Assembly: GCA_963837395.1 (NCBI GenBank)
Contig: CAWINI010000003.1
Span: 430,889-494,888 of the forward strand
From: an uncultured bacterium
GTDB taxonomy: Bacteria; Acidobacteriota; HRBIN11; JAKEFK01
Reading direction: 5' to 3'
Length of the DNA stretch: 64,000 nucleotides
The notes beneath the pieces are model-generated. The model searched no databases and had not been told where the DNA came from. It saw nothing but the letters and a program-made list of their open reading frames with translations. The translations under genes were made by a program, and so were the position numbers. Numbering within the stretch: the stretch's first letter is position 1; the number at the start of each line of letters is the position of its first letter. This document shows, piece after piece, positions 1 through 64,000 of this stretch.

Positions 1-55
1 CAAGAATTTTTCATCGCATGTAACATTACATGAAGAAATTCGCGTTTTCGAAAGA

Positions 56-1132
56 ATGTTGGCGCTCAATATTTCACCGGTTTTTGATTCCGAAGGAATC
101 CAGACCGGAACCTTCATTGTGATGCGTGATGTTACCGATCAAAAAGCACAAGAAGAACGGAGGAATGAATTTCTTTCGGTGATTTCACACGAACTCCGAA
201 CACCACTTGCAAGTATCCGCGGCTCACTCGATCTTGTTTTCAAAGAAGTACTCGGCCCCCTTGCTGAAAAACAAAGACGCTATCTTGAACTCGCTCGCGC
301 AAGTTGTGAAAAGTTGAATAATGTAATCGGTGACTTGCTTGATCTTTCCAAATTTGAAAAAGGCAGGATGGAAATCAAACTCGGTCCTGTGATGCTGAAT
401 CGCGTCGTTGACGAAGTTGTAGAACGCTTTCAGCCATACGCAATGGAAAAAGGAGCAAGCATTAAGTTTTCGCATCCCGAATCGGAAGCTCAGGTTTATG
501 GCGATGGGAATCGATTGATTCAAGTGCTGAACAACTTGATGAGCAATGCAGTGAAATACACACCGCCTGGGGGAAAAATTGAAGTTGAATTATTTGTTCC
601 CGCAATCATGCCGCCTCAAGTCGGTGTAAGTGTAAAAGATAGTGGACCCGGAATTCGTCCTGAAGATTTAGATCAAATCTTTGATAAATATGGAAAGCCA
701 TATCCATCTGCAGGACCTGGCGGTACTGGACTTGGCTTAGCAATCAGCCGAAGCATCATTGAAGCGCACCGCGGAAAAATTTGGGCGGAAAGCATCCCAG
801 GCAAAGGCGCAAAATTTATTTTCATTTTGCCGGTTGAAAAAAGAAGCGGTCCGCATGCTGAAGTTTATGCTGAGCTGACGAATCTATCGCACAGGGAAGA
901 ATTAGATGCGCTAGTTGTCAGCGCAGATGATGCAGCGGCGTATGCGCTAAAAGGAATTTTGATGGAACGCAGGTTCCGCGTAATGTTAGCTCGCAGCACA
1001 GAAGAAGCACAGGCTGCACTTCGTGAACGGACCCGCATTTGCTGGTTGCTGATCTGGATGCAGATTCCAAAATCATTGATGGCTGGATTGATTTTCTGGA
1101 ACATGATGCAGAAACCGAAAGAATTCCAGTAA
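56..1132 (+). CDS. Sensor histidine kinase, 5'-partial (PAS-like region, HisKA 'SHELRTPL', HATPase_c 'GLGLAISRSI') running into a receiver domain. The frame breaks near 1035-1045 and continues in the next ORF.
   Basis: H-box and G-box motifs are read directly from the translation. Receiver-like 'ALVVSADDAAAY' is followed after a +1 shift by 'LLVADLDADS...IPVILFS' in ORF 1039..2244. Confidence 0.8.
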   Translation: MLALNISPVFDSEGIQTGTFIVMRDVTDQKAQEERRNEFLSVISHELRTPLASIRGSLDLVFKEVLGPLAEKQRRYLELARASCEKLNNVIGDLLDLSKFEKGRMEIKLGPVMLNRVVDEVVERFQPYAMEKGASIKFSHPESEAQVYGDGNRLIQVLNNLMSNAVKYTPPGGKIEVELFVPAIMPPQVGVSVKDSGPGIRPEDLDQIFDKYGKPYPSAGPGGTGLGLAISRSIIEAHRGKIWAESIPGKGAKFIFILPVEKRSGPHAEVYAELTNLSHREELDALVVSADDAAAYALKGILMERRFRVMLARSTEEAQAALRERTRICWLLIWMQIPKSLMAGLIFWNMMQKPKEFQ

Positions 1133-2244
1133 TCTTGTTCTCACAAAATCCATCGCGAATTCGTCCGCGCGCAAATGTTTTAACGGGCACGAAACCGATT
1201 GATGCCCACCAATTCCTGCAACTATTACCTGAAGCATTAATGAAGATGTACGGCGGCGAACAAAGAAAGAGTGTGCTTGTTGTGGATGATGACGCGGACT
1301 TGAGAATGATTTGCCGCGAGGCTCTTGAATTCGAACGTTATCGTGTTTTGGAAGCAGGAAGCAGCCGTGAAGCATTTGAACATCTCCGACGCTTTACTCC
1401 CGATTTAATTCTTCTGGATTTGATGCTTCCCGATCGAAATGGTTTTGAAATCGCGCAAACTTTGAAGTCCGATATTTTACTATCGCGAATCCCGATCGTA
1501 TTCCTTACAGCGCGAAGTCAGACGGAAGATAAAGTAAAAGCGTTACGCGCCGGAGGCGCTGATTATCTTGTTAAGCCGTTTGACACAACAGAACTTGGTG
1601 CGCGCATCGAAAGTATTCTGCGCAGAGCAGAAGAAGAATTGCATGCAAGTCCAACTACCAAATTACCTGGAAGTGCTGCAATTGAAAAAGAAATCAATCG
1701 GCTGATATCGTTGCAAAAGAAATTTGCGCTTTGTTATCTGGATATTGATCATTTGAAATCCTACAACGATACCTACGGTTATGCGAAAGCAGATGGAGTT
1801 GTGCGGCAAACTGGCGATATCATACGCGATACGATTCTGCGAAACGGCAATCCTGGAGATTTTGCCGGACACGTAGCAGGTGATGACTTCATTTTCATTA
1901 CTTCACCCGAAAAAGTAGATGAACTTTGCGGTCAGATCATTGCACATTTTGATGCAATCATTCCGTTTTATTACAAACGTGAAGATCGCGAACGTGGTTA
2001 TCTGGAAGCAGAAGACAGATATGGGGAATGGCGGAGATTTCCATTAATGTCCGTTTCCATCGCGTGTTTAACAAATGAAGATCGCGCATTAACCGATCAT
2101 ATCCAGATTGCAACTTTAGCTGCGGAATATAAACGGGTTGCAAAAGCGATTCGCGGGTCATCGTATATTAGAAATGGCGTAACTCAATTAGGATCGGTAG
2201 CGACTGAAAGTGAAGCACCAACAGACTTTGAGGAAAATATATGA
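1039..2244 (+). CDS. Response-regulator receiver(s) fused to a degenerate GGDEF-like domain. It is likely the C-terminal continuation of the hybrid kinase.
   Basis: REC motifs 'VLVVDDDADL', 'DLILLDLMLPDRNG', 'KPFD'. GGDEF-like block 'YLDIDHLKSYNDTYGY...GHVAGDDFIFI' carries AGDDF instead of GGDEF. Confidence 0.75.
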   Translation: MLVADLDADSKIIDGWIDFLEHDAETERIPVILFSQNPSRIRPRANVLTGTKPIDAHQFLQLLPEALMKMYGGEQRKSVLVVDDDADLRMICREALEFERYRVLEAGSSREAFEHLRRFTPDLILLDLMLPDRNGFEIAQTLKSDILLSRIPIVFLTARSQTEDKVKALRAGGADYLVKPFDTTELGARIESILRRAEEELHASPTTKLPGSAAIEKEINRLISLQKKFALCYLDIDHLKSYNDTYGYAKADGVVRQTGDIIRDTILRNGNPGDFAGHVAGDDFIFITSPEKVDELCGQIIAHFDAIIPFYYKREDRERGYLEAEDRYGEWRRFPLMSVSIACLTNEDRALTDHIQIATLAAEYKRVAKAIRGSSYIRNGVTQLGSVATESEAPTDFEENI

Positions 2245-3209
2245 AAGCAATCCGCGTTGAAAAAGTAGGCGGACCTGAAGTATTGCAATTACGAGATGTG
2301 CCGGTGCTTGAACCAGGCAAAGTACAAGCGCGAATTAAGCTCGAAGCAATCGGCGTAAATTTTATTGATGTCTATCATCGAACCGGTTTATATCCACTTC
2401 CATTGCCTTTTATTCCAGGCGGTGAAGGCGCAGGAATTGTTGATGCTATCGGACCGGATGTAACTGAAGTGAAAGTAGGAGATCGTGTTGCATATGCGAT
2501 GGGCACTGCGAGTTATGCAGAATACGTGGTTATGCCTGCATGGAAATTAGTGAAATTACCGGAATGGATGTCAACGCAAGATGCCGCTGCTGTGATGTTG
2601 CAAGGCTTGACTGCTCATTATTTGTTACGCAGCACATATGAAGTAAAAAAAGGGGATCCGATTATGGTTCATGCCGCGGCAGGTGGTGTAGGTTTGTTGA
2701 TGGTTCAAGCGGCAAAACAACTTGGAGCATTTGTAATCGGAACAGTTTCCACTGAAGAAAAAGCGCAAACCGTGCGAGAAGCAGGCGCAGATGAGGTGAT
2801 CTTATATACGAAACAGGATTTCTTAGAAGAAACGAAAAAGATTATGCGTGGCTCTGGAGTTGCTGCAGTTTATGATTCGGTGGGCCAATCAACATTTGAA
2901 CGCAGTCTTGATTGTTTACGACCTAGAGGCATTTTAGTTTTATTCGGACAATCCAGCGGTCCGGTTCTATCGTTTAATCCGTCCGCACTTGCACAAAAAG
3001 GATCGTTATATTTAACACGGCCGAGTCTCGCACATTACATGCTCACGCGAGAAGAATTGATGCAACGAACATCGGAATTATTTGATTGGATTCAATCAGG
3101 CGCAGTAAAACTTCGCATCGATTCCACTTTTCCTTTAGCGAAAGTTGCTGATGCACATCATAAACTCGAAAGCCGGGCCTCCAGCGGTAAGATTCTCCTA
3201 ACTCCCTGA
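2241..3209 (+). CDS. qor: NADPH:quinone oxidoreductase, a zinc-type medium-chain dehydrogenase/reductase.
   Basis: 'MKAIRVEKVGGPEVLQL...GVNFIDVYHRTGLY' and Rossmann motif 'AAAGGVG'. Its ATG overlaps the upstream stop as ATGA. Confidence 0.85.
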   Translation: MKAIRVEKVGGPEVLQLRDVPVLEPGKVQARIKLEAIGVNFIDVYHRTGLYPLPLPFIPGGEGAGIVDAIGPDVTEVKVGDRVAYAMGTASYAEYVVMPAWKLVKLPEWMSTQDAAAVMLQGLTAHYLLRSTYEVKKGDPIMVHAAAGGVGLLMVQAAKQLGAFVIGTVSTEEKAQTVREAGADEVILYTKQDFLEETKKIMRGSGVAAVYDSVGQSTFERSLDCLRPRGILVLFGQSSGPVLSFNPSALAQKGSLYLTRPSLAHYMLTREELMQRTSELFDWIQSGAVKLRIDSTFPLAKVADAHHKLESRASSGKILLTP

Positions 3210-4757
3210 CCGCAAAGGCACAGAGTCTTGAATTTTTGATTGTGGCAGCAGAACGGTTACGGTCGTACCACTCCCTTGTTTACTCTGTACTTCGATGCGG
3301 CCGCCATGTTCTTCAATATTTTTTCTGGCAATCGGGAGTCCTAAACCACTGCCTCCTGATTTTGTAGAAAAATAAGGTTCAAATAATCGCGGAAGAATTT
3401 CCGGCGGCACTCCCTGTCCGCTATCATGAATTCGAGTCCTCACGAACCCATTTGGATCGCGATCAGCTTCCACAATAATTTTGCCCTGACCATTAATGGC
3501 CTGTAATCCATTCTCAATAATATTCATCAACGCACCGCGTAATTTTTCGGGATCTCCTTTTACCGGCGGCAGATCCGGCTCAAACCTGGTTTCAATTTCA
3601 ATCCCTTCAGGCAAATGACTTCCATAGCTATTCACAAGATCTTGAAGAAATTTATCCATACGAATTTCTTCACGATCTAAGATTGATGGTCTACCATATT
3701 GCGAAAAATCAGATACCAGGCGCCGCAGCGCTTTTACCTGTCTTTGAATTGCATCACTACAACTCAAAAGAACTTTTTCAAAATCCGGGGATCGGTCATA
3801 CCACACCCGCATTAAATGTTCGACCGCAAGCTGAATCGGAGTTAGCGGATTTTTAACCTCATGCGCGACCCGCCGCGCCATTTCAGCCCATGCGGAAAGG
3901 CGATTGGAACGGATGATATCGGAAATATCCTCAACCAGCACTACTGCTCCTGTCCATTGTTCGTTATCAAATAGAGGTACATACACCAGCCGGAAGTTCT
4001 GCTCGCGGTTGGTCAAAAAAATTGAGACCTCTTTTATTTGAAAATGTTCAGGGCTTTTAATGAAATCATCCAGAGTACGTTGAATATCGGACAATGGGGC
4101 GTTTATCCCGATTAGATCACTTAGTGGGCCGCGATAATCAGAATCGGCGCCAAACATTTTTATGGCCGATGGATTCATTGTTGTTACATTCATAGTACGA
4201 TCAACAGATATTACACCCGTAGTAATATTGTTGAGAATGTTTTCGATATATGCCCGGCGTTGATCCAGAGTCTGTCGTTGTTCCGCCAGTGAAGCCGCCA
4301 TGGCATTAAATGCTCGAACTACTTGCAAGAATTCGTCGCGATACACCGCAGTAATCCGGTGTTGCAAATTGCCCCTGGCAAATTCTGCTGCACCTTCGAT
4401 CAACACATGCACCGGCCGCGTGAAACGGCTGGCCAGGAACCAACCGAGTAACGCTGAAAGCAAGACCAATCCTGCCCCCGCAAGAACCATGTATTCCTTT
4501 AGCGCATTGATTTCACGTTCCACGCTCCGTTCTTCAATTTGAAATGGAATAGAGATGATCATTTCTTGTTTTACTTTGCCGCGATAAATCCGGCCGCTTA
4601 AATTCAGATATTGAAGATCGCCGATTTGGATCTGTCCTACACTATGTTTTTGTCCGCGCAATGTAAGATCAACATCCGCTTTTCCATCAATCAATTCGCC
4701 CAGGAATCCTGCGTCATATAATTCTTCCCTGCTGGTTGCGATTAAGTCTCTTCGCAA
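3198..4757 (-). CDS. Sensor histidine kinase with TM, HAMP, PAS, HisKA and HATPase_c domains. The true N-terminus may lie upstream and may be joined to ORF 4814..7558.
   Basis: H-box 'AHEVKNPLTPI' and G-boxes 'DSGQGVPPE' and 'GGSGLGLPIARK'. The TTG start in the track is arbitrary and the frame is open upstream to about 4880. Confidence 0.8.
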   Translation of the reverse strand: MRRDLIATSREELYDAGFLGELIDGKADVDLTLRGQKHSVGQIQIGDLQYLNLSGRIYRGKVKQEMIISIPFQIEERSVEREINALKEYMVLAGAGLVLLSALLGWFLASRFTRPVHVLIEGAAEFARGNLQHRITAVYRDEFLQVVRAFNAMAASLAEQRQTLDQRRAYIENILNNITTGVISVDRTMNVTTMNPSAIKMFGADSDYRGPLSDLIGINAPLSDIQRTLDDFIKSPEHFQIKEVSIFLTNREQNFRLVYVPLFDNEQWTGAVVLVEDISDIIRSNRLSAWAEMARRVAHEVKNPLTPIQLAVEHLMRVWYDRSPDFEKVLLSCSDAIQRQVKALRRLVSDFSQYGRPSILDREEIRMDKFLQDLVNSYGSHLPEGIEIETRFEPDLPPVKGDPEKLRGALMNIIENGLQAINGQGKIIVEADRDPNGFVRTRIHDSGQGVPPEILPRLFEPYFSTKSGGSGLGLPIARKNIEEHGGRIEVQSKQGSGTTVTVLLPQSKIQDSVPLRSGS

Positions 4758-4813
4758 AAAGAAACTGACATCCTGGTGTACAACCTGACCCAGGAGTTCA
4801 GCAACTGAATTGT

Positions 4814-7558
4814 CTACTGGCGAATCGACCTGCGAAGGGGCTCCCGTCCGTAGAGATATTGAGTAATGGTTTCTGACACAACCGAAAATGAATTCAGCGC
4901 GCGATCGGTAACTTCGGCAGCACGTTTTACATAAATGTAATTCCGGATTAGTGCAGTGAGTGAAAGTAATGGAACGAGTGAGAATAATACAAATGCAATC
5001 AACATTTTCTGGAAGAAACTAAATCGAATCGGAGTTTCTTCCTGGAAGTGAAGTAACAAATACGGTTTAAAGAAGAAGACGAAAGTTAATGTAAACGCAA
5101 GGAGCCAGAAAAAGTTCAGCAGTACAAGACCTATGATTAGAACGAGATGCGAAAGTGCTTTTCGCACAGGCACTGCAAGAGCGGCAAACCCATCCTGAAG
5201 ATGAAAATAATAAACATTAAATCCCTGACCGCTGCAGGTTTGTCGAACCCAGACACTTCCGGTTTGTTCAAGTGCATCTCTAGCACGATCCACTCTTGGC
5301 GAAACATCAGGATCTGATTGATATATGGGATGCCAGAACGAATCATACACATTTAGATCGGGAACGATTGATCCAGGCCGCTCCGGCCGCTGACGAAATA
5401 ATTCCTGAAAAGGACTTTCGGAAGGAACAAAAGTCAAATTTTCATGGTTGGCCATTGCTTCAACCACAAGATAAAAAGAATTATTTACAATACGGACACT
5501 AATCAAAATCGGTTTCTTAATTGTTCCAAATAAGACATTAGCCGATTTCGTATTCCAGTCATTTCCCGCACCACGACCGGTTACATTGATGTTCAATGAA
5601 GGCAAAGCAAGCGAGAAACGGCTTAAAAGTTGTCCATTTAAACTGTACAAGCTGACTGCAGATCGCAAACCCTGCCGCGCCATTTCCGTACGGATCCAAA
5701 GCCGATATGCAAGATCAGGAATGCGGGTATCAAGGGACACCGTACCAACTGCGCGATCGAGATCCTGTAATGAAATGTTCACTGCCTCCTGAACGTGTTT
5801 TCGGATTTCGTAAACTTGTGGCGCTGCAACGCTCTCAATGTATTTCTGTTGAAAATCTTTTGTGTAATGAAATCGGGTGAAATAAAAGACAACGCTGATT
5901 GCGGAACACAAAACTACCGTAATGATAAATCGCGTTAAGAGATTTACGTGTTCAAACCAATTCCAAAGTCCTGGTGTGTAATAAACGAAAAGTGAAATCC
6001 CAAGAAACAATGCTGCTGCTGGAATCAGCGGCATTGAAAAGGAAGGCTGGAAGATAAAGAAAAATGCAGCGAAAGCCGCAATCTGAGTTCCCGCAACTGT
6101 AAGTGCTTTCCATTTTGTTAATGGAAGTTTTCTTATGAAAAACGAAAACAGCAATGAAATTACGACAGTAAATGAAATGTCCAGCCATACTAAACCGAAT
6201 GCAGTAGAAGCTTGTGCAACTTCACCTTCTTCAAAGAAGAATGGCTGAAATCCCATAACGCTTCCGGTGACAAATTCTTTTTGAAGCTTGAAATACGCGA
6301 GAAACAAATATCCAACAAGGAAAGATGAAAGAAATAATGCCGCAATTCGGAAAGCTTTGTTATTGCTTTTCAAATGAAGTTTCAATCTTCGAAACAGCAG
6401 AACTAATGAGAAAACTGCATTCAATGCAAAAAATGAAGTGAAGATTAGATGTCCTGGTGTGTGAAAAATATTTCCATAACCGGCCACATGAAAAACATTT
6501 GTGTTGAACAATGTGCGCGTGCCAAATGTCGAAAATGATCCGAGCGTCAGCACAGAAAGAATTGTGCAACCCAGGAATATCAACCAGTAAGGAACGAGGC
6601 CCGGGCATCCTGGTTGTCCGCAAAAACCAACAAAACTAAATGTCAGAATTATTGTTGTGTAGATGAAGAAGACAAGCGCTAAGCATTCGATCCACCAGTG
6701 CAAATATCGGAATTGAGAAAGCAACATCTTGCCGTAATGTTGTTTGTCATAAACGGCAGAGAGCGAAAATTCATCAGTAATTTTAAAACTCGAAATTTTT
6801 AAGTCAGGCGAGCCTACAGTTGATTCTGTACTGGTGTATAAAAGTCTTGGACGAACAGGTAATCCATCCGTTAAGCGGTTATAAGTGCGCAAATAATAAT
6901 TTTCGACACCGTAATCGGCAGCGATTGGCAACAAGACGGTTACATAATAGAGATCTTCCTTAACACTCATTTCGCGTTTTACTTTCAGGAATTGTTGGTG
7001 CAGATCGTTATAGATGGAAACTTCTTCGGCGCCATAGGCAGGAAAATCTTCGTGGGTGCGTGGTTGACCCCGCCATGTTAGGAGTCGTCCTTCACGATAT
7101 ACGCCCCACCAGTAATCAACATCTCCAAATTTTTGCTGTAGCCGGATTTGGATTTGACCGGGATTCATGCCCGCAGTGCCGCGTAGTTCGTCTTGTATTG
7201 AAGTGAGCCGATCACGAGCTTGCTGCAAAAAGCGAGTAGTGCGTTCCTGTACTACTTTTGTACTGCGATCAACTTCACGTTGAAAATTTGCTTCAGAATA
7301 ATTGTGGTAAGCAACGAGCTGAAAGAATTCAACCAACAGAAGAATGGTGATTGAGAACCAGAGCAGCGCAACACCATAACGAGGTCTACCTTCAATAACC
7401 TTGAGCAGTAGTGGAATTACTGCAATAAAAAGAAGGGCAGCTAAGAAAAGGGCAACAGCATGAGTATGAACCTGCGGTTCTATCCGCATCCAGAGGTAAA
7501 GGAGTAGAAACGGTACGACGATAAAGCAGCGCTTTATTTCCGGGGACAGCCATTTCAT
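4814..7558 (-). CDS. Large polytopic membrane protein (about 14 TM segments plus two soluble loops). It is probably the sensor module of the adjacent histidine kinase.
   Basis: Many hydrophobic segments in a 914-aa ORF. It sits directly upstream and co-oriented with HK ORF 3198..4757, whose open frame overlaps its 3' end. Confidence 0.55.
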   Translation of the reverse strand: MKWLSPEIKRCFIVVPFLLLYLWMRIEPQVHTHAVALFLAALLFIAVIPLLLKVIEGRPRYGVALLWFSITILLLVEFFQLVAYHNYSEANFQREVDRSTKVVQERTTRFLQQARDRLTSIQDELRGTAGMNPGQIQIRLQQKFGDVDYWWGVYREGRLLTWRGQPRTHEDFPAYGAEEVSIYNDLHQQFLKVKREMSVKEDLYYVTVLLPIAADYGVENYYLRTYNRLTDGLPVRPRLLYTSTESTVGSPDLKISSFKITDEFSLSAVYDKQHYGKMLLSQFRYLHWWIECLALVFFIYTTIILTFSFVGFCGQPGCPGLVPYWLIFLGCTILSVLTLGSFSTFGTRTLFNTNVFHVAGYGNIFHTPGHLIFTSFFALNAVFSLVLLFRRLKLHLKSNNKAFRIAALFLSSFLVGYLFLAYFKLQKEFVTGSVMGFQPFFFEEGEVAQASTAFGLVWLDISFTVVISLLFSFFIRKLPLTKWKALTVAGTQIAAFAAFFFIFQPSFSMPLIPAAALFLGISLFVYYTPGLWNWFEHVNLLTRFIITVVLCSAISVVFYFTRFHYTKDFQQKYIESVAAPQVYEIRKHVQEAVNISLQDLDRAVGTVSLDTRIPDLAYRLWIRTEMARQGLRSAVSLYSLNGQLLSRFSLALPSLNINVTGRGAGNDWNTKSANVLFGTIKKPILISVRIVNNSFYLVVEAMANHENLTFVPSESPFQELFRQRPERPGSIVPDLNVYDSFWHPIYQSDPDVSPRVDRARDALEQTGSVWVRQTCSGQGFNVYYFHLQDGFAALAVPVRKALSHLVLIIGLVLLNFFWLLAFTLTFVFFFKPYLLLHFQEETPIRFSFFQKMLIAFVLFSLVPLLSLTALIRNYIYVKRAAEVTDRALNSFSVVSETITQYLYGREPLRRSIRQ

Positions 7559-7569
7559 ATGTAGATTCT

Positions 7570-7745
7570 ACTTCGTGATAATAGACATTAATTGTGCTGG
7601 TTTTCAACCCGACGTCGTCGAGACCTATTAATCACGGAAATTCGGAAGGCACAGAATTCACGGAATGCTTATTTTAGTCACGAAAAGACTGAAATCACGG
7701 AATATGATTTTCTTAATTCAGTGCATTCAGTGCTTCCGTGATTAA
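7570..7745. promoter_or_regulatory. Array of TCACGGAA-type octamers (four direct copies flanked by two inverted copies) in a divergent intergenic region.
   Basis: Direct copies atcacggaa (7631), ttcacggaa (7657), gtcacgaaa (7678), atcacggaa (7694). Inverted copies ttcgtgat (7573) and ttccgtgat (7733). Confidence 0.5.
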
Positions 7746-7767
7746 AAGCCCGGTGTAACATAAGACT

Positions 7768-8964
7768 ATGGATTCTATGAACTTTTCAGAGCGCGCAAAA
7801 CGGATGGAACCTTCCGCTATCCGTGCAATGTCGAAACTTGCTGCTGCCGCTGGCCCTGAGTTGATCTCGCTTGCTGGAGGAATGCCCGATCCTGCTACAT
7901 TTCCTTTGGACCGGCTTGCTGAAGTAGCTGCATCTGAAATCCGCGATCATTATGGCAAAAGCCTTCAATACGGCCAGACTGCAGGATTTCGTCCGTTGCT
8001 GGATTGGATTTGTCGCTATATTGCGCGTTACAAGGTCCAATCTTCACCCGAAAATGTCATGTGTGCCACAGGATCGCAACAAGCATTGGACCTGATTACC
8101 GATGTGATGATCGATCCAGGCGATTTGATATTTGTGGAGTCGCCCACTTACATCGGCGCTTTGATCGTTTTCCGAAAAAGTGGCGGTGTAATGGTTGCGA
8201 TTCGTCAAGACAACGATGGAGTTGTTGTTGAAGATCTTGAAGAAAAACTTCGATCCGCTCCGCAAAATAAAAAGAAGCTGATTTACTTAATCAGCAATTT
8301 TCAAAATCCTTCCGGTGTCAGCATTACAGCTGAAAGACGGGCACGTGTTGCCGAAGTTGTGGAACGTTATGGGGCTTATTTGATTGAAGATGATCCTTAC
8401 GGTGAAATTTATTTTGATGAAATACCTCCCGATCCGATTGCAAGCATAATTCCAGATCGGACATTTTATCTGGGTACATTTTCGAAAATTGTGGCGCCAA
8501 CGTTTCGCACCGGATTCATTTCTGCACCGGAATCATTCACACGAAAATTTGAACTAGCGAAAGAAACATCGGACTTATGCAGCTCTTTGTTGGATCAAAG
8601 AATTTTGATGCGATTCTGTGCATCACCGGAATTTCCAGAACATCTACAGAAATTGCGATTGTTTTATTCAGAAAGAGGGCAAACCATTCAGAGTGCTCTG
8701 AGTGAAAATATGCCGCAGACTTTAACGTGGACTCATCCTACCGGCGGATTTTTTGTCTGGATGCGCCTGCCTGAAACTCTAGATTCAGAAAGTTTTCTGG
8801 AAGAAGCAGTCAGCAAGGAAAAAGTATCCTATTTAATAGGCAGACCATTCACCTGCGATCATTCGGCCCGGAATTATTTGCGGCTTGCGTTTTCAGCTGA
8901 ACCACCCGATCGCATTCGCGAAGCCGTCAGACGCCTCGCGACCGTAATCAAACGCAGAATATAA
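7768..8964 (+). CDS. PLP-dependent aminotransferase, class I/II (AAT/LysN-like).
   Basis: N-terminal 'ERAKRMEPSAIRAMSKL', 'LAGGMPDP', and Lys-containing 'TFSKIVAPTFRTGF'. Confidence 0.8.
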   Translation: MDSMNFSERAKRMEPSAIRAMSKLAAAAGPELISLAGGMPDPATFPLDRLAEVAASEIRDHYGKSLQYGQTAGFRPLLDWICRYIARYKVQSSPENVMCATGSQQALDLITDVMIDPGDLIFVESPTYIGALIVFRKSGGVMVAIRQDNDGVVVEDLEEKLRSAPQNKKKLIYLISNFQNPSGVSITAERRARVAEVVERYGAYLIEDDPYGEIYFDEIPPDPIASIIPDRTFYLGTFSKIVAPTFRTGFISAPESFTRKFELAKETSDLCSSLLDQRILMRFCASPEFPEHLQKLRLFYSERGQTIQSALSENMPQTLTWTHPTGGFFVWMRLPETLDSESFLEEAVSKEKVSYLIGRPFTCDHSARNYLRLAFSAEPPDRIREAVRRLATVIKRRI

Positions 8965-8973
8965 CCACGAAGG

Positions 8974-9198
8974 TTAAATTCCTACGAATAGCGGATCAAC
9001 GATTTCCCCTGCTTTAAACACACGTACATTGCCATCAACCATGAATTCATATTCGCGATCTTGATCTGTAATCGTCTTTCCTTTCGTTACTTCGCGAACA
9101 TATTTTCCGCGAATAGTTTCTCCGGTTGTTTTAAGACGGAAGCGATAAATACGCACCGGTTGAAATGGATCGAAACTCCAAACGTTCCCGGCGTACAT
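8974..9198 (-). CDS. Hypothetical small protein. It is in the same frame as ORF 9202..9429 and separated from it by a single TAA.
   Basis: ORF track. An in-frame stop at 9202-9204 lies one codon upstream of its ATG. Confidence 0.4.
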   Translation of the reverse strand: MYAGNVWSFDPFQPVRIYRFRLKTTGETIRGKYVREVTKGKTITDQDREYEFMVDGNVRVFKAGEIVDPLFVGI

Positions 9199-9201
9199 GG
9201 C

Positions 9202-9429
9202 TTACCTTCTCAACATCGGTTCTAGATTTTCTTCGGTTACAGTCATCAACGAATAGATGGATGGTTGAAGACATTCATCATGCACCGGAATTGTCATTCC
9301 TTTGGTGAGGTGCAAATACGCTCCCCAACGAGGTACGCAGTTTGGAACTTCTGCTTGATGTTTTTGAAACCGGTAGTTACCACTCACCGGTGCGATATCA
9401 CCTGATTTGAAAAGCTGCTTCTCTTTCAT
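9202..9429 (-). CDS. Hypothetical small protein, possibly the N-terminal half of an interrupted gene that continues in 8974..9198.
   Basis: Same frame as the downstream ORF. Confidence 0.4.
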   Translation of the reverse strand: MKEKQLFKSGDIAPVSGNYRFQKHQAEVPNCVPRWGAYLHLTKGMTIPVHDECLQPSIYSLMTVTEENLEPMLRR

Positions 9430-9508
9430 TTCTTTGTACCTACCTCCCCCTTCATAAGTTGGAGATACTTAAGATCAACATTCACATTTAGCTTTGACCT
9501 TCTGATCA

Positions 9509-11026
9509 CTACGAGCTCCGTGTTTGCGTCTGTGTCTGTGTTTGAGTCTGAGTCTGTGACTGTGATTCTAACATAGGCTCAGTTTCCGCTTCAGGCTCCT
9601 CTTCGGTTTGCGTTTGAATCTGCGTCTGCGTTTGCGTTTGTGTCTGCGTTTGCGTTTGTGTCTGAGTCTGCGTTTGCGATTGCGTGGCCTCAGTTTCCGG
9701 AGGTGGAGGCGGCTGTCGTGTCAGACAGACTAAGTGTCCATCGTTCAAACCAAGAAACAAACGATCATTCGCCGTCATTGGCGCAGAACGGATACGAACG
9801 CCGGCATTGAAGTCTCCAACTCGTAAGCCTGTGTGTGGATCAAATCCTAAAACTACAGTTCCAAATGGAGCAAGAAATATGAGTGCACGATCAAAATGCA
9901 TTCGATTGTAAACGCGAGACAATGTCGGACTCAACCATGTATGCCCACCATTTTTGATTTTGAAACTGTAAAGGAAATTATCGAATGAAGATGTAATAAC
10001 GTCTTCAACACGATTCAATCTTTCATTCTTATAAAACATCGGCACACCGCGAATCGCTGCACCAGTTTTATACTTCCAATACTGTATTCCTGTTTCAGGA
10101 TCTAATCGATAAAATGTTCCATCTTCGGTTCCAAAGAAAACACCTTCCGGACCAGCAATTGGTGAACCTTGAATTTCAGCACCTGCAACAAATTTCCATT
10201 TAACAAATCCCGCTTGAGTATCAACCGCGTAGAGCGTTTTATCATTGCAACCTACGAAAACTTTTTTGTTGTACACCCATGGTGAAGTCATACAAGGCGC
10301 ATCAATTTTAAAACGCCATCCGGGATCGCCTGTCTTTGCATTAATGCTGACGATAGATCCTTTCTGGCTAACAAAATACAAATTCTTTTCATCTGCCATC
10401 GGACGTGTCATGAAACTTTCACCATCAAATTGTTTTCGCCAATAAGCTTTTCCCGTGTCTGCTGAAATCGCGAAAATTTTTCCACCAGTCGTTCCAACAA
10501 ACAAAGCACGATTAATCAAAATAAACGCTTCTTCAATTCCATCACCTACATTCGCACGCCATACAGCCTGGCCATTTTCCTGACTCACCCGATGGATTCC
10601 GCCGGTTTTACTTGCGACATAAACAGTTGATTCATCCGTTTGTGGCTGAGCAACCAAAGGTGCAGGCGTTTTGTATTTCCAGCCCAACTGTAATGGAAAA
10701 CCAATGTAAAGATACTGCGATTGTGGCTGTGTTTGAGTTTGGGTCTGGGTTTGGGTTTGGGTCTGTGTTTGCGTTTGAGTTTGTGTTTGAGTTCGCGAAG
10801 TTTGAGTAGGTTTCGTTTGAGCCAGAACTTGCGCAAGGAGCTTAGCGCCAACAGATTCATCAACCGTAGGGTTTTGAAAAAACTCAGGCTCTGAATGATC
10901 CTTGTGCTGAATCAATTGGACAATTCGCTGAGACGCACGTACGGTGAGATTCAAATAAAGGCCGGATAATACTAGCGTCAGTACGATCAGTAACTTGTTG
11001 AGCTTCATAACTCGAATTCTTGCCAT
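9509..11026 (-). CDS. Exported PQQ-repeat beta-propeller protein flanked by (TQ)n low-complexity tracts. An alternative start at 11008 overlaps the upstream stop as ATGA.
   Basis: Repeated 'G.I.A.D..TG...W..' motifs such as 'GKIFAISADTGKAYWRKQF', 'LYAVDTQAGFVKWKF' and 'FYRLDPETGIQYWKY'. Signal-like N-terminus. TQTQTQ runs at both ends. Confidence 0.75.
   Translation of the reverse strand: MARIRVMKLNKLLIVLTLVLSGLYLNLTVRASQRIVQLIQHKDHSEPEFFQNPTVDESVGAKLLAQVLAQTKPTQTSRTQTQTQTQTQTQTQTQTQTQTQPQSQYLYIGFPLQLGWKYKTPAPLVAQPQTDESTVYVASKTGGIHRVSQENGQAVWRANVGDGIEEAFILINRALFVGTTGGKIFAISADTGKAYWRKQFDGESFMTRPMADEKNLYFVSQKGSIVSINAKTGDPGWRFKIDAPCMTSPWVYNKKVFVGCNDKTLYAVDTQAGFVKWKFVAGAEIQGSPIAGPEGVFFGTEDGTFYRLDPETGIQYWKYKTGAAIRGVPMFYKNERLNRVEDVITSSFDNFLYSFKIKNGGHTWLSPTLSRVYNRMHFDRALIFLAPFGTVVLGFDPHTGLRVGDFNAGVRIRSAPMTANDRLFLGLNDGHLVCLTRQPPPPPETEATQSQTQTQTQTQTQTQTQTQTQIQTQTEEEPEAETEPMLESQSQTQTQTQTQTQTRSS
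9510..9700 (-). repeat. Hexanucleotide-period coding repeat (ACN-CAR)n encoding the C-terminal (TQ)n/(QT)n tracts.
   Basis: Plus-strand text reads gtytgngtytgn... (for example gtttgcgtctgtgtctgtgtttgagtctgag). Confidence 0.8.
10725..10800 (-). repeat. Hexanucleotide-period coding repeat encoding the N-terminal (TQ)n tract.
   Basis: gtttgggtctgggtttgggtttgggtctgtgtttgcgtttgag. Confidence 0.8.
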
Positions 11027-11913
11027 TCCTTAGCAACGTGATAAGACGTTTTTGAAAAGCTTTTAGCTTCATCAGTATCCGGATCAAGCAACGGATTGGT
11101 ATGATTTAAATGCGTAAAAAAAATCTGAGACTTCAGTTGCGGAATTGAATTCAGGAATTCAATTGAATTCTGAATTGTAGGATGTGGTACAAGCCGGATA
11201 TTGCGTCCTGGCAATTCATCACCGGAGTAGAACGTCCCATCGAGCAAAGCGTACGTACTTTTTGATAACCAATCTGTGATTTGAGTGCGCACCGGATCCC
11301 AGGAATCAATATCGGGAATATACAACAGCGAATTGCGCGAACCTTGAATCAGAAAGCCATGAGTATCGGTAAATTCTTTGCGATGCGGAACGGCGAGTGG
11401 AGTGATGCTCAATGATCCAATTTGCACTGGCTTTCCGGATTCAAATGTGTGCAATTCAATATTTCCATTAGAGGCAAGTAAACTCCAGGGCGCATTCCGG
11501 GTTAAGTAGTCGGACATTTCAGCGCTACACCATACCGGAACTTTCTTTGTGGAAATTGACTCTTTACCCAGGTAAAGCAAGCCAGTGTAATGTCCCATAT
11601 GTGCGTGAGTCAACAAAATTCCGTCCAACAAATTCGGACGCACTGTCTGCGGAAACCTTCGCGTTAATTCCGCATATTGTTCACGAAGGTCAGGCGTAGC
11701 ATCGATCAAAACCAGCGAATTCTGATCCACCAGTGCCAGCGAACTAACAAAATGTTTTTGTGTTTTACAAATCTTCTGCGTGCATCCGATTTGCGGAATT
11801 CCTCCATCCTGCGCGATCCCGAGGACGATTGCCTTGGGCAAAGGTCCTGGAACAATTGCAAAGATCAACAGGGCCAGGAACCCTACTGCGCAATATGCCG
11901 TTTGTGTTTGCAT
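11005..11913 (-). CDS. PqqB-like metallo-beta-lactamase-fold hydrolase with a signal peptide.
   Basis: 'VLGIAQDGGIPQIGCTQKIC' resembles PqqB 'VLGSAAGGGFPQWNCNC..C'. 'LLTHAHMGHYTGLL' is an MBL His motif. Hydrophobic N-terminus. Confidence 0.65.
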   Translation of the reverse strand: MQTQTAYCAVGFLALLIFAIVPGPLPKAIVLGIAQDGGIPQIGCTQKICKTQKHFVSSLALVDQNSLVLIDATPDLREQYAELTRRFPQTVRPNLLDGILLTHAHMGHYTGLLYLGKESISTKKVPVWCSAEMSDYLTRNAPWSLLASNGNIELHTFESGKPVQIGSLSITPLAVPHRKEFTDTHGFLIQGSRNSLLYIPDIDSWDPVRTQITDWLSKSTYALLDGTFYSGDELPGRNIRLVPHPTIQNSIEFLNSIPQLKSQIFFTHLNHTNPLLDPDTDEAKSFSKTSYHVAKEWQEFEL

Positions 11914-11950
11914 TTATTTTCACTCATAATTCGATCGACAGAATAATAAG

Positions 11951-12727
11951 ATGATAAGAAGAATATTCCTAGCAGCGGGAGTATTGGCCTTACTTCTCAG
12001 TTTAGTTTGGTCGGCTATTTTAATATCGAACTCGATAAAAGAGAAACGCGTCTCCGACCGTTGGGCTAAGGAATTTGTATCGCTAGAATCATTTCCTGAT
12101 CGGTTTCCAACCACGAAAACAAATCAATCAGCATTAGAACTCGAAAAACTTTCGGCGCAGCTTGGGATTGAATTGGCTCCAAAATATGCCGCCAATCGGA
12201 TCCGTCCTTCAATTGCGCAACAAAAAGCATATAAAGCCCTAAGTAAAGAAATAAAGGCTCTTCTAAATAAAAGACTAAGTGATGGAATTTCAACCGATTT
12301 CAAAATTTCAGATGAATTACAAAAGTTTCTCGCAACAAACGAAAATAAATTGAATGAAATCGTTGAGTATGTTCTTCATCATGAAGTTCCTTTATGGGAT
12401 ATAGATCTTACGAAACATGTCAACGCTCCAATTCCCAATCTTCTGGGCCATATTGCTCTTCAATATCTTCTTAACCTCCGAGCTTCCCTTCTTTTTCAGC
12501 AATCTCGAATAACTGAGGCACAAGAGACTCTGGAAGCCTCTTGGAAAATTAACCAGCAATTACTTCAACGGCCGGAGATGATGAGCTATCTGGTTGGAGT
12601 TAACATACTAAGAGTTCAATCCGGCAATGTACGTCAAGTTCCAGTTGGATATACCACCTGGCATCCACGGCTAGTCGATTCCAAAATCCATGATCAACTC
12701 TGGACTGTAATGGAAGCTGACGTTTAG
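11951..12727 (+). CDS. Hypothetical membrane-anchored or secreted protein.
   Basis: N-terminal TM 'IFLAAGVLALLLSLVWSAILI'. No recognisable motif. Confidence 0.5.
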   Translation: MIRRIFLAAGVLALLLSLVWSAILISNSIKEKRVSDRWAKEFVSLESFPDRFPTTKTNQSALELEKLSAQLGIELAPKYAANRIRPSIAQQKAYKALSKEIKALLNKRLSDGISTDFKISDELQKFLATNENKLNEIVEYVLHHEVPLWDIDLTKHVNAPIPNLLGHIALQYLLNLRASLLFQQSRITEAQETLEASWKINQQLLQRPEMMSYLVGVNILRVQSGNVRQVPVGYTTWHPRLVDSKIHDQLWTVMEADV

Positions 12728-12750
12728 GCTTGTAAAAGGAGCGAGAGAAG

Positions 12751-13248
12751 GTGTTCTTTTCGATGCGGGGAGCGAAAAAGCCCACCGTCATGGACAAAAC
12801 TTTGAGTCCTTACTTTCGAAGTATGATTCTTAATTATGCCGAAGTAATGCTCCAATTCATTACCGATTTGAAGACGCGCGATCCTTGCTCTCCAAAAAAA
12901 GTAATAAAAGACTACGACGAAATCAAAAAGGTTTTCCCCAAATGGAACCGAATCGGCCCTGTTGCATTTTGGGATCCTGGAGGGTGGTGGAATCGCGAGG
13001 CGCGTCTTCGTGTAGATTTAGAACTTACGGACAAAATCTTACAAATAAAAGAAGAACTCAAGAAAACAAATTCATTAAAAAACAACGAAACTTTTAAGTC
13101 AGAGATTTGTCCTGGTCAAACTTGGAACTATGCCAATGAAAGCAATTCGTGCACGATTTCTTTTTCCAAAAAGGTTGACTGGTCGAAAGTAGACGAAATT
13201 CCCGAAGGCACCCTAATTCTTCCGCTTACATACAAATCGCCGCAATAG
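12751..13248 (+). CDS. Hypothetical protein.
   Basis: ORF track. Co-oriented 23 bp after the previous ORF. Confidence 0.45.
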   Translation: MFFSMRGAKKPTVMDKTLSPYFRSMILNYAEVMLQFITDLKTRDPCSPKKVIKDYDEIKKVFPKWNRIGPVAFWDPGGWWNREARLRVDLELTDKILQIKEELKKTNSLKNNETFKSEICPGQTWNYANESNSCTISFSKKVDWSKVDEIPEGTLILPLTYKSPQ

Positions 13249-13304
13249 ATTTTTTGTAATTGCGCGAAAGATGCCCGCGCTCATCCATATTTACGTTTTA
13301 CGTT

Positions 13305-13928
13305 TCACTTTTTTTCTTTTTCCCGGATCCGTTCTTGCCGGAAGTAAAAGCGGGTTTTTACTTCTTTTTGTTCGAAGTACAAAAAATCGAAATCAAGTTT
13401 GAAATCTAGAGCTTTTTGGGGAAGTGGAGGGAATAACAAAAATTTGCTTATCACATCGCCGTGTTTAATGATTTCCGGCGAATGGAAAATTGCTTTCTCC
13501 AGAATTTTGCGTTCATTCGCACTAAAGACTTCCAGTATGCTAAGCAAAGTTGAATATTCCAGCGGAAAAGAGGCTTCGGTTCCAATACGGATTGTGATCA
13601 TTCCCGGTGTGAAAGTGGCGTTCCCATTGGTTCGATTAAAAATCGTCACCAGAAAAATAGTGGGGTTCTCAAATTCTTGTTGCAAAAACGGATTGCCAAT
13701 CCAGCCAGCGCCGCGTTCTCCGAAATAATTCGCGGCCTCGTCTCCCCTGACGGCCTTCATAATAATGCCCGCATTTCCGCTGCGGAAGTGGATTTCCTCC
13801 TGATTCACCACTTCGTAACCTTCATGTTCCACCGGATGGATCCAGAACGAATCGGCCCAAGCACTATAGTACGACGATAATAGTATTATTAGTATAGTGA
13901 CAGCGCTCAGGCTGTAGCTTTTTGACAT
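13305..13928 (-). CDS. Hypothetical secreted protein.
   Basis: Signal-like 'LSAVTILIILLSSYYSAWA'. Confidence 0.5.
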   Translation of the reverse strand: MSKSYSLSAVTILIILLSSYYSAWADSFWIHPVEHEGYEVVNQEEIHFRSGNAGIIMKAVRGDEAANYFGERGAGWIGNPFLQQEFENPTIFLVTIFNRTNGNATFTPGMITIRIGTEASFPLEYSTLLSILEVFSANERKILEKAIFHSPEIIKHGDVISKFLLFPPLPQKALDFKLDFDFLYFEQKEVKTRFYFRQERIREKEKK

Positions 13929-15040
13929 ACAAAAATCATATCCAGCGAAAGTTGGGGAAGAACTCTACCGAGCCGGTTAAACATTTTCATTAGCGGAACA
14001 TATTTTTGTTGATTCCATTCCGCCTGTAAATAATCACGCCGCGGATTTCCACTCAGCCAGTTTAACAGTACCTCCACATAAATTCCTGTGCTAACCACAA
14101 CTTTAAATCCGGACTTGGGAAGCACTTCATCGCGAAGTTCTTTATAAGACAACTCGTGCAAATGATCGGGCGAATAAGGACGTTCCCTGCCTTCAATTCT
14201 GGACAACAATCGTTCGCGATTTGGAGTCGTTAAGATCAGCATCCCTCCTGGCTTTAATATCCGCTTCCATTCTTCCAGCGCAAGTGCGGGATCGTTTACA
14301 TGTTCAATGATTTCGCCAACGAATAATGCATCAAAATATTCACTTCGAAATGGAACATGCAAAACATCGGAAATAAACCAGTAATTCTGCGGCACTTCCG
14401 CTTTCCGTTCCTTAATCAGGCCCGGATCTAGATCACCGGCAAAAATCTTGAATGGCCAATTCGGTTGAATATCAGTAAACAAACAGCGTCCGCAGCCAAG
14501 ATCCAACGCATTGCCGCCAGTGGGAATATGACGCGTAAATAATTTCTTCAAAACATCCAGCTTGTAGTAATGCATTGTTGGAAGAAACGGCAGAGGTGTT
14601 CCGTAACCGCCGGCGGCGTGTAAGCGCGCATAAAATTGCTTGAGTACTTGAGGATCATCAATTTTCATGATCACGTGTTCAAGCTGTTCAATCTTCATCG
14701 CACCATCACGAAGCACCAATTGAAGGTCCTGGAGCGGATCAAACAGATACGATGGATTCACCCAATACTCGCCACTGGAAATTTTGTTTCCATCCACGAT
14801 CATTTTTACTGAATATTGATCGATGGTTCGGAAGTCTACATGAACTTGAATCAGCCGCTTGCCGGGTGGAAGCTGAAATGACCACCAACCTAAGTGTGTT
14901 TCTGGATGTTCCTGGCGCAGATAGGAATAAATATCAACCGTAAACACGTGCGGCTTCTGGCGGAAATCCAACTCCACCGGAACTGCACCTTGAAATTCAT
15001 TCAGGCGAAAACTTCGCGTGAGTGGCGTTAATGTTTTCAT
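13907..15040 (-). CDS. Class I SAM-dependent methyltransferase with an uncharacterised N-terminal domain.
   Basis: Motif I 'ALDLGCGRCLF' and post-I 'GGMLILTTPN'. Confidence 0.7.
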   Translation of the reverse strand: MKTLTPLTRSFRLNEFQGAVPVELDFRQKPHVFTVDIYSYLRQEHPETHLGWWSFQLPPGKRLIQVHVDFRTIDQYSVKMIVDGNKISSGEYWVNPSYLFDPLQDLQLVLRDGAMKIEQLEHVIMKIDDPQVLKQFYARLHAAGGYGTPLPFLPTMHYYKLDVLKKLFTRHIPTGGNALDLGCGRCLFTDIQPNWPFKIFAGDLDPGLIKERKAEVPQNYWFISDVLHVPFRSEYFDALFVGEIIEHVNDPALALEEWKRILKPGGMLILTTPNRERLLSRIEGRERPYSPDHLHELSYKELRDEVLPKSGFKVVVSTGIYVEVLLNWLSGNPRRDYLQAEWNQQKYVPLMKMFNRLGRVLPQLSLDMIFVCQKATA

Positions 15041-15073
15041 CAGTACAAAATCACGGAGGGATAACCAACTGCC

Positions 15074-15313
15074 TTAGCCGAGCAGCTCGTAAATTTTTTC
15101 CCGCGCCTCCGGGTTCGTATAATAACCATCTTCGGAACGTCGCGGACCTGGAACGACCTTCAAAAAATCACGTGCAAGCATTCCTTCAACAAATACTTCC
15201 ACATCTTTTGGTGAAAAATTCAAACCACGAGCGATTTCTTCCACCGTAGTTTTATGACGCTGGCTCCGGATAAATCGGAGAATTTCAATTTCTTTCTGAC
15301 TTAGTTCTTCCAT
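15074..15313 (-). CDS. Small winged-helix-like DNA-binding protein (hypothetical).
   Basis: 79 aa with 'TTVEEIARGLNFSPKDVEVFVEGMLARDFLKV', which is HTH-like. Confidence 0.4.
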   Translation of the reverse strand: MEELSQKEIEILRFIRSQRHKTTVEEIARGLNFSPKDVEVFVEGMLARDFLKVVPGPRRSEDGYYTNPEAREKIYELLG

Positions 15314-15385
15314 TGTGAGTCTAATTTTGAACAGGACATTCTAGCATAGGTCTCAGCGTCTCAGTGGTCAAAATCCAAATTTTTG

Positions 15386-15414
15386 TTGACAAATTGTCGA
15401 GATTTTGCTACATA
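15386..15414 (+). promoter_or_regulatory. Sigma70-like promoter candidate (TTGACA, 17 bp spacer, TACATA) upstream of the M23 peptidase gene.
   Basis: Perfect -35 at 15386-15391 and a -10-like hexamer at 15409-15414. ATG at 15427. Confidence 0.4.
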
Positions 15415-15426
15415 AAGGTTGGCACA

Positions 15427-16755
15427 ATGAGAGAGGACTCGAACCGCCGATTTCGTTTTTCATATTATCACCTGGTAGTTTTAGGACTATTCGCAATTTC
15501 TGTCGTCTTTTACCTTGCCCATCGCGATTTGTCCCAGGAACTCACCGTTGAACCGAAAGCCGCTCTCATGTCCATTACGCCGATCACCCCAACACTGAGT
15601 TTCAAACCGAAACCGCCTGAACCAACGACCAAAGAAGTTGTCATCGCAAAAAATCAAACCTTCAGTGAAGTAATGGAATCGCAAGGGTTTGATTCCGACA
15701 CCATTTTTCAGATCTATGAAGGCGCACGTGATGTTTATGATCTCGCTCGTCTTAGCGCAGGAAAAGCATTTCTGATTACCAGGGCAGCTGATGATAGTTT
15801 TGCAAAACTCGAATATGCAATCGATCCATTCCAAAAGTTGATCATCAGCAATATCGATAACGCCATTCATGCAGAGATTGAGCGCTACAGCGCTGATGTT
15901 ATGGTGCATGAACTCGGCGGGGAAATTCAAGGATCGCTTTACAACACAATCGACAAATTGGGCGAAGATGATGAACTGGTAATCCGGTTTGCTGAAATTT
16001 TTGAATGGGATGTCGATTTCTTTAAAGACTTACAGGCCGGCGACACTTTCAGCATTGTTTATGAAAAACAATTTGTGCGAGGCGAACCTTACGGTTATGG
16101 AAAATTATTAGCAGCAGAATTGGTAAATAAAGGAAAAGTTTATCAGGCAGTTGGTTATCAGCATGGAAAGGATTGGGAATATTTTTCGCCTGATGGAAAA
16201 GCGATGAAGAAAGCATTTCTTGCTTCGCCCTTAAAATTCACTCGCATAAGCTCAGGATTTACTACACGCAGATATCATCCAGTTTTGAAAACATATCGTG
16301 CACATTATGGAATCGATTATGCAGCGCCTTCAGGAACGCCGGTTCGTGCGATCGGAAAAGGTCAGGTGATTTTAGCTGGCTGGGCAGGCGGTGCCGGCAA
16401 GACAATCAAGATTAGACATGATCGCGCAATTACAACGGTCTATTGTCACTTGTCGAAATTCGCAAGTGGAGTACGCGCCGGTGCATCGGTTTCACAAGGG
16501 CAGGTCATCGGATATGTTGGTTCTACTGGCTTAGCAACCGGCCCGCATCTGGATTTCCGTTATTTGAGGAATGGACAGTATGTAAATTTCCTCAGCGTGA
16601 AAGCTCCGCAAGCCGAACCTTTGAGCAGCAGCGAAATTGCACAATTTAAGTCAGCTTCAGCCGCAATGTTTGACCAGCTTCAAAACGTGAAAATCGTTTC
16701 GGTTGATGATCAGAAAATTGCGTCCCTTCCAGGCTCTGCATACTTCACTCAATAA
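15427..16755 (+). CDS. M23 family metallopeptidase (LytM/NlpD-like) with an N-terminal TM and a large periplasmic region.
   Basis: 'HYGIDYAAPSGTPVRA', 'HLSKF' and 'STGLATGPHLDFR' (HxxxD and HxH motifs). The start was moved to the internal ATG at 15427 after the promoter. Confidence 0.8.
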   Translation: MREDSNRRFRFSYYHLVVLGLFAISVVFYLAHRDLSQELTVEPKAALMSITPITPTLSFKPKPPEPTTKEVVIAKNQTFSEVMESQGFDSDTIFQIYEGARDVYDLARLSAGKAFLITRAADDSFAKLEYAIDPFQKLIISNIDNAIHAEIERYSADVMVHELGGEIQGSLYNTIDKLGEDDELVIRFAEIFEWDVDFFKDLQAGDTFSIVYEKQFVRGEPYGYGKLLAAELVNKGKVYQAVGYQHGKDWEYFSPDGKAMKKAFLASPLKFTRISSGFTTRRYHPVLKTYRAHYGIDYAAPSGTPVRAIGKGQVILAGWAGGAGKTIKIRHDRAITTVYCHLSKFASGVRAGASVSQGQVIGYVGSTGLATGPHLDFRYLRNGQYVNFLSVKAPQAEPLSSSEIAQFKSASAAMFDQLQNVKIVSVDDQKIASLPGSAYFTQ

Positions 16756-17383
16756 TTAACCGCAAAGACCCAAAAGAACTCCAAAAGTAGTCTGGATTCA
16801 TTGATCGAAGTTCATCGGAACTGTTTCCACCGGTGGCGATAAGAGCTACAGGAATACCAGCATTCCTGGCAGTCTCAACATCGATAACCATATCGCCAAC
16901 ATACAAGGTTTCCTTTTTGTCAGCGGTCAATTCCTTCATCAATTCTTCCAGCATTGCAGGATGCGGTTTCGGCTGTTTTACAACATCTGGCCCATAACAC
17001 GCTTCGAAAAATGGATTCAATTCGAAGCTCTCAAGAATTGTTCGGCTGTAAATGGAAGGCTTATTACTGGCTATTGCCATCTTAATTCCCTTTTCATATA
17101 AAGCCTGGATTGTCTCAGCCACTTCTGGAAGCAAAAAAGTTCCACGCATGACAGTTTCATCGTAACTTTTGCGGAACAATGCAATCGCCTGCTCTTTTCT
17201 CTGATCTCCAACAGCTTGCTGCATCAAATTTTCCAAACCTCTACCCACCATCTTTTTGACTGTTGCCAAATCGACTTTTGCAAGTCCGTAATTTTCCAAA
17301 ACGTAATTCAGACTTTCTTCAATTGCCTGATAAGAATCGATGAGGGTTCCATCTAGATCGAAGATGATTGTCTTAAATTTCAT
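16745..17383 (-). CDS. HAD-superfamily hydrolase (phosphoglycolate phosphatase-like).
   Basis: 'MKFKTIIFDLDGTLIDS' (motif I), 'ASNK' and 'YVGDMVIDVETA'. The track ORF start at 17464 overlaps ffh, so the internal ATG is preferred. Confidence 0.75.
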   Translation of the reverse strand: MKFKTIIFDLDGTLIDSYQAIEESLNYVLENYGLAKVDLATVKKMVGRGLENLMQQAVGDQRKEQAIALFRKSYDETVMRGTFLLPEVAETIQALYEKGIKMAIASNKPSIYSRTILESFELNPFFEACYGPDVVKQPKPHPAMLEELMKELTADKKETLYVGDMVIDVETARNAGIPVALIATGGNSSDELRSMNPDYFWSSFGSLRLIIE

Positions 17384-17417
17384 TAGCTCAAACCACCAAG
17401 ACTCTTGGTGGTTTCTT

Positions 17418-18740
17418 TTAACGTGGGAATGGGAAGCGCATTTTTTTCGGATCCATGTTGGCAACTTGCTTAATCATTTTCTGCGCCTGCACAAATTGTT
17501 TCAGGAGTCGATTGACTTCTTCAACCGTAGTTCCGCTGCCTTTGGCAATCCGTTTTCTACGACTTCCATTAATGATGCTGTGATTGGCACGTTCGCCGGG
17601 TGTCATTGAATTGATGATTGCTTCAATGCGAACCAGAGCCTTATCATCCACATTCAGATTTTTCATCATGCTGGAATTCACTCCAGGCAACATGCTCATG
17701 ATTTGTGAAATCGGACCAAGCTTTTTGATTTGTAAAAGTTGATCACGAAAATCTTCCAGTGTGAATGCTTCTTTTCTTAACTTTCTCTCTAGTTTTTCCG
17801 CTTGCTTGCGATCGAAAGCTTCTTCTGCTTTTTCAATCAACGAAAGCACATCGCCCATTCCCAAAATTCTGGAAGCAAGACGATCCGGATAGAAAACTTC
17901 AAGCTCGCTAACCTTCTCGCCAGTGCCCACCATCTTGATCGGCTTTTGGGTGACCATTCTAATCGACAGCGCTGCACCACCTTTTGCATCACCATCCATT
18001 TTGGTCAGGATCATCCCTGTAAGATCGAGTGCTTTATTAAATGCATCTGCGCTTTTGACTGCATCCTGTCCAGTCATTGCATCCGCAATGAATAAAATTT
18101 CTTTCGGATTGATTGCTGCCTTCATCCGCTCCAATTCTTTCATCAGATCTTCATCCAGATGAAGACGTCCTGCGGTATCAACCAGCACAATGGAGTATCC
18201 GGTATTCTTCGCTTCATAAACAGCTTTCTTTGCAAGGTCGACCGGATCTTGATCAGGAGTCGATGGATAAAATGGAACCTGGATCTGTTTTGCTAAAACT
18301 GCAAGCTGATCCATAGCTGCAGGACGATACACATCGGTGGAAACTAAATATGGAGAGCGGCCATTTTTGCGCAGCCACAATGCCAGCTTTCCTGAAGTTG
18401 TAGTTTTACCGGAACCTTGTAAACCAACCAGCATGTAAACAGTGGGCGGCTCAGTGAAAGCCAGACTAGAATTGCTGTCACCTAAAATGTGGATCAATTC
18501 ATCGCGGACGATTTTGACTACTTGTTGTCCGGGAGTTAATGAATCCAGAACTTCCTGGTTCAAACACTTTGATTGGACCGAATCGATAAATCCTTTAACA
18601 ACCTTAAAATTTACGTCCGCTTCCAACAACGCGATCCGGATTTCGCGCATTCCTTCTTCGATGTGTTTCGCAGTAAGCCTGCCCTCACCCTTGAGGTTTT
18701 TCAGTGTTCGTTGAAGCCTTTCGCTTAGTTGGTCAAACAT
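17418..18740 (-). CDS. ffh: Signal recognition particle protein Ffh.
   Basis: 'MFDQLSERLQ', 'LVGLQGSGKTTT', 'DTAGR' and an M-domain. Confidence 0.92.
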   Translation of the reverse strand: MFDQLSERLQRTLKNLKGEGRLTAKHIEEGMREIRIALLEADVNFKVVKGFIDSVQSKCLNQEVLDSLTPGQQVVKIVRDELIHILGDSNSSLAFTEPPTVYMLVGLQGSGKTTTSGKLALWLRKNGRSPYLVSTDVYRPAAMDQLAVLAKQIQVPFYPSTPDQDPVDLAKKAVYEAKNTGYSIVLVDTAGRLHLDEDLMKELERMKAAINPKEILFIADAMTGQDAVKSADAFNKALDLTGMILTKMDGDAKGGAALSIRMVTQKPIKMVGTGEKVSELEVFYPDRLASRILGMGDVLSLIEKAEEAFDRKQAEKLERKLRKEAFTLEDFRDQLLQIKKLGPISQIMSMLPGVNSSMMKNLNVDDKALVRIEAIINSMTPGERANHSIINGSRRKRIAKGSGTTVEEVNRLLKQFVQAQKMIKQVANMDPKKMRFPFPR

Positions 18741-18761
18741 ATTTTGCGTCTCTGTGGTTGA

Positions 18762-19238
18762 TTATTTGAAGAATGCGGTCATTGCGAACAAACCATAAAA
18801 CTTTTCATTCGTTGCTCGCAATCTCGAAGTTAAAATGCGGCAAAATTCCCAGAGGAATTTAGAGGCAAGTCCTGAATTCCGTTTCAGTAAGTCATGAAGA
18901 TCGGGGATCGAAATTTCCATCAATACGCAATTAGAATTTGCAAATGCACATGCTGATCTTACCGATTCATCCACAAGCGCCATTTCACCAAAAAAGTGAC
19001 CGGGACGTAATAAGGCCAGTGCTTCCTCACCCATGCCAGGGATTATTTTTGAAATCCGTACTTCGCCCTCACGAATAATATAAAATCGCGATGCTGGATC
19101 CCCTTCTGCAAAAATCTGACTGCCGGCTGGATATTGCCGGGTTACACAAATGCTAAGAATTTCAACCAGCTCGTAGTCTTCAAGCGGTTGAAATAAATTT
19201 ATTTGCCGCAAAAAATCGTGGTTATTGGTTTCAGTCAC
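18762..19238 (-). CDS. Cyclic-nucleotide-binding domain protein with no HTH.
   Basis: 'FFGEMALVDESVRSA', a cNMP-binding signature. Confidence 0.7.
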   Translation of the reverse strand: MTETNNHDFLRQINLFQPLEDYELVEILSICVTRQYPAGSQIFAEGDPASRFYIIREGEVRISKIIPGMGEEALALLRPGHFFGEMALVDESVRSACAFANSNCVLMEISIPDLHDLLKRNSGLASKFLWEFCRILTSRLRATNEKFYGLFAMTAFFK

Positions 19239-19241
19239 GTC

Positions 19242-20480
19242 TTAAACTCCGGTAAGTAAATGTCCCATTTTTTCTTTTTTAGTCCGGAGATATTTCAAAT
19301 TATTTCCAGTAGGTTCTATTTCAATCGGGACACGCTCTACAAGTTCCAATCCGTAACCCTTAAGGCCGACATATTTCGAAGGATTGTTTGTCATTAATCT
19401 CATTTTTTGAACGCCGAGTTCGCGCAAAATTTGCGCTCCAATTCCATAATCGCGTTGATCAGCTTTGAATCCTAGCGTCTCATTCGCTTCAACCGTATCT
19501 TCACCATGATCCTGCAATTCGTACGCTTTCAACTTATTCACAAGTCCGATTCCGCGGCCTTCGAATTTATCACCATGCAAATATAAAACAAGACCTTTGC
19601 CTTCTTGCTGGATCATTTCCAATGCTTTTTCCAATTGCTGTCCGCAATCACATCGCCAGGAATGAAAAATATCGCCGGTTAAGCATTGTGAATGAACCCG
19701 AACCAGCACCGCATCGTTCGGTTGAATATCGCCGCAAACGATTGCGAGGTGCACGGCATCATCAAGAATACTTTCATATGCTTTAACAGAAAATTCACCA
19801 AAACGGGTAGGAAGTCTGGTATCGGCAACTTTGCGAACCAGACGTTCGTTCGCCATGCGATATTGAATCAGATCTGCGATTGTAATCATCCGGATGCGAT
19901 GCTTCTTACAGAATTTCGTCAGTTGCGGAACACGCGCCATTGTTCCGTCATCATTCATTACTTCACAAATCACACCGGCAGGATACAAGCCAGCAAGCTT
20001 CGCGAGATCAACTGCTGCTTCGGTTTGTCCGGCACGACGCAATACGCCGCCCTTTCTTGTACGGAGTGGAAAGACGTGTCCGGGACGAGCTAAATCATAA
20101 GGTTTTGTTGCAGGATCGATCGCTGTTCGGATTGTTTTTGCGCGATCTTGCGCAGAGATTCCAGTAGTTACATCGTGCTTTGCTTCAATCGAAACGCAAA
20201 ATGCTGTTTCGTATTTTGCAGTATTTTCCGTGACTTGCATCGGGATCTGCAAATCATCAAGCCGTTCGCCAGTCATCGCCAGGCAAATTAACCCGCGGCC
20301 ATATTTAGCCATGAAATTAATTGCATCAGGTGTGATTTTTTCAGCAGCAATTGTCAAATCACCTTCATTCTCACGATCCTCATCATCAACAACCACAATC
20401 ATGCGTCCTTGACGGATCTCATCAAGCGCTTCAGGTATCGTAATAAATGGCAAATGAACTGACTTCCTTTTTAGACTCAC
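19242..20480 (-). CDS. ribBA: Bifunctional 3,4-dihydroxy-2-butanone-4-phosphate synthase / GTP cyclohydrolase II.
   Basis: '[18 protein letters not shown]' (RibB) and '[10 protein letters not shown]...CDCG' (RibA). Confidence 0.92.
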
Positions 20481-20516
20481 GACTCAGCCCCCGTTCGAAA
20501 CTGCGGCCTATCTAAT

Positions 20517-20593
20517 TTACCGCAGAGAACGCTGAGATCGCAGAATTAAATTTTTACCAGAATTTCTGCGTTCTCTGCATACTCTGGCGGTAA
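20517..20593. repeat. Imperfect palindromic REP-like element, TTACCGCAGAGAACGC...GCGTTCTCTGC...GGCGGTAA.
   Basis: Inverted arms are read directly. A second copy lies at 24437..24505 and a partial copy near 27888. Confidence 0.6.
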
Positions 20594-20599
20594 GAACAA

Positions 20600-21205
20600 T
20601 TACCGGCTCCGCAATCTCCCCTTATCATAGGTGTTTTTCACGACGCTGACAACATACCGCCCAATCATGTCCGTCTCAACATTGACGAGATCTCCCTTCT
20701 TTAAATCACTGAGATTAGTATGCTCCAGCGTATATGGAATCAGTGAGATTTCGATCCGATTCTTTTGCATTGCTGCAACCGTCAGGCTCACACCATTGAG
20801 CGCAATCGAACCTTTGGGAACACAATATTGTGCAAGGTTATAAGGCAATTTCACACAAAGCCTTACATCTTTGTTGTGATTCTTCCATTTGAGAGCTTGC
20901 GCGACACCTTCAACATGTCCTTGAACATAATGACCGCTGATGAAGGTTTGCGCGGTGATCGGCAATTCCAAATTTACACGCATCCCATTTTCTCGCTTGA
21001 GCAAATTCGTTCGAGACCATGTTTCAGGCGAGATATCTAGTGCGACTTTTTTGCCGGTGCGACGCGCGACTGTTAAACAAATTCCATCGACTGCAAGACT
21101 ATCACCGAGTTTCAATTTGGATGCAAGCGAACCAACCTTTAGAACTAAATGAGCTTTATCAATGGAAATGATTTTTCCAGTAGTTTCAATAATTCCATTA
21201 AACAT
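20600..21205 (-). CDS. ribE: Riboflavin synthase alpha subunit.
   Basis: 'MFNGIIETTGKI' and two lumazine-binding repeats. Confidence 0.9.
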   Translation of the reverse strand: MFNGIIETTGKIISIDKAHLVLKVGSLASKLKLGDSLAVDGICLTVARRTGKKVALDISPETWSRTNLLKRENGMRVNLELPITAQTFISGHYVQGHVEGVAQALKWKNHNKDVRLCVKLPYNLAQYCVPKGSIALNGVSLTVAAMQKNRIEISLIPYTLEHTNLSDLKKGDLVNVETDMIGRYVVSVVKNTYDKGRLRSR

Positions 21206-21252
21206 ATTTTTCTTACCGCGAAGGCACTGAGTCTCCGTTACTCCGTGGTTAA

Positions 21253-22323
21253 TTATTTGCGTAGTCGGACGATTACATCGCCATCTAATTCTTGAGGTGG
21301 ATCAACCTGGTATCGTTGCGTTTCAGAAAGCGATTGTTCCGGTCCGCCTAAAATATTCAAAAAGTGTTTTCCGGTTAGAAGTCGTGGAGCGATCATAAGG
21401 ACATATTCATCAATGAATCCGGATGTGTGAAACAAGGTGAAAATTTTTTGTCCGCCTTCAACAAGAATCTTTGAAAGTCCGCGTTTAAACAACGCCGGTA
21501 ACAAAGTGGAGATACCCTGGAATCGAAGAATATCAACGTTTTTGCGTTCGCGCCAAAGTCTTTCACGCTCTTGCGAAGCAGTTTCCGCACAACAAATCAA
21601 AACTGGAGCATCGCTTTCCAGAAGTGAACAATCGTCAGGATTCAACTTTAGACGGGAATCCAAAACAATCCGGATTGGTTTTCGGATAATTCCTGGAGTT
21701 CTAACTGTAAGATGCGGGCGATCCAGAATTACTGTATCAGCGCCCACCACCACTGCATCACATTGAGCGCGGAGATGATGCACCCAGGTCAAACTCCATT
21801 CATTTGTAATCCATCTTGAATTTCGATCTGCGGGTGAAATAATCCCATTTGCCGTCGTGCCAACTTTGGCGATGACATAAGGACGTTGTTTCAGAATCGA
21901 ATGAAAGAAAGGCGCATAGAAATATTTAACTGACGGCAATTCAATCTGTTCAACCGTAATTCCAGCAGTGAGCAATTGTTCCTGCCCTTTTCCATTTACC
22001 ATTGGATTTTGATCAATTGCCGAAAATACAACTCGCTTAATACCTGCATCTTTAATTGCATTCACGCAAGGCGGCGTTTTTCCTTGATGTACGCAAGGCT
22101 CTAAACTGCAATACAAAGTCGCATCCTTAGCAGCGGAGGCAGCTTTGCGAAGTGCGAGTACTTCTGCGTGAGGTTCACCGGCGGCTGGATGAAATGCAGT
22201 ACTTAACATTTGTCCATCTTTAACAACAACGGCACCAACAGATGGATTCGGTGATGTTTTGCCTGCATTTTGAATGGCAAGATGATATGCGAGATTTAAA
22301 TAATAATGATCCATTTCCACCAC
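21253..22323 (-). CDS. ribD: Bifunctional riboflavin biosynthesis deaminase/reductase.
   Basis: CMP/dCMP deaminase 'HAEVLAL...PCVHQGKTPPC' plus a RibD C-terminal reductase domain. Confidence 0.9.
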   Translation of the reverse strand: MVEMDHYYLNLAYHLAIQNAGKTSPNPSVGAVVVKDGQMLSTAFHPAAGEPHAEVLALRKAASAAKDATLYCSLEPCVHQGKTPPCVNAIKDAGIKRVVFSAIDQNPMVNGKGQEQLLTAGITVEQIELPSVKYFYAPFFHSILKQRPYVIAKVGTTANGIISPADRNSRWITNEWSLTWVHHLRAQCDAVVVGADTVILDRPHLTVRTPGIIRKPIRIVLDSRLKLNPDDCSLLESDAPVLICCAETASQERERLWRERKNVDILRFQGISTLLPALFKRGLSKILVEGGQKIFTLFHTSGFIDEYVLMIAPRLLTGKHFLNILGGPEQSLSETQRYQVDPPQELDGDVIVRLRK

Positions 22324-22335
22324 AGAGTCACAAAA

Positions 22336-23271
22336 TTATTCCAGTAATGCGTTGATGAATTTTGCCGGGTCGAATGGGATGAGATCATCAAGATCTTCCC
22401 CAACCCCTAAGAATTTAATGGGCACACCTAATTCTTTTGCAATGCTGACAACAATTCCGCCTTTCGCGGTGCCATCAATCTTGGTCAGGATAATTCCTGT
22501 AATCGGTGTGATATTCATAAATTCGCGGGCTTGAACAATTCCGTTCTGTCCAACCGTAGCATCCAGAACTAACCAGCTTTCATGCGGAGCGCCCGGAACT
22601 TCGCGCTGTGCAATCTTTCGCATCTTTGCCAGTTCTTGCATCAAGTTTGATTTTGTATGAAGTCTACCGGCTGTATCAATCAAAACAAGATCTTTGTTCT
22701 GCGCTTTCGCTGCGCTTAATGCATCAAACACCACTGCTGCCGGATCTGATCCTTGACTCTGTTTCAGCAAATCCACTCCAATCCGGTCAGCCCAGACCTG
22801 GAGTTGTTCAACAGCAGCTGCTCGAAAAGTATCTGCTGCACAAATCAACAATTTTTTGTTTTGTTTCTTGTATTCATGTGCGAGCTTTGCAATCGTTGTT
22901 GTTTTCCCAACTCCATTCACACCAATGATTAAAAATACTGCAGGTTTCGGATATCTTTTCTCCCACCATGGATCCGTATTTTTAAAGATCAGCATTAACT
23001 CATCGTGAATTAATTTCTTTACTGCTGCAGCATCGGATAGCTGATGACTTCTTACTCTTTCATTCACCAGGTCCATTAAATGCATCGTTAACCCGACTCC
23101 GATATCGGATTGCAGTAAGGCTTCTTCAAGCTGCGAAAGAATCTCATCATCGACTTCGCGGCCGATCTTCATCATGTTGTCGATCTGGGTGCCGAGCCCC
23201 TCTTTGGTCTTCTTCAGACCATTTTTGAGCTTTTGTAAAAACGTTTTCTCTTCGGTTATAAATTCAAACAT
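22336..23271 (-). CDS. ftsY: Signal-recognition-particle receptor FtsY.
   Basis: 'GVNGVGKTTTIAKLA', 'DTAGR' and 'TKIDGTAKGG'. Confidence 0.92.
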   Translation of the reverse strand: MFEFITEEKTFLQKLKNGLKKTKEGLGTQIDNMMKIGREVDDEILSQLEEALLQSDIGVGLTMHLMDLVNERVRSHQLSDAAAVKKLIHDELMLIFKNTDPWWEKRYPKPAVFLIIGVNGVGKTTTIAKLAHEYKKQNKKLLICAADTFRAAAVEQLQVWADRIGVDLLKQSQGSDPAAVVFDALSAAKAQNKDLVLIDTAGRLHTKSNLMQELAKMRKIAQREVPGAPHESWLVLDATVGQNGIVQAREFMNITPITGIILTKIDGTAKGGIVVSIAKELGVPIKFLGVGEDLDDLIPFDPAKFINALLE

Positions 23272-23613
23272 TTATAATTCCTCTTCGATCAAAGCGTAGA
23301 TTTCCTGGAATGCAAATTGAACGCGCACATAATTTAGATCCCTGGAAAGCAGTGCGCAAATAAAATAACCATCCTTTAAATAGTGCGTCAAAATAGAAAG
23401 CCGATCGTAACATGTGACCATCGTTCGAGTGGGTGGTAGCCCAAGATTATGCAGAGTGGACATAATAATTCCTTGATATGCGCCCAATATTTTTAACTGA
23501 TCACTATTGTTCGTACTGCAAGTCAGGATTGCTTCGCCTTCATGATCCAGGAATGCAACTGCCTCGACGCCTTCCACAGTCATCATTCGATTTAATAATT
23601 CCTGGAAAGACAT
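23272..23613 (-). CDS. Roadblock/LC7 (MglB-like) domain protein.
   Basis: 113 aa with 'GVEAVAFLDHEGEAIL'. Confidence 0.6.
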   Translation of the reverse strand: MSFQELLNRMMTVEGVEAVAFLDHEGEAILTCSTNNSDQLKILGAYQGIIMSTLHNLGLPPTRTMVTCYDRLSILTHYLKDGYFICALLSRDLNYVRVQFAFQEIYALIEEEL

Positions 23614-23616
23614 TAT

Positions 23617-24390
23617 CTAATTGGGGGATTTCGAACAATTCAAACCTTTTATTGCCGCAATTGATTTTTGGGCGAAGTCACTGAGCGGGTCCACATCAAT
23701 TACTTTCTTGTAATATTCTCTCGCTTCACAAGGCAGATTTTGTTGTTGCAAAACCGTAGCCAGATGATAGCAAGCCTCAACACTGTCCGGAGCCAATTTC
23801 AAAATTTCTTTGAATTGAACTGCCGCTTCATCGAAGCGATTTAATTTTTCAAGAGAAAATGCATACACTAGACGCGGAGCTGTTTCTTTTGGCGAAAATT
23901 CCAAAACCTTTTTCGCCAGCGCGCGGGACTCTTCATATTGTTGTTCCGTGTATGCCAACTTCGACAGGTTGTAATACGGTCCCACTTTTGGATATTGAGG
24001 ATCTTCCAGAGCTTTCAAAAAGTGAACGCGAGCTTCTTTATTATTTTTTAACTCCATATATGCAATGCCCAGATTGTTATGAACATCGGAATATGTTGGA
24101 GCGATAGTGATTGCTTGCGTAAATGCGGGTACCGCATCTTGAAACTTTCCATCACAAAGATAAGCAATACCCAATGAATTCCAACCTTGCGCATCTTTTG
24201 GATATTTTTCCAGGAATTTATGATAAGCAGTAACTGCCTCTGCACATCGTTTGTGAATTAGAAATTGATCAGCTTGTTTTAACTCAGCGACAGGATTATC
24301 CGGTGTTTTGGGCGCCTTCATCTCTTTTTTGCTGCTGCAAGAAACGAACGACAGTGTAAGAATCAAAATTAAATAGCAAGCACACTTCAT
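23617..24390 (-). CDS. TPR-repeat lipoprotein.
   Basis: Lipobox 'LSFVSC'. Several TPRs ('AYHKFLEKYPKDAQGWNSLGIAY...'). The track start at 24459 translates a REP element, so the internal ATG is preferred. Confidence 0.7.
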   Translation of the reverse strand: MKCACYLILILTLSFVSCSSKKEMKAPKTPDNPVAELKQADQFLIHKRCAEAVTAYHKFLEKYPKDAQGWNSLGIAYLCDGKFQDAVPAFTQAITIAPTYSDVHNNLGIAYMELKNNKEARVHFLKALEDPQYPKVGPYYNLSKLAYTEQQYEESRALAKKVLEFSPKETAPRLVYAFSLEKLNRFDEAAVQFKEILKLAPDSVEACYHLATVLQQQNLPCEAREYYKKVIDVDPLSDFAQKSIAAIKGLNCSKSPN

Positions 24391-24436
24391 GGGAGCAAAG
24401 TATACCAGATGCCGGATGCCGGATTCCAGATCCTTT

Positions 24437-24505
24437 TTACCGCAGAGATCGCAGAGCACGCTGAATATTTATTATTTCTGCGAACTCTGCGTGCTCTGCG
24501 GTAAA
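24437..24505. repeat. REP-like palindrome TTACCGCAGAGATCGCAGAGCACGC...GCGTGCTCTGCGGTAA.
   Basis: Near-perfect inverted arms. Same family as 20517..20593. Confidence 0.65.
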
Positions 24506-24509
24506 AATT

Positions 24510-25898
24510 CTAGGCGACGGGTTGTCGGGGGCGGGGCCGTGAAGGTTTATGCAAGGTAACTTTGCCTTCTTCGCAAGCTCTTCCGAATGCATCAACAATT
24601 TTCGGATCGTATTTTACATTTGCCATGGTACGGATCCGATTTAATGCAAACTCCAATGTAAAAGCTTTTTGATACGGCCGATCAGTGGTCATTGCATCAA
24701 ATGTATCTGCAACTGTAATCACACGGCCAAACAGTGGGATATCTTCGCCTTTCAATCCCTGCGGATAACCACTGCCATCATAATTTTCATGGTGAGCACG
24801 CATTCCCGGAATAATGTCACGTAATTGTTCGATCTGCGCAAGAATTGCTGCACCTTTATCTGGATGCGTTTTCATAATTTCAAATTCATCAGGCGTAAGA
24901 TTGGTTGGCTTGCGAAGAATTCGATCATCAATTCCGATTTTGCCTACATCGTGCAGCAAAGCTGCGATTTCCAAACGCTCTAACTCTGCGGCACTGAATC
25001 CTAAAGAACGCCCAATTACCATGGTGTAGTCTTTTACACGCTCAGAATGTCCGCGTGTATACGGATCTTTTGCATCGATTGCTGCTGCAAGCATCCGGAT
25101 CGAACTCATAAACAATTCTTTGTTTTCACGCGCAGCAGCTTGAAGACCAAGAATGTTTTGTTTCACCTCATCTGTCATGTAATTGAAAGTGTCAGCAAGC
25201 TGTTGAATTTCGTTGCTTGCTTTCATCTCAATTTTTTTATCGAAGGTCTGATTGCGGCCAACATCCAGTGCGTGTTGTGCCAATTTTTGAATCGGCTGCG
25301 TAATCCACCGCGCAAATAAGAAGCCAACCACCGCAGCTAGAAGTGCAAATAGAATACTGAGTCCCACTGAAGAGCGGATCATTTGCCCTACGGATGCAAA
25401 TGCAACATCGCGTTCAATTTGAACGATGACTCCCCAGCCAACATCTTTCACTGCAGAATTGGATCCGAGAACTTCAAGCGTTTTATTTCCTTGCTTTTCT
25501 TCATATAACCGTACTGTAGAAACACGACCTTGTGTGCGAATGAAATCACTTACAATTGCAGTCTTAGAAAGATCGCGTCTTTGCTGCATATCTTGTTTTT
25601 TCGGACTTAAAATTAATTTCCCGTCATGATCTACAACATAAACATTGATTGCCCCAACACTTTCGTCATTCAAAATTTGAAACAATGGATCTGCACTAAC
25701 AATCACACTCAAAACGCCAATTATGTTGTCTGATGCATCCTTCAATGGTTCCGCAATTAGAATTACTGCAGTGTTATCTTCAGCGATGTAATAAGGATCG
25801 CTAATGAACGATTTACCCTGGATCGCAATATTGAATGCTTTTTCTTCTTCATCCATTACGCTTCTATCATCAAACTCAGGACGCTTTGCTCTAGGCAC
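24510..25898 (-). CDS. HAMP / HD-GYP phosphodiesterase, the C-terminal part of a Cache-type sensor. It is separated from 25891..26250 by a frameshift.
   Basis: 'LLHDVGKIGI', 'HHENYDGSGYP' and a HAMP domain after the TM. The frame is open upstream to about 25930. Confidence 0.8.
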   Translation of the reverse strand: MPRAKRPEFDDRSVMDEEEKAFNIAIQGKSFISDPYYIAEDNTAVILIAEPLKDASDNIIGVLSVIVSADPLFQILNDESVGAINVYVVDHDGKLILSPKKQDMQQRRDLSKTAIVSDFIRTQGRVSTVRLYEEKQGNKTLEVLGSNSAVKDVGWGVIVQIERDVAFASVGQMIRSSVGLSILFALLAAVVGFLFARWITQPIQKLAQHALDVGRNQTFDKKIEMKASNEIQQLADTFNYMTDEVKQNILGLQAAARENKELFMSSIRMLAAAIDAKDPYTRGHSERVKDYTMVIGRSLGFSAAELERLEIAALLHDVGKIGIDDRILRKPTNLTPDEFEIMKTHPDKGAAILAQIEQLRDIIPGMRAHHENYDGSGYPQGLKGEDIPLFGRVITVADTFDAMTTDRPYQKAFTLEFALNRIRTMANVKYDPKIVDAFGRACEEGKVTLHKPSRPRPRQPVA

Positions 25899-26250
25899 CT
25901 CTGCCTGATGGGGCGTAAACCGCTGCCTTGATCATGTTGAGATCTTTAAGAAATGTTGGCATTTCAGCTCGGACTGAAGGGGCATCAAGATTTCTAACAA
26001 ATTCTGATGCCTTTGGAGTTAATTCACGAATCTGATACCGGTAATTATCGATGTAAGATGAGATTCTTCCGGACACACTTGTAGAAATCGAAAAGAAACT
26101 TTCTTGAAGATTTGTTTGCAGCCCTTCCCGGTTATTTCGGATTAAGATGAACGAACTAACCGCTAACGGGATAACCCCAATCGCCAGGAATAGCAATGTC
26201 AATGTGACAAGTATGCTGTTCTTAATCTTCCGTTCAGTAAAGATTGCCAA
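25891..26250 (-). CDS. N-terminal TM and the start of a periplasmic Cache-like domain. It is probably the 5' part of the HD-GYP gene.
   Basis: TM 'ILVTLTLLFLAIGVIPLAV'. It overlaps the next ORF by 8 nt in another frame. Confidence 0.55.
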   Translation of the reverse strand: MAIFTERKIKNSILVTLTLLFLAIGVIPLAVSSFILIRNNREGLQTNLQESFFSISTSVSGRISSYIDNYRYQIRELTPKASEFVRNLDAPSVRAEMPTFLKDLNMIKAAVYAPSGRGA

Positions 26251-26276
26251 GAGATCTCACCACAAAGTCACAGATT

Positions 26277-27875
26277 TTACTTCTTTTTTTCGGAGATGAC
26301 CTCGTAAACTTTGGTCATCTGTTCCAAACCTTTGAGACTGAATTCGCCTAGTTCCTTAATTTCGAAATGATCCTTAACAAGTTCATACGTATTGGCTCCA
26401 ATGACGATCTGTCCGGGCTTTGCAACCCCCGTTTCAATTCTTTGGGCAATATTCACAGTGTTTCCAAGAACAGTGTATTCAATACGTTTTGGTGAGCCGA
26501 TATCACCAGCTACAACAGGACCGCTGTTGATGCCAATTCGAACGTTGATTTTTTGTTGGCCAAACTTTTCATCATTGAACTCGTTCAGTTTCTCACGCAT
26601 TTCCAGAGCTGTCTTCACCGCGCGTACGGCGTGATCTTCCATTGCTAACGGTGCACCGAACACAGCCATGATTGCATCGCCAATAAACTTGTCCAGTGTC
26701 CCTTCATATTTAAAAATGATTTCGGTCATTTCGCCAAAATATTCATTCAGCAAAAGTGCAACCCGATGCGGCTCCATCTTTTCTGACATTCCGGTGAAAC
26801 CGACAATATCTGAAAAGATCACGGTCGTATCTACTTCCTGAGCATCGAGTGATTGATCGCTTTCGGTGGCATTTAAGATTCGATTAATTACTGACGGAGA
26901 GTGATAGCGTTCCAATTGTCCACGCCGTTTAATTTCTTCCTTAATCTTTTCGTTCAATCTTGCTTGCTCAATTCCGATTGCCGCGTAATTCGCCAGAGCT
27001 GTGAGTAAATCAAGATCCGCCGGCGTGAATGTTCCGGTGCGTGTTGTGGAATCAACAAACACAACACCGATTACATCATCTTTGTTCCATAATGGTGCAC
27101 ACATCGCGGAACGGATGTTATGAAAAATAATGCTGGCCCCTCCATCGAAACGCGGATCAAAAAGTGCATCAGAAGTCAAAATTGAGACTTTGTCTGTGAA
27201 GACTTTATTCGTAATCGTTTTGCTGATTGTGATTTTTCCCACGTCAGCTTGCGGATCGTGATACTTCACAACTTTTGGAATCAAATCGCGAGAGTGCTCA
27301 TCATAAAGCATCAAAAAACCGCGTTCCGCATTTAAGTGTTCAAAGATTAAGTTCATCACAAGATTTAAAACTTCATCAAGAGGTTGCACTGTAAGCAGTG
27401 ATTTTGCAACTTGAATCAGAATTGCCAGAATCTGATTACTTTTTTGAATATCACTAAGTACAGGTTGTTCTTCTGGTTTGCTTTCCGGAATTAGATCCGG
27501 AATAAATTTTTGAAGTTCGCTGATCGGTTTTATAAAGGTACCTGGACTTAGAAAATTATCTCCAGTATCCTGCAATTGAACTTTATCATCCGTGGTTTTT
27601 GTAAAGCGGAGCAAAAATTTACCGAGATTGATTTCATCACCATCACGCAAATCGCCACGCGTTACAAGAATGTTATTCACGCGGGTCCCGTTACGGGAAT
27701 TTAAATCGACAATGTAGGATTCTTTATCGTTGAGTGAAATGCGGCAATGATGGCGGGAAACACCGAAGTCATTAATGATGATGTCATTATCGGATGCACG
27801 TCCGATTGAGACATCACTCTTTTCAACCGGAAAGGAAGTTGTTTTATCCCCCTCCTTATAGACCAGCTTATACAT
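26277..27875 (-). CDS. FHA-GAF-class III adenylate/guanylate cyclase.
   Basis: FHA 'VSIGRASDNDIIINDFGVSRHHCRI...SRNGTRVNN'. Cyclase 'TVIFSDIVGFT' and 'KFIGDAIMAVFGAP'. Confidence 0.85.
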   Translation of the reverse strand: MYKLVYKEGDKTTSFPVEKSDVSIGRASDNDIIINDFGVSRHHCRISLNDKESYIVDLNSRNGTRVNNILVTRGDLRDGDEINLGKFLLRFTKTTDDKVQLQDTGDNFLSPGTFIKPISELQKFIPDLIPESKPEEQPVLSDIQKSNQILAILIQVAKSLLTVQPLDEVLNLVMNLIFEHLNAERGFLMLYDEHSRDLIPKVVKYHDPQADVGKITISKTITNKVFTDKVSILTSDALFDPRFDGGASIIFHNIRSAMCAPLWNKDDVIGVVFVDSTTRTGTFTPADLDLLTALANYAAIGIEQARLNEKIKEEIKRRGQLERYHSPSVINRILNATESDQSLDAQEVDTTVIFSDIVGFTGMSEKMEPHRVALLLNEYFGEMTEIIFKYEGTLDKFIGDAIMAVFGAPLAMEDHAVRAVKTALEMREKLNEFNDEKFGQQKINVRIGINSGPVVAGDIGSPKRIEYTVLGNTVNIAQRIETGVAKPGQIVIGANTYELVKDHFEIKELGEFSLKGLEQMTKVYEVISEKKK

Positions 27876-27944
27876 CTCTACGGACTCCGCGAGTTTTGCG
27901 GTAAAAATTCTTACGGCTAAGAACCGTCTTTAGCACATTAGGCT

Positions 27945-28703
27945 TTAGCTTTCCTTCTCCGTATCAAATGCAGAAGATATTTTCTGCGCTTCAGGTTGTT
28001 GCTGCTGTTGTTGTTGAGATGCGGCCGGTTCTTTTGTTAACCCCATCTTCCGTTTTAAATCATCCAGCGCCTGATCAACTTTTACCTTTCCCGTTAGCTG
28101 ATCCAATTGTTTATCCAGCTCATCACCCTCGCTTACCGCAATTTTATCGTATGCCGCCAGCTTATCGGATTGCTCTTGTATCTGTGATGCAGCATTGTCG
28201 AAGGTGCTCATTGCACCATCAATATTGTATTTATCGGTAATCTCAAGCATTTTGCGTTGAGCTTCATTCATTGCAGCAATCGATTTCAGCTCACCTAGCT
28301 TCCGGATTTTTTCCTGAACTTTTTCTTCTTCAACTTTTAATTTGGCGCGCGAAGCATCCGCTCGAACTTTTGCACTCTTATACATTTGATCTGCACGATC
28401 CAGTTCACCTTGTGCTTCAATTTGTAGTTGGAGAGCACGGCGTGCGAGCTTTTCATTGCCCTGGGTCAAAGCTTCTTCAGCTTGTGTTTGTAATGTTTTT
28501 ACGCGCTCCCTCTTCACTTTAAATTCCCTTTCCTGGCGCGCTTCAAACCCCAATGTCATTGCTGTCGCCTCACGGAGGGACTTCAGGCTTTCCAGCATTT
28601 CCCGAACCGTCTGTTCCAACATGGGAACAGTCATTTGTGATTCGGTCTTCCCCATTAACCAGTTGAACATCGCGGAAAACATCCGACGTACGCGCTGAAA
28701 CAT
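27945..28703 (-). CDS. PspA/IM30 (Vipp1) family protein with a C-terminal poly-Q tract.
   Basis: 'MFQRVRRMFSAMFNWLMGKTE...' and a long coiled coil. SD aaggagg lies 6 nt upstream. Confidence 0.8.
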   Translation of the reverse strand: MFQRVRRMFSAMFNWLMGKTESQMTVPMLEQTVREMLESLKSLREATAMTLGFEARQEREFKVKRERVKTLQTQAEEALTQGNEKLARRALQLQIEAQGELDRADQMYKSAKVRADASRAKLKVEEEKVQEKIRKLGELKSIAAMNEAQRKMLEITDKYNIDGAMSTFDNAASQIQEQSDKLAAYDKIAVSEGDELDKQLDQLTGKVKVDQALDDLKRKMGLTKEPAASQQQQQQQPEAQKISSAFDTEKES

Positions 28704-28785
28704 ACTGTCCTCCTTAGCTTTACAGGCGAGTCAACAAACGACTAGTCTGAAATTATAGCATAGTAAATATTATAGAAATTCTGGC

Positions 28786-28845
28786 TGTAGTGGCGACCGG
28801 AAAGTCGCCTGCTATCAAACTAGGCGACCTTCCGGTCGCCACTAC
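28786..28845. repeat. Nested 24-bp-arm palindrome, TGTAGTGGCGACCGGAAAGTCGCC...GGCGACCTTCCGGTCGCCACTACA.
   Basis: One mismatch between the arms, and each arm is itself palindromic. A second copy lies at 46219..46283. Confidence 0.8.
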
Positions 28846-28886
28846 AAATGCATTTTAGAAAAGACGCAAAAATTTCCCGTAAGTTC

Positions 28887-28915
28887 TTGACTAAGAAATA
28901 TTCCTAGTTGATAAT
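28887..28915 (+). promoter_or_regulatory. Sigma70-like promoter candidate (TTGACT, 17 bp spacer, GATAAT) for the Rieske/cytochrome b operon.
   Basis: Motifs are read about 65 nt upstream of the ATG at 28980. Confidence 0.35.
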
Positions 28916-28979
28916 CTTGCTTGTGTTTTTTTGATTTTTTTTCTGCACTTCATAAACCGTCACTGCAAAAGAGAGGAGC

Positions 28980-29474
28980 ATGGCAGAGGCGATCTCCCGT
29001 AGAAAGTTCTTTTCCTGGTTAGGTTTAGCGTGGGGCGCATTTGCCGCCTCTATGGGCGTGGCATTGACTGCCACCATGCGCTTCCTATTTCCTAACGTCT
29101 TATTTGAACCTCCATCGTCATTTATTGCCGGATTTCCTGAAGACTATGCAGTCAACAAAGTTGATGAACGTTGGAAGGAAAAACGTGCATGCTGGATTGT
29201 TCGTACGAATGAAATCATTTATGTACTCAGTACCGTTTGTACACATTTAGGATGTACTCCGAATTGGCTGGAAGCGGAAAACAAATTTAAGTGTCCTTGT
29301 CATGGCAGCGGTTTTTACATGACTGGAATCAATTTTGAAGGTTCAGCTCCGCGGCCATTAGAACGTTTTAGAATCTCAATCGCTGATGATGGCCAATTAG
29401 TTGTAGATAAAAGCAAAAAATTTCAACAGGAAAAGGGTGAATGGAGCGATCCCGAATCGTTCGTTCGAGTTTAG
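28980..29474 (+). CDS. Rieske [2Fe-2S] subunit of a cytochrome bc-type complex.
   Basis: Tat-like 'SRRKFFSWLG'. Cluster boxes 'CTHLGC' and 'CPCHGS'. Confidence 0.88.
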   Translation: MAEAISRRKFFSWLGLAWGAFAASMGVALTATMRFLFPNVLFEPPSSFIAGFPEDYAVNKVDERWKEKRACWIVRTNEIIYVLSTVCTHLGCTPNWLEAENKFKCPCHGSGFYMTGINFEGSAPRPLERFRISIADDGQLVVDKSKKFQQEKGEWSDPESFVRV

Positions 29475-29503
29475 AAATTTAACCACAGAACTAGGGAAGG
29501 AAA

Positions 29504-30292
29504 ATGGCACCACCAAAACGCGGCATTTGGTCTCAAATAACGCGCTCACAAGTTTGGAAATCAATTTTCCGGCATTCTGTGCCGAAAGATACACGCGGGC
29601 GCGCACTCGCAGTTCTCAACAATGTATTTTTGCATTTGCATCCTGTGCGTATTCGAAAATCCGGAATCGCGCTCGGTTATACATGGTGCATGGGTGGGCT
29701 AACTTTTTTTCTTTTCCTGGTTGAAGTGTTCACCGGTCTGCTGTTGATGTTCTATTATCGTCCAACTCTGGAATATGCATATATGGATATCGTGGAGTTG
29801 GGTGAGCAGGTTCCATTGGGTGTAATGCGCGAATTACATCGGTGGGGCGCACACGCAATGGTAATCACGGTTTGGCTCCACATGTTGCGCGTATTTTTAA
29901 CTGGAAGTTATAAACCACCACGTGAGTTTAACTGGATCGTTGGAGTACTTCTTTTGGTGCTTACATTGTTGCTGAGCTTTACAGGATATTTGTTGCCCTG
30001 GGATCAATTAGCAATTTGGGCTATCACTGTTGGATCCAACATGGCGCGTGCAACTCCGTTCTTAGGGCATGAAGGTCCAGGTGCAAGCCTTTTGAAAATT
30101 GGCGATCTTGCAATGGTTCATGCCGGAGATGATGCGCGATTTGCGCTTTTAGGCGGACGCTTTGTTGGCGCTGGAGCGTTATTGAGATTTTACGTTTTGC
30201 ATTGCGTGGCAATTCCAGTTGTTGCAAGCATCCTGATGGCAGTTCACTTCTGGCGCGTTCGTAAAGATGGCGGAATTTCCGGACCGATGTAG
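29504..30292 (+). CDS. Cytochrome b, N-terminal (b6-like) half of a split cytochrome b.
   Basis: Four TM helices with conserved His pairs ('HRWGAHAMV', 'HMLRVF'). Confidence 0.8.
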
Positions 30293-30300
30293 GAGACGTT

Positions 30301-31044
30301 ATGGAGTTCTTCAAATCTATAGTTAATGTCCTTACAAATCCTCCGATTCTAATCTCGACTGCAATGATCCTGTTTCTCATTGTGGTAAACCTGCGCGGAT
30401 TCTGGAAACCACTTCCTGCAAAAATCCTTTTCGCACTCGCCGCCGCCTTCATGCTCATCAGCATTCAAGATCCAAACTTTAGAAAAATTGTTGTCGCACC
30501 TGATAACGTTCCAATTGTAGGAATGCTTTTCCTGGTTGGATTTTTTGTGTGGTACGCACTGTATAAAGCGAAATCAAATGATGAACGCTTAGAACAAAAT
30601 TTGCCGGTACGTGAAGCGGAAGATAATGAAAAAGTTTTGGTGTGGCCGAATCTTGTTTACACTGAAATGATCTGTCTCGTGATTTGTACCGCGATTCTGA
30701 CAATCTGGGCAATCGGTTTGAAAGCTCCATTAGAGGCGCCGGCCAATCCTGCTGATTCACCCAATCCATCCAAAGCACCATGGTATTTTCTCGGCCTTCA
30801 AGAAATGCTTGTTTATTACGATCCATGGCTGGCGGGAGTTGTGTTTCCAAGTCTGATCATTTTTGGATTGATGGCAATTCCATTCATTGATGTAAATCCA
30901 AAAGGCAGCGGCTACTACACATTCAAAGAAAGGAAATGGGAAATTTCGATTTTCCTTTTCGGTTTTGTGATCCTGTGGGTCATGTTAATCACGCTTGGAA
31001 CATTTTTGCGCGGCCCAAACTGGAACTTCTTTGGGCCCCTATGA
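30301..31044 (+). CDS. Cytochrome b C-terminal half, subunit IV-like.
   Basis: TM protein directly after cytochrome b6. 'PEWY'-region-like 'PWYFLGLQEML'. Confidence 0.7.
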   Translation: MEFFKSIVNVLTNPPILISTAMILFLIVVNLRGFWKPLPAKILFALAAAFMLISIQDPNFRKIVVAPDNVPIVGMLFLVGFFVWYALYKAKSNDERLEQNLPVREAEDNEKVLVWPNLVYTEMICLVICTAILTIWAIGLKAPLEAPANPADSPNPSKAPWYFLGLQEMLVYYDPWLAGVVFPSLIIFGLMAIPFIDVNPKGSGYYTFKERKWEISIFLFGFVILWVMLITLGTFLRGPNWNFFGPL

Positions 31045-31377
31045 ATTTTGGGATGTACACAAAGTTCTCGTTTTAAACAACGTTAATTTATCGGAATATT
31101 TTTGGGTAATTGCCTTAGGCAAAGGGTTGCCATCACAATGGTGGCTCCGTGAAAGCCTCGGATTTTTGTTAGTCGGCTTTTACATTCTGGTGCTTCCAGT
31201 TTTGCTGGCAAAAACAATCTTCAAACGGTTTTACGTAAAGATGGGACCGGCAAGATTTTACATCGGTGTTTTTTTATTTTTAGCGATGTTTGCATTACCG
31301 CTAAAAATGTATTTACGCTGGCTATTTAACTTGAAGTACATAATCGCTATACCGGAGGCCTTCTTTAATATATAGAA

Positions 31378-31465
31378 AATCGTAATCTTACTCTTACTCG
31401 TACTCGTAATCGGAAAAAACGAATCGAGTAAGAGTAAGAGTAAGAGTACGATTACGAGTACGATT
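31378..31465 (+). repeat. Hexamer-repeat hairpin element, copy A. AATCGTA-(CTYNTA)n, loop, (TAAGAG/TACGAG)n-TACGATT, ending 2 nt before the ATG at 31468.
   Basis: Left arm aatcgtaatcttactcttactcgtactcgtaatcg, loop gaaaaaac, right arm gaatcgagtaagagtaagagtaagagtacgattacgagtacgatt. Confidence 0.8.
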
Positions 31466-31467
31466 TT

Positions 31468-34365
31468 ATGGCAAAGAAAGACTCAGATCACGCATACGAC
31501 ATCAATAAGTTGAACATGTTTTTTGCGATTTCCAGCATCATCATGTTCGCATTTTTTGCATGGATGTTATGGCAGGATTTCAATCGTGATTGGAAACGTG
31601 TTCAAGCTCAATTCCGGCGTTTAGAAAAAGCTCGTACTGCATCACTCATACAAAAAGAAGAAGCTACGCTCCAAAGCAATCCGGAATACACAAAAGTTCA
31701 GCAAGAATTAGAAGCAGCAAAAGCGGAACAAAAACAGCAACAAGCTGAATTCGAAAAAGCACAGAAAGATCAAAAAGACATTCAGGGAGTGTGGTACAAG
31801 GCGGATCAGGCATTTCGATTTAAGAAGGCAGAATATGAAGCCAAGCGCTACGATTATGAAGAAGCAGAGGCTGAGCATCCGAAAAGTGCCGCAAAAAAGA
31901 AGGAAGAGCTTGATAAAAGTTTTAATGCTATGCAAGATCTCCAGCACAAACTAGATGAAGTGAATGGCAAGAAATCGGCAATCGATGCGAATGTAGAAAA
32001 ATACACGAAACGGATCGATGATCTGGACAAAGAAAAGACAAAGATTCAGACGAAGTTAGATCGGATGGAACGCAAGGAGGCTAATTTTTCGGCTTCCCCT
32101 GCAAATATTTTCCGCAATCTTCCATTAGTTGATTTCATCGGACCTTCCATCAAAATTCAGCAGGTTGTTGTTGACAATATATATGAAGATATCAACTTCA
32201 CCCGAATTCAACGTGTCGATCGCTGTATGACCTGCCATGCATCAATTGATCAGGATGGATATAACGAAGGCGACAAAATTCCGGACTACGGCGAGATCAA
32301 ACAGCCATTCGTTTCACATCCGAAGTTAGATATTTTCGTTGGTACTACATCAAAGCATCCGATGGATCGATTCGGATGCACTTCATGTCATCTTGGAAGA
32401 GGACGTTCTACAGATTTTGTTGGTGCTGTTCATGTTCCGGACAATGAGGAAGAAAAGAAGCGTTGGGAAAAAGATCATGATTGGCACAAGATGCATCATT
32501 GGGAATATCCGATGTATCCAAAGAGCATGGTGGAAGCTTCGTGCATTAAATGCCATCAAGGTGTTGCTCAAATTCCTGGCGGCGAAAAAATCAACGTGGC
32601 TCGATATCTGTTCATTGAAAACGGTTGTCATGGCTGCCATCTGACAAAAGGATTTGAAAATCTTCCGAAAGTTGGCCCGGATTTGCATCATATTAGCAGC
32701 AAGGTAACGAAAGAATGGGCTTTCAAATGGATCAAAAATCCAAAAGCTTTTCGTCCGACTACACGTATGCCCCGTTATTTCGGAAACTCTAACAACAGCG
32801 ATCCTGAAGATGTTGCACGTAATGAAGTTGAAATCCGATCGATGGTTGAGTATCTATTCGCAAAAGCTGAACCGATCGATTATGAACCTGTAACACTTTC
32901 CGGCGATCCAGCAAACGGCAAAACGCTCGTTCACGACCTGGGATGCGTAGGATGCCATCTGGCAGAAGGAGATACGCCATCTGGCATAAATACCCGCCGC
33001 CGTTTCGGGCCGCCATTGGTGAAGCTGGGATCGAAGACAAATGCTACCTGGCTGTTTAACTGGTTAAAAGAACCCCGCAATTATGCACCACAGACCCGGA
33101 TGCCCAACATGAAGCTAAGCGATCAAGAAGCAATGGACATCGCTGCTTATTTGCTATCAATTCGAGATACGGCATGGGAAGGGCAAAAAGTTCCGACTCT
33201 TCAAGAAAAATATTTGAAAGATGAAATCGTATTCCATTTAAAACGGCAGTACGGTATTGCAGCAGAAGAACAATACAACAAAATGTCTGAGCAAGAACGC
33301 TGGATGTTCTTAGGTGAAAAATCGATCTCACGTTACGGCTGTTCCGGTTGTCATTTGATACCCGGATTTGAAACAGCAAAAGGGATCGGTACATCGCTTT
33401 CGGAAGAAGGAAGCAAGAAAGTTACAAAGTTTGATTTTGGATTTGTTGATATTGAACATGAAGTACCGGATTACATCACACAAAAATTGCATGATCCGCG
33501 TTCATTTGATCATGAACGTGTGAAACGGTGGGATGAAAAGTTGATCATGCCCAATTTTGATTTCAGTAATGAAGAAACTGCATCACTGACAATGTTGATC
33601 ATGGGATTGACCAATGAGCGCGTTCCGGCAGAGTCGCAGGCAGTGCTGAATGATAGTCAGCAAGTTGCAGAACGTGGGCGTTGGTTAGTATTGCAGAAAA
33701 ATTGTGTCGCATGTCACAACATTGATGGATGGGGCGGTGAAATTCGTGAAGTCATCAAAGAAGAAGGAATGGCCCCGCCGTTGCTGATTGAAGAAGGTGA
33801 TAAAGCGCAATCAGATTGGTTGTTCCAATTTTTGAAAGCGCCGGGGCATATTCGTCCGTGGTTAAAAGTACGAATGCCGAATTTCCGGTTATCGGATGAA
33901 GAAGCGAATACGCTGGTGCAATTCTTTATGGCGGCAACAAAGAGTGGTCCGTTTAATAGTCCACCTGATATTACAAATCATCTTGCAGAAGGCGAGCACA
34001 TCTTCAAAACATTCCAGTGTTCAGTGTGTCACGTTATTCAAGGAGTTGTTCCTCCAAACAGAGCTGCGGCAGATCTTGCACCGGATCTCAGCATGGCGCG
34101 AACCAGATTGCGTGCGAGCTGGATTTTGAAATGGTTGGAAGATCCGCAAAAATTACAGCCCGGCACTCGTATGCCTGACTTCTTCCCTGAGGCAGCGATG
34201 CCAGGTGTTTTGAATGGCGATCCGAATTTGCAAAAGGAAGCGATCCGCAACTATATTTACAGCCTCGGCCAGGGAAATCTTGCATCGATTTTGAGTCCGG
34301 CAGAAGCTGCGTGGTATGAACCTAAAAAAGCGCACGCGACTGCAGAGAATGTTGGAACAAAATAG
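31468..34365 (+). CDS. Membrane-anchored multihaem c-type cytochrome with eight CxxCH motifs.
   Basis: CMTCH, CTSCH, CIKCH, CHGCH, CVGCH, CSGCH, CVACH, CSVCH. N-terminal TM and K/E-rich coiled coil. Four repeats of 'W.F.W.K.P...TRMP'. Confidence 0.85.
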   Translation: MAKKDSDHAYDINKLNMFFAISSIIMFAFFAWMLWQDFNRDWKRVQAQFRRLEKARTASLIQKEEATLQSNPEYTKVQQELEAAKAEQKQQQAEFEKAQKDQKDIQGVWYKADQAFRFKKAEYEAKRYDYEEAEAEHPKSAAKKKEELDKSFNAMQDLQHKLDEVNGKKSAIDANVEKYTKRIDDLDKEKTKIQTKLDRMERKEANFSASPANIFRNLPLVDFIGPSIKIQQVVVDNIYEDINFTRIQRVDRCMTCHASIDQDGYNEGDKIPDYGEIKQPFVSHPKLDIFVGTTSKHPMDRFGCTSCHLGRGRSTDFVGAVHVPDNEEEKKRWEKDHDWHKMHHWEYPMYPKSMVEASCIKCHQGVAQIPGGEKINVARYLFIENGCHGCHLTKGFENLPKVGPDLHHISSKVTKEWAFKWIKNPKAFRPTTRMPRYFGNSNNSDPEDVARNEVEIRSMVEYLFAKAEPIDYEPVTLSGDPANGKTLVHDLGCVGCHLAEGDTPSGINTRRRFGPPLVKLGSKTNATWLFNWLKEPRNYAPQTRMPNMKLSDQEAMDIAAYLLSIRDTAWEGQKVPTLQEKYLKDEIVFHLKRQYGIAAEEQYNKMSEQERWMFLGEKSISRYGCSGCHLIPGFETAKGIGTSLSEEGSKKVTKFDFGFVDIEHEVPDYITQKLHDPRSFDHERVKRWDEKLIMPNFDFSNEETASLTMLIMGLTNERVPAESQAVLNDSQQVAERGRWLVLQKNCVACHNIDGWGGEIREVIKEEGMAPPLLIEEGDKAQSDWLFQFLKAPGHIRPWLKVRMPNFRLSDEEANTLVQFFMAATKSGPFNSPPDITNHLAEGEHIFKTFQCSVCHVIQGVVPPNRAAADLAPDLSMARTRLRASWILKWLEDPQKLQPGTRMPDFFPEAAMPGVLNGDPNLQKEAIRNYIYSLGQGNLASILSPAEAAWYEPKKAHATAENVGTK

Positions 34366-34404
34366 GTCTTAGCGTCTCCGCGGTAAAGATCGGACCTCCC
34401 CTGC

Positions 34405-34524
34405 ATGCTAAGCTCAAACATACTAATCTTGATTGTATGCATCGTTCTGATCATCGGTGCATGGTTTTTGTTTCAATGGGGAATTCATAGAGCGGAAAAA
34501 AATGATAAGGAACATCAAGAATGA
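34405..34524 (+). CDS. Small hydrophobic protein of 39 aa. It is not in the ORF track and overlaps the next start as ATGA.
   Basis: 'MLSSNILILIVCIVLIIGAWFLFQWGIHRAEKNDKEHQE' has one TM. Its stop shares the ATGA at 34521-34524. Confidence 0.45.
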   Translation: MLSSNILILIVCIVLIIGAWFLFQWGIHRAEKNDKEHQE

Positions 34525-35402
34525 AAGAAGATGAAGTTCAGCCGCAACAACTAGAAGATCCGGAAGAACAGCAGAAAGAAAAAGGAATTTTGGTTCTATT
34601 CCGTTTTGTTGTTGTGCCGCTGATTCTGGTTGGGTTCATTGTTTTCCTTATTCTTCTTTTCGGAAATATGGCGCTGAAAGAAAAATCGGTACGCGATTAT
34701 CTTTACGATATCAGGACCGGCAGTCAATCTGAACGCTGGCAAGCTGCATATCATCTTTCCAATTTACTGGCCAGTCCAACGAAGGATTATCGATCGGATG
34801 CAAAGAAAGAACTTCCGGAAATGATGCTGATTTTTCGAAATGAAAAAGGAAAAGATCCGCAAATCCGCCGTTATCTGGCATTAGCAATGGGTGGGCTTCA
34901 AGATTCTCGCGCGGTGCCGGCATTGCAGGAAGCAATTCAAGATGAAGATTCGCAAACTGCATTTTATTCGATCTGGGCAATCGGAAATATTGGTGACAAA
35001 GAGTCAACTCCAATGATCATTGAAACTCTGGAAAGTAGCGATAGTGGAATCCGGATCATCAGTGCTTACGTTCTTGGAGCGCTTGGCGATTCGCGTTCGA
35101 TTCCGCCTTTGCAAGCACATCTTGAAGATTCAGAGCCGGAAGTTCGCTGGAATTCGGCAATTGCACTCAGCCGATTAAACAACGATGCTGGCGCAGGTGT
35201 TCTAATGGACCTGATGAAGCGCGAATATCTTGCTACTTTTAGCAAGCTTTCAGAAGAACGAAAAGAAGAGTTAATGGTCAATGCAATCAAGGCTTCCGCA
35301 AAGTTAAAAAAACCGGAATTGTTAGAGCAAATCAAAAAATTAAGTACCTCTGATCCGAATCCACGCGTGCGTGATGCCGCAATCAAAATCACAAAGAGTT
35401 AA
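34521..35402 (+). CDS. HEAT / PBS-lyase-repeat protein with an N-terminal TM.
   Basis: Repeated 'VR..AA.ALG.LGD' units ('IRRYLALAMGGLQDSRAVPAL', 'VRWNSAIALSRL'). Confidence 0.7.
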   Translation: MKEDEVQPQQLEDPEEQQKEKGILVLFRFVVVPLILVGFIVFLILLFGNMALKEKSVRDYLYDIRTGSQSERWQAAYHLSNLLASPTKDYRSDAKKELPEMMLIFRNEKGKDPQIRRYLALAMGGLQDSRAVPALQEAIQDEDSQTAFYSIWAIGNIGDKESTPMIIETLESSDSGIRIISAYVLGALGDSRSIPPLQAHLEDSEPEVRWNSAIALSRLNNDAGAGVLMDLMKREYLATFSKLSEERKEELMVNAIKASAKLKKPELLEQIKKLSTSDPNPRVRDAAIKITKS

Positions 35403-35417
35403 GATAAAATAACGTTC

Positions 35418-35924
35418 ATGGATGCTGAACAGTGGCGCAGAGAGACTTTGCGAAAAATGAAAAGCTCACGCGCTGCTACGCTCCGTTTATTTGATCGCAT
35501 CAACGCGCGCATGATGATCAAACCTGAACTTCAAGGAAGGTGGTCCATTAAAGATGTGTTTGCGCACATGGTAGCCTGGGAAAATGAAGCTTCGAAACGG
35601 TTGGAGCTGATTTTAAATGGAAAGTCAGATCGAATTTATTACTACGAAGACTCCAGTGTGATGCACAGATTCAATGCGCGTGTTGTATCAAAATATAAAC
35701 GACTTTCAATGAATCAATTGTTAAAAGAGGCTGCGGAAATTCGCACGGGGCTCATGGCTCGATTGAAAAAAATTCCAGTGGTTGAAATCGATAATTCATC
35801 CCACCTTCATCCCGTTTCAGAATGGTTGCCGGAATTCACATATATCCACGAGCAAGATCATCGCAAACGGATTCAGAAATGGATTTCCGCTCGTAACAGG
35901 GACAGGCAAAAAGGCCGTTCTTGA
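35418..35924 (+). CDS. DinB/ClbS-like four-helix-bundle protein.
   Basis: 'WSIKDVFAHMVAWENE' and 'HEQDHRKRI'. Confidence 0.5.
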   Translation: MDAEQWRRETLRKMKSSRAATLRLFDRINARMMIKPELQGRWSIKDVFAHMVAWENEASKRLELILNGKSDRIYYYEDSSVMHRFNARVVSKYKRLSMNQLLKEAAEIRTGLMARLKKIPVVEIDNSSHLHPVSEWLPEFTYIHEQDHRKRIQKWISARNRDRQKGRS

Positions 35925-36232
35925 TGACTCCATTCGACCCATCATCAAGGTCATTCCGCTTTATCATCCTTCCAATCTGCGTTGCGTACTTTCTGATTTG
36001 TGTACTGTTCGGCGGTTGGCCTTTCAATCTGATTTTTCTGGATTCGCTCTTCAATAGCCGTATCGCACTCATTTTGGTGACGATTTGCATTCTGCACTCT
36101 CGAAACATTTTCCAAAAAATCACACGCCAAACTGTTCTGGAAACGTTAGGTTTTTTTGTAATCATCGGAATCGCAGCTTACCTGCGGTTTAAAGGAATTC
36201 GTAATCTTGAGCTTTTAGCGACCTACGGTTGA
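35921..36232 (+). CDS. Small membrane protein (hypothetical).
   Basis: 103 aa, about 3 TM. Confidence 0.4.
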   Translation: MMTPFDPSSRSFRFIILPICVAYFLICVLFGGWPFNLIFLDSLFNSRIALILVTICILHSRNIFQKITRQTVLETLGFFVIIGIAAYLRFKGIRNLELLATYG

Positions 36233-36245
36233 TGAACCAATTCTG

Positions 36246-37646
36246 GTGGATCCTGTACTTCGGATGTTGCGAACCGGATCCTATGATTTCATGAATTATG
36301 AATACGGTGGTGTGTATTTTTATGTACTCGCCATCGCTTTCATCCTGATGATTTTTCGCAGCATCTCCCACTTCTGGCATCGCGATATAAGTGAGATTCC
36401 GGAAGTCGCATATTACACTGCCGGACGAATGATAACTGCATTTTTGAGTCTTGCTATAGTTGCATGCACCTACGGAATCGCACGGAAATATTTCGGAAAG
36501 ATTCCGGCAATTGCCGCAAGTTTTATTCTGACGTTTTCTGCCCTTTCGTTTACTGTTGCACATGAGGTACGACTGGATTTCGCTCTTGCTTTATGGATTC
36601 TGCTGGCACACTGGTTCTTTTTGCGAATGCTGGATGAGCCTTCAACGTTGAATTACGCAGTTGCAGGAATCTTTTGTGGACTCGCCATGGGCACGAAATA
36701 CACAGTTGTCACGATCTTCATCCCATTTCTGATTACGCATGCGCTTTCAAAAAAAGGAAAATGGTTTGATTGGAATTTGCTGCTCGGTCTTTTTTGCGGC
36801 TTAGCAATTTACATACTGACCAACCTCTATGCTTTAATCCATCTCAACACCTTTCTGATCCGATTGTCTATTGCTGTCTATCACAATCTCAATCCACTGC
36901 ACTGGAGTCATACTTCCAATCGCGCTTTTGAATACACCATTATTTTGATCAGGGAGGGAATCGGACTGGCAGCTCTAATCACAGCATTGATCACTCTCCC
37001 CCGCATTTTTTCGAGGCCCGGCTTTGCGGAGGTTGCGCGGACGCCTCGAGGCCCGGCATTGCGGTGGCAGGGTGCGAAAGCCGGGCCTCAGATCGTTTAT
37101 TACTTCTTTCGGACCTTCCCTCTTCTGCATTTACTATTTCTCGGTTCCTATCCATCCGGCTTTGCACGTTACATAATTCCAATCCTGCCTTTATTAGCCA
37201 TTCTTGCCGGCGAAGGAGTACGAATTATTGTGGAATGGATCAAGATCAAAGCAAAAATGGAGCCGCGCACAAATAAGTTCGTGGCAACCGCAGTACTTGC
37301 TTTATTAGTTGTATACCCTGCGTGGAGCGCTTATCGATATTATGCTGAACTCGCAAAAGCACTCTCACCGAAAGAAGTTATTACATGGATTCAAAAGAAT
37401 ATTCCGGAAGGTTCAACAATTCTGATTGATCCTACAGGACCCGTCGTTCCTTCGAATCACTATAAGGTCACTTCGCTGAACTATGCTCAATTCAAGGAAA
37501 CAAGAAGCGTTAAAGGTTTTGACTACGTTTGTGTAACAGAAGATTTGTTTAAGCGCGTCCCTCGCTCCTATGAAGTACTGCACGAATTCCCATCGCGCAC
37601 GAAAGCACTGGATCGTGCGGTGCGAATCTACAAGGCTGTCGAGTGA
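36246..37646 (+). CDS. Polytopic membrane protein, GT39/ArnT-like, carrying a GC-rich in-frame insertion near 37012-37091.
   Basis: At least 10 TM segments. The family assignment is weak. Insert 'SRPGFAEVARTPRGPALRWQGAKAGPQ' is encoded by a palindromic GC-rich element. Confidence 0.45.
   Translation: MDPVLRMLRTGSYDFMNYEYGGVYFYVLAIAFILMIFRSISHFWHRDISEIPEVAYYTAGRMITAFLSLAIVACTYGIARKYFGKIPAIAASFILTFSALSFTVAHEVRLDFALALWILLAHWFFLRMLDEPSTLNYAVAGIFCGLAMGTKYTVVTIFIPFLITHALSKKGKWFDWNLLLGLFCGLAIYILTNLYALIHLNTFLIRLSIAVYHNLNPLHWSHTSNRAFEYTIILIREGIGLAALITALITLPRIFSRPGFAEVARTPRGPALRWQGAKAGPQIVYYFFRTFPLLHLLFLGSYPSGFARYIIPILPLLAILAGEGVRIIVEWIKIKAKMEPRTNKFVATAVLALLVVYPAWSAYRYYAELAKALSPKEVITWIQKNIPEGSTILIDPTGPVVPSNHYKVTSLNYAQFKETRSVKGFDYVCVTEDLFKRVPRSYEVLHEFPSRTKALDRAVRIYKAVE
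37012..37091. repeat. GC-rich palindromic element inside a CDS (cgaggcccggc, cgaggcccggc, gccgggcctc).
   Basis: The local GC is far above the surrounding CDS. There is a direct repeat plus an inverted copy, with a similar motif after folB at 56692..56735. Confidence 0.7.
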
Positions 37647-37648
37647 TT

Positions 37649-37673
37649 TGTAGCGCCGGCGGCTCGCCGGCGC
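37649..37673. repeat. 25-bp palindromic repeat TGTAGCGCCGGCGGCTCGCCGGCGC. It is the inverted partner of 37805..37829.
   Basis: Exact reverse complement of the 37805..37829 copy, with 131 bp between them. Confidence 0.85.
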
Positions 37674-37804
37674 GGGTTTGCTTTGCATCTAATTTGTCCT
37701 CTGTGGGTGAAAACGAGCAAATATACTAAAGAATTTCTTCACAATTTAGGCTGTTCATGCTCGCTCCCGCTCGCATAAAACTTTTCAGTGTATTTACTAA
37801 GCCA

Positions 37805-37829
37805 GCGCCGGCGAGCCGCCGGCGCTACA
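37805..37829. repeat. 25-bp repeat GCGCCGGCGAGCCGCCGGCGCTACA.
   Basis: Perfect inverted partner of 37649..37673. A third, similar copy lies at 61853..61876. Confidence 0.85.
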
Positions 37830-37858
37830 AAGCTTCACCACTCTCAAAATTGGGTATA

Positions 37859-38566
37859 ATGTATGGTTTTATGAGGACAACACGGCGGGAGCCGAAGACA
37901 AAGCGAGCAGCGGCAGCATTTTACGACCTTGATGGTACGCTGGTAAAAACGAACCTGGTACATGTCCTGTTTTTTCAAGCCCGTAATCAGCAAGGAATTT
38001 TGCGTAGCATCACCAAAACTGCCACAGTGATGTCAGCGGTTCCGGCTTTTCTGCTGACAGATGCTTACAGCCGTACCGCATTCCAGGAATTATTTTTCAA
38101 GATGTACAAAGGTGAATCGGAGGATCGTATCCGATTTTTGTCTGAAGAATTATTTGAAGATGTAATTCAACCTTCGATTTTTCCGGGTGCATACGATCTC
38201 ATTGAAAAATCACGCAGTCTCGGACTTCGCCAGGTCCTTGTTACTGGCGCGCTTGATACCACAGTTGCACCGCTTGCACGTCATTTGAAAATTGATGATT
38301 GGATCACGAACCGATTGGAATTTGTTGACGGATTTGCTACAGGCCGATTGTTGCCGCCAGTAATGGCGAATGCATCGAAAGCATCCTGGATCCGTTCGTA
38401 TGCCGAAAAAGAAGGATTGAGTTTGAGCGCAAGTTATTGTTATACAGATAGCATCAGTGATCTTCCGATGCTATCGGTGGTTGGACATCCCACAGCGGTT
38501 CATCCTGATTTTCGTTTGAAAAGCACTGCAATCTCCAGCCATTGGCCAATTTTAGATTTGAGGTAA
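37859..38566 (+). CDS. HAD-IB family hydrolase (phosphoserine-phosphatase-like).
   Basis: 'AAAFYDLDGTLVKTN', 'LVTGALD' and 'YTDSISDLPML'. The start was moved past the N-terminal extension that translates the repeat. TATAAT overlaps the ATG at 37859 and the next ATG is at 37871. Confidence 0.7.
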   Translation: MYGFMRTTRREPKTKRAAAAFYDLDGTLVKTNLVHVLFFQARNQQGILRSITKTATVMSAVPAFLLTDAYSRTAFQELFFKMYKGESEDRIRFLSEELFEDVIQPSIFPGAYDLIEKSRSLGLRQVLVTGALDTTVAPLARHLKIDDWITNRLEFVDGFATGRLLPPVMANASKASWIRSYAEKEGLSLSASYCYTDSISDLPMLSVVGHPTAVHPDFRLKSTAISSHWPILDLR

Positions 38567-38572
38567 ACGAAG

Positions 38573-39721
38573 ATGAGCCTTATACTTCGCCGCCGTCTTG
38601 AAGAAAACATTACTTATATTGACAGCGATTCTGAACCGCGAATTCTGCATAATGGTGAAGACTTTTTGTTGGAAGATTTGCCTGTTGGTACGCGCGTAAT
38701 TTACCCGAAATCCCCGATTGCTGGGTTGCCGAATCCTGAAGCTGCAATCCGTTATGCGTTAAATCGTCCTCTGGGATGTGATCCGCTTCATGCTCAACTC
38801 TTTCCAGGAATGAAAGTCACAATTGCGGTTGATGACATTAGTCTTCCTTTGCCTCCCATGAAAACTCCGGAAGTTCGCCAACAAATTCTGGAAATTGTTC
38901 TGGATATGTTAACCGGCCATGGCGTTGATGATATTCACATCATTGTCGCCAATTCTTTGCATAGAAAAATGACAGAACCGGAAATGAAGCGGATGGTTGG
39001 ATCAAAAATCCATAAAGCATATTACCCCGATCGTTATTACTGTCATGATGCTGAAGATCCTGAAGGGATGATCAATCTTGGCGAAACAAAACATCATGAA
39101 GTGGTAAATATGAATCGCCGCGCGGCCGACAGTGATCTTGTTATCTACATCAACATCAATTTAGTTCCGATGGATGGCGGCCATAAATCGGTAACTGTCG
39201 GATTATGCGATTACGAAAGTCTGCGCCCTCATCATGAACCGCAAACTATTATCGATTCTGATAGTTACATGGATCCGGCGCGTTCTGAGCTCAGCCGCAA
39301 ATGCGAACGGATGGGCAAAATTGTTGATCAACACATGAATGTGTTTCACATTGAAACGGCATTGAACAACGATATGTTTCTTGGCCCGATGGGTTTCTTG
39401 AACAAGAATGAAGATAACTTCACGGACGCTGATTGGGCGATGTTTAATCTTACAAAAGCAACGCTGGAAAAACTTCCGCGCAATGCAAAACGGAAAATGT
39501 TTTTCCAAATTCCATCCAATTACAAAATGATCGGTTGTTATGCCGGAAAGACTGAGTTGGTGCACGAAAAAATTTTGCAGCATTGTTTTGAGCAATACGC
39601 TGTTCCGGTAAAGAATCAGGCCGATATTTTGATCACCGGAATTCCATACATTTCTCCGTACAATGTGAATTCTATTTTGAATCCTGTTTTGGTTCAGGTG
39701 ATGGGCCGGTTATTTCTTTAA
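38573..39721 (+). CDS. LarA-like (DUF2088) nickel-dependent racemase/epimerase family protein, N-terminal part.
   Basis: Weak resemblance only. Conserved His/Lys-rich core '[14 protein letters not shown]' and '[10 protein letters not shown]'. It is continued out of frame by 39723..40166. Confidence 0.4.
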
Positions 39722-39722
39722 C

Positions 39723-40166
39723 ATGTACAGGAATAAACCTGTGGTGAAAAAAGGTGGAGTCCTGATTTTGACTCATCCCTGTTATGACGAATTTGATCCC
39801 AATTTCCATCCGAGTTATATCGAATTTTTTCACCGCTTATTACCGGAAACGAAAGATAGTTTTGAATTGCGCGAAAAATATGAACAGGAATTTGCGCATG
39901 ATCCGAATTACATCCAGATGTATCGCCGCGGCAATGCATATCATGGCGCTCATCCTTTTTTCATGTGGTATTGGGCTGAAAATGGCAGGAAACATCTCAG
40001 CAAAATTATCGCTGTTGCCGGAAATTCATATGTTCCGGAAATGCTTGGATGGGAGCGTGCCTCAACATTAACGGAAGCGATTTACATGGCAAGAAGTCAT
40101 ATGGGACGCACCGCAGAAATTACCATGCTTCATCATCCACCGATTTTTATTTCGGATATGGAGTAA
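39723..40166 (+). CDS. Probable C-terminal continuation of the LarA-like gene after a frameshift.
   Basis: It starts 2 nt after the previous stop in a different frame. Confidence 0.35.
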
Positions 40167-40218
40167 AATATATTGCATCATTGATTCGCTATAATTCAAT
40201 GGTGGGGGGACGAACATT

Positions 40219-41949
40219 ATGGCGCGGTTAGTGCTGAATCCGGGCCAAACAAATGAGCAGGTCTTTGATTTAAAAAAAGGACCAACCACTATCGGTCGGG
40301 CTAAAGAAAACGACATTGTCATTCTGGACGCAAGTCTGTCTCGCATGCACGCCCGTGTCGATGTAAATGGTGATCGGATCGTTTTAAGCGATCTGCAAAG
40401 CAGTAATGGCACTTTCGTAAATGGCGATCGGATCACGCACTGCGTCTTGAAACACGGCGATACAGTAATGTGCGGCGATGTTGCACTTCAGTTCCGTGAA
40501 GATCTCCACATCCTTCATGAAATTTCTTCAGGTGTTCGCAAAGGATTTGCAGAATTACTTGTAGTTGATAAACCGCGCGATAAGGTAAGTACCTCTGCGT
40601 TAAAAATCAAACAAAAAGATGCTCAGCAGAGATCAAAAGACAAACTTCAAATCCTGCTGGAAGTCAGCGAATTACTTTCCAATCCTGAAGAGATCGATGT
40701 TTTGCTTCAAAAAATTGTGGAATTTTTGTTCGTGATCATGGATGTAGATCGCGCTGCAATTCTGATGGTGAACGAAGAAACTGGAATTCTTGAGCCGCGC
40801 ATTACGAGATCCGGTGTTGAAGTGCATGAAGGTGAAACCATATACAGCCGCAGTATTGTAAATTATGTTTTGCAAAAAAATGTTTCAGTTATTTCATCCG
40901 ATGCACGCGAAGATCCGAGATTCGGAGACACAGGATCGATCATGCGCCAGTCAATTCGATCTTCCATCTGTGTACCTTTAAAAACCCGTGACAAAGTGAT
41001 CGGCGTTTTGTATGTGGATAATGTATCAGTACCGATGAGATTTATCGCAGAGGATCTGGAATTCTTAAGCGTATTTGGAAATCAAGCTGCGGTAGCAATT
41101 GAAAATTCTAAGCTGTACAACAAGATCGAAGAAGATGCCAGAGGCCGTGAGCAGGAATTAATGTCACTTGTGGAAGATCGTACGCGCAATCTGCAGGTCG
41201 AAAAAGAGAAAGCAGAAAAAGCGATGTCTGTAGCTGAAGAAGCAAATAAATTTAAAAGCCAATTCCTGGCCAACATGAGTCACGAATTGCGGACGCCATT
41301 AAATGCAATCATCGGTTACAGCGAAATGTTGCAAGAGGAAGCGGAAGAACTTGGCGTATCCGATTTAAATGGTGATTTGCAAAAAATTCAAGCTGCAGGA
41401 AAACATCTTCTGGCGCTGATCAATGACATTCTCGATCTATCAAAAATCGAAGCCGGCAAAATGGAATTGTTTCTGGAAAATTTCGGACTAACCGGATTAC
41501 TGGATGAAGTGGTCACAACAGTTCGGCCGCTGATGAAGAAAAACAACAACACATTGATATTTGAATCGAATCAAAACCTTGGTTCGATGCATGCGGATGT
41601 GACTCGTGTTCGCCAGGTATTGTTTAATTTGTTAAGCAATGCATCCAAGTTCACTAAAGATGGAAAAGTTTCGCTAGCAGTTGATAAGGGCACTGAAAAT
41701 GGTTCGGGATGGATTACTTTTCGCGTTTCTGATACCGGCATCGGAATGACATCGGAACAAGTGGGACGATTGTTCCAGGCATTTTCACAAGCGGATGCTT
41801 CTACCTCGCGCAAATATGGCGGTACAGGTTTAGGACTGGTAATCAGCCTGCGATTCTGCCAGATGATGGGCGGAACAATTACGGTAGAAAGTGAACCAAA
41901 TGCCGGCACCACGTTTACTGTAAAGCTTCCTGCACTGGTCTCTGTTTAA
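40219..41949 (+). CDS. FHA-GAF-histidine kinase.
   Basis: FHA 'TTIGRAKENDIVILDASLSRMHARV...SSNGTFVNG'. H-box 'SHELRTPLNAI'. G-box 'GGTGLGLVIS'. Confidence 0.88.
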   Translation: MARLVLNPGQTNEQVFDLKKGPTTIGRAKENDIVILDASLSRMHARVDVNGDRIVLSDLQSSNGTFVNGDRITHCVLKHGDTVMCGDVALQFREDLHILHEISSGVRKGFAELLVVDKPRDKVSTSALKIKQKDAQQRSKDKLQILLEVSELLSNPEEIDVLLQKIVEFLFVIMDVDRAAILMVNEETGILEPRITRSGVEVHEGETIYSRSIVNYVLQKNVSVISSDAREDPRFGDTGSIMRQSIRSSICVPLKTRDKVIGVLYVDNVSVPMRFIAEDLEFLSVFGNQAAVAIENSKLYNKIEEDARGREQELMSLVEDRTRNLQVEKEKAEKAMSVAEEANKFKSQFLANMSHELRTPLNAIIGYSEMLQEEAEELGVSDLNGDLQKIQAAGKHLLALINDILDLSKIEAGKMELFLENFGLTGLLDEVVTTVRPLMKKNNNTLIFESNQNLGSMHADVTRVRQVLFNLLSNASKFTKDGKVSLAVDKGTENGSGWITFRVSDTGIGMTSEQVGRLFQAFSQADASTSRKYGGTGLGLVISLRFCQMMGGTITVESEPNAGTTFTVKLPALVSV

Positions 41950-41996
41950 CTTAGTGCCTTTGTGGTTAACTTGACAAAAACCGACCGGTCGGTTGA

Positions 41997-42416
41997 CTAC
42001 AGTTTAGAACTGCGAGTTTGACGCCATGAAGAAATGCCGCGCAGTAGCGAACCTGCGAACACCAAATAAACTCCCATTGCTGTGATCGGCCGATCGATCA
42101 CTGTTCGCGGACTTTCCATGCAGAAGCCAATAAAAATCAGCACAGGAGCGGTCAGGAGAAAAACAGAACCGATGATCGAAACAACCGTTTCTTTACGATC
42201 GCTCGCTGTGCCGAATGCAAAATTCAACAAACCAGACATCAGCAAATAAATATGAGCGCTTCGAAATAAAACACGGATTGAATCACCCAGATCTGACATC
42301 GGCGGCTGATGAAAGCGCATGAACATTCCGGTGCCAAGAAAAACAATGATGATGATCAATCCATAATACCGATGGATCAAAATCCATTTTGATGACACCG
42401 GTAGCGAAGTTTCCAT
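41997..42416 (-). CDS. Membrane protein (hypothetical, about 4 TM).
   Basis: Hydrophobic segments only. Confidence 0.45.
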   Translation of the reverse strand: METSLPVSSKWILIHRYYGLIIIIVFLGTGMFMRFHQPPMSDLGDSIRVLFRSAHIYLLMSGLLNFAFGTASDRKETVVSIIGSVFLLTAPVLIFIGFCMESPRTVIDRPITAMGVYLVFAGSLLRGISSWRQTRSSKL

Positions 42417-42421
42417 ACAAA

Positions 42422-42478
42422 AATTTTTGTCCGCCGCGGCGGACGATCCCCAATGCGGACTAAAGTCCGCGTTCCTTC
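42422..42478 (-). terminator. Two GC-rich hairpins, the second followed by A/T-rich sequence (terminator-like), downstream of 42480..42935.
   Basis: gcggactttagtccgc and gtccgccgcggcggac followed by aaaaattttt on the minus strand. Confidence 0.4.
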
Positions 42479-42479
42479 G

Positions 42480-42935
42480 TTAGTCTGTTCCGCCTTTCCA
42501 GCTTTCTTTTTCAACTCTCCAGGTCTTGTCTTCAAGAACCATGTGAACTTCGCCAGTTTGTTTCGATGCGGCGCCTTCAGCCTTCCCTTCTACGTTTAAT
42601 GTCGCTTCTTTAGACGTCATAGTGCCGCCAATGATTTTGATGTCTTTCGGTTCAAGCGCTTGCATCATTGGAAGCATCTCTTTCATCTGCGGATCATCCA
42701 ATTTTTTCGCGCGATCCGCTGTGACCATTTTCTTGAGAGCCGGTATGTCACCAGCTGAAAACGCTTTGGTATATGCCAGATAAGCTTTTCCGGGCTCGCC
42801 GCCATCAGCTGGTAATGCTGTAGGCTTTTCTGCATCAGCAGCAAACAGTGGAGGTGAAATTAGCAGTACGAACACGAACAGAATCGTAAATCTCTTGAGC
42901 ATCGAGTCCTCCTTGATTGCACCAAATCCTATCAC
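42480..42935 (-). CDS. Secreted hypothetical protein.
   Basis: Signal peptide 'FTILFVFVLLISPPLFAADA'. Confidence 0.5.
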   Translation of the reverse strand: MIGFGAIKEDSMLKRFTILFVFVLLISPPLFAADAEKPTALPADGGEPGKAYLAYTKAFSAGDIPALKKMVTADRAKKLDDPQMKEMLPMMQALEPKDIKIIGGTMTSKEATLNVEGKAEGAASKQTGEVHMVLEDKTWRVEKESWKGGTD

Positions 42936-42981
42936 AGGATCTTTGCAACTTTAATAATGCGAATTCGTCTGTTTAAATAAT

Positions 42982-43060
42982 AATCGTACTCAAACTCGTA
43001 CTCTTAATCTTACTCGGAGGATTACGAGTACGAGTACGATTACGAGTACGAGTACGAGTA
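42982..43060 (+). repeat. Hexamer-repeat hairpin element, copy B, ending 7 nt before the ATG at 43068.
   Basis: aatcgtactcaaactcgtactcttaatcttactcg, loop gagg, attacgagtacgagtacgattacgagtacgagtacgagta. Confidence 0.8.
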
Positions 43061-43067
43061 AAAAGAG

Positions 43068-43892
43068 ATGCTAACCACCAGGATCGACATTCTGCCGGAA
43101 CTACAAAATCTTGAAATCGCTGAAACGACTTACAATGATCACGAGTTTCCACGTCATTTGCATGAAACTTATGTAATCGAAGTTGTAATTCAGGGGACCG
43201 TTGAGTTTGAATGTGGAGGCAAACAACATCTTGCTCCAGCCGGCAGCCTCATCCTTTTTCACCCCGGAGATGTCCACACCGGCAGGTCATTATGTAACCA
43301 CACGGTTACATATTCCAGTTTTTGTCCTACGGCTGATTGGATGCAATGGTTTTTAAAAACCACGGATTCTCCCGATCGGACAATAATCTTTCCATCACCT
43401 ACGATGAATGATCCCAAAGTTGCCCGGCTTTTAAAAGCTGCACATGATGCTTTGCAAAATCAAGCCGAAATGTTGCATTCCGAATCCCTGATGATTCTGG
43501 CATTTTCGTATTTGCTACAAAATGAGGCCCCGAAACTGTCGAAACAAAATGAACCACGGGCTATTCAAAAAGCAAAAGAGTACATGACTGCAAAATTTTC
43601 TGATCAAATTCATTTAACCGATCTCGCACAAACTTCGGGTCTCAGTCCATATTATTTTTTGCGATCATTTCAAAAAGCGACCGGGTTAACGCCGCATGAA
43701 TATTTGTGCAACTTGCGAGTCGAAAGAGCGCGAAAGTTATTAGCAAGCGGGGCTTCAATCTCAGATGCGGCTGTGCAGACTGGATTTTTCGATCAAAGCC
43801 ATCTGCATCGCCATTTCCGCCGCCTGCTGGGAATCACCCCTGGCCAGTACAGAGCAATTTTGTACAAGAAGCGCTCAATCCTTCCAGTTTAA
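43068..43892 (+). CDS. AraC-family transcriptional regulator with a cupin-like N-terminal domain.
   Basis: C-terminal 'LSPYYFLRSFQKATGLTPHEYL...QTGFFDQSHLHRHFRRLLGITPGQY'. Confidence 0.85.
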   Translation: MLTTRIDILPELQNLEIAETTYNDHEFPRHLHETYVIEVVIQGTVEFECGGKQHLAPAGSLILFHPGDVHTGRSLCNHTVTYSSFCPTADWMQWFLKTTDSPDRTIIFPSPTMNDPKVARLLKAAHDALQNQAEMLHSESLMILAFSYLLQNEAPKLSKQNEPRAIQKAKEYMTAKFSDQIHLTDLAQTSGLSPYYFLRSFQKATGLTPHEYLCNLRVERARKLLASGASISDAAVQTGFFDQSHLHRHFRRLLGITPGQYRAILYKKRSILPV

Positions 43893-43915
43893 GATCACAC
43901 TACAGAGGAGTGTTT

Positions 43916-45016
43916 ATGAGAATTTCCAAAGCTTTGGTATTGCTATTGATCTTATTCCCTTATTTATTCTTCGCTCAGACTCAAACAAAAAATGCGGCCG
44001 AATATGTTTGCCCACCTTGTGGATGTTCAAACGATGATAAAGTTTTTAATGCTCCTGGAAGTTGCCCAGTTTGCGGAATGCAACTTGTTCCCAAACAACA
44101 AAACCAGGAACAACAACAGTCTATGAAAGCAGCAATCCTTATTTTCGATGGTGTACAGATTATCGATTTCACCGGACCTTATGAAGTTCTGGGTCAAGCC
44201 GGAATTGATGCTTTCACGGTTGGAGAAAAAGCAAATCCAATTCGAACAACCATGGGAATGACAGTCACGCCTACGTATACATTTGAAAACGCTCCACCTG
44301 CTCAACTTCTGATCGTTCCCGGCGGCGATGTACAAACCCAAAATAAAAACATCATTCAATGGATTCAGCAAAGAGCGAAATCTGCTGATTATGTTCTTTC
44401 CGTTTGTAATGGAGCTTTTTATCTTGCAGAAGCAGGATTGCTGGATGGCCGCGATGCTACAACGTTTTACAATTTGATTGATGACCTACAAAAAACTTAC
44501 CCGAAGGTACATGTTGTAACAAACAAACGTTATGTGGATAACGGCAAAATCATCACATCTGCTGGATTGTCATCAGGCATCGATGGAACCCTGTATTTAA
44601 TCTCAAAGATTCATGGAAAAGGAATCGCGCAACAAGTTGCTCTGAACATGGAATACAACTGGCAGCCAGGATCTACTTATGCGCGTGCGGATTTCGCGGA
44701 CAAATATTTGCGCCGGATGACGAATCGCAGGCTTCAACTTGAAATTCCAAATCAAGTGGACGCGAAGGTGGTGAATACCCATGGCAGTGACGATCAGTGG
44801 GAAGCAGAATGGGAACTTCAGGCGAATTCCAGTATGCCTGAAATCAAAAACTATTTGGAAGACAAGCTTCAAGGACTTGGCAAATGGTCACGTGACGGTT
44901 CGGGTTGGAAATTTACTGGAGATAATGGAGAAAAATGGGCCGGGAATCTGAATGTCACTCCGATTGATGGCAAACAGAATTTTTATTTGATCAACCTAAA
45001 AATTCACAAGATTTAG
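43916..45016 (+). CDS. Exported DJ-1/PfpI-family protein with an N-terminal Cys-rich metal-binding motif and an extra C-terminal domain.
   Basis: Signal peptide 'ALVLLLILFPYLFFAQT'. 'CPPCGCSNDD...CPVCGM'. DJ-1 core 'LSVCNGAFYLAEAGLLDG'. SD gaggag precedes the internal ATG. Confidence 0.7.
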   Translation: MRISKALVLLLILFPYLFFAQTQTKNAAEYVCPPCGCSNDDKVFNAPGSCPVCGMQLVPKQQNQEQQQSMKAAILIFDGVQIIDFTGPYEVLGQAGIDAFTVGEKANPIRTTMGMTVTPTYTFENAPPAQLLIVPGGDVQTQNKNIIQWIQQRAKSADYVLSVCNGAFYLAEAGLLDGRDATTFYNLIDDLQKTYPKVHVVTNKRYVDNGKIITSAGLSSGIDGTLYLISKIHGKGIAQQVALNMEYNWQPGSTYARADFADKYLRRMTNRRLQLEIPNQVDAKVVNTHGSDDQWEAEWELQANSSMPEIKNYLEDKLQGLGKWSRDGSGWKFTGDNGEKWAGNLNVTPIDGKQNFYLINLKIHKI

Positions 45017-45076
45017 CTCAGTTTAAAACCGCGTTTGGTCGGAATATTATAGAGAACATACCAACAGGAGTTCTCT

Positions 45077-46216
45077 ATGGCCTACACACAAACCAAGTTT
45101 CGCCCTTTCTTGATCGGCATGGCGGTCGGTGTGGCCGTCATGTTTATTTTGTGGCGTCCATCATTGGATCGCGTCAGTAGCAATCCTCAAAACTTAAAAG
45201 ATGATGGTCCCAGTCCAACGGCGATTTTATTAGCTCAGTCTCCGGATTTATTGCCTGATGAAAAAAATACGGTTGCTGTTTTCCAGGAAAATGCACCATC
45301 TGTAGTTTTCATCACCAACAGAGGATTACAACAAGATATCTTTACGTTAAATGAGACTGAGATTCCGCAAGGTGCCGGAAGCGGATTCATCTGGGATAAA
45401 CAAGGACATGTCGTTACAAATTATCATGTCATTCAAAATGCACATTCATTAAGCGTTAAACTCAACGATCAAAAAACGTTTGAAGCTGAGATTGTTGGTT
45501 CGGAACCGAATAAAGATATTGCAGTAGTCCGGATCAAAGCTCCTGATAATGAGTTGAAAGCAGTACAGCCTGGAGCTTCTGACAAATTGCTCACCGGACA
45601 AAAAGTAATTGCAATTGGAAATCCATTTGGTTTGGATCAAACATTAACAGTTGGTGTTGTTAGTGCAGTAGGCCGTGAAATTCAATCAGTGACGAATCGC
45701 ACGATCCGCGATGTGATTCAAACTGATGCTGCAATCAATCCAGGAAACAGTGGTGAACCGTTGTTGGATGCGCATGGACGTTTGATTGGAATGAATACGG
45801 CGATTGTCAGCCCCAGTGGTGCTTATGCCGGAATCGGATTTGCTGTGCCTGTAAACACGATAAAGAGTATCGTGCCCGAATTAATCCAACATGGCAAAAT
45901 TGTTCGTCCTGGACTTGGAATTAACATATTGCCGGATCAAATCGCGGAAAATGCAGGTATTGAAGGAGTGGTTGTTGCAACTGTTGTGAAAGGTGGAGCT
46001 GCCGATCAAGCCGGACTGAAAGGGATTAAACGCACGTTTTTTGGAGAAACGGAAGTTGGCGATGTTATTACTGCTGTTGATGGGAAAAAAGTGAAAACAG
46101 CAGATGAGTTAGCAACGGAACTAGAGAGTCACAAGATTGGTGATGAAGTAACGATCACGTATCAGCGGGATGGCAAAGAACAAAAAGCGAAGATCCGTTT
46201 GCAAGAAATTGGGTAG
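45077..46216 (+). CDS. HtrA/DegP-family serine protease with a PDZ domain.
   Basis: 'GSGFIWDKQGHVVTNYHVI', 'GNSGEPLLD' and a PDZ domain. Confidence 0.88.
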   Translation: MAYTQTKFRPFLIGMAVGVAVMFILWRPSLDRVSSNPQNLKDDGPSPTAILLAQSPDLLPDEKNTVAVFQENAPSVVFITNRGLQQDIFTLNETEIPQGAGSGFIWDKQGHVVTNYHVIQNAHSLSVKLNDQKTFEAEIVGSEPNKDIAVVRIKAPDNELKAVQPGASDKLLTGQKVIAIGNPFGLDQTLTVGVVSAVGREIQSVTNRTIRDVIQTDAAINPGNSGEPLLDAHGRLIGMNTAIVSPSGAYAGIGFAVPVNTIKSIVPELIQHGKIVRPGLGINILPDQIAENAGIEGVVVATVVKGGAADQAGLKGIKRTFFGETEVGDVITAVDGKKVKTADELATELESHKIGDEVTITYQRDGKEQKAKIRLQEIG

Positions 46217-46218
46217 TA

Positions 46219-46283
46219 TGTAGTGGCGAGCGGAAGCTCGCCTATTCAATTTTGTCGAGGGCGACCTTCCGGTCGCCCCTACT
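46219..46283. repeat. Second copy of the nested palindrome TAGTGGCGAGCGGAAGCTCGCC...GGCGACCTTCCGGTCGCCCCTACTA.
   Basis: Same family as 28786..28845. Confidence 0.75.
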
Positions 46284-46291
46284 AGCGCACA

Positions 46292-46300
46292 TGTTATAAT
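46292..46300 (+). promoter_or_regulatory. Extended -10 (TGTTATAAT) ending 7 nt before the ATG at 46308, a candidate leaderless promoter for the ElbD-like gene.
   Basis: TGnTATAAT is read directly. No SD lies between it and the ATG. Confidence 0.4.
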
Positions 46301-46307
46301 TTCTCCC

Positions 46308-49300
46308 ATGCGAATTTCCCCCTCCTGGATCTTTCGAGGCCGAAACATTTTCTTCGTCGGCGGAACAGGTTTCCTGGGCAAAGTTACTCTCAGCACGCTG
46401 CTCGAGAGATTTCCAGACATTGGCAAAATTTATTTGATGGTTCGGGCTGGCTCAGGAGACGATAGTGAGGAACGATTTTGGAATAATGTTTTTACGTCCC
46501 CGGCTTTCGATCCCATTCGCGAACGTTATGGCGATCAAGTTAAATCATACCTGAGCGAAAAGCTGATTATTGTTGGCGGCGACATCACACACGATAACCT
46601 CGGCTACACCGAAGAACAAGCTCAGAAAATTGCCAGTGACATTGATCTTGTTCTGAATTCATCCGGTAACGTTAGTTTTAATCCTCCGCTGGAAACAGCG
46701 ATGAAAACGAATGTTACCGGCACCAAGAATTTGCTGGCATTTGTAAAACGGATGAAACGTCCGGCGTTTGTTCATACCAGCACATGTTTTGTTGCTGGAA
46801 ATCGAAAAGGTCAAATCTGGGAAGACGATCCAGTGATTGGATATTTTCCGCGCCGCGATGAATTAACAGAGGTAACGTTTTCAGTTGAACAAGAGCTGAA
46901 AGATTCTGAACGTTTAACTCGAAACATTGTTGAAGAAGCGGAGGATGCAACTTTAAACGCTGAATTCAGATCGACCGCGCGCAAACGTTTGATTGAAGAA
47001 GGTCGTGATCCTGATGAAGGCAATACATTAAATTTAGCCGCAGCACGCGAACGAAAAGATTGGATTCGCAATAAAATGAGCGATCTTGGATTGCAACGCG
47101 CGCAATGGTGGGGCTGGCCCAATATTTATACCTACACCAAGAGCATGGCAGAACAATTAATTGCTGCTGAAACTGGAATCGCTCGCGCTATCGTTCGGCC
47201 TGCAATTGTAGAAAGCTCAGTCTCGTATCCATTTCCGGGTTGGAATGAAGGCTTCAATACTACTGCCCCTCTGATTTTGTTTGCATTAAATGGACAAAGC
47301 ATTTATCCACTTAATCAAAATGTGATTCTCGACATTATTCCAGTTGATTACGTTGCATCTGCAATGCTCAGTGTCGCAGCACAAACGATTGTTGAACAAC
47401 CAAGACTTGTTTATCAGCTTTGTTCTGGCGATAGCAATCCGATCAAACTCAGAAGAATCGTTACGCTGCTTGGTCTTTATAAGCGCTCCTATTTTCAAGA
47501 TAAAAAAACCGGTAACCGTTTCTTGAACGCAATTGCTGCACGGATGGAAGCCAGTGCAGTTGAAGATGCACCATTCAGAAAGATTGTTCCGCGATTACGC
47601 GATGCAGTGGAAGAAATTTCAAAATCGTTAGCCAAAACGAAATCATATGGCGTGTTAAGTGGAATAAAAGGGCAACTCAAAAAAGGCGCCGATCATGCTG
47701 AAGCATTTTTGCATGAAGGACTTGAAGCATACGAACAATTTCGTCCATTCACAGTCTTGAACGATTATCATTTCCGCGCTGATAATGTCCGAGCGTTGTT
47801 CGAACGTATGCCTGATGAAGATCGGCAGATTTTAACCTGGGCTCCTGAAACACTCGATTGGTATCATTACTGGCTGAAAATTCACTTTCCTGGTTTGAAC
47901 CGTTGGGTATTTCCAAAAATGGAAGAAATTGGAAAGCCCAAACCAAAGCGTGTTTATACCTACCGCACACTTGTTGAATTGTTTGATTCCGTAACAAAGC
48001 TACATGCGGATCGGATCGGAATGCGGATCGAACGCGATGGAAAGCTTGAAGAATACACTTACGCCGATTTGCGCGAATTAATTCTGCACTGTGCCGCATT
48101 TCTGCGGGGTCATAGCATTGGCGCTGATGATCATGTTGCATTAATTGCTGAAAATTCTCCGGAGTGGGGAATCAGCTATTTCGGTATTATCCGCGCAGGC
48201 GCAACGTCCATTCCAATGGACAAAGATTTAACAACAGATGAAATTGTAAATCTGATCCGCGCGGGAAATGCAAAAGCAATTATTGTTAGCAATAAAATCC
48301 GCCGCAAACATTCAAAGTTAGAAAAGAAGCTGCAAGATCTAAATCTGAAAGTTCATCTATGGACATTTGATGATGTTTTTGCGCTGGGTGATGAGCAAAC
48401 TGAAAAAGAGCAGATTGCACAACTTCCAAAAGCCAGACCAGGAGCGATCGCATCTTTAATATTCACATCAGGCACAACCGGTCATCCGAAGGGCGTCATG
48501 CTGACGCAAAAAAATCTGACCAGCATGATGTCCCAATTGTTGAAGGTTTATGATGTTACAAAGGAAGACGGATTTTTAAGTATCCTTCCTTTGCATCATA
48601 CATTCGAATTTTCTACAGGGTTTTTGCTTCCATTCAGCCGCGGATCGCAAATTACCTACTTGCAAGAATTGACCGGTGATTCAATTTCCGATGCGTTTAA
48701 AACCAGCCATGTCACGATGATGGTTGGCGTTCCAGCACTTTGGGATTTATTGCGCAGACGGATCTTAAACAAATTCGGTGATAAATCGAAAAAACTTGAA
48801 GGCTTCGTGAAGTCTCTGATCAGTGTGAATCGCTGGATTCGTGAAAAAACTTCTCTGAATGTCGGACCATTCTTATTCTTCCCTGTTCATCATGGATTAG
48901 GCGGCCGCATCCGATATCTCATCAGTGGTGGTTCATCATTATCAGAAAAGACGTACGACACTTTTTATGGTTTGGGATTCTCGCTGAATGAAGGTTACGG
49001 ACTAACCGAAAGCTCACCGGTGCTGACTGTCACCCGGCCCGGAGCAAAACCAAAAATCGGAAGTGTTGGTGAAGCCTTGCCTGGCGTGGAAATTAGAATT
49101 TTGAATGCGAATGAAAAAGGTGTAGGCGAAGTGATTGCGCGCGGTCCAAATATCATGTCTGGCTATTATGAAAATAAGGAAGCAACCGAAACAACCATCA
49201 TCGATGGATGGCTTCATACCGGTGATCTTGGATACGTAGATGAAGACGGCAATTTGTTTTTGGTAGGCCGATCAAAAGATCTGATCTTAGGTCCAAGTGG

Positions 49301-50687
49301 AAAAAATATTTATCCTGATGAATTAGAAGATCTGTACCGCGATTCACCTTACGTTAAGGAAATGAGCATTGTTGGTTTGCCTGATCAAAATGGAGAGCGG
49401 ATCGCGTGTCTTGTTGTTCCTGATCATGAACATGATGAATCGCTTTCCCATGATCAGGTTCGCAGGAAAATTGAAGAACACTTCCGAAAGATTGCAGCCG
49501 GACTCCCGGTTTGGAAACGCGTAACAACTCTGGAATTTCAGGATGATGATTTGCCCAAAACCGGAACACGAAAAGTAAAACGGCGTGAAGTGATTTCGAT
49601 ACTGCAAGAACTTCATCGAAAAATTCCTGCCGCACCATTGGAACTTCCGGCATCTTCAGAATTTCAGGCACTCACCGAAATCATTAGTTCTGTTTGCGGT
49701 AAACCAATTTCCGAAATTCACCGAGATACAACATTCGATGAACTGGGATTTGATAGCTTGATGTACACCGAACTCGGTGCAGCTATTGAACATTCAGGCC
49801 GAACACTGCCATCGTTCGAAGCATTAAGTTCGATCACAACGGTCAGACATCTCGCTGATTTCTTGCACGTCTCTTCCAGAACTCATACGGTGGAAAAATC
49901 TACGACACCTGATGAAATTGAAGCGGAAAAGGAAGCTTCATTGCCTTCGTCATTAGGAGACCTTGGCGGAGCTGCCCTGGATTACATGAACGATGTCTTT
50001 TATGACTCCTACATGAAAGCTGAAATCATCGGAAATCAAAATGTACCGGTCCATACCAATTTTATTGTTGCGCCAAATCATAGCTCTCATCTTGATACAG
50101 GATTGGTAAAGAAAGCGCTGGGCGATGCAGGCCAAAATCTCGCGGCGCTTGCTGCAAAAGATTATTTCTTCAACAACAAACTGAAACGAACCTTCTTCGA
50201 AAATTTTACGAATCTGGTTCCGATGGAACGCGAAGGTTCAATTCATGAATCTTTAAAACTCGCAGTTCAAACTTTGCAGAAAGGATTTAATCTTTTGATC
50301 TTCCCTGAAGGCACACGATCGAAGACCGGACAAATATCGGAATTCAAATCCAGTTTGGGTTACCTGGCACTTCGAGCTAAGCGAGGAATTCTACCAATTC
50401 ATCTGAGTGGAACTTTTGATGCGATGCCGAAAGGTACAAAGTTTCCGAAAAAGAAAAAGGTAAAAGCGGTGATTGGTCCATTCCTTTCGTATGAATCGCT
50501 GGAGAAATTGGTTGAAGGCTTACCTCGCAATGATGCGAACCGGTTAATAACTTTGCTGGTCGAACAAATGGTGCGCAAGTTGAAAAATGGTCAAATTCAA
50601 ATGCCTGATTTGAAAGCGGTGCGGCAACAATGGGATCACGAAAACCAGCCCAAGCTTCATGAAAACGCATCCGCATTAGGCGATTAG
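46308..50687 (+). CDS. Four-domain lipid-biosynthesis megaenzyme: fatty-acyl reductase (NAD_binding_4), long-chain acyl-AMP/CoA ligase, acyl carrier protein, and 1-acylglycerol-3-phosphate acyltransferase (ElbD-like).
   Basis: 'FFVGGTGFLGK...YTYTK' (reductase). 'TSGTTGHPKGVMLT' and 'GYGLTES' (AMP-binding). 'LGFDSLMYTE' (PP-binding Ser). 'NHSSHLDTG' and 'FPEGTRS' (AGPAT HX4D). Confidence 0.85.
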   Translation: MRISPSWIFRGRNIFFVGGTGFLGKVTLSTLLERFPDIGKIYLMVRAGSGDDSEERFWNNVFTSPAFDPIRERYGDQVKSYLSEKLIIVGGDITHDNLGYTEEQAQKIASDIDLVLNSSGNVSFNPPLETAMKTNVTGTKNLLAFVKRMKRPAFVHTSTCFVAGNRKGQIWEDDPVIGYFPRRDELTEVTFSVEQELKDSERLTRNIVEEAEDATLNAEFRSTARKRLIEEGRDPDEGNTLNLAAARERKDWIRNKMSDLGLQRAQWWGWPNIYTYTKSMAEQLIAAETGIARAIVRPAIVESSVSYPFPGWNEGFNTTAPLILFALNGQSIYPLNQNVILDIIPVDYVASAMLSVAAQTIVEQPRLVYQLCSGDSNPIKLRRIVTLLGLYKRSYFQDKKTGNRFLNAIAARMEASAVEDAPFRKIVPRLRDAVEEISKSLAKTKSYGVLSGIKGQLKKGADHAEAFLHEGLEAYEQFRPFTVLNDYHFRADNVRALFERMPDEDRQILTWAPETLDWYHYWLKIHFPGLNRWVFPKMEEIGKPKPKRVYTYRTLVELFDSVTKLHADRIGMRIERDGKLEEYTYADLRELILHCAAFLRGHSIGADDHVALIAENSPEWGISYFGIIRAGATSIPMDKDLTTDEIVNLIRAGNAKAIIVSNKIRRKHSKLEKKLQDLNLKVHLWTFDDVFALGDEQTEKEQIAQLPKARPGAIASLIFTSGTTGHPKGVMLTQKNLTSMMSQLLKVYDVTKEDGFLSILPLHHTFEFSTGFLLPFSRGSQITYLQELTGDSISDAFKTSHVTMMVGVPALWDLLRRRILNKFGDKSKKLEGFVKSLISVNRWIREKTSLNVGPFLFFPVHHGLGGRIRYLISGGSSLSEKTYDTFYGLGFSLNEGYGLTESSPVLTVTRPGAKPKIGSVGEALPGVEIRILNANEKGVGEVIARGPNIMSGYYENKEATETTIIDGWLHTGDLGYVDEDGNLFLVGRSKDLILGPSGKNIYPDELEDLYRDSPYVKEMSIVGLPDQNGERIACLVVPDHEHDESLSHDQVRRKIEEHFRKIAAGLPVWKRVTTLEFQDDDLPKTGTRKVKRREVISILQELHRKIPAAPLELPASSEFQALTEIISSVCGKPISEIHRDTTFDELGFDSLMYTELGAAIEHSGRTLPSFEALSSITTVRHLADFLHVSSRTHTVEKSTTPDEIEAEKEASLPSSLGDLGGAALDYMNDVFYDSYMKAEIIGNQNVPVHTNFIVAPNHSSHLDTGLVKKALGDAGQNLAALAAKDYFFNNKLKRTFFENFTNLVPMEREGSIHESLKLAVQTLQKGFNLLIFPEGTRSKTGQISEFKSSLGYLALRAKRGILPIHLSGTFDAMPKGTKFPKKKKVKAVIGPFLSYESLEKLVEGLPRNDANRLITLLVEQMVRKLKNGQIQMPDLKAVRQQWDHENQPKLHENASALGD

Positions 50688-51701
50688 ATGCAACCGCAGA
50701 AACGCAAAGTTTTGGTGACCGGCGGGACCGGTTTTCTGGGCAAACATTTACTCGATTATCTAAAGCTCAAAAAAGAAAAGAATGTCAGGGTGCTGACAAC
50801 ATCTGCGCCTTCGTGGTTAGAAGATAGTGGATTTGAAATCATAGAAGGTTCGATCACCTCGCCGGATATCGTAAAAGTTGCAGTCGAAAACGTTCAGCAA
50901 ATTTATCACCTCGCGGGCAAAGTTTCGCGCACGAAAGAAGATCCGCGCGACATGCATGCAAGCCATGTTGATGGAACGCGTTTACTTTGTGAAGCGGCGA
51001 AAGCAGCAGGAGTTCAGCGCATGGTATTAGCTTCCAGCAGCGGAACAATTGCAGTCACTGAAGATGGCTTTGAAATTCCCGATGAATCATGGCCCACACC
51101 GGTAGAAATCATCACAAAATTTCCATATTACTCCAGCAAGTGGTATCAAGAACGAACAGCAATTAAATCCTGTGGTGATGCGTTTGAGCTGATCATTTTG
51201 AATCCCAGCTTACTTCTCGGACCTGGAGATGAACGCTTGAGTTCGACTCAGGATGTTTTGAAATTCATCGCTGGTGATATTCCAGCGATTCCATCCGGTG
51301 GAATTAATTTTGTTGATGTCCGTGACGCCGCTGCAGCATTTCACACTGCGATGCAGCGCGGCAAACCAGGTGAGCGCTATTTATTGGGCGGACCGAATTG
51401 GACTCTGGATAAATTTTTCGGACACCTTGAGCGGATCACAAAAGTAAAAGCACCACGAATTAAAGTTCATAAAAAGCTGCACTCGGTCACATCGAAATTA
51501 ATTGAAGGTGTATTTGAAGGAATCGGAAAAGAGCCGCCAGTAGAGCCAGTCAGTATGGAGATGTCGCGTTACTTCTGGTATGTCGATTCTTCTAAAGCAA
51601 AACGGGAGCTTGGTTTTGTATCACGCGATCCGGGCGAAACGCTATTTGATACGGTGGAATATCTTCGCAAAAATTTCTTAGGCGCAGGCATCTTCAAGTA
51701 A
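50688..51701 (+). CDS. NAD-dependent epimerase/dehydratase (extended SDR).
   Basis: 'VLVTGGTGFLGKHL'. Its start abuts the stop of the ElbD-like gene (TAGATG). Confidence 0.8.
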   Translation: MQPQKRKVLVTGGTGFLGKHLLDYLKLKKEKNVRVLTTSAPSWLEDSGFEIIEGSITSPDIVKVAVENVQQIYHLAGKVSRTKEDPRDMHASHVDGTRLLCEAAKAAGVQRMVLASSSGTIAVTEDGFEIPDESWPTPVEIITKFPYYSSKWYQERTAIKSCGDAFELIILNPSLLLGPGDERLSSTQDVLKFIAGDIPAIPSGGINFVDVRDAAAAFHTAMQRGKPGERYLLGGPNWTLDKFFGHLERITKVKAPRIKVHKKLHSVTSKLIEGVFEGIGKEPPVEPVSMEMSRYFWYVDSSKAKRELGFVSRDPGETLFDTVEYLRKNFLGAGIFK

Positions 51702-51726
51702 AATTTACCGCAAAGGCGCAAAACAC

Positions 51727-52653
51727 TTAACTTCGTATTTGCAAAGCTTCTGGCAATAATTCGATCGTTGCTGGCAACCGGCCGGGCGCTTCACCATCAA
51801 CTTCAATCAACACAGGATCACTTCCATTCACCGGCGTCGCTTCAATGCGAGTGCCAAGAGTGAAACCAACTTTATCAATTTTCAAATGCGTTCCGGAATA
51901 AAGACGATACGACTTCGTTAGTTTTTCTACCATACTCAAATCGCCAATCATCACCACATCAAAATATCCGTCATTCAGTTTTGCATCAGGGGCAATCTTC
52001 ATTCCCCCGCCCCAATATTTCCCATTCGCAACGCAAACGGATGCAACCTTCATGCGCCGCTTTTCCTGCTGATCAATTTGCAGATACACATCGGAATTTG
52101 AATCAGCCAGTGTACTTCTTAAAGTAGCCGCAGCAAAAGTTAAACGTCCACCTAACAATTTCTTGGAAGATTCATTCGCCCGGATTGCAACACCGCCGCT
52201 CATCCCAAATGAAGCTGTATTCACAAAATAACGTATAGCTTCTTTGCCTTCGTTATCTAAAAAACGGATACGGCCTGCATCGACCCGCCGTAATGTTCCT
52301 TCACGCAATTGGCGAGCTGCTTTGCTTAAATCTTTAGGAAGATTCAGGCTGCGGCAAAAATCTCCGCCTGTTCCATGCGGCAAAATTCCAAGTTCCACCG
52401 ATTTTCCTGAGCACAATATTCCTGTTGATACTTCAGAAATTGTGCCATCCCCTCCCATTGCTACAATTAGTTTTCTTCCTTGGTTCGCTTCTTTTTCAGC
52501 AATGCGGATAGCATCACCTGAATCGCGGGTAAATTCAAAATCAAATGGGCCAAGATTGTTGTGAATTTGCAACGTGATCGATGCCCATTTTTTTTCGGTG
52601 AGACCACGCCCCGATTTCGGATTCACAATAATAAAAGGAAGATTGTCATTCAT
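51727..52653 (-). CDS. Diacylglycerol-kinase-family lipid kinase (YegS/BmrU-like).
   Basis: DAGK_cat 'IVAMGGDGTISEV'. Confidence 0.75.
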   Translation of the reverse strand: MNDNLPFIIVNPKSGRGLTEKKWASITLQIHNNLGPFDFEFTRDSGDAIRIAEKEANQGRKLIVAMGGDGTISEVSTGILCSGKSVELGILPHGTGGDFCRSLNLPKDLSKAARQLREGTLRRVDAGRIRFLDNEGKEAIRYFVNTASFGMSGGVAIRANESSKKLLGGRLTFAAATLRSTLADSNSDVYLQIDQQEKRRMKVASVCVANGKYWGGGMKIAPDAKLNDGYFDVVMIGDLSMVEKLTKSYRLYSGTHLKIDKVGFTLGTRIEATPVNGSDPVLIEVDGEAPGRLPATIELLPEALQIRS

Positions 52654-53398
52654 GAGATTTAACGACCAGTTTATCTAAAATCGAAACATATCGTGGATCA
52701 GATCTGATCGAATCGAACTCCGGAGAATATGGAAGATAAAGAAGGACATTTTTCTCTTGATATGCCTTTTCAAGTTCCTCAAAAAATCGATCCATTTGAT
52801 TGAGTCCCAAATATGCACGCGCAAAATTCAATGGTGCAACATATTCGGTGCGGCTTCGATCCTTCATTTGAGCAAGAAGTTCTTCCGCTTCATGTGTAGA
52901 TCCAAATTTCGCATAAGCCATTGCTAAATATGCAATGAAAAACGTGCCGCCTTGTGAAATATCAACAGCGCGTTTAAAAAAATTGATCGACTGCTCCGGC
53001 ATCTCTTTATTCATAAACGCCATGCCGGAAAACCAGATAGCTAACAAAAATTGCGGTTCAATTTCCAGTGCTTTGTTGAGTTCTTGAAGCGCTCTATCGT
53101 AGCGTCGATCACCGTAGTAATGCATTCCAGCAAAAGACGAATAGAGTGGATTCAATGGATCCAATTCTTGTGCCTTTTGGATCGCTTTCGCAGCCTCTTC
53201 ATGCCGGCCACCCCATGTCAAAAATCCGCTGTACCAGCAATATCCAAATGCAAATTGAGGATTCAATTCCAACGCTCTTTTCATTGCCTTCTCACCGCGA
53301 ATCCAATCAGCATCAAAATACAAAAGAGCAGCTCCCAATGATAAATGACCTTCAGGCAAAAGCGGATCGATCTGCAGCGCTTTTTCGGCAGCTTCCAT
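52646..53398 (-). CDS. TPR-repeat C-terminal region of the Ser/Thr kinase gene, after a frameshift.
   Basis: TPR units. The frame extends upstream as 'DPNYALAHAGIADAFSTLGF...' to about 53500. Confidence 0.6.
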   Translation of the reverse strand: MEAAEKALQIDPLLPEGHLSLGAALLYFDADWIRGEKAMKRALELNPQFAFGYCWYSGFLTWGGRHEEAAKAIQKAQELDPLNPLYSSFAGMHYYGDRRYDRALQELNKALEIEPQFLLAIWFSGMAFMNKEMPEQSINFFKRAVDISQGGTFFIAYLAMAYAKFGSTHEAEELLAQMKDRSRTEYVAPLNFARAYLGLNQMDRFFEELEKAYQEKNVLLYLPYSPEFDSIRSDPRYVSILDKLVVKSHE

Positions 53399-54981
53399 CG
53401 CTTTAGGATAAGCTTCCAGCGGTGGAATAAAGGTATAAAAACCCAGGGTTGAAAAAGCGTCCGCAATGCCAGCGTGAGCCAGCGCATAATTTGGTCCTTA
53501 TCGATTGCTTGTTGAAAATATTCAATCGATTTATTGAGTCCGGCATGTGTTCTGAATTTCCAAAAATGTCTGCCTTTCAAATAGAGGTTATATGCTTCGA
53601 TGTTATCTGTATAACGCCGCACTAATTTTGGGAAAAGTTGATCGAGCCGGTCATATGATTCACTGAGATCTTTTTCTAAGCCTTGATCGGCCGCACCCAC
53701 AAGTTTTAAATGCAAAGTTTGTACGATCGTGCGCGCCATTTCGTCCTGGATGAAAAAAATATCTTCCATGTCACGATCATATTTTTCAGACCACAGATGA
53801 TAACCATCCGCCGTATTAATCAATTCCGCGGTAATGCGAAGTCTATTTCCTGATTTACGGACACTTCCATCCAAGATTGTTTCTACGTTGAGCTGTCTTC
53901 CTATTTCGCGAATATCTGCTTGATGCTTCTTGTATTGAAACGCAGAAGTTCTGGATGCAACACGCAAATCTTGAATCTTCGTTAATGCCGTGATCAGCTC
54001 TTCAGCAAGTCCATCGCAAAAATACTCATGATCTTTTTGCGGACTCATATCTATGAACGGAAGTACTGCAATTGAATGAGCAAGGACATCTGATTTTGTT
54101 CTTATTTGCTCTTTGCTGCTTTGCAAAAATAGATTTGCCTCAATCATTCGTAACGCAAACGTCAAATCGCGCGCAGATTGAAAACGGTTAGATGGATTCT
54201 TTTCCAGGCAGTGCGCGAGTACATGAAGCAACTCGGCAGGAACCTTATTCTTCAGTTCATTGTAATCGGCTTCATCTCTTAAAATGGCGCTCATTAGATC
54301 AGCCGAAGATCCGCCGGTAAACGGCCTTTTGCCGGCTAACATTTCATATAAGAGAGCACCAAACGAAAAGATATCGGAACGCGCATCGACTTCCTGCGTA
54401 CGTACCTGTTCCGGCGACATATATGCAACCGTTCCCAGCAGTATTCCAGGGTCAGTATTTGGAGTGGTAGGAAGCTGAGAAGCGGTTTGATTCGGTTCGA
54501 CTTTGCGTAACTTAGCTAATCCGAAATCCAGAATTTTGATAATCCCATCGCGAGTTACAAAAATGTTTTCCGGTTTTAAATCACGATGAATGATTCCTCG
54601 TTCATGCGCAGCTGCCAGTCCTGAAGAAATCTGTACAGCATAATGTACTGCTGACCGTGCTGATAGTTGTTCATGCATCATCAATGAACGAAGAGTTTCG
54701 CCTACGAGCAATTCAACAATGATATAAGCGATTTGATCCTGAACTCCGAAATCATAAATCGCCAGAATATTCGGATGGCTTAATGCTCCTTGCGCCCGTG
54801 CTTCTTGTTCGAAGCGCCGCATCCGTTCTTCATCTTCAGCAAAATCAGATGGCAGAATTTTTACAGCGACGTCACGCAGCAAACGTGTATCAGTCGCACG
54901 AAAGACTTCACCCATCCCGCCGGCTCCGAGCTGCGCCAGGATTTCGTACGGACCAAGACGGTCACCAATCTGAATCTTCAT
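53281..54981 (-). CDS. Ser/Thr protein kinase (Hanks-type) with a regulatory domain. The last roughly 70 aa in the track are out-of-frame read-through.
   Basis: 'LGAGGMGEVFRA', 'VAVKIL', 'HRDLKPENI', 'DFGLA' and 'SPEQ'. Confidence 0.8.
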   Translation of the reverse strand: MKIQIGDRLGPYEILAQLGAGGMGEVFRATDTRLLRDVAVKILPSDFAEDEERMRRFEQEARAQGALSHPNILAIYDFGVQDQIAYIIVELLVGETLRSLMMHEQLSARSAVHYAVQISSGLAAAHERGIIHRDLKPENIFVTRDGIIKILDFGLAKLRKVEPNQTASQLPTTPNTDPGILLGTVAYMSPEQVRTQEVDARSDIFSFGALLYEMLAGKRPFTGGSSADLMSAILRDEADYNELKNKVPAELLHVLAHCLEKNPSNRFQSARDLTFALRMIEANLFLQSSKEQIRTKSDVLAHSIAVLPFIDMSPQKDHEYFCDGLAEELITALTKIQDLRVASRTSAFQYKKHQADIREIGRQLNVETILDGSVRKSGNRLRITAELINTADGYHLWSEKYDRDMEDIFFIQDEMARTIVQTLHLKLVGAADQGLEKDLSESYDRLDQLFPKLVRRYTDNIEAYNLYLKGRHFWKFRTHAGLNKSIEYFQQAIDKDQIMRWLTLALRTLFQPWVFIPLFHRWKLILKRWKLPKKRCRSIRFCLKVIYHWELLFCILMLIGFAVRRQ

Positions 54982-55553
54982 TGCATCGGCTCTAAATCAT
55001 AATAATGATCATTAAAAAAGTAATTGATCCGCTTGATTGCAAATTTTCCATGAATCCGTTTCCAAAAGCCGGGAGCATCGGAAGCCGAAACCTTGACGAA
55101 TTCGCCATGGGTATACATGCCATCACCAAAAATCACTTCATAGCTGTCCAGGAATTTCCAGCCTGCAGATTTTCGATTCGGGCCAATACCCACTTGCTTA
55201 TCGCCGACTTTGAACTCAACAGTTTTACCGGCATCCCATTCCTTATATAAAGAAAACGGCTCATCCTCTACGTATTCGTTCAAAGTCTCACAAAAGCATT
55301 TTGGATTTTTGGTTCCTTCCACTTCTTCAAAAGCGACGTTTGCTTGTTGATTTTTCTTTGGCAAAGCCGCAAGAGATGGAAGAATCACAACACCGAAATC
55401 GCCTTCCTTACTGGAAAAAAACCATTCGCCTGACGCTGCAAGATTCTTGCGGTAAACGGTTGTTCCTGATGCTTCGGCATATTGAATCTGAAAAGTCTCT
55501 TTTGAAGAAAAAGGGCGGTAAGCTATTTCCCTGGTTCGATTTCTCGCCAGCAC
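54978..55553 (-). CDS. Hypothetical protein, probably continuous with 55408..55866 (a secreted N-terminus) through a frameshift.
   Basis: Overlapping ORFs in different frames. Signal peptide on the upstream piece. Confidence 0.4.
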   Translation of the reverse strand: MLARNRTREIAYRPFSSKETFQIQYAEASGTTVYRKNLAASGEWFFSSKEGDFGVVILPSLAALPKKNQQANVAFEEVEGTKNPKCFCETLNEYVEDEPFSLYKEWDAGKTVEFKVGDKQVGIGPNRKSAGWKFLDSYEVIFGDGMYTHGEFVKVSASDAPGFWKRIHGKFAIKRINYFFNDHYYDLEPMQ

Positions 55554-55866
55554 GCAAATAACCTTCTGATACTGAAATAGATGTCTGGGTCTGTTTTAAA
55601 GGATCGTAAAGGTATTCATCAATATCTTTATCAAAATGGATGGCCCCATAAAGGGGTTGAATCAAAGAAATTGAATCTTCGCAAGGTTGATCAGGATCGA
55701 TTTCAAGCAGAACGATCGGCGCATCGGTTGAATTTACAATTTCAAATTTGAAATTTGAAAGGTGTCCGATGGTGGCAGATTCGACAGGCTTTATACTCAT
55801 TTGCAAATCTTCGGCTTCTGCGAATGCCGCAAGAATTACCACAAAAACACTAAGTAATCGGATCAT
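55408..55866 (-). CDS. Secreted hypothetical N-terminal fragment.
   Basis: 'LLSVFVVILAAFAEA' signal. Confidence 0.4.
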   Translation of the reverse strand: MIRLLSVFVVILAAFAEAEDLQMSIKPVESATIGHLSNFKFEIVNSTDAPIVLLEIDPDQPCEDSISLIQPLYGAIHFDKDIDEYLYDPLKQTQTSISVSEGYLRAGEKSNQGNSLPPFFFKRDFSDSICRSIRNNRLPQESCSVRRMVFFQ

Positions 55867-55918
55867 TGGAATTCATTGTACGCTGGAATCAATCCCGTCA
55901 TAAACCTATACTGAAATT

Positions 55919-56203
55919 GTGAAAATGTTGCGGATCGGTTTCGGAAATGCAGTAGTAGCCTCAAGGGTACGGAAGATTTTATCTCTGAAAACGCCAGCAG
56001 GACGCCGCTGGCAACAAGAAGCTGATGAAATCGGAAAATTGATCGATGCAACCGCGGGCAGACACACCCGTACGGTTTTAATTACCGATAGCGGTCATAT
56101 CATCTTGTCATCCCTGACATCGGAAATGTTAAAGGAACGCTGGAAAGTGTTGACAGAGGAAGCTGAAGAATCTTTTATTGACAAAGACGAGGGCGTCCAA
56201 TAA
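55919..56203 (+). CDS. RemA/DUF370-family protein.
   Basis: 'GFGNAV...LIDATAGRHTRTVLITDSGHIILS' matches the RemA core (GFGN, IDAT.GRRTR, DS.H). Confidence 0.7.
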   Translation: MKMLRIGFGNAVVASRVRKILSLKTPAGRRWQQEADEIGKLIDATAGRHTRTVLITDSGHIILSSLTSEMLKERWKVLTEEAEESFIDKDEGVQ

Positions 56204-56239
56204 CATTTCCAATCGTTGTGCCCGTCGATAAATCCAGAG

Positions 56240-56262
56240 TTGGGCTAACCAAGTGCATTTCC
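56240..56262 (+). other. Perfect 9-bp-stem hairpin tcccctcctt-ggat-aaggagggga.
   Basis: Read directly. It contains the SD-like AAGGAGG. Confidence 0.5.
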
Positions 56263-56307
56263 CCTCCTTGGATAAGGAGGGGATTAAGGGGTGGTTGAAT
56301 CTAAAAA

Positions 56308-56685
56308 ATGCATCAAGACAGAATCATCATAAAAGGACTTCACTGTTCGGTGCGGGTTGGTGTTCGCAAAGAGGAACAGGAAGTGCGCAGGAATTGTGAA
56401 ATTGATACTACTTTGTATTTTGATTTGTCCAATGCGGCTGAAAGCGATCACCTGGAAAAAACCATTAACTACAGCAAGGTAATCGACATTATTCTGGATC
56501 ATTCCAGAACGGTACAGTTTAAACTTTTGGAATCATTTGCATATTTCTTGTTTCAGGAAATCTTTAAAAACACCGCTGCAGAGCGTGTGCATTTGCGTGT
56601 GAAAAAGATGAATCCCCCAATTGAAGGACGCTTTCAATACGTTGGGGTGGAGTTGAGCCGGACCCGAAAGGACTTTGGTTTGTGA
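56308..56685 (+). CDS. folB: Dihydroneopterin aldolase.
   Basis: 'IIIKGLHCSVRVGVRKEEQ...' shows typical DHNA length and motifs. Confidence 0.8.
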   Translation: MHQDRIIIKGLHCSVRVGVRKEEQEVRRNCEIDTTLYFDLSNAAESDHLEKTINYSKVIDIILDHSRTVQFKLLESFAYFLFQEIFKNTAAERVHLRVKKMNPPIEGRFQYVGVELSRTRKDFGL

Positions 56686-56691
56686 ATTGTT

Positions 56692-56735
56692 CTGAGGCCG
56701 GCAGTCGCGCCCTGCCTCCGCAGCCGGCCTCGAAG
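56692..56735. repeat. GC-rich hairpin ctgaggccggc...gccggcctcgaag followed by GGTTATAAT and the ATG at 56747.
   Basis: Inverted repeat read directly. Confidence 0.6.
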
Positions 56736-56746
56736 GTTATAATACT

Positions 56747-58774
56747 ATGCATATAGTACTACCAGCGCGCTTAAAAGAAGGCCAAAAATTAAAGGATCTG
56801 GCCGATGATCAGCCGAATGCAATTTCGGCTTCGAAAAACATAATCCGCGGCAAAGCGCTCATTTTTTGGGACCAAAAACATCCCGGCAAGAAACTAGATG
56901 CGATCGATACCGATCAAATCACTCCTTCAAAATTTTGTGTTTCCGAGAGTTTAGAATCGCTGGATGAGAAATGGAAAGAAGGAGCCTTCCGCTATTTGAT
57001 GCGGGATTTTCGAGAGCGTGTGCATCGCGGCGAGACATTTGTCATCGCCGGTGATCGTTTTGGAATTGGTTCTTCGCGCGAAATGAGTCCTGCCGGTCTT
57101 AAAGCAATTGCAGAAGAAGTTGGCTTACAGATGGTGATTGTTTGCGGAAACAACATGGGTGATATTTTTCGCCGGAATGCATTTAATCTCGGCCTTCAAG
57201 TGGTTCAATCACCTGAAGCTGTTCAAGATGCGCAGGATGGTGATGAGTTTACGTTCGATGTTCTATCGCGCAAATTAACCAATGTAACTCAAGAAAAGGG
57301 ATACGAGCCCCAACCCTTAACACCGAAAGAGGATGAGATTCGAAGAACCGGTGGAATTTTCGCATTAGGCCGCAGAGAATTTCGCGAGTCAGTTGCACGT
57401 AAACCGGAAATTGTTTGGCCCGATCCGGAAACTGCAAAAAAGATGACAACCACAGAACAAATCGTTTGGGCTCATCGTGTGGATAAAGATGCTGTGGTAA
57501 AACCCGGCGCTACTTTGCGGGTGTTTGCAGATTTGCTACCAGCATCTGATGGCACTGCCCCGTTTTCGATTCACACTTTTAATCAAATCACTGGCGGCAA
57601 TACGATCTATCCAAGACAAGCCGCGGTCGCAAATGATCATTTTGTGTTTACCGGAAAAGCAGAAGACGAAGCGCAGACTTCCATCTCACGTGAATTCGCG
57701 AAGATACATAAAATTGAAAAACCATATTATGCAGATCCCGGTGATGGTATCTTTCATTTTTATTTTCCAGAACAAGGACTGGTATATCCCGGACAATTTA
57801 TTCCGGGTGCCGATTCACACAGCCGAGCTTATGGTGCATATGGCGCAGTCGGATTCGGTGTTGGATCAACAACTCTTGGATTTGGATGGTCGACAGGTTA
57901 CGTTTACTTTACTCTTGCGCGCGCACGCCGGGTAATTTTTGCCGGCAAACTTCAGCCATGGGTAAGCGGTAAAGATATCGTTTTGAAATTATTGGAACGA
58001 TGGGGAACCGCACAATCACAAGGGATGTCGGTTGAATTCGTGGATCAAAACAAACAATTGCCTGTTGCGTACCGAAATACAATCGCAAACATGATGGCTG
58101 AAGGTGAAGCACAAAACGGAATTTTTGCGCCAGATGAATTGACGTATGAATGGTATCGCCAAAAAGGGATTACAGAACTTCCCTATCCATCACTGCAACC
58201 CGGTTCTGAAGCATTTTATGAAATCGCTGAAACATTAAATTTAAGTGATGTTGTTCCGATGATTGCGAAACCATTCAGCCCCGGAAATGCATATCCTGCG
58301 GAAGAGGTGGCGAAAGAACATATTCCTTTTGATAAGGCTTACATCGGTTCATGTACGAATGGAAGTTATGATGATTTACTGCAGGCAGCATTGGTGATCC
58401 GTGCGGCACGAAAAGCAGGAATACACAAGACAGCGCGCGATCTGGTGATTTTTCCAGGATCAGGTGGTGTGAAGAAAGCGATCGAAATTTCGGATCCACG
58501 TTTAGGAAATGAATCGATCGCCGATGTGTTTCGATCCGTGGGTGGAGAGATTCGAAATTCGTGGTGTGGTCCGTGTTTTGGGCAAGGTCCGGATGCATTG
58601 AAAATCGGACAACGTGCAATCACATCCTTTAATCGCAACTGGCAAAATCGTATGGGGGTTGGTGGCGAAGGTTATCTTGCAAGTCCGGCTGTGGTTGCAT
58701 CTTCAGCAATGGTTGGATATATGGCTCCTCCAACCGAACTGAATATTAAATGGACCGCGGAACAAAATATATAA
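56747..58774 (+). CDS. Aconitase-superfamily Fe-S hydro-lyase with permuted domain order: a LeuD-like swivel domain N-terminal to a LeuC-like catalytic core.
   Basis: 'FVIAGDRFGIGSSRE' (swivel). 'SCTNGSYDDL' and 'WCGPCFGQG' (cluster ligands). Confidence 0.7.
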   Translation: MHIVLPARLKEGQKLKDLADDQPNAISASKNIIRGKALIFWDQKHPGKKLDAIDTDQITPSKFCVSESLESLDEKWKEGAFRYLMRDFRERVHRGETFVIAGDRFGIGSSREMSPAGLKAIAEEVGLQMVIVCGNNMGDIFRRNAFNLGLQVVQSPEAVQDAQDGDEFTFDVLSRKLTNVTQEKGYEPQPLTPKEDEIRRTGGIFALGRREFRESVARKPEIVWPDPETAKKMTTTEQIVWAHRVDKDAVVKPGATLRVFADLLPASDGTAPFSIHTFNQITGGNTIYPRQAAVANDHFVFTGKAEDEAQTSISREFAKIHKIEKPYYADPGDGIFHFYFPEQGLVYPGQFIPGADSHSRAYGAYGAVGFGVGSTTLGFGWSTGYVYFTLARARRVIFAGKLQPWVSGKDIVLKLLERWGTAQSQGMSVEFVDQNKQLPVAYRNTIANMMAEGEAQNGIFAPDELTYEWYRQKGITELPYPSLQPGSEAFYEIAETLNLSDVVPMIAKPFSPGNAYPAEEVAKEHIPFDKAYIGSCTNGSYDDLLQAALVIRAARKAGIHKTARDLVIFPGSGGVKKAIEISDPRLGNESIADVFRSVGGEIRNSWCGPCFGQGPDALKIGQRAITSFNRNWQNRMGVGGEGYLASPAVVASSAMVGYMAPPTELNIKWTAEQNI

Positions 58775-58857
58775 ATGGGAGGGCGGGCTCTGTGCCCGCC
58801 GTCGGATTGGCGGGCAGGGACGCCCGCCCTCCAGACGCGTTTTATTTTGGAGGCTTT

Positions 58858-59976
58858 ATGACAATTGAAGCAATAAACCCGGCAACCGAAGAAATCATCC
58901 GAACTTATGAGCAAACGACCTGGGAACAAATCGAATCAATTCTTGATGAAATGCAAAAGACGTTTTTAAGCTGGAAAGAAACGAACTTTGCGGAGCGCAC
59001 CCAAAAAATGAAAGTAGCTGCGCGCATTCTCAGGGATCATAAAGACGAATACGCACGATTGATGGCAGATGAAATGGGAAAACCGCTTGCGCAAGGTAAA
59101 GCTGAAGCCGAAAAGTGCGCATGGTGTTGCGATTATTATGCAGACAATGCTAAGAAATTCCTGGCACCTGAAGTTGTAGAAACGGATGCATCGAAAAGTT
59201 TTGTCAGCTATCAACCGTTAGGAATTGTACTTGCAGTAATGCCCTGGAATTTTCCTTTCTGGCAAGTTTTTAGATTTGCAGCGCCAGCATTAATGGCCGG
59301 GAATGCAGGTTTATTGAAACATGCCTCCAATGTTCCAGGTTGCGCACTGGCGATTGAAAAGATCTTTCATGATGCGGGGTTTCCAAAGAATTTATTTCGA
59401 AGTGTTCTTATAAGCAATGATGTTGTCGCCCGCATTATTGAACATCCTGATGTTAAAGCGGCAACTTTAACTGGCAGTACTCCAGCAGGAAAAGCGGTTG
59501 CATCAAAAGCGGGCGAAGTTCTTAAAAAAACTGTACTCGAACTTGGCGGAAGCGATCCATACGTAATCCTGAAAGATGCTGATTTGGATTCCGCTGTTGA
59601 TACCTGTGTTACATCACGATTAATTAATGGCGGACAAAGCTGCATCGCTGCTAAGCGATTTATTGTTGTAAAAGAAGTCAGGAAGAATTTCGAAGATAAA
59701 TTTGTAGCAAAAATGAAATCGAAAAAAATGGGCAATCCGCTGGAAGAAGGAGTGGATGTGGGGCCGCAAGCAAGAATCGATTTGAGGAATGCATTGCATC
59801 GCCAGGTTGTGATCAGCATTGAAAAAGGGGCCCGTTTACTTTTGGGAGGGACGATTCCAGATCACAAAGGCGCGTATTACGAGCCCACAGTTCTAACGGA
59901 TGTGAAAAAAGGGATGCCTGCATATGATGACGAATTGTTTGGGCACTGTTGCCGCAATCATTCCGGTGGAAAATGA
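58858..59976 (+). CDS. NAD(P)-dependent aldehyde dehydrogenase (succinate-semialdehyde-DH-like), N-terminal about 360 aa. It is frameshifted near 59930.
   Basis: 'VMPWNFPFWQ', 'LELGGSDP' and 'GQSCIAAKR' (catalytic Cys). SD ggagg precedes the internal ATG. Confidence 0.8.
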   Translation: MTIEAINPATEEIIRTYEQTTWEQIESILDEMQKTFLSWKETNFAERTQKMKVAARILRDHKDEYARLMADEMGKPLAQGKAEAEKCAWCCDYYADNAKKFLAPEVVETDASKSFVSYQPLGIVLAVMPWNFPFWQVFRFAAPALMAGNAGLLKHASNVPGCALAIEKIFHDAGFPKNLFRSVLISNDVVARIIEHPDVKAATLTGSTPAGKAVASKAGEVLKKTVLELGGSDPYVILKDADLDSAVDTCVTSRLINGGQSCIAAKRFIVVKEVRKNFEDKFVAKMKSKKMGNPLEEGVDVGPQARIDLRNALHRQVVISIEKGARLLLGGTIPDHKGAYYEPTVLTDVKKGMPAYDDELFGHCCRNHSGGK

Positions 59977-60226
59977 AGAAGAAGCAATTCAGGTTGCAAA
60001 CGATTCTGTGTTTGGACTTGGTGCTGCTGTGTTTACACAAGATCTAAAACGCGGGGAAAAAATTGCGGAAGAAAGATTGGAGGCCGGATCTTGTTTTGTA
60101 AATACGTTTGTGAAATCAGATCCGCGTCTTCCGTTTGGCGGGATCAAAGAATCAGGATATGGACGCGAGCTTTCGTATTTTGGAATCAGGGAGTTTGTAA
60201 ACATCAAAACGGTTTACATCAAATAA
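59924..60226 (+). CDS. Aldehyde dehydrogenase C-terminal segment after the frameshift.
   Basis: 'AAIIPVENEEEAIQVANDSVFGLGAAVFT...PFGGIKESGYGRE'. Confidence 0.75.
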   Translation: MMTNCLGTVAAIIPVENEEEAIQVANDSVFGLGAAVFTQDLKRGEKIAEERLEAGSCFVNTFVKSDPRLPFGGIKESGYGRELSYFGIREFVNIKTVYIK

Positions 60227-60230
60227 AATC

Positions 60231-60307
60231 AACCACGAAGCACACGAAGAAGCACGAAGTAAAAAATACTTCAAAAACCTTTGTGGCACTTCGTGATCTT
60301 CGTGGTT
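60231..60307 (+). repeat. CACGAAG heptamer array (three copies) with a downstream inverted copy (CTTCGTG, CTTCGTGG). It lies upstream of the M20 gene.
   Basis: aaccacgaagcacacgaagaagcacgaagt...ggcacttcgtgatcttcgtggtt. Confidence 0.75.
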
Positions 60308-60325
60308 AAAAAAGGGAGGGGATCT

Positions 60326-61759
60326 ATGAAAATCACACTCATCAGCTTACTAATCGTTTGGTCATTGTTCATTACTTTCACTTTCGCGGATGACGCTCTA
60401 AAAAAATCCGCAGTGGCAAACATCGAAAAACGCGCCACAGAAATGACTGCATTGAGCGATCAAATCTGGGAATATGCAGAGCTTGCATTGCGCGAGACCA
60501 AATCATCGAAAGCATTGGCGGACTATGCGGAACAGCAAGGATTTAAAGTAACGCGCGGCGTTGCAGAAATGCCCACCGCATTTATCGCTGAATTTGGCGA
60601 AGGGCGACCGTTGATTGCAATCCTTGGTGAATATGATGCGCTGCCAGGCATTTCGCAAAAAGCCTCATCACATAAAGAAGCATTGCAAGCTGGAGCTCCC
60701 GGTCATGGTTGCGGACACAATTTGTTTGGAGTTGCCAGTCTTGGTGCCGCCATTGCGATCAAAGATTTAATTCAAGCCGGCAAACTGAAAGGAACAATCC
60801 GCTTTTACGGCACACCCGCGGAAGAATCAGTTGGCGGTAAAGCGTACATGGTGCGTGAGGGTTTGTTTAAGGATGTTGATGTTGCATTAGCATGGCATCC
60901 GGATGATGAAACAGAAGCGGATACAGACAGCACTCAAGCGATGGTTGATTTCATTGTGGAGTTTAAAGGGAAAGCAGCGCATGCTGCAGCCGATCCATGG
61001 AATGGAAGAAGCGCATTAGATGGATTGGAGCTTTTTACGCATGCATTAAATATGATGCGAGAACATGTACGTCCTACAGTACGAATGCATTACGTGATCC
61101 AATCCGGCGGAGATGTTCCGAACGTCGTCCCGGAATATGCAAAGTTATGGTGTTGGGTTCGTGATTCCAAAAAAGTCAGAGTCGACGAATTGCTTGAACG
61201 TGTAAAAAAGATGGCAGAAGGTTCAGCAATGTCAGCAGGTGTGGAAGCAAAGCTCACAGTTCAAGGCGGATCACCGGAAGTTCTGGTGAACATGACCGGC
61301 GAAAAAATACTTGATGCAAATTTGCGATGGCTCGGACCTGTGAAATTCACGCCAGAGGAACAAGCCTTTGCAAAAGCAATTCAAAAAGAAACTGGCGTAA
61401 AAGAAGTTGGCTTAACTGAAAAAATCAATGATTTGAACTTAAACCCTGGTGAACCGGAAGGTGGATCTACGGATGTTGCCGACGTGAGCTGGGTCGTTCC
61501 AACATTACATGTTTCAGTGGTTACTGCTGCAAAAGATGCACCATGGCACGCATGGCCAGTGGTTGCAACCGGTGGAATGTCGATTGGACACAAAGGAATG
61601 ACGTATGCGTCAAAAGCTCTTGCTGCCACCATGATCGATCTATACAAAGATCCGAAAAAGGTTGAGGCCGTGAAAAAAGATTTCGCGGATAAAAAAGGCG
61701 ACGTTATATATAAAGGATATATTCCCGACGGCCCGCCCAAGGTTTTGAATAATAAGTAA
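60326..61759 (+). CDS. Exported M20-family amidohydrolase/peptidase.
   Basis: Signal 'LISLLIVWSLFITFTFA'. 'GHGCGHN' and 'HAAADPWNG' (M20 metal ligands). SD gggagggg. The track start at 60281 translates the repeat. Confidence 0.8.
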   Translation: MKITLISLLIVWSLFITFTFADDALKKSAVANIEKRATEMTALSDQIWEYAELALRETKSSKALADYAEQQGFKVTRGVAEMPTAFIAEFGEGRPLIAILGEYDALPGISQKASSHKEALQAGAPGHGCGHNLFGVASLGAAIAIKDLIQAGKLKGTIRFYGTPAEESVGGKAYMVREGLFKDVDVALAWHPDDETEADTDSTQAMVDFIVEFKGKAAHAAADPWNGRSALDGLELFTHALNMMREHVRPTVRMHYVIQSGGDVPNVVPEYAKLWCWVRDSKKVRVDELLERVKKMAEGSAMSAGVEAKLTVQGGSPEVLVNMTGEKILDANLRWLGPVKFTPEEQAFAKAIQKETGVKEVGLTEKINDLNLNPGEPEGGSTDVADVSWVVPTLHVSVVTAAKDAPWHAWPVVATGGMSIGHKGMTYASKALAATMIDLYKDPKKVEAVKKDFADKKGDVIYKGYIPDGPPKVLNNK

Positions 61760-61765
61760 TTTTTT

Positions 61766-61841
61766 AACCACGAAGTACACGAAGGGCACGAAAAAAAGAA
61801 TCATAGAAAAACTTCTTGCTTCTTGGTGAACTTCGTGGTGT
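61766..61841 (+). repeat. Second CACGAAG array with inverted partner, downstream of the M20 gene in the same orientation.
   Basis: aaccacgaagtacacgaagggcacgaa...gaacttcgtggtg. Confidence 0.7.
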
Positions 61842-61852
61842 GTTCTTGGAAT

Positions 61853-61876
61853 GCCGGCGAGGCCGCCGGCGTTACA
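61853..61876. repeat. Third copy of the GCCGGCGAG(G)CCGCCGGCG(T)TACA palindrome, abutting the stop of the Rieske oxygenase gene.
   Basis: gccggcgaggccgccggcgttaca. Confidence 0.75.
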
Positions 61877-62978
61877 AACTGCTGCTCAAGAATTCGTGCA
61901 GCAACACGTGAAAATGGTGAACGCCATTTTCACGCTTCACTGAAAAGCGTCCACGAACATAGGTTTTTGATTTCAAACCACGCTGCACAGCTTCACAAAT
62001 TTCGATATCTTCTTTTTGAATCTGATCGCTGAACGCTATCGATTCATTCAACGACTCCCATCCTGAAGCCGATCCTGGATCATTGAAGTACCATTCGAAA
62101 ATTGTTAGTGTTTGTTGATGATCGAGCGGTAGTATGTGATTGAATTGCAAATTATCCGGATATATGTTGATCATCCAGTTTGGAAACAGCCAATAATACA
62201 GAGCTTTTGATTCTTCACTTGATCTCACATACCGCCGATCGCGCCCGTGCAAATCTCCGGGCTTCAAGTCTCGAATTGGAGCATGGGCAGAACTGTAATA
62301 GCGGAATGTGTCTACCCGATATTTTTCATAATCCACTTCACGAAACAATTCCGGATGGGCGATTGGAATATGATATCCCTCCAAATAATTATCAATGTAA
62401 ACTTTCCAATTGCAGTTCACAATGTAATCACGCCGTTCAACCAGCCGCATTTTATTTAAATCGACACCCATTTCTTGAACTTCATCGTTGATCTTTCCCA
62501 TGTAGTCTCGAAGCGGCATTGGATGCGATTTCAAATTTACATAAACAAACGGTCCCCAGGATTCTACTGTTGCAGATGGAAGACAAATTTCATCTTTGTT
62601 CCAGTTTTTTACACCTTCAAAATCAGGTTGTGTTAAAAGGCGGCCATCAAGACTGTAAGTCCAGCCATGATATCGGCACTGCAAACTCTTTCGATTTCCT
62701 TTTCCAACAGCAACAGGCCCGGCACGATGGCGGCAAACATTTGACATCGCATGCAGCTTTTCATCGGTCCCATTTGTTACAACCAATGGTTCCCCCGCAA
62801 TTTCGCAAGCATGAAAATCACCCGGACGTTGCAGCAATTCGGTTCTGCTTACTGGCTGCCATGTTTGGGAAAAGATTTTTTGTTTTTCAAATTCTAAGAA
62901 AGCAGGATCGGTGTACCAGCGTGCGGGAATAGTTGAGGCGAGGGATAAGTCCGGTTCGGGATCGTAATCTTTGAACAT
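61872..62978 (-). CDS. Rieske [2Fe-2S] non-haem-iron oxygenase alpha subunit (GbcA / choline-monooxygenase-like).
   Basis: 'CRHRAGPV...LQCRYHGWTY' and catalytic-domain His/Asp motifs. Confidence 0.8.
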   Translation of the reverse strand: MFKDYDPEPDLSLASTIPARWYTDPAFLEFEKQKIFSQTWQPVSRTELLQRPGDFHACEIAGEPLVVTNGTDEKLHAMSNVCRHRAGPVAVGKGNRKSLQCRYHGWTYSLDGRLLTQPDFEGVKNWNKDEICLPSATVESWGPFVYVNLKSHPMPLRDYMGKINDEVQEMGVDLNKMRLVERRDYIVNCNWKVYIDNYLEGYHIPIAHPELFREVDYEKYRVDTFRYYSSAHAPIRDLKPGDLHGRDRRYVRSSEESKALYYWLFPNWMINIYPDNLQFNHILPLDHQQTLTIFEWYFNDPGSASGWESLNESIAFSDQIQKEDIEICEAVQRGLKSKTYVRGRFSVKRENGVHHFHVLLHEFLSSSL

Positions 62979-63062
62979 AATCGTACTCTTACTCTTACTC
63001 TTACTCTTACTCGTACTCTCAATCTAGCTTTCGATTACGATTAAGAGTAAGAGTACGAGTAT
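62979..63062 (-). repeat. Hexamer-repeat hairpin element, copy C. It fills the intergenic gap and, in minus sense, ends ...GAGTACGATT-ATG.
   Basis: aatcgtactcttactcttactcttactcttactcgtactctcaatc, loop tagctttc, gattacgattaagagtaagagtacgagtatg. Confidence 0.8.
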
Positions 63063-63064
63063 GA

Positions 63065-63934
63065 TTATTCCAGTTGCTTTAAGAATTCGGAGGCAACTTG
63101 TTTAACATCGCGGTGATCAACATCGATTTCCGCATTCAGCCGCCTCATTTCATCGGCTGAGATTTTACCACCCAGCTGATTCAACACATCACGCAATTCC
63201 GGATACTGCGCAAGCGTTGCACTTCGAATTACCGGTGCTGCTTCATAAGGCGGAAAATAATGCTGGTCATCTTCCAACACAAACAAATCAAGTTTTGCTA
63301 TAACACCATTTGTCACATCGCCCGCAGCAAAATCTATTTGTTTATTGGCAAGTGCCTTATAACTTAATGTCAAATCCATCACACGCGGCGGTTCCTTGAA
63401 TTTAAGCCCATACAATGCTGCCATTCCAGGATAACCATCTTTGCGTTCCATAAATTCATAACCAAATCCAGCGATCCACTGTGGCGCATATCGTGCCGCT
63501 TCAGAAATCGTTTTGATACCCAGCTTTCGTGCATCTTCACCACGTATCAAAATCGCAAAAGTATTGTTAAAGCCAAGCGGCTTCAACCATTCCAAATTGA
63601 ACTGCTTCACATAACTATCATGGACAATTTTGAATACAGTTGATGCATCATTTTGTGGTTCCATTTTCAGGATCGCAGTCAAAGCAGTGCCGGTGTATTC
63701 AACGTAGGTATCCATCCCACCGGCTGTTAAAGCTTGATGGCAAATAAAGCTTCCACCTAAATTTAGCTTTCTTTGAACTTTTAACGTGGTCTTGTTTTCA
63801 ATTTGCTGCGCGATGATTTCACCCAGCAGTACCTGCTCACTAAAATTTTTTGAGCCAACAACAATTTCATTATTTTTGCTGTTACATCCCGCAAAAGCAG
63901 TGATAATCAGAATCAGGATGAATATTTTTTTCAT
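63065..63934 (-). CDS. ABC-transporter substrate-binding lipoprotein, glycine betaine/choline type (OpuAC-like).
   Basis: Lipobox 'ITAFAGC'. The OpuAC-fold assignment rests on overall resemblance. Confidence 0.75.
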   Translation of the reverse strand: MKKIFILILIITAFAGCNSKNNEIVVGSKNFSEQVLLGEIIAQQIENKTTLKVQRKLNLGGSFICHQALTAGGMDTYVEYTGTALTAILKMEPQNDASTVFKIVHDSYVKQFNLEWLKPLGFNNTFAILIRGEDARKLGIKTISEAARYAPQWIAGFGYEFMERKDGYPGMAALYGLKFKEPPRVMDLTLSYKALANKQIDFAAGDVTNGVIAKLDLFVLEDDQHYFPPYEAAPVIRSATLAQYPELRDVLNQLGGKISADEMRRLNAEIDVDHRDVKQVASEFLKQLE

Positions 63935-64000
63935 TTTGATATGTGCGTTAATTTCTTTTGAATCAATCCCAGTACACCATCTGCAAACAGTGCAAGAATT
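63931..64000 (-). CDS. 3' end of an ABC-transporter permease gene (partial at the window edge). Its stop overlaps the next ATG as ATGA.
   Basis: Minus-frame translation '...ILALFADGVLGLIQKKLTHISK*'. Confidence 0.45.
   Translation of the reverse strand, partial: ILALFADGVLGLIQKKLTHISK

Follow-up and report, generated by a model that had tools for sequence, protein, structure and literature searches.

PqqB, PhnP, and the BamB-type propellers are the described systems closest to the gene pair analyzed here. A strictly conserved zinc finger at the N-terminus (C19, C21, and C24 together with N272) and a glycine-rich stretch, GSAAGGG, characterize PqqB (PMC2294125). It is a cytoplasmic protein, represented by the equivalog model TIGR02108 and by structures 1XTO, 3JXP, 4Z5Y, 4Z7R, and 6E13, and its gene context is pqqA, pqqC, pqqD, and pqqE. 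Enzymes of the PhnP family (3G1P, 6B9V) are cytoplasmic and encoded in phn operons; they belong to a subgroup with an N-terminal Cys-rich zinc site. BamB/YfgL (TIGR03300; 3Q7M, 4XGA), YxaL (7DXN), and 3HXJ are exported propellers of about 340 residues that consist of PQQ-like repeats and have no cofactor site; BamB has eight blades and docks on POTRA3 of BamA. Folded domains of exported proteins can be flanked by low-complexity linkers with biased composition, disorder, and variable length, such as the Pro/Thr-rich linkers of glycoside hydrolases and the Pro-rich spacer of TonB.

In the window, the whole 64-kb stretch of DNA that was analyzed, region 9509-11913 is filled by two minus-strand ORFs. 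One of them (11005..11913) encodes a 302-aa MBL-fold metalloprotein, predicted to be exported, from an uncharacterized sister family of PqqB and PhnP. The other (9509..11008) encodes, when read from the ATG at 11008, a 499-aa beta-propeller protein of the BamB/PQQ_2 type, also with a putative export signal. With the ATG at 11026 instead, the ORF would be 505 aa long (9509-11026), but 11008 is favored as the start because the orthologs begin with MK(R/K/L)N. A TAA stop stands immediately 5' of the MBL ATG. The overlap between the two genes described in an earlier note on this DNA can be read directly from the sequence: the MBL stop codon TGA (11007-11005) and the in-frame propeller ATG (11008-11006) together form ATGA at 11005..11008 on the minus strand. 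The overlap itself varies among relatives, with a gap of 11 nt in L002 and 87 nt in L003, though the linkage stays tight. The coupling suggested by the same note holds at the level of the gene pair: in the window and in each of 14 related loci from the close clade (14/14), the MBL gene immediately precedes the propeller gene in the same orientation. These loci were collected via the MBL protein (L001-L003), via the propeller (L083-L090, 8/8), and from further look-ups (L091-L093). The pairing persists down to approximately 58% identity of the MBL protein and 40% identity of the propeller. In distant MBL loci the propeller is absent (79/79), and a search of these loci for other conserved neighbors found none. 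Since none of the 79 distant loci pairs the MBL gene with a propeller, the MBL protein does not depend on one for its function. In the close clade, we interpret the two products as a periplasmic enzyme-scaffold pair with flexible spacers, central to an envelope gene cluster that is specific to this lineage of an uncultured, probably acidobacterial, bacterium, and assign this interpretation a probability of about 0.55.

The MBL protein is a member of a very large family nearest to PqqB and PhnP, but it is not PqqB itself. The family is uncharacterized, apparently exported, and found in at least 595 species from many phyla. The match to Pfam Lactamase_B_2 (PF12706; 2e-29, 102.9 bits) is above the gathering score of 27. 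The likeness to PqqB, already recognized from the sequence, is confirmed by three comparisons: (i) TIGR02108 is the best NCBIfam match (E 1.2e-34), (ii) PqqB structures are the best PDB match by sequence, aligning from end to end over about 300 residues (1e-11), and (iii) a Foldseek search with the AF2 model (pLDDT 92) returns PqqB structures 4Z7R, 6E13, and 4Z5Y at the top (TM 0.75-0.77, E ~1e-20). Enzymes of the PhnP family come next in the fold comparison (TM to target 0.76-0.79). The MBL-type fold and the location of an N-terminal Cys-containing loop are shared with PqqB, and the equivalents of PqqB H93 and H269, the active-site cavity residues beside D92, are retained as H108 and H268. 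However, the identity is only 22-25%, and the TIGR02108 score of 120.2 bits is half of the cut-off of 245. The C44-x4-C49 motif (11767..11784, minus strand) occupies the position of the PqqB zinc finger, but CxCxxC plus Asn is changed to Cx4C plus His (PqqB residue first: C19=C44, C21=Q46, C24=C49, N272=H271); C44 and C49 are conserved in at least 90% of the homologs. At the glycine-rich stretch, PqqB has GSAAGGG and the MBL protein GIAQDGG.

The metal motif of the MBL protein, H103-A-H105-M-G107-H108 (HxHxGH; 11590..11607, minus strand), has an invariant Gly at the site of the canonical Asp, which is D92 in PqqB. Both motif positions upstream of it are His, whereas PqqB reads D-S-Q-I-D-H there (DxQxDH). 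Residues H103, H105, G107, and H108 are invariant in 36 diverse homologs, and D201 is also invariant in homologs. The metal-binding His, whose presence the earlier note had singled out as decisive for its assignment, are all in place and invariant (H103, H105, H108, H177, H244, H268, and H271). Similarly to PhnP, the MBL protein falls into the subgroup with the N-terminal Cys-rich zinc site, and it retains the HxHx-H His cluster, as hydrolytic MBLs do. At the same time, it differs from PhnP by the score of TIGR03307 (43 bits vs 272), by an identity of 17-21%, by Gly in place of the canonical Asp of motif 2, and by its export and gene context. Our guess is that the MBL protein is a hydrolase that depends on metal, and by default we take it for a phosphodiesterase similar to PhnP; any hydrolysis, phosphodiesterase activity above all, is only a guess because an invariant Gly at the Asp position of HxHxDH is unusual for MBL hydrolases. 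PqqB, the nearest characterized relative, is reportedly an iron-dependent hydroxylase and not a hydrolase.

Judging from its sequence, the MBL protein is almost certainly exported. The earlier note had ascribed to it a signal peptide, unlike cytoplasmic PqqB, and this feature turned out to be family-wide. The N-terminal hydrophobic export signal (aa 1-27, MQTQTAYCAVGFLALLIFAIVPGPLPK; 11833..11913, minus strand), predicted from hydrophobicity and from homologs, is a 27-aa extension preceding the first PqqB-aligned residue; PqqB itself begins about 5 residues ahead of the aligned core. The best 11-residue Kyte-Doolittle mean is 3.0. The signal lacks a basic n-region, its cleavage site is poor, and it may be an uncleaved anchor. 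Among 118 MBL homologs, 113 have an N-terminal extension of 12 aa or longer, with strong hydrophobicity in 93 and the RRxFL twin-arginine motif in 16; these extensions resemble Sec-like or Tat signals. The signal type follows the Cys motif, with Tat signals in 12/14 CxCxxC homologs and non-Tat signals in 94/98 Cx4C homologs, as would be expected if export were genuine and integral to the MBL family.

The propeller protein is a BamB/PQQ_2-type scaffold without quinoprotein features. It matches Pfam models PQQ_2 (PF13360, 1.7e-32) and Beta-prop_ACSF4 (6e-43). The core (YLYIGFP ... LVCLTR; 9716..10714, minus strand) spans about 333-340 residues with approximately 29 predicted strands, and is modeled by AF2 with pLDDT >90, residues 324-382 having low confidence. 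The best natural fold match is BamB (TM 0.74-0.78 to target, E ~1e-19, identity 15-18%). The core also matches the designed 8-blade Cake8 with TM 0.83, and in the model the propeller is probably eight-bladed. The protein starts with a signal peptide (MKLNKLLIVLTLVLSGLYLNLTVRA; 10934..11008, minus strand) with a hydrophobic maximum of 2.7 and a likely cleavage site between VRA and S. Its orthologs keep LNLNA(R/K/T)(A/T)S at this place, corresponding to a signal-peptidase-I-type site. The N-terminus MKLNKLLIVLTLVLSGLYLNLTVRASQ contains no Cys at all, and hence no lipobox Cys. The N-terminal segment of the mature protein (10793..10933, minus strand) is conserved in the ortholog alignment and comprises R-I-V..L, P-x-F-F, and a short helix VGAKLLAQVLAQT; in the AF2 model, residues 53-63 form a helix, at low confidence. 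A PPPPP stalk (9698..9712, minus strand), seen in the same alignment, closes the propeller, and the (C)LTRxPPPPPE motif is retained in nearly all orthologs. A PQQ_2 propeller also occurs in metagenomic proteins P0146 and P0148, where it is fused with a calcineurin-like metallophosphoesterase domain, another association of an enzyme and a propeller.

Thr-Gln tracts indeed bracket the propeller, but the C-terminal runs are two, not the three initially reported with 9, 14, and 10 units, and the total is three tracts rather than four. Eleven TQ units in a row, then PQ and SQ, make up the N-terminal spacer (10715..10792, minus strand), 13 units in all. The C-terminal spacer C1 (9608..9685, minus strand) consists of 13 XQ units (TQ, SQ, 9 TQ, IQ, TQ), and C2 (9524..9565, minus strand) of 7 XQ units (2 SQ and 5 TQ) followed by TRSS and the stop. 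Between C1 and C2 lies an acidic spacer TEEEPEAETEPMLE (9566..9607, minus strand), and the orthologs are also acidic here. No other TQ tracts were found in the 64-kb window. In the tracts, the AF2 pLDDT drops to about 30, pointing to disorder. [TSP]Q tracts occur at the same positions in every full-length ortholog with different numbers of units. The best reading is that they are intrinsically disordered (Thr/Ser/Pro)-Gln linkers acting at the protein level. They share biased composition, disorder, variable length, and location beside a folded domain with the low-complexity linkers of exported proteins, and differ from them by the strict alternation of Thr and Gln.

The gene order is conserved beyond the pair: the genes for a methyltransferase and then a secreted 207-aa protein come before the MBL gene, and that for a 75-aa protein comes after the propeller gene. 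Of the large genes in the cluster, the first (13907..15040, minus strand) encodes a class I SAM methyltransferase (Methyltransf_11, 2e-17) with an N-terminal domain that has no assignment; its synteny is kept in L001-L003, L083, L088, L090, and L092. The gene for the secreted 207-aa protein (13305..13928, minus strand) had no family or PDB match in Pfam, NCBIfam, and PDB. It abuts the MBL gene in relatives, being directly upstream of it in L002, L003, L083, L086, L087, L089, and L090, while L092 has a 197-aa gene in its place. In the window, these two genes are separated by an opposite-strand gene (11951..13248, plus strand), which is disrupted by a TAG and a 2-nt deletion and corresponds to a single 431-aa gene in L001. 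It is absent from that position in L002, L003, L083, L086, L087, L089, L090, and L092; the gene is inserted and lies outside the ancestral cluster. On the 3' side of the propeller gene is the conserved gene of the 75-aa protein (9202..9429, minus strand), which has no signal peptide and yielded no match in Pfam, NCBIfam, and PADLOC searches. In L001-L003, L083, L086, L088, and L091-L093, the next gene after the propeller gene is either its homolog or one of 75-77 aa, with BLASTP identity of 59-92% in six loci.

Two alternative explanations concern the identity of the proteins. The PQQ theme implied by the earlier note would make the MBL protein a genuine, though exported, PqqB engaged in the synthesis or handling of PQQ on behalf of an adjacent quinoprotein propeller. 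The top rank of PqqB in all three comparisons described above, the annotation of many MBL homologs as PqqB by JGI, and the matches of the propeller to "PQQ" repeat models of Pfam and NCBIfam agree with this theme. Nevertheless, it is a coincidence of names, and a functional PQQ module is extremely improbable. The MBL protein was rejected as PqqB by its TIGR02108 score (120 vs 245), the altered zinc finger and Gly stretch, the export signal, and the lack of pqq context; PqqB D92 is replaced by Gly as well. Further, PQQ biosynthesis on the PqqA peptide is cytoplasmic, whereas the MBL protein appears to be exported, and its family is spread over many phyla without pqq neighbors. The absence of pqq genes nearby, reported earlier, is supported for pqqC and pqqE: no PqqC, PqqE, radical-SAM protein, or PQQ-dehydrogenase is encoded by the 50 ORFs of at least 150 aa that were scanned, out of 53 ORFs of this size in the window. 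The propeller was rejected as a PQQ-dependent dehydrogenase. A quinoprotein was defined as a propeller of approximately 550-600 residues reaching the cut-offs of TIGR03075 or TIGR03074; here the core has about 333 residues, and the scores are 53.5 bits vs 480 and 16 bits vs 833, respectively. Quinoproteins from PDB match it over short stretches only (E ~2e-7 to 7e-4). We conclude that PQQ has no demonstrable part in this gene pair. It is also unlikely that the propeller is the BamB of this lineage, with the MBL protein as a mere neighbor or an accessory of envelope biogenesis, even though BamB is the best natural structural match, TIGR03300 and PF13360 are hit with high significance (4e-40 and 1.7e-32), the propeller protein is predicted to be exported, and a gene for an M23 peptidoglycan peptidase is located nearby. 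By curated models the protein was rejected as BamB, with 137.6 bits vs 285.2 for TIGR03300 and 91.9 vs 423 for NF008351, and it lacks the lipobox Cys, whereas BamB is a lipoprotein. Identity to BamB is low, and by sequence the archaeal and Gram-positive PQQ_2 propellers from PDB (3HXJ, YxaL) match the protein equally well or better. The N-terminal segment, TQ spacers, PPPPP stalk, and acidic tail are foreign to BamB and other PQQ_2 propellers. An exhaustive search gave 98,595 generic relatives; of the 150 cluster representatives with the best scores, only 4 showed one uninterrupted end-to-end match. Finally, strict operon linkage to the MBL gene and the gene of the secreted 207-aa protein is not the context of BamB.

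Two other explanations concern the tracts. The earlier description of perfect, slippage-prone hexanucleotide repeats does not fit the DNA, in which Thr and Gln codons are scrambled. TRF reports period 6 with 79-82% matches, the longest perfectly periodic stretch at this period is 17 nt, and the 13, 13, and 7 units of the N-terminal, C1, and C2 tracts include 8, 6, and 5 different hexamers. Identical adjacent TQ hexamers are observed in 3 of 22 cases vs 3.15 expected by chance, given how Thr and Gln codons are used in the window itself. Since codon identity of neighbors is at the chance level, the periodicity does not exceed that imposed by a repeat of the TQ peptide. The scrambling is similar in all nine analyzed gene copies (the window and eight orthologs). 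The sole clean DNA repeat is an 18-nt block tandemly duplicated in C1, where period 18 is perfect over 41 nt. This duplication would suit a contingency locus, where slippage quickly varies linker length within populations, as would the L003 ortholog, in which six ACTCAA units are perfect and a 54-nt block recurs at a distance of 66 nt, the L093 frameshift within the N-terminal tract, and the differences of all three tracts from the 91%-identical relative L001 by 3, 3, and 1 units (C1 being longer by 3). Such a locus is nonetheless very unlikely: a 6-nt unit within a coding region stays in frame, making on/off switching impossible, the differences in tract length arose alongside amino-acid divergence of about 8-11%, and the frameshift may equally well be an assembly error in low-complexity sequence. 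Comparison of tract lengths, proposed in the earlier note, did reveal variation among relatives, but as ordinary low-complexity indel drift. The tracts could instead be O-glycosylation sites, in which case the linkers would be mucin-like and rigidified and not simply flexible. They are Thr/Ser-rich, disordered, and part of a presumably exported protein, almost all units in orthologs open with Thr or Ser, and the window encodes a PMT_2/GT39-family glycosyltransferase (36246-37646). However, the latter gene is unlinked, being 25 kb away, and in some ortholog units Thr is replaced by Pro, Ile, Met, Asn, Ala, or Lys. The searchable literature yielded no description of a strict Thr-Gln linker or TQ repeat in bacteria, and to our knowledge TQ corresponds to no bacterial O-glycosylation sequon. 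We consider glycosylated stalks unlikely.

Under the preferred interpretation of an enzyme-scaffold pair, both proteins would be exported and act together in the periplasm or envelope, with the MBL protein as the metal-dependent hydrolase and the propeller as a binding platform whose reach may be set by flexible spacers. The spacers would be arranged on both sides of the platform: signal peptide, conserved segment of about 45 residues, and TQ spacer on the N-terminal side; PPPPP stalk, TQ spacer, acidic stretch, and second TQ spacer on the C-terminal side. The TQ tracts would then be maintained by selection for their composition and for a range of lengths, and not as a switching device at the DNA level, and the pair may constitute the core of an envelope gene cluster specific to this lineage.

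Two minus-strand genes occupy the block 9509-11913, with the stop/start overlap at 11008 that the earlier note had read there. The gene of the PqqB-like metallo-beta-lactamase-fold protein (MBL; 11005-11913, minus strand, 302 aa) ends in a TGA at 11007-11005, which overlaps an in-frame ATG at 11008-11006. The longest ORF of the downstream propeller gene (9509-11026, minus strand) encodes 505 aa; because orthologous propellers begin with MK(R/K/L)N..., the start at 11008, giving a 499-aa product, is likelier. In a scan of 8800-15400, promoter and terminator counts did not exceed those in shuffled controls, and the window yielded no Rfam match. Overall, the observation in the earlier note is partly confirmed, and its interpretation is partly supported.

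The kinship of the MBL with PqqB is evident at several levels. Beyond a Pfam match to Lactamase_B_2 (2e-29), its top NCBIfam match is PqqB (TIGR02108), with the PhnP and RNase Z models far below; PqqB crystal structures align with it end to end (E about 1e-11). An AlphaFold model built with 36 homologues as input (pLDDT 92) ranks PqqB as the best fold (TM 0.75-0.77, 22-25% identity), followed by PhnP-family phosphodiesterases. The name PqqB-like is therefore justified by proximity, but the protein stays below the TIGR02108 cut-off (120 bits vs. 245) and lacks part of the PqqB hallmarks. The latter are a zinc finger formed by C19/C21/C24 and N272, a GSAAGGG stretch, and the cavity residues H93 and H269 (PMC2294125), and comparison with the MBL finds them only partly present. 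The CxCxxC zinc finger corresponds to C44-x4-C49, with Gln replacing the middle Cys, N272 to His271, and GSAAGGG to GIAQDGG, whereas motif 2, D-S-Q-I-D-H in PqqB, reads H103-A-H-M-G107-H108.

The metal-binding His residues, whose absence had been named beforehand as speaking against the assignment, are present and invariant. In an alignment of 36 diverse homologues, H103, H105, G107, H108, H177, D201, H244, H268, and H271 are invariant; Q35-D36 are likewise listed as invariant in the exported HxHxGH family. The canonical catalytic Asp of HxHxDH is an invariant Gly here. Hydrolase, possibly phosphodiesterase, activity is the default guess, because the His cluster is retained and PhnP is related. 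Two points caution against taking hydrolysis for granted: the invariant Gly at the Asp position, and the oxygenase activity reported for the nearest relative that has been characterised.

A signal peptide, unlike PqqB, had also been claimed for the MBL, and the protein indeed has an N-terminal hydrophobic extension: 27 hydrophobic residues precede the first PqqB-aligned residue, and a stop codon lies directly 5' of the ATG. Internal TTG codons could provide a downstream start that removes this segment; we reject this alternative because relatives conserve the extension as a typical signal. Among 118 homologues with the core motif (from proteins P0001-P0120), 113 are extended N-terminally by 12 aa or more (median 30), strongly hydrophobic 11-mers occur in 93 of these 113 extensions, and Lys or Arg is found within the first eight residues of 98 of the 118. 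The twin-arginine motif RRxFL is present in 16 of the 118 homologues, and its distribution follows that of the Cys residues. It occurs in 12 of the 14 CxCxxC homologues, the remaining two appearing N-terminally truncated, and is absent from 94 of the 98 Cx4C homologues; in six homologues both Cys have been lost. Tat for a zinc finger that is already assembled in the cytoplasm, and Sec for the two-Cys variant, make a coherent pattern, and this speaks for export as a genuine feature of the family. Zinc-finger status and export route appear to have co-evolved, a small but clean case of cofactor-site evolution tracking secretion. The window MBL signal has no basic n-region, and PGPLPK, its c-region, makes an unfavourable site for cleavage; judging from these residues, it may stay as a membrane anchor.

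Relatives of the MBL are abundant. A word-indexed protein search gave 7,736 significant matches among 8,000 scored candidates. When one genome per species was scanned for two peptide patterns specific to the family, relatives turned up in at least 595 species (a lower bound) of Acidobacteriota, Aminicenantes, Bacteroidota, Planctomycetota, Gemmatimonadota, Calditrichota, Myxococcota, and a few Proteobacteria. Source databases label them 'MBL fold metallo-hydrolase' or 'PqqB' (JGI is an example of the latter). A literature search on PqqB-like or exported PqqB proteins found nothing relevant to bacteria. The claim that no pqqACDE genes are present holds for pqqC and pqqE: none of the 50 scanned window ORFs of at least 150 aa (64 kb) is a pqqC, a pqqE, a radical-SAM protein, or a quinoprotein. 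Judged from the window, the PQQ theme of the locus is nominal.

The propeller matches the Pfam family PQQ_2/BamB (1.7e-32) and also Beta-prop_ACSF4. Its model has pLDDT above 90 at residues 100-320 and 390-437, is weak at 324-382, and falls to about 30 in both spacer regions. The best natural folds are BamB proteins (TM to target 0.74-0.78, 15-18% identity) and YxaL, and the designed eight-blade protein Cake8 reaches TM 0.83. The PQQ-repeat naming could suggest a quinoprotein, and PQQ dehydrogenases do align by sequence, over short stretches only (E about 2e-7 to 7e-4); with 53 bits against a cut-off of 480 for the NCBIfam PQQ-dehydrogenase model and a BamB-like fold, this identity is rejected. 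Canonical BamB is rejected as well, since the propeller reaches only 138 bits with the NCBIfam BamB model (cut-off 285) and its signal peptide has no lipobox. Taken together, the scores, the folds, and the missing lipobox point to a scaffold-type propeller without a cofactor.

An exhaustive profile search with the propeller alignment returned 98,595 generic relatives, swamped by giant multi-propeller proteins. Of the 150 best cluster representatives, just four match end to end, so the orthologous group is narrow; the search gave no hint of function. Full-length orthologues share one architecture: signal peptide, conserved N-terminal segment, [T/S/P]Q tract, LYIGFP, propeller, (C)LTRxPPPPPE, and an acidic/TQ tail. 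The orthologue that deviates most from this architecture, P0127, has PPPKPE and a merely degenerate N-terminal tract. In two metagenomic proteins, P0146 and P0148, a PQQ_2-type propeller is fused to a calcineurin-like metallophosphoesterase (PF00149, PF12850).

The proposed coupling of the MBL to the propeller is well supported, and it is confined to close relatives. Starting from the MBL, the propeller is immediately downstream in 3 of 82 loci (L001, L002, and L003, at 91, 72, and 63% MBL identity); the other 79, at 40-48% identity, have neither the propeller nor any other neighbour in common, and when ORFs were clustered over the 82 loci of the wide family, nothing recurred except shadow ORFs antisense to the MBL gene. 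Starting from the propeller, the MBL is directly upstream on the same strand in 8/8 metagenome loci. Three more loci, at 59-66% MBL identity, agree, so that the pair is present in 14/14 related loci and in the window.

The wider conserved order is a 79-aa HTH-like ORF, a methyltransferase, a secreted 207-aa protein, the MBL, the propeller, and a 75-aa protein, followed by an aminotransferase and a large histidine kinase. The 207-aa and MBL genes overlap or are directly adjacent in L002, L003, and L092. The winged-helix-like 79-aa ORF at the head of the cluster (15074-15313, minus strand) is a possible local regulator; its L002 counterpart has a weak MarR_2 match. PADLOC defence models matched none of the MBL, propeller, 207-, 75-, and 74-aa proteins and gave a generic methyltransferase match only for the methyltransferase; the 207-aa protein had no match among PDB sequences.

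Between the 207-aa and MBL genes, the window and L001 alone carry an inserted gene on the opposite strand. It is a single 431-aa ORF in L001; the window copy (11951-12727 and 12751-13248, plus strand) is broken by a G-to-A change making TAG and by a 2-nt deletion, and it appears to be decaying or mis-assembled. Similarly, L001 and L002 encode the HAMP/PAS/HisKA histidine kinase (1453-1473 aa) in a single gene, which in the window is split into 519- and 914-aa ORFs in different frames (3198-4757 and 4814-7558, minus strand), by either a frameshift or a sequencing indel. Together, the two cases suggest reading this assembly with an eye to indel errors or pseudogenisation. Elsewhere in the window, three intergenic elements (31376-31467, 42981-43060, and 62976-63068) consist of a (TACTCK)n tract and, after it, the reverse-complementary (MGAGTA)n. 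The resulting hairpins are imperfect, with 30-42-nt arms that are 81-93% complementary. Every element adjoins a gene start or end (31468, 43068, and 62978/63065), and the three look like a family of repeated palindromic elements.

The propeller protein contains three tracts of XQ units, all encoded on the minus strand: an N-terminal tract (10715-10792) of 11 TQ followed by PQ and SQ, tract C1 (9608-9685) of TQ, SQ, nine TQ, IQ, and TQ, and tract C2 (9524-9565) of two SQ and five TQ. The earlier count of about 11 N-terminal units stands; instead of three C-terminal runs of 9, 14, and 10 units, two were found. No other TQ tract exists in the window in any frame. At the DNA level, the tracts are not perfect hexanucleotide-period repeats: period-6 matches amount to only 79-82% (TRF), perfect period-6 sequence extends over at most 17 nt, all four Thr and both Gln codons are in use, and 8, 6, and 5 different hexamers occur among the 13, 13, and 7 units of the N-terminal, C1, and C2 tracts, respectively. 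Thr and Gln codon frequencies in 26 long window ORFs predict identity between neighbouring TQ units with a probability of 0.143; 3 of 22 are identical, compared with 3.15 expected. Codon identity is at chance level and the periodicity is imperfect; therefore, the hexanucleotide period is exactly what a TQ peptide imposes.

Slippage-prone repeats are likewise not supported by the relatives. Codons are scrambled in 9/9 gene copies analysed, with occasional fresh local duplications, and gain or loss of 6-nt units cannot put the gene out of frame. In the window gene, a single DNA-level event is clear: C1 contains an 18-nt block in tandem duplicate, corresponding to three extra units compared with the 91%-identical L001. 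In the L003 gene (L003:6910-8490), the N-terminal tract has 28 XQ units and an exact 54-nt block repeat, 66 nt apart, and the C-terminal tract has six perfect ACTCAA units; these features show that tracts grow by occasional multi-unit duplications. Unit numbers vary in all orthologues compared, so tract lengths do differ between relatives, but the pattern is one of occasional unit indels and not of a hypermutable tract. Most probably, the tracts are a disordered linker selected for composition and drifting through such indels. In L093 (4943-6476), the propeller gene is frameshifted inside the N-terminal tract, yielding 139- and 391-aa products; either the gene is truly disrupted or its low-complexity sequence was misassembled. 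Our literature search on TQ repeats returned nothing for bacteria, TQ clusters appearing there only as eukaryotic ATM/ATR kinase sites. A PMT_2/GT39-family, protein O-mannosyltransferase-like glycosyltransferase (36246-37646, plus strand) lies 25 kb from the tract protein and would be a candidate solely if the tracts prove O-glycosylated. The tracts are a useful negative example: scrambled codons that spell a dipeptide repeat account in full for a periodicity that looks slippery.

Known folds are combined here in a clade-specific variant. The locus would encode a periplasmic or envelope enzyme-scaffold pair within a clade-specific operon, with flexible tethers, namely the TQ, PPPPP, and acidic segments, that would set how far the propeller reaches. 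The metallophosphoesterase fusions P0146 and P0148 offer a loose analogy for a hydrolase that may work with such a propeller. A bolder reading is that the exported HxHxGH family is a catalytically distinct, undescribed class of periplasmic metalloenzymes, whose Cys motif co-evolved with Tat or Sec export and whose member in one lineage recruited a dedicated propeller on long TQ tethers and the secreted 207-aa protein into a new envelope machine; we give this a probability of about one in four.

The more valuable by-products are the Tat/Sec-Cys correlation and the evidence against PqqB identity for a very large class of proteins annotated 'PqqB'. Thousands of proteins are routinely so labelled, though they are exported, have a different metal motif, and lack a pqq context, and inferences of PQQ biosynthesis from genomes that rest on this label are therefore unsafe. 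The family is, as far as its sequences indicate, an abundant group of putative periplasmic MBL-fold enzymes, and the clade-specific operon with its TQ-tethered propeller provides a handle for finding its partner or substrate.

Follow-up and report, generated by a model that had tools for sequence, protein, structure and literature searches.

Class IIIb adenylyl cyclases, among them P. aeruginosa CyaB, Spirulina CyaC and Anabaena CyaB1, are regulated by fused sensor domains acting via a helical linker, and Lys + Thr is said to be their adenine-specifying pair in the classification of Linder and Schultz. The fusion of an FHA domain to a cyclase has a precedent in Synechocystis Cya1; to our knowledge, no FHA-GAF-cyclase has so far been characterised biochemically. 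In cyanobacteria, Slr1102-1104 (FHA-...-GGDEF-EAL) carry an FHA domain N-terminal to a second-messenger enzyme, implying a phosphothreonine input (PMC10124867, Table 1). The HD-GYP proteins RpfG (X. campestris), PmGH (Persephonella) and V-cGAP1-3 (V. cholerae) have an HD...HHExxDGxGYP core in common and are of a type whose input domain is a REC or a GAF. Finally, the PspA/IM30/Vipp1/LiaH systems have a PspA_IM30 domain in full length together with an N-terminal amphipathic segment, and two systematic surveys of the partners of PspA name neither cyclase nor FHA nor HD-GYP genes among its neighbours.

Here we describe a locus in which members of these families lie side by side, within a 64,000-nucleotide stretch of DNA (hereafter, the window) from an uncultured soil Acidobacterium, an organism known from metagenomes only. 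Each component is of a known family, and what is new is the arrangement alone; the novelty of the locus is modest. On balance, we lean towards the view that the cyclase and HD-GYP genes form a conserved second-messenger pair of the Acidobacteriota and, in the lineage of the window, the distal part of a transcription unit led by pspA.

Results

Layout of the gene string

Profile searches confirmed all ten minus-strand genes, pspA through the rib genes, with strong statistics and at unchanged coordinates (Table 1). The string named in an earlier reading made without database searches (the sequence-only reading), that is PspA, FHA-GAF-cyclase, Cache/HD-GYP, TPR lipoprotein, roadblock, ftsY and rib, is present according to Pfam and structure matches; the domain searches proposed there found the named domains, the Roadblock fold only via structure. 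The genes are co-directional, with gaps, from pspA downward, of 69, 26, 50-119, 3, 0 and 12 nt, the stop codon of the Roadblock-fold gene abutting the start codon of ftsY. No FMN riboswitch for the rib genes was found at Rfam gathering thresholds. The same co-directional string also holds a gene for a cNMP-binding protein that had previously been missed.

Table 1. Coordinates of the features discussed, in order of position within the window
Feature	Position	Strand	Basis
HisKA-HATPase kinase into REC-GGDEF-like protein, degenerate AGDDF	2..2244	+	ORF overlap 1039-1132
Stand-alone cNMP-binding protein, 158 aa	18762..19238	-	Pfam PF00027, E=1e-21
ribD, ribE, ribBA, riboflavin synthesis, continuing the same co-directional string	19242..22323	-	Pfam
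ftsY, SRP receptor GTPase	22336..23271	-	Pfam SRP54 (E=1.8e-78) and SRP54_N
Roadblock/LC7-fold protein (predicted), 113 aa	23272..23613	-	AlphaFold model and Foldseek
TPR-repeat protein, lipoprotein-like signal	23617..24390 from internal Met (ORF 23617-24459)	-	Pfam TPR families
TM-dCache_1-TM-HAMP-HD-GYP phosphodiesterase gene, split	24510..26250	-	ORFs 25891-26250 and 24510-25898; Pfam
Cytosolic FHA-GAF-class IIIb adenylyl cyclase (predicted), 532 aa	26277..27875	-	Pfam, PDB relatives, residues
Weak hairpin and T5 run in the 69-nt pspA-cyclase spacer	27903..27927	-	Consensus scan
pspA, PspA/IM30 family, 252 aa	27945..28703	-	Pfam PF04012, alignment of 5 orthologues
Divergent intergenic region, pspA / Rieske gene	28704..28979	.	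Promoter-like hexamers in both directions; palindrome 28786-28846
Rieske / cytochrome b N part / cytochrome b C part / 965-aa multi-haem cytochrome c operon	28980..34365	+	Pfam
FHA-GAF-HisKA-HATPase histidine kinase, cytosolic	40219..41949	+	Pfam
Hanks-type Ser/Thr protein kinase	53281..54981	-	Pfam Pkinase, E=1e-51

A respiratory bc operon, as previously noted, lies divergent from pspA (Pfam); this adjacency is conserved in the window's clade only and, as evidence of 'energy stress', is only thematic. The palindrome in the divergent region (REP-like, 25-nt arms) recurs at 46220-46282 and is missing from the same spacer in the related locus L004, which makes it a dispersed repeat rather than a conserved operator.

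The predicted FHA-GAF adenylyl cyclase

The cyclase gave Pfam matches to FHA (E=2.5e-18; nt 27621-27812), GAF (3e-15; 26970-27380) and Guanylate_cyc (PF00211, 3.5e-38; residues 349-521, nt 26313-26831), and no TM-like segment was found in the protein. A loss of catalytic residues, which the sequence-only reading had named among the findings that would count against its proposal, was not seen on alignment: D356, K396, D400, T468, N475 and R479 are all present in the cyclase and invariant in 18 homologues. These comprise the metal-binding Asp pair (D356, D400), the transition-state residues (N475, R479) and the substrate-specifying K396 and T468, the latter a Thr where class IIIa has Asp. The best solved relatives are P. 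aeruginosa CyaB (3r5g), Cya2 (2w01) and CyaC (1wc1), and the catalytic domain, the residue set and the Lys + Thr pair are the same as in CyaB, CyaC and CyaB1. Judged by these residues, the protein is a catalytically complete class IIIb adenylyl cyclase. It differs from the known class IIIb cyclases in the conserved pairing of its gene with an HD-GYP gene, which has not been described before.

The pThr-contact residues of the FHA domain (PF00498), namely G25-R26, S40, H43 and N62, are intact and invariant, as is the signature GR...SRxH...NGT across the 18 homologues. The solved GAF closest to that of the cyclase is the GAF of PmGH, and the NK[FY]DE motif of cNMP-binding GAFs (PDE2, CyaB1 type) is absent from the cyclase protein, so that a cAMP feed-forward of the CyaB1 type is not expected. 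Nostoc, Calothrix, Spirulina, Gemmatimonadota and Desulfobacteraceae have full-length homologues of the FHA-GAF-cyclase. As in the cyanobacterial FHA-fused c-di-GMP enzymes, the FHA domain is N-terminal to a nucleotide second-messenger enzyme, but here a GAF is interposed and a class III cyclase serves as output, its place being taken by a histidine kinase in the paralogue. That paralogue, the second FHA-GAF protein for which a histidine-kinase output had been proposed, does carry HisKA and HATPase domains; it is collinear with the N-terminal 320 aa of the cyclase (31% identity over 329 aa, E=1e-43), with which it has the sensor module in common.

The probable HD-GYP phosphodiesterase and its frameshift

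The TM-Cache-HAMP-HD-GYP gene of the sequence-only reading has the domains and motifs assigned to it, but it is not one ORF in the window. ORF 24510-25898 encodes dCache_1, HAMP and HD_5 (PF13487, E=4e-41) with the catalytic motifs LLHDVGK and HHENYDGSGYP intact, and TM1 and the N-terminal half of the dCache sit in a separate 119-aa ORF (25891-26250). With L001, L004 and L097 as reference, an uncompensated 1-nt insertion near 25896 splits the gene. When one base was removed, we obtained a 579-aa protein equal in length to the L001 and L004 orthologues, with TM-like segments at 8-39 and 289-318 and the topology TM / dCache / TM / HAMP.

About four frameshifts occur in the 64-kb window. Besides the HD-GYP gene, they affect the C-terminal subunit of cytochrome b (near 31039, in a GGGG run, leaving 247+126 aa where L001 and L088 have one 357-aa gene) and the junctions HK/REC and kinase/TPR. 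The hybrid kinase previously said to end in AGDDF has this motif (nt 1876-1890, in the REC-GGDEF-like ORF), but it consists of two overlapping ORFs (..1132 and 1039-2244). The C-terminal tail of the Ser/Thr kinase seems to be read in the wrong frame, and there is an overlap with the TPR ORF 52646-53398, into which the kinase C-terminus probably continues after another frameshift.

The solved chains closest to the HD-GYP domain are V-cGAP3 (5z7c) and PmGH (4mcw), at 125-129 bits, and the best NCBIfam match of the protein is a c-di-GMP phosphodiesterase family. The HD...HHExxDGxGYP core is common to RpfG, PmGH, V-cGAP1-3 and the window protein, whose input, in contrast to the REC or GAF of those proteins, is a periplasmic dCache followed by HAMP. 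The residue aligned with Glu185 of PmGH, which we take to be a metal ligand, is Tyr, as in V-cGAP3. From these relationships, the HD-GYP protein most probably hydrolyses c-di-GMP or 3'3'-cGAMP, although the sequence of an HD-GYP does not reveal which substrate it prefers. Since its closest relatives are cyclic-dinucleotide phosphodiesterases, the cyclase and the phosphodiesterase probably act on different messengers and would not form one cNMP synthesis/degradation pair.

Conservation of the cyclase/HD-GYP pair

At cyclase identities of 49-97%, the part that relatives conserve as a core is the cyclase together with the dCache-HD-GYP protein. The two genes keep the same order with a gap of 4-89 nt in nine measured loci (a 20-nt overlap in L085/L086), are adjacent in all but two loci at 49% cyclase identity or more, and persist despite changed downstream genes in L088 and L008. 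In Sulfidibacter and L007 the cyclase occurs without HD-GYP, which we count against our main explanation. Thermoanaerobaculia have a second arrangement, in which genes for a dCache_3-HAMP-Ser/Thr kinase and a GAF-HD-GYP protein immediately precede the FHA-GAF-cyclase gene; by analogy with this order, a Ser/Thr-kinase input to FHA-GAF-cyclases in general is plausible. Kinase genes adjoin homologous cyclases in L029, L053, L013, L020, L025 and L031, a context in keeping with binding of the FHA domain to a pThr partner written by a Hanks kinase.

PspA and the spacer between pspA and the cyclase gene

The pspA product matched PspA_IM30 (PF04012) with 88.3 bits vs a cut-off of 33.9 (E=7e-25, profile positions 3-217 of 220), and it fell far below the cut-offs of the NCBIfam PspA and LiaH equivalogs. 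An alignment of 5 orthologues revealed an N-terminal amphipathic segment, as in the described systems, a variable Q-rich linker and an invariant C-terminal peptide, QKISSAFDTEKE. None of the Psp/Lia partner genes (PspBC, PspF, LiaI, PspM; liaFSR) was found among the scanned pspA neighbours, which are Rieske/cytochrome b and the cyclase. The downstream neighbours of the window pspA are thus second-messenger enzymes, a context without report in the PspA surveys searched.

In the window's clade, pspA lies directly upstream of the cyclase gene in 15/15 loci with sequence on the relevant side, the window not counted. The gap measures 6-126 nt (n=14, window included) and is at most 36 nt in six loci, which leaves no space for a terminator plus a promoter; nothing comparable to a hairpin with T-run was found in the loci with 6-36 nt gaps. 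Within the window spacer there is such an element (Table 1), although the total number of such sites in the region equals the shuffle expectation; it is stronger in L004, and in L097 the T-run is broken. The hairpin may act as an attenuator or leaky terminator, and its presence in the window and L004 implies that the two genes may be partly uncoupled there. Outside the one clade, pspA is absent beside the pair: loci with cyclase orthologues at 49-57% identity retain HD-GYP, TPR and ftsY, with plsY/gpsA or an OMP gene upstream, and PspA orthologues at 57-60% identity occur in unrelated contexts (S41 peptidase/uvrA or glyQS). The coupling of PspA to the cyclase that was proposed earlier thus stands as a clade-wide adjacency but not as a link beyond this clade; a direct coupling of the two proteins is a conjecture.

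The TPR, Roadblock-fold and cNMP-binding proteins

Read from its internal Met, at which the 257-aa L004 orthologue is also called, the TPR protein begins with MKCACYLILILTLSFVSC, a lipobox-like signal. The 113-aa protein had no Robl_LC7 match in Pfam and only a sub-threshold match to MAPKK1_Int, and its L003 orthologue scored 17.6 bits against Robl_LC7 vs a cut-off of 23 bits. When its AlphaFold model (pLDDT 83.6) was compared with the PDB by Foldseek, it matched Roadblock 7yh1, LAMTOR2/3 and MglB with probability 1.0 and a TM-score of about 0.72. In its predicted structure, the protein is a Roadblock fold (alpha-beta-beta-alpha-beta-beta-beta-alpha), as in the GTPase-regulating MglB and LAMTOR2/3; its family is highly divergent and small (68 representatives in 1.8 billion proteins). 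Its gene abuts that of an SRP-type GTPase, FtsY, rather than that of a small Ras-like GTPase; an action of the Roadblock-fold protein on FtsY is pure speculation.

The 158-aa protein is homologous to the cNMP-binding domains of PKA, PKG and CRP, with an intact phosphate-binding cassette (FGEMAL...RSA), and by sequence is a candidate cAMP receptor. Its gene is conserved in L001 and L004 and partly in L006. It lies 7 kb from the cyclase gene, beyond housekeeping genes, a distance that counts against our main explanation.

Discussion

Domain content, catalytic and ligand-binding residues, and gene order with its conservation are the observations behind the reading that we prefer, and from the latter we infer a single pspA-to-HD-GYP transcription unit. 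The cyclase would be a cytosolic homodimer whose activity is set by two N-terminal modules, an FHA domain that would dock on a phosphothreonine protein, the mark being written by a Hanks kinase encoded elsewhere in the genome, and a GAF that would bind a small ligand and be coupled to the catalytic dimer by a helical linker. The HD-GYP protein would be an inner-membrane sensor passing a signal from the periplasmic dCache through HAMP to the phosphodiesterase. The pair might then raise cAMP and lower a cyclic dinucleotide on combined periplasmic, metabolic and phosphorylation cues, the cAMP being read by cNMP-binding proteins such as the downstream 158-aa one. PspA would be co-expressed from the same promoter region within the clade, implying no direct contact with the cyclase; by this shared promoter region, a membrane-protective protein and a signalling pair would be co-regulated. 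In this scheme, what we infer is which substrates the enzymes use, in which direction regulation works, that the genes are co-transcribed, and which kinase and FHA partner take part.

The main competitor, appreciably less probable, confines function to the cyclase/HD-GYP pair: pspA, the TPR-Roadblock-ftsY-rib genes and the bc operon would be bystanders in a compact genome, with pspA transcribed alone. It accounts for the retention of the pair without pspA in the sister clade, for the other neighbours of pspA there, for the hairpin and T-run 3' of pspA in the window and L004, and for the silence of the PspA-partner surveys. Yet pspA is upstream in every clade locus that could be scored, in a deep clade whose Roadblock and dCache parts are 40-48% identical; the six shortest spacers cannot fit a terminator and a promoter, the T-run is not kept in L097, and in L088 downstream synteny is broken while pspA-cyclase-HD-GYP is intact. 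Departing in the opposite direction, the circuit of the sequence-only reading, in the form weighed here, would make PspA integral, e.g. as the phospho-partner of the FHA domain via a C-terminal Thr peptide, with the kinase at 53281 writing the mark and membrane/energy stress gating cAMP. The clade-wide adjacency, the invariant QKISSAFDTEKE after a length-variable Q-rich linker, the intact FHA binding residues and the Ser/Thr kinases adjoining FHA-GAF-cyclases elsewhere all fit, but we consider it improbable: PspA is conserved throughout (90% mean column identity), making the conserved tail weak evidence, the link is missing outside one clade, and the kinase, although present as reported (Pfam Pkinase), is 25 kb away in a different gene string and not syntenic with either FHA gene, so that its role as FHA input is conjecture. 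Still a little less probable is the specific form in which a Hanks kinase would phosphorylate the PspA tail (SAFD-T-EKE), carried on a flexible Q-rich tether, and the tail would then dock on the FHA domain, recruitment of PspA to damaged membrane releasing or activating the cyclase. Of the phosphothreonine-controlled envelope-stress circuit, only part is supported: cAMP signalling gated by FHA and coupled with HD-GYP has good support, and a PspA link beyond one clade has none.

Within the pair itself, HD-GYP might hydrolyse the cyclase's own product (cAMP or cGMP), as in a classical synthesis/degradation pair. This would explain why HD-GYP recurs beside FHA-GAF-cyclases in two unrelated architectures (dCache-HAMP-HD-GYP downstream, GAF-HD-GYP upstream), and the window showed no further cAMP phosphodiesterase; against it stand the solved relatives and the NCBIfam match given above, and a literature search in which no HD-GYP with cAMP activity was found, and we think it unlikely. 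More doubtful still is a decaying locus, in which the frameshift at 25896 is real, the HD-GYP sensor a pseudogene and the cyclase unopposed. The insertion is indeed uncompensated relative to three relatives, but at least three other genes within 64 kb carry the same type of break, and for this reason it is probably an assembly error; moreover, one would hardly expect an essential respiratory subunit to be a pseudogene, both HD-GYP halves are still about 95-97% identical to intact orthologues, and the related contigs are long-read assemblies, among which L002 is rich in split genes. A Pycsar-like anti-phage system of cyclase and cNMP-binding effector we can hardly credit at all: the cyclase domain does match PycC models and the cNMP-binding protein the nucleotide-binding part of the effectors, but such generic matches are obtained with class III cyclases and cNMP-binding domains of every kind, neither a TIR nor a TM effector domain is present in the cNMP-binding protein, whose gene is 7 kb off past ftsY and rib, the K/T substrate residues specify a purine, and the locus holds a fixed core-genome position across genera.

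Gene order is the sole basis of the proposed coupling. Should the recruitment of pspA within the clade be functional, it would represent a PspA regulatory context absent from present surveys of Psp partners; and if PspA did dock on the FHA domain, membrane stress would lead to a cAMP pulse, a PspA-to-second-messenger relay without known precedent among Psp systems. Irrespective of PspA, the Acidobacteriota rank among the most abundant bacteria in soil, and their signalling is almost wholly uncharted; the gene pair, kept in two arrangements, offers a concrete case in which cross-talk among Ser/Thr phosphorylation, cAMP and cyclic dinucleotides can be tested.

Gene Content of the Locus

The minus-strand gene string described by the sequence-only reading was borne out by an ORF listing and Pfam profile scans (see the table). 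The same scans recovered a second FHA-GAF protein, this one with a histidine kinase output, as well as a Hanks kinase; the AGDDF motif, taken for a degenerate GGDEF, was located, and the respiratory genes do lie divergent from pspA on the plus strand. As a whole, that description was confirmed, apart from two corrections: several genes are frameshifted, and a small cNMP-binding protein in the co-directional string had been overlooked. The FHA-GAF modules of the cyclase and of the histidine kinase are collinear (31% identity over 329 residues, E=1e-43).

Main features of the window and of related arrays in other genomes (coordinates refer to the window unless a locus is named)
Feature	Position	Strand	Basis or remark
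AGDDF motif	1876-1890		Inside a REC-GGDEF-like ORF
Stand-alone cNMP-binding protein, 158 aa	18762-19238	-	Between ribBA and ffh
ftsY, then ribD, ribE, ribBA	rib genes 19242-22323	-	Pfam
Roadblock-fold protein, 113 aa	23272-23613	-	AlphaFold model, structure matches; Pfam match sub-threshold only
TPR protein	23617-24459	-	ORF listing and Pfam
dCache_1 + HAMP + HD_5 protein, 462-aa ORF	24510-25898	-	Pfam
119-aa ORF, TM1 + N-terminal half of dCache	25891-26250	-	ORF listing
FHA + GAF + class III cyclase protein, 532 aa	26277-27875	-	Pfam E: FHA 2.5e-18, GAF 3e-15, cyclase 3.5e-38
pspA	27945-28703	-	Pfam PspA_IM30, E=7e-25
REP-like element, copy 1	28786-28846		Intergenic
Rieske protein, split cytochrome b, 965-aa multi-haem cytochrome c		+	Pfam; divergent from pspA
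bc-type operon, cytochrome c to DinB_2	31468-35924	+	
Second FHA-GAF protein, HisKA + HATPase	40219-41949		Pfam
REP-like element, copy 2	46220-46282		Intergenic
Hanks kinase	53281-54981		Pfam
Thermoanaerobaculia three-gene array	L029 6104-11620; L053 6041-11617		

In the bc-type operon, the multi-haem cytochrome c gene is followed by genes for a HEAT-repeat protein and a DinB_2 protein; this gene order is kept in the homologous loci L001 and L088, and the respiratory module is an unusual one.

Apparent single-base frameshifts interrupt at least four window genes, and two of these were confirmed against intact orthologues. In the HD-GYP gene, the 119-aa and 462-aa ORFs lie in different frames and share 8 nt, and alignment with three relatives traced the break to one uncompensated 1-nt insertion near 25896. 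With one base removed there, the gene encodes 579 aa, as do the intact orthologues of L001 and L004, and TM-like segments fall at residues 8-39 and 289-318. Near 31039, one extra base in a GGGG run divides the cytochrome b C-terminal subunit into 247 + 126 aa, versus a single 357-aa gene in relatives. Further breaks occur at a histidine kinase/receiver junction (~1040-1130) and between the kinase C-terminus and the TPR ORF 52646-53398 (~53280-53400). Because one would not expect a respiratory subunit to be a pseudogene, and because the related contigs are long-read assemblies, one of which (L002) contains many split genes, we treat the frameshifts as probable assembly errors, in a pattern that suggests long-read indels.

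Catalytic and Sensory Domains

When the cyclase domain was checked on alignment for missing catalytic residues, all six were present: the metal-binding aspartates D356 and D400, the adenine-specifying lysine K396, T468 where class IIIa has an aspartate, and the transition-state residues N475 and R479. They are invariant in 18 homologues, down to 53% identity. To judge from the alignment, these residues are those of a homodimeric class IIIb adenylyl cyclase, in a classification reportedly due to Linder and Schultz. The cyclase is best matched, among solved structures, by P. aeruginosa CyaB, Synechocystis Cya2 and Spirulina CyaC.

No TM-like segment occurs in the protein, whose FHA signature (G25-R26, S40-R41-x-H43, N62-G-T) is invariant. 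Its GAF domain has as its nearest solved relative that of PmGH, a GAF-HD-GYP protein. Identity as a cNMP-binding GAF was rejected because a motif search did not find the NKFDE motif of that group. In Thermoanaerobaculia, the GAF of a GAF-HD-GYP protein and the GAF of the cyclase encoded beside it are only 24% identical, which does not favor a common ligand. Full-length FHA-GAF-cyclase homologues were found in cyanobacteria, Gemmatimonadota and Desulfobacteraceae. Synechocystis Cya1 is a precedent for an FHA domain fused to a second-messenger enzyme; our literature search found no citable description of the FHA in CyaD or Cya1. The FHA-GGDEF-EAL proteins of Synechocystis provide another such precedent (PMC10124867).

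The HD-GYP domain has its expected motifs (LLHDVGK, HHENYDGSGYP). Since it is nearest to V. cholerae V-cGAP3 and Persephonella PmGH, and since its top NCBIfam match, under the cut-off, is a c-di-GMP phosphodiesterase family, its substrate is expected to be a cyclic dinucleotide and not cAMP. In our literature search, no HD-GYP was reported to act on cAMP.

The 158-aa cNMP-binding protein has an intact phosphate-binding cassette (FGEMAL...RSA). Conservation of the protein extends to L001 and L004 and, in part, to L006, and it is a candidate for the receptor of what the cyclase makes. An anti-phage (Pycsar) reading was rejected because the padloc matches were generic domains, without an effector.

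Read from an internal Met, the TPR protein starts with MKCACYLILILTLSFVSC, a lipobox-like signal. The 113-aa protein was assigned from its AlphaFold model (pLDDT 83.6; order alpha-beta-beta-alpha-beta-beta-beta-alpha), which matches Roadblock, LAMTOR2/3 and MglB structures with probability 1.0 and a TM-score of about 0.72. Its family is tiny: a search of 1.8 billion proteins gave 68 representatives at E<=1e-3. This very divergent Roadblock-fold gene lies immediately upstream of ftsY, its stop abutting the ftsY start codon, in an arrangement found in the window's clade and as far away as the cultured Sulfidibacter corallicola M133 (L003 14309-14662; L009, the Sulfidibacter locus, 12603-12956). 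The neighbor here is an SRP-type GTPase gene, rather than one for a small Ras-like GTPase.

Conservation of the Cyclase/HD-GYP Pair

Homologue look-ups, in which the closest relatives were Acidobacteriota MAGs, and two collection scans gave at least ~100 loci among the matches listed; those of the window's clade, not among the matches that the genome-collection scan listed, were gathered by looking up exact proteins and by scanning metagenomes with PspA. The cyclase and dCache-HAMP-HD-GYP genes adjoin in constant order, with a gap of 4-89 nt in nine measured loci and an overlap of 20 nt in L085/L086. All loci of the window's clade have the pair, as do more distant Acidobacteriota with 49-57% cyclase identity (L003/L005, L006, L008, L015, L085/L086), the exceptions being L007 and the Sulfidibacter locus. 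It is kept in L088 and L008 despite different downstream genes; below about 46% cyclase identity, the orthologous HD-GYP partner is gone. Downstream of the cyclase, the window's clade has the TPR, Roadblock-like and ftsY genes, as have L003/L005 and even Sulfidibacter, which has no HD-GYP gene there; the Roadblock gene is missing in L085 and all three in L088.

A second, independent arrangement was found in Thermoanaerobaculia MAGs, where genes for a dCache_3-HAMP-Ser/Thr kinase, a GAF-HD-GYP protein and an FHA-GAF-cyclase follow one another, co-directional and tightly spaced, in L029 and L053, also in L040 and partly in L033. This array is the best evidence for joint action of the cyclase with an HD-GYP enzyme and for a kinase input. 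Kinase/FHA gene clusters lie 2-5 kb upstream of the cyclase in four further loci. Among the matches listed, a kinase occurs within 10 kb of the cyclase in 19 of 84 loci, a proportion that we roughly estimate to be only modestly above chance for kinase-rich genomes.

Linkage to pspA and Transcription Signals

Excluding the window itself, pspA is directly upstream of the cyclase gene in 15/15 informative loci of the window's clade (PspA identity 75-98%, cyclase identity 60-97%, some alignments ending at contig ends). The gap is 6-126 nt in 14 measured loci, window included, and <=36 nt in six. The clade is not shallow: the Roadblock and dCache N-terminal parts share only 40-48% identity within it. 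Outside it, the cyclase orthologues at 49-57% identity are preceded by plsY/gpsA or by a gene for an outer-membrane protein, not by pspA, and PspA orthologues at 57-60% identity adjoin S41 peptidase/uvrA or glyQS/GAF-GAF genes. Published surveys of PspA neighborhoods name no cyclase, FHA or HD-GYP partners (PMC11237479, PMC9239133), and literature searches on FHA/GAF/cyclase/PspA, HD-GYP with cAMP, and PspA context found no precedent for this neighborhood. At the PspA C-terminus (27945-27990), five orthologues show an invariant peptide, QKISSAFDTEKE, after a Q-rich linker that varies in length; the peptide could serve in docking or could represent a C-terminal extension like that of Vipp1.

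A promoter-like site (TCGCCA-16-TATAAT) precedes pspA, and another faces the Rieske gene. A weak hairpin followed by T5 (27927-27903) in the 69-nt pspA-cyclase spacer bears on whether transcription continues from pspA into the cyclase gene. L004 has a stronger hairpin there and an identical T-run; the T-run is broken in L097, spacers of 6-36 nt leave no room for such a signal, and the count of terminator-like sites in the region equals the shuffle expectation. As the terminator and promoter scans gave counts equal to or below that expectation, little weight attaches to any single site. The most economical reading would be co-transcription, perhaps with attenuation downstream of pspA. The spacer of L004, the closest relative, also has an extra, strongly folding insert (L004 1705-1822; MFE of the region about -52 kcal/mol), rich in GGATGCC/GGCATCC palindromes, that the window lacks; this could be a further mobile element of the REP-like kind that serves as a terminator.

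A palindrome upstream of pspA was considered as an operator or enhancer, and rejected: because the window holds a second copy and the matching spacer of the 97%-identical relative L004 has none, the palindrome is a dispersed repeat of the REP-like kind. It consists of two inverted arms of 25 nt (GTAGTGGCGACCGGAAAGTCGCC), each with a small palindrome inside. Inspection by eye revealed no sigma-54 -24/-12 element in the pspA upstream spacer. An Rfam scan of the whole window at gathering thresholds yielded no riboswitch or other RNA, including any FMN riboswitch ahead of ribD-ribE-ribBA.

The proposal of a phosphothreonine-controlled envelope/energy-stress circuit therefore stands in part. FHA-gated cAMP signaling coupled to an HD-GYP sensor has good support from the residues and from two independent conserved arrangements. 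The PspA coupling, judged by gene order, is a real feature but confined to one clade. Both the kinase at 53281 as input and a tie to energy stress are conjectural.

Proposed Mechanism

Starting from the domain identities and residues observed here, we infer substrates, sign of regulation, kinase, FHA partner and co-transcription as follows. The core would be a dual-messenger pair of cyclase and HD-GYP phosphodiesterase. A cytosolic cyclase dimer would be controlled by docking of its FHA domain on a phosphothreonine protein and by some GAF ligand, the signal being transmitted via a helical linker (...EQARLNEKIKEEIKRRGQLERYHSPSVINRIL...), while the membrane HD-GYP protein would respond, through HAMP, to a periplasmic dCache ligand. 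The output would be a rise in cAMP with a fall in cyclic dinucleotide, or the reverse, perhaps received nearby by the 158-aa cNMP-binding protein; in the window's clade, PspA would be made from the same promoter region. Every component of the locus belongs to a well-known family; the gene arrangement is new.

Follow-up and report, generated by a model that had tools for sequence, protein, structure and literature searches.

The GTAG-REPs are short palindromic repeats among which dimers with GTAG on the outside predominate and heterodimers with different stems are found, and an acidobacterial group of RAYTs has been described for them (Di Nocera 2013, PMC3733652). Their published range covers stems of 5-13 bp and loops of 2-20 nt. 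For promoters, the most relevant precedent is a genome survey in which leaderless genes were predicted in 3/3 Acidobacteria genomes, amounting to 9.7-19.4% of genes, on the basis of a TANNNT signal that precedes the start codon by about 12 nt (Zheng et al. 2011, PMC3160421). Both precedents bear on a stretch of 64,000 nt (here called the window) from an uncultured member of the Acidobacteriota, which has a GC content of 44%. We consider it probable that this DNA holds two independent and ordinary things side by side, namely a set of GTAG-REP/REPIN-like mobile repeats and a separate set of leaderless-type sigma-70 promoters.

The palindromes are described first. A 23-nt unit, GTAG(T/G)GGCGA(C/G)CGGAAG(C/G)TCGCC (family A), occurs four times in the window when up to three mismatches are allowed, compared with 0.00 matches in 100 dinucleotide-preserving shuffles. 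Its anatomy consists of a GTAG tail, a stem of 7-8 bp of the GGCGAC/GTCGCC type and a 4-nt GGAA loop. The four units make up two inverted doublets, at 28787-28845 and 46220-46282. In doublet 1, the left arm (28787-28809, plus strand, GTAGTGGCGACCGGAAAGTCGCC) carries one mismatch to the consensus and was detected as a hairpin, and the right arm (28823-28845, minus strand) matches the consensus without mismatches; the GTAG ends face outward and the spacer is 11-13 nt long. This doublet lies between the divergent promoters of pspA (minus strand) and the Rieske/cytochrome b operon (plus strand). Doublet 2 is flanked by a gene for an HtrA-like protease and an ElbD-like gene, and begins 3 nt past the stop codon of the htrA-like gene. 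Its left arm (46220-46242, plus strand) is a GAGC/GCTC stem variant that arose by compensatory change, and it forms a heterodimer with the right arm (46260-46282, minus strand). An earlier note on this DNA had placed a nested-palindrome element between pspA and the bc operon and a second copy at 46219-46283, and both are indeed found there; the other sequences that it quoted are likewise at the places it gave.

The palindromes are nested in the sense that every family A unit forms a small hairpin and a single long hairpin is open to each doublet as well. The folding energies for single-stranded DNA are about -30 kcal/mol for doublet 1 (z about -10) and about -20 to -22 kcal/mol for doublet 2 (z -4 to -5). 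In doublet 2, the left unit has a C-to-G and a matching G-to-C change within its own stem (GGCGAGC...GCTCGCC), and this pair of changes preserves the small hairpin and not the long one.

A second family is represented by one further element. The family B unit, GTAGCGCCGGCGGCTCGCCGGCGC, is present in two exact copies in the window against none expected. The left arm (37650-37673, plus strand) begins 3 nt past the stop codon of a PMT-family gene, and the right arm (37805-37828, minus strand) is the sequence that the earlier note had called a 'GC palindrome'. The arms form an inverted pair with GTAG outside and a spacer of 131 nt, and the complete inverted repeat extends over 37647-37831; each hairpin has a stem of 8-10 bp and a loop of 3 nt. 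What had been taken for a generic GC hairpin in the case at 37829-37859 is actually one arm of a second kind of GTAG-REP doublet. With this addition, all three elements in the 64 kb are doublets with GTAG outside, two of family A and one of family B. An unpaired GTAG stands at one end of all four family A units and of both family B units, and all six units are located between real genes.

One more GC-rich hairpin, in the gap between folB and an aconitase-family gene (56694-56731, plus strand; -13.5 kcal/mol, z = -2.4), has neither GTAG nor a T-tract. It is an insertion/deletion difference among relatives, being present in L044 and L055 and absent from L047 and L043. As a candidate REP it was ruled out, since it lacks GTAG, fits neither family and occurs only once in the window.

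The family A unit is also found far from the window. A motif scan of species-representative genomes returned 35 loci, whose labels include Acidobacteriota (Acidobacteria/Terriglobia/Bryobacterales/Acidoferrum), Armatimonadota, Pseudomonadota (including Dongiaceae), Ignavibacteriae and Bacteroidales (Barnesiella, Muribaculum). Most copies at these loci are likewise doublets with outward GTAG. Over all loci examined, 30 doublets have GTAG outside, compared with 10 adjacent pairs that have GTAG inside. The units are numerous in some of these genomes: the acidobacterial MAG JACQDE01 carries the exact motif at 10 sites, and an isolate genome of Barnesiella has 20 units within 8 kb. A metagenome scan with the lineage-specific variant GTAGTGG gave five loci, and three further doublets were found at different sites on metagenome contigs of 42-44% GC (L038-L040). 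A literature search with the repeat sequence itself returned only unrelated primer matches.

Across all loci examined, the length of the doublet spacer is specific to the lineage. Spacers of 11-15 nt are found in the window, in its relatives L036, L037 and L056 and in L039 and L040, which are low-GC contigs, as is L038 with its 27 nt. Those of Dongiaceae, Pseudomonadota and one Armatimonadetes MAG measure 23-25 nt. A Bryobacterales MAG has 34 nt, Barnesiella has 36-38 nt and Acidoferrum has 44-52 nt, with 52 nt also at the Dongiaceae locus L021. Among 36 distinct units, GTAG positions 2-4 are at least 90% conserved, and both partners have changed in five of the eight stem pairs (nine sequences, for example, have G-C in place of C-G). 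In the same set, 93.8% of stem cells are paired, a value favored by the way the units were gathered, namely by similarity to a palindromic consensus.

A candidate for the enzyme that mobilizes such units exists in JACQDE01. An open reading frame at L015:5120-5794 scores 27.6 bits with Pfam Y1_Tnp, whose cut-off is 23, and contains an HUH-like motif, MPNHIH. Its best NCBIfam match is REP_Tyr_transpos (59 bits, E = 3.7e-16), which falls below the curated cut-off of 80, and its homologues carry the JGI name "REP element-mobilizing transposase RayT". Units of the family A type lie on either side of the frame. In tblastn searches, first with another RAYT probe and then with the L015 protein, L015 was the sole locus to yield a RAYT and the window yielded none, and none of the top 120 RAYT homologues is on the window's own contig.

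Taken together, these features point to REPIN-like non-autonomous mobile DNA, in which the palindromes would be GTAG-tagged REPs arranged in inverted doublets. By analogy with other REP systems, a single-copy RAYT of the IS200/IS605 Y1 HUH family would recognize the folded single-stranded unit together with its GTAG; cutting and rejoining at the unit is the mobilization step that we infer. Such elements would then be gained or lost in the intergenic DNA of this low-GC lineage of Acidobacteriota. The assignment to a REP family made in the earlier note is upheld by the GTAG tail and stem-loop, by the inverted doublets outside genes, by presence and absence among relatives (see below) and by the RAYT-like gene flanked by units elsewhere.

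The breadth of labels among the motif loci invites a more adventurous reading. An essentially identical 24-nt unit, GTAGGGGCGA(C/G)CGGAAG(C/G)TCGCCC, might mean that one RAYT-REPIN system has crossed phyla, or that the system is extremely old and has kept a frozen recognition hairpin. We regard this as a tentative and somewhat doubtful proposal, and it is conditional in that contamination of the MAGs or convergence would void it. If true, such a system would conflict with the prevailing view of REPINs as vertically inherited and lineage-specific. The occurrence of one REP unit across phyla is the sole aspect of these repeats that might interest specialists in mobile elements.

Comparison with close relatives reveals how the elements behave over short evolutionary distances. 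Doublet 1 is absent from five metagenome contigs (L049-L053) whose flanks are nearly identical to those of the window on both sides; in these contigs, 39 nt of unrelated sequence replaces the 73-nt segment that holds the doublet in the window. The relative L057, a contig of 3.0 Mb, does carry doublet 1, in the form of a GAGC/GACC heterodimer. L036, L037 and L056 carry doublet 2. L055 lacks it, and the intergenic region there, of 48 nt, holds what is possibly a decayed remnant, TTAGGGG...GCCCCGAC. The family B element is missing from the corresponding site, upstream of a gene for a HAD-IB hydrolase, in L045, L046 and L057. No clean empty sites are seen where the REPs are lacking; the sequence at these places is unrelated or perhaps decayed, and the polarity of the differences can be read as gain or as loss. 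By this comparison, the REP elements appear to come and go as the genes and their promoters stay. Sites of this kind are usable as strain markers.

These patterns bear directly on a different view of the palindromes, in which they are dedicated cis-regulatory structures (terminators, attenuators, operators or mRNA-stabilizing hairpins) and not mobile repeats. The position of doublet 2 gives this view some appeal: it starts 3 nt past the htrA stop codon, its left arm is followed by a T-rich spacer, and 46225-46242 was scored as a terminator-like site. Moreover, doublet 2 is conserved between the window and L037/L056, and the doublets fold very stably. However, the genes next to the 23-24-nt unit are unrelated to one another, both in the window and at no fewer than 35 loci that carry the labels of several phyla, and both doublets are missing from close relatives that retain the flanking genes and promoters. 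Doublet 1, being situated between divergent promoters, has nothing there to terminate. Nor is there a match to an Rfam family: the whole window gave none at gathering thresholds, and the region around doublet 1 gave only sub-threshold noise from miRNA-like hairpins. For these reasons, we consider it quite unlikely that regulation is the primary identity of the palindromes. A secondary use is another matter, and it is plausible from its position that doublet 2 serves as a terminator or 3'-end stabilizer for htrA, which is compatible with its being a REP. Liang, Rudd and Deutscher (2015) reportedly found that a REP affects translation of the upstream gene when it follows the stop codon within about 15 nt.

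The proximity of the palindromes to TATAAT boxes raises the question of whether repeat and promoter form a unit, as the earlier note had implied. On this account, a mobile element composed of a palindrome, TATAAT and ATG would bring an outward promoter with it and make genes leaderless on landing. Several juxtapositions could be cited in its favor. A TATAAT follows the end of each family A doublet at a distance of 11-12 nt, the doublet in L038 is directly followed by TGTTAAAAT, 9 nt and an ATG, and the end of doublet 1 provides a -35-like TCGCCA located 16 nt before the distal TATAAT of pspA. The relatives that lack the repeats decide the matter against such a module to a large extent. L055 retains TGTTATAAT, 7 nt and the ATG of the ElbD-like gene without the doublet; L049-L053 retain both pspA TATAAT boxes without doublet 1; and L045, L046 and L057 retain the TATAAT of the HAD gene without family B. 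Conversely, the doublets of L039 and L040 have no adjacent -10 box, and the sequence that leads from REP to TATAAT lies outside the repeat. A module of this kind is therefore very improbable, and the implied linkage of palindrome and promoter finds no support.

Because promoters persist in REP-free relatives, we take them to be independent of the palindromes. The REPs would neither carry nor form the promoter, and the juxtaposition appears to reflect where dispensable DNA is available, after the stop codon of one gene and ahead of the promoter of the next, rather than a composite arrangement. The possibility that a REP supplies a -35 element to pspA was likewise set aside, given that the distal TATAAT it would serve (28769-28774) is unconserved in L057 and the proximal extended -10 box is conserved. 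This proximal box, TGcTATAAT (28752-28757, minus strand), is kept in L049-L053 and in L057. It would give pspA a leader of about 40 nt that includes the SD sequence AAGGAGG, from which it follows that leadered, SD-dependent genes and leaderless-type genes would coexist in this organism.

Across the window, TATAAT behaves as expected of a functional signal. It occurs 10 times on the two strands, compared with 27 +/- 5.6 in dinucleotide-preserving shuffles, and is the rarest hexamer of its own composition class. Of these copies, 8/10 lie outside genes, in the ~6% of the window that is non-coding, a count that takes in the copy at 37855, which is upstream of the real HAD start and inside an over-extended open reading frame. 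Depletion combined with intergenic placement is the pattern expected of -10 box function, and the boxes would accordingly be sigma-70-type -10 elements of the genes downstream.

A subset of these putative promoters stands unusually close to start codons. With a -10-like hexamer defined as having at least 5/6 matches, A at position 2 and T at position 6, and with shuffled upstream regions as the control, such a hexamer ends 6-7 nt ahead of the first start codon in five genes, where 0.54 would be expected (P about 5e-4), at an offset that was guided by the literature and picked after the data were seen. This corresponds to an enrichment of about 9-fold, and other offsets show about 0.4 per position. 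The five genes start at 7558, 13928, 35418, 46308 and 55919, where the starts used are the first start codons of the open reading frames, some of which are possibly wrong. For such genes the mRNA would be leaderless or have only a few leader nucleotides, in keeping with weak use of SD sequences. Indeed, SD 4-mers precede 11/54 genes against 8.6 expected, which is no enrichment and agrees with the weak SDs noticed earlier. The general suggestion that this organism makes leaderless transcripts likewise gains statistical support from the five genes and from the conservation seen at the ElbD-like gene, as far as sequence can tell.

The ElbD-like gene (46308-50687, plus strand) is one of the five. 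It encodes a product of 1459 aa with fatty acyl reductase, AMP-binding, PP-binding and acyltransferase domains. An extended -10 box, TGTTATAAT (46292-46300, plus strand), is followed after 7 nt by ATG 46308, the gap given in the earlier note. This ATG is the first start codon of the frame, and a 1459-aa product with an equivalent start is called in relatives. It is also credible as the true start because the next credible one would delete the Rossmann motif GGTGFLG, found at residues 18-24. Both TGTTATAAT and the 7-nt distance are invariant in three lineages (the window, L037/L056 and L055), and the 7-nt spacers vary and are pyrimidine-rich (TTCTCCC, CACTGCC, CTTTTCC). No SD is found upstream of the ATG. 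An AUG start that lacks an SD, together with a -10 element 7 nt away, is compatible with transcription from the A of the ATG. Since box, distance and ATG are kept both with and without the REP, the gene is a good leaderless candidate, and this ether-lipid gene offers a clean case that can be tested.

The remaining four genes share the 6-7-nt geometry and might also produce leaderless mRNAs. A remA-like gene has TATACT (55907-55912, plus strand) 6 nt before GTG 55919 and is a candidate for a leaderless or short-leader transcript; the TATACT, 6 nt and GTG are kept in L047 and L055, and L043 has TATACT, 7 nt and ATG. A DinB_2 gene has TAAAAT (35405-35410, plus strand) 7 nt before ATG 35418 and is a leaderless candidate, and its hexamer is kept in L057 inside the 3' end of the upstream gene, where conservation is not independent evidence. 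Two candidates are on the minus strand. One is the gene for a 207-aa protein with no Pfam match, which has TATGAT (13935-13940) 6 nt before ATG 13928 and whose relatives are likewise called at 207 aa. The other encodes the N-terminal part of a large sensor kinase and has TAGAAT (7565-7570) 6 nt before ATG 7558.

The other two cases that the earlier note had named as leaderless differ from the ElbD-like gene. In the HAD-IB hydrolase gene, a TATAAT -10 box (37855-37860, plus strand) lies 10 nt upstream of the in-frame ATG 37871, a case for which the earlier note gave no spacing. L045, L046 and L057 keep the box, there at a distance of 11 nt. The protein is annotated at 269 aa here versus 231 aa in most of the listed relatives, the latter length corresponding to a start at 37871, and the 269-aa frame starts inside the family B element. 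An ATG overlapping the TATAAT is not in frame in the relatives, and the start is therefore taken to be ATG 37871. The predicted mRNA leader would then be very short, at about 3-6 nt, which is leaderless only by the loose definition of a 5' UTR of <=5 nt.

In the aconitase-family gene, TATAAT (56738-56743, plus strand) is separated by 3 nt from ATG 56747. The start itself is real, judging from the conserved N-terminus MHI(V/I)LPARLK. The hexamer is not conserved, being replaced by GGTAAT in L044, AATAGT in L043 and GATAAT in L047. In L047 the gene begins 8 nt past the folB stop codon, a gap that indicates a folB-aconitase operon. In E. coli, transcription starts about 6-10 nt past the -10 box, and by that spacing a 3-nt gap is too short for transcription to begin at the A of the ATG. 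Gap, unconserved hexamer and proximity to folB together ruled out this gene as a leaderless one. The 'same arrangement' said to recur at three sites has spacings of 7, 3 and 10 nt and so is not a single arrangement, and of the three named cases the ElbD-like gene stands as a candidate, the aconitase-family gene falls and the HAD gene would have a short leader instead. The ElbD-like gene, singled out from the start as the strongest case, is the sole one of the three with true leaderless geometry as read from its promoter region.

The aconitase-family gene also figures in a further alternative, according to which the TATAAT-like boxes are A/U-rich, SD-independent translation-initiation regions on polycistronic mRNAs and no gene is leaderless. 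Such regions would fit the weak use of SDs, and they would account for the context TAATACT-ATG that this gene conserves with its 3-nt gap, 8 nt past folB in L047. The ElbD-like, DinB_2 and aconitase-family genes each follow a gene on the same strand, as polycistronic transcription would have it. We nevertheless judge this alternative unlikely. TATAAT is depleted relative to hexamers of the same composition and confined to intergenic DNA, a pattern expected of a promoter sequence, and the enrichment peaks sharply at 6-7 nt, as far as a transcription start lies from its -10 box. The ElbD-like box includes the TG of an extended -10 element, and it is the box and its distance that are invariant and the spacer that varies. 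Finally, the boxes of pspA and of a kinase gene (40219) lie 23-48 nt upstream of the starts, as in ordinary promoters. Sigma-70-type promoters, some of them close enough to the start codon to yield leaderless mRNAs, would explain these observations better.

There are practical consequences for annotation. REP doublets can generate spurious N-terminal extensions, as in the HAD protein of 269 aa versus 231 aa. Gene callers tuned to SD sequences will misplace starts where SD use is weak and about one gene in 10 looks leaderless.

Neither half of this picture is of a new kind: the palindromes belong to the known GTAG-REP/REPIN type, and leaderless-type promoters were already predicted for Acidobacteria. 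Compared with the leaderless genes described for Actinobacteria and Deinococcus-Thermus (Zheng et al. 2011, PMC3160421), the window genes are alike in that the hexamer ends 6-7 nt before the ATG, with its first T at -12 or -13, in that no SD is present and in that the full TAtaaT form is the one expected at medium GC. The fraction in the window, ~5/54 genes, is also within the 9.7-19.4% given for Acidobacteria (PMC3160421). They differ in that the window candidates are known, and their promoters and leader lengths read, from sequence only. The remA-like gene would have GTG as its start, a codon that serves leaderless initiation poorly, and the HAD gene would have a short leader instead of none.

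The BIMEs/REPs of E. coli, which act as 3'-end mRNA stabilizers or as terminator-like elements, offer a parallel for doublet 2 and the left arm of family B, both of which begin 3 nt past stop codons, and for the hairpin of doublet 2 with the T-rich tract that follows it, where a like function would be putative. Doublet 1, between divergent promoters, occupies a position that is uncommon for REPs in general (PMC3733652).

The closest system to the window units is that of the GTAG-REPs/REPINs and their RAYTs (Nunvar 2010; Bertels & Rainey 2011, PMC3116915; Di Nocera 2013, PMC3733652), with which the TnpA-REP system of E. coli (PMC3479197, PMC8266576) is grouped. Some differences are apparent. 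With 23-24 nt, the window units fall toward the lower end of the range, the family A spacers are very short in the window lineage (11-15 nt), and the host is an uncultured, low-GC (44%) acidobacterium, whereas the RAYT-like gene is in JACQDE01. REPIN populations are usually described as lineage-specific, whereas the identical sequence of the window unit is found in records labelled as several phyla. There are also many likenesses. In both, a terminal GTAG is joined to a short, GC-rich, imperfect palindrome; the units lie outside genes as inverted doublets with GTAG outside that can form two small hairpins or one long one; heterodimers have differing stems, more than one family can be present per genome, and elements are present or absent among strains; and a Y1 HUH transposase gene is flanked by the units, but here in another acidobacterial MAG.

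A second family of GTAG-tagged REP sequences occupies positions 37647-37831, where two exact copies of GTAGCGCCGGCGGCTCGCCGGCGC are arranged in inverted orientation with 131 nt between them. The deposited open reading frame of the HAD-IB hydrolase gene, which has a length of 269 amino acids, starts at 37757, inside this element. In most of the relatives listed, the homologous protein is called at 231 amino acids. From these sequence comparisons, the deposited start appears to be over-extended, and we take the ATG at 37871 as the real start of the gene.

Another annotation that differs from those of relatives involves two adjacent minus-strand ORFs of 519 and 914 amino acids (3198-4757 and 4814-7558), with 56 nt between them. 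In combination, the two correspond to a signal transduction histidine kinase of 1450-1453 amino acids that is called as a single protein in relatives. The split in this genome probably results from a frameshift, from pseudogene formation or from faulty assembly.

Among hexamers of its composition class, TATAAT is the rarest in the window as a whole, with 10 copies present versus 27 expected, and eight of these 10 reside outside genes. Shine-Dalgarno 4-mers are not enriched upstream of start codons in the window (11 of 54 genes versus 8.6 expected). An M23 peptidase gene has its first start codon at 15364, and an intergenic TATAAT (15118-15123) precedes this codon by approximately 240 nt. The opposite strand there reads TATTAT, which precedes the gene with its start at 15040 by 78 nt. 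Judging from this arrangement, the two hexamers may constitute a divergent promoter pair, or they may point to a long leader or to a small RNA.

The spacer between folB and the aconitase gene (56686-56746), which is 61 nt long and contains a GC hairpin, represents an insertion/deletion difference relative to L047:10690-10703, a related locus in which the gap between the two genes is just 8 nt. Of the four relatives examined, three retain the sequence TAATACT-ATG, in which TAATACT immediately precedes the aconitase start codon, and the relative L043 carries AGTACT-ATG.

REP units are also found in other genomes. A RAYT-like ORF in the acidobacterial MAG JACQDE01 (L015:5120-5794) has tandem partial REP units at its flanks and an in-frame REP unit at 5479-5502 that separates the HUH motif from the C-terminal part and encodes ...KAGDLPVAPTA.... 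The Bacteroidales isolate Barnesiella sp. WM24 (NZ_SPPC01000007.1; L018:600-6610) has 20 units of the family A type in 8 kb, mostly as doublets with GTAG outside and 36-nt spacers, and in most of these units the loop-closing pair is a T·G wobble. On a low-GC metagenome contig (L038:2440-2600), a family A doublet follows an (AAAGATT)n run and a gene ending in ...GMGGMY, which looks like the C-terminus of GroEL; directly after this doublet come TGTTAAAAT, 9 nt and an ATG.

The window also carries three long palindromes made of tandem hexamers, of the form (TACTCK)n, spacer, (MGAGTA)n, every one of them between genes (31378-31465, 42972-43063 and 62976-63068). These constitute a repeat class separate from the GTAG REPs. 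A further palindromic repeat type, GCGGACTAAAGTCCGC / GCAGACTAAAGTCTGC, lies upstream of remA in a relative (L055:10650-10810), and the similar sequence gcggactttagtccgc is present in the window at approximately 42417-42479, upstream of a gene whose start is at 42416. Heptamer-like repeats of the CGCAGAG and CACGAAG types form palindromes at 24434-24507 and 60231-60307, and also at two Dongiaceae loci (L017:280-420 and L021:1500-1700). At both Dongiaceae loci, REP doublets are nested within inverted runs of (CGCAGAGA)n or (CGCGGAGA)n, an arrangement reminiscent of published cases in which GTAG REPs have inserted into palindromic targets.
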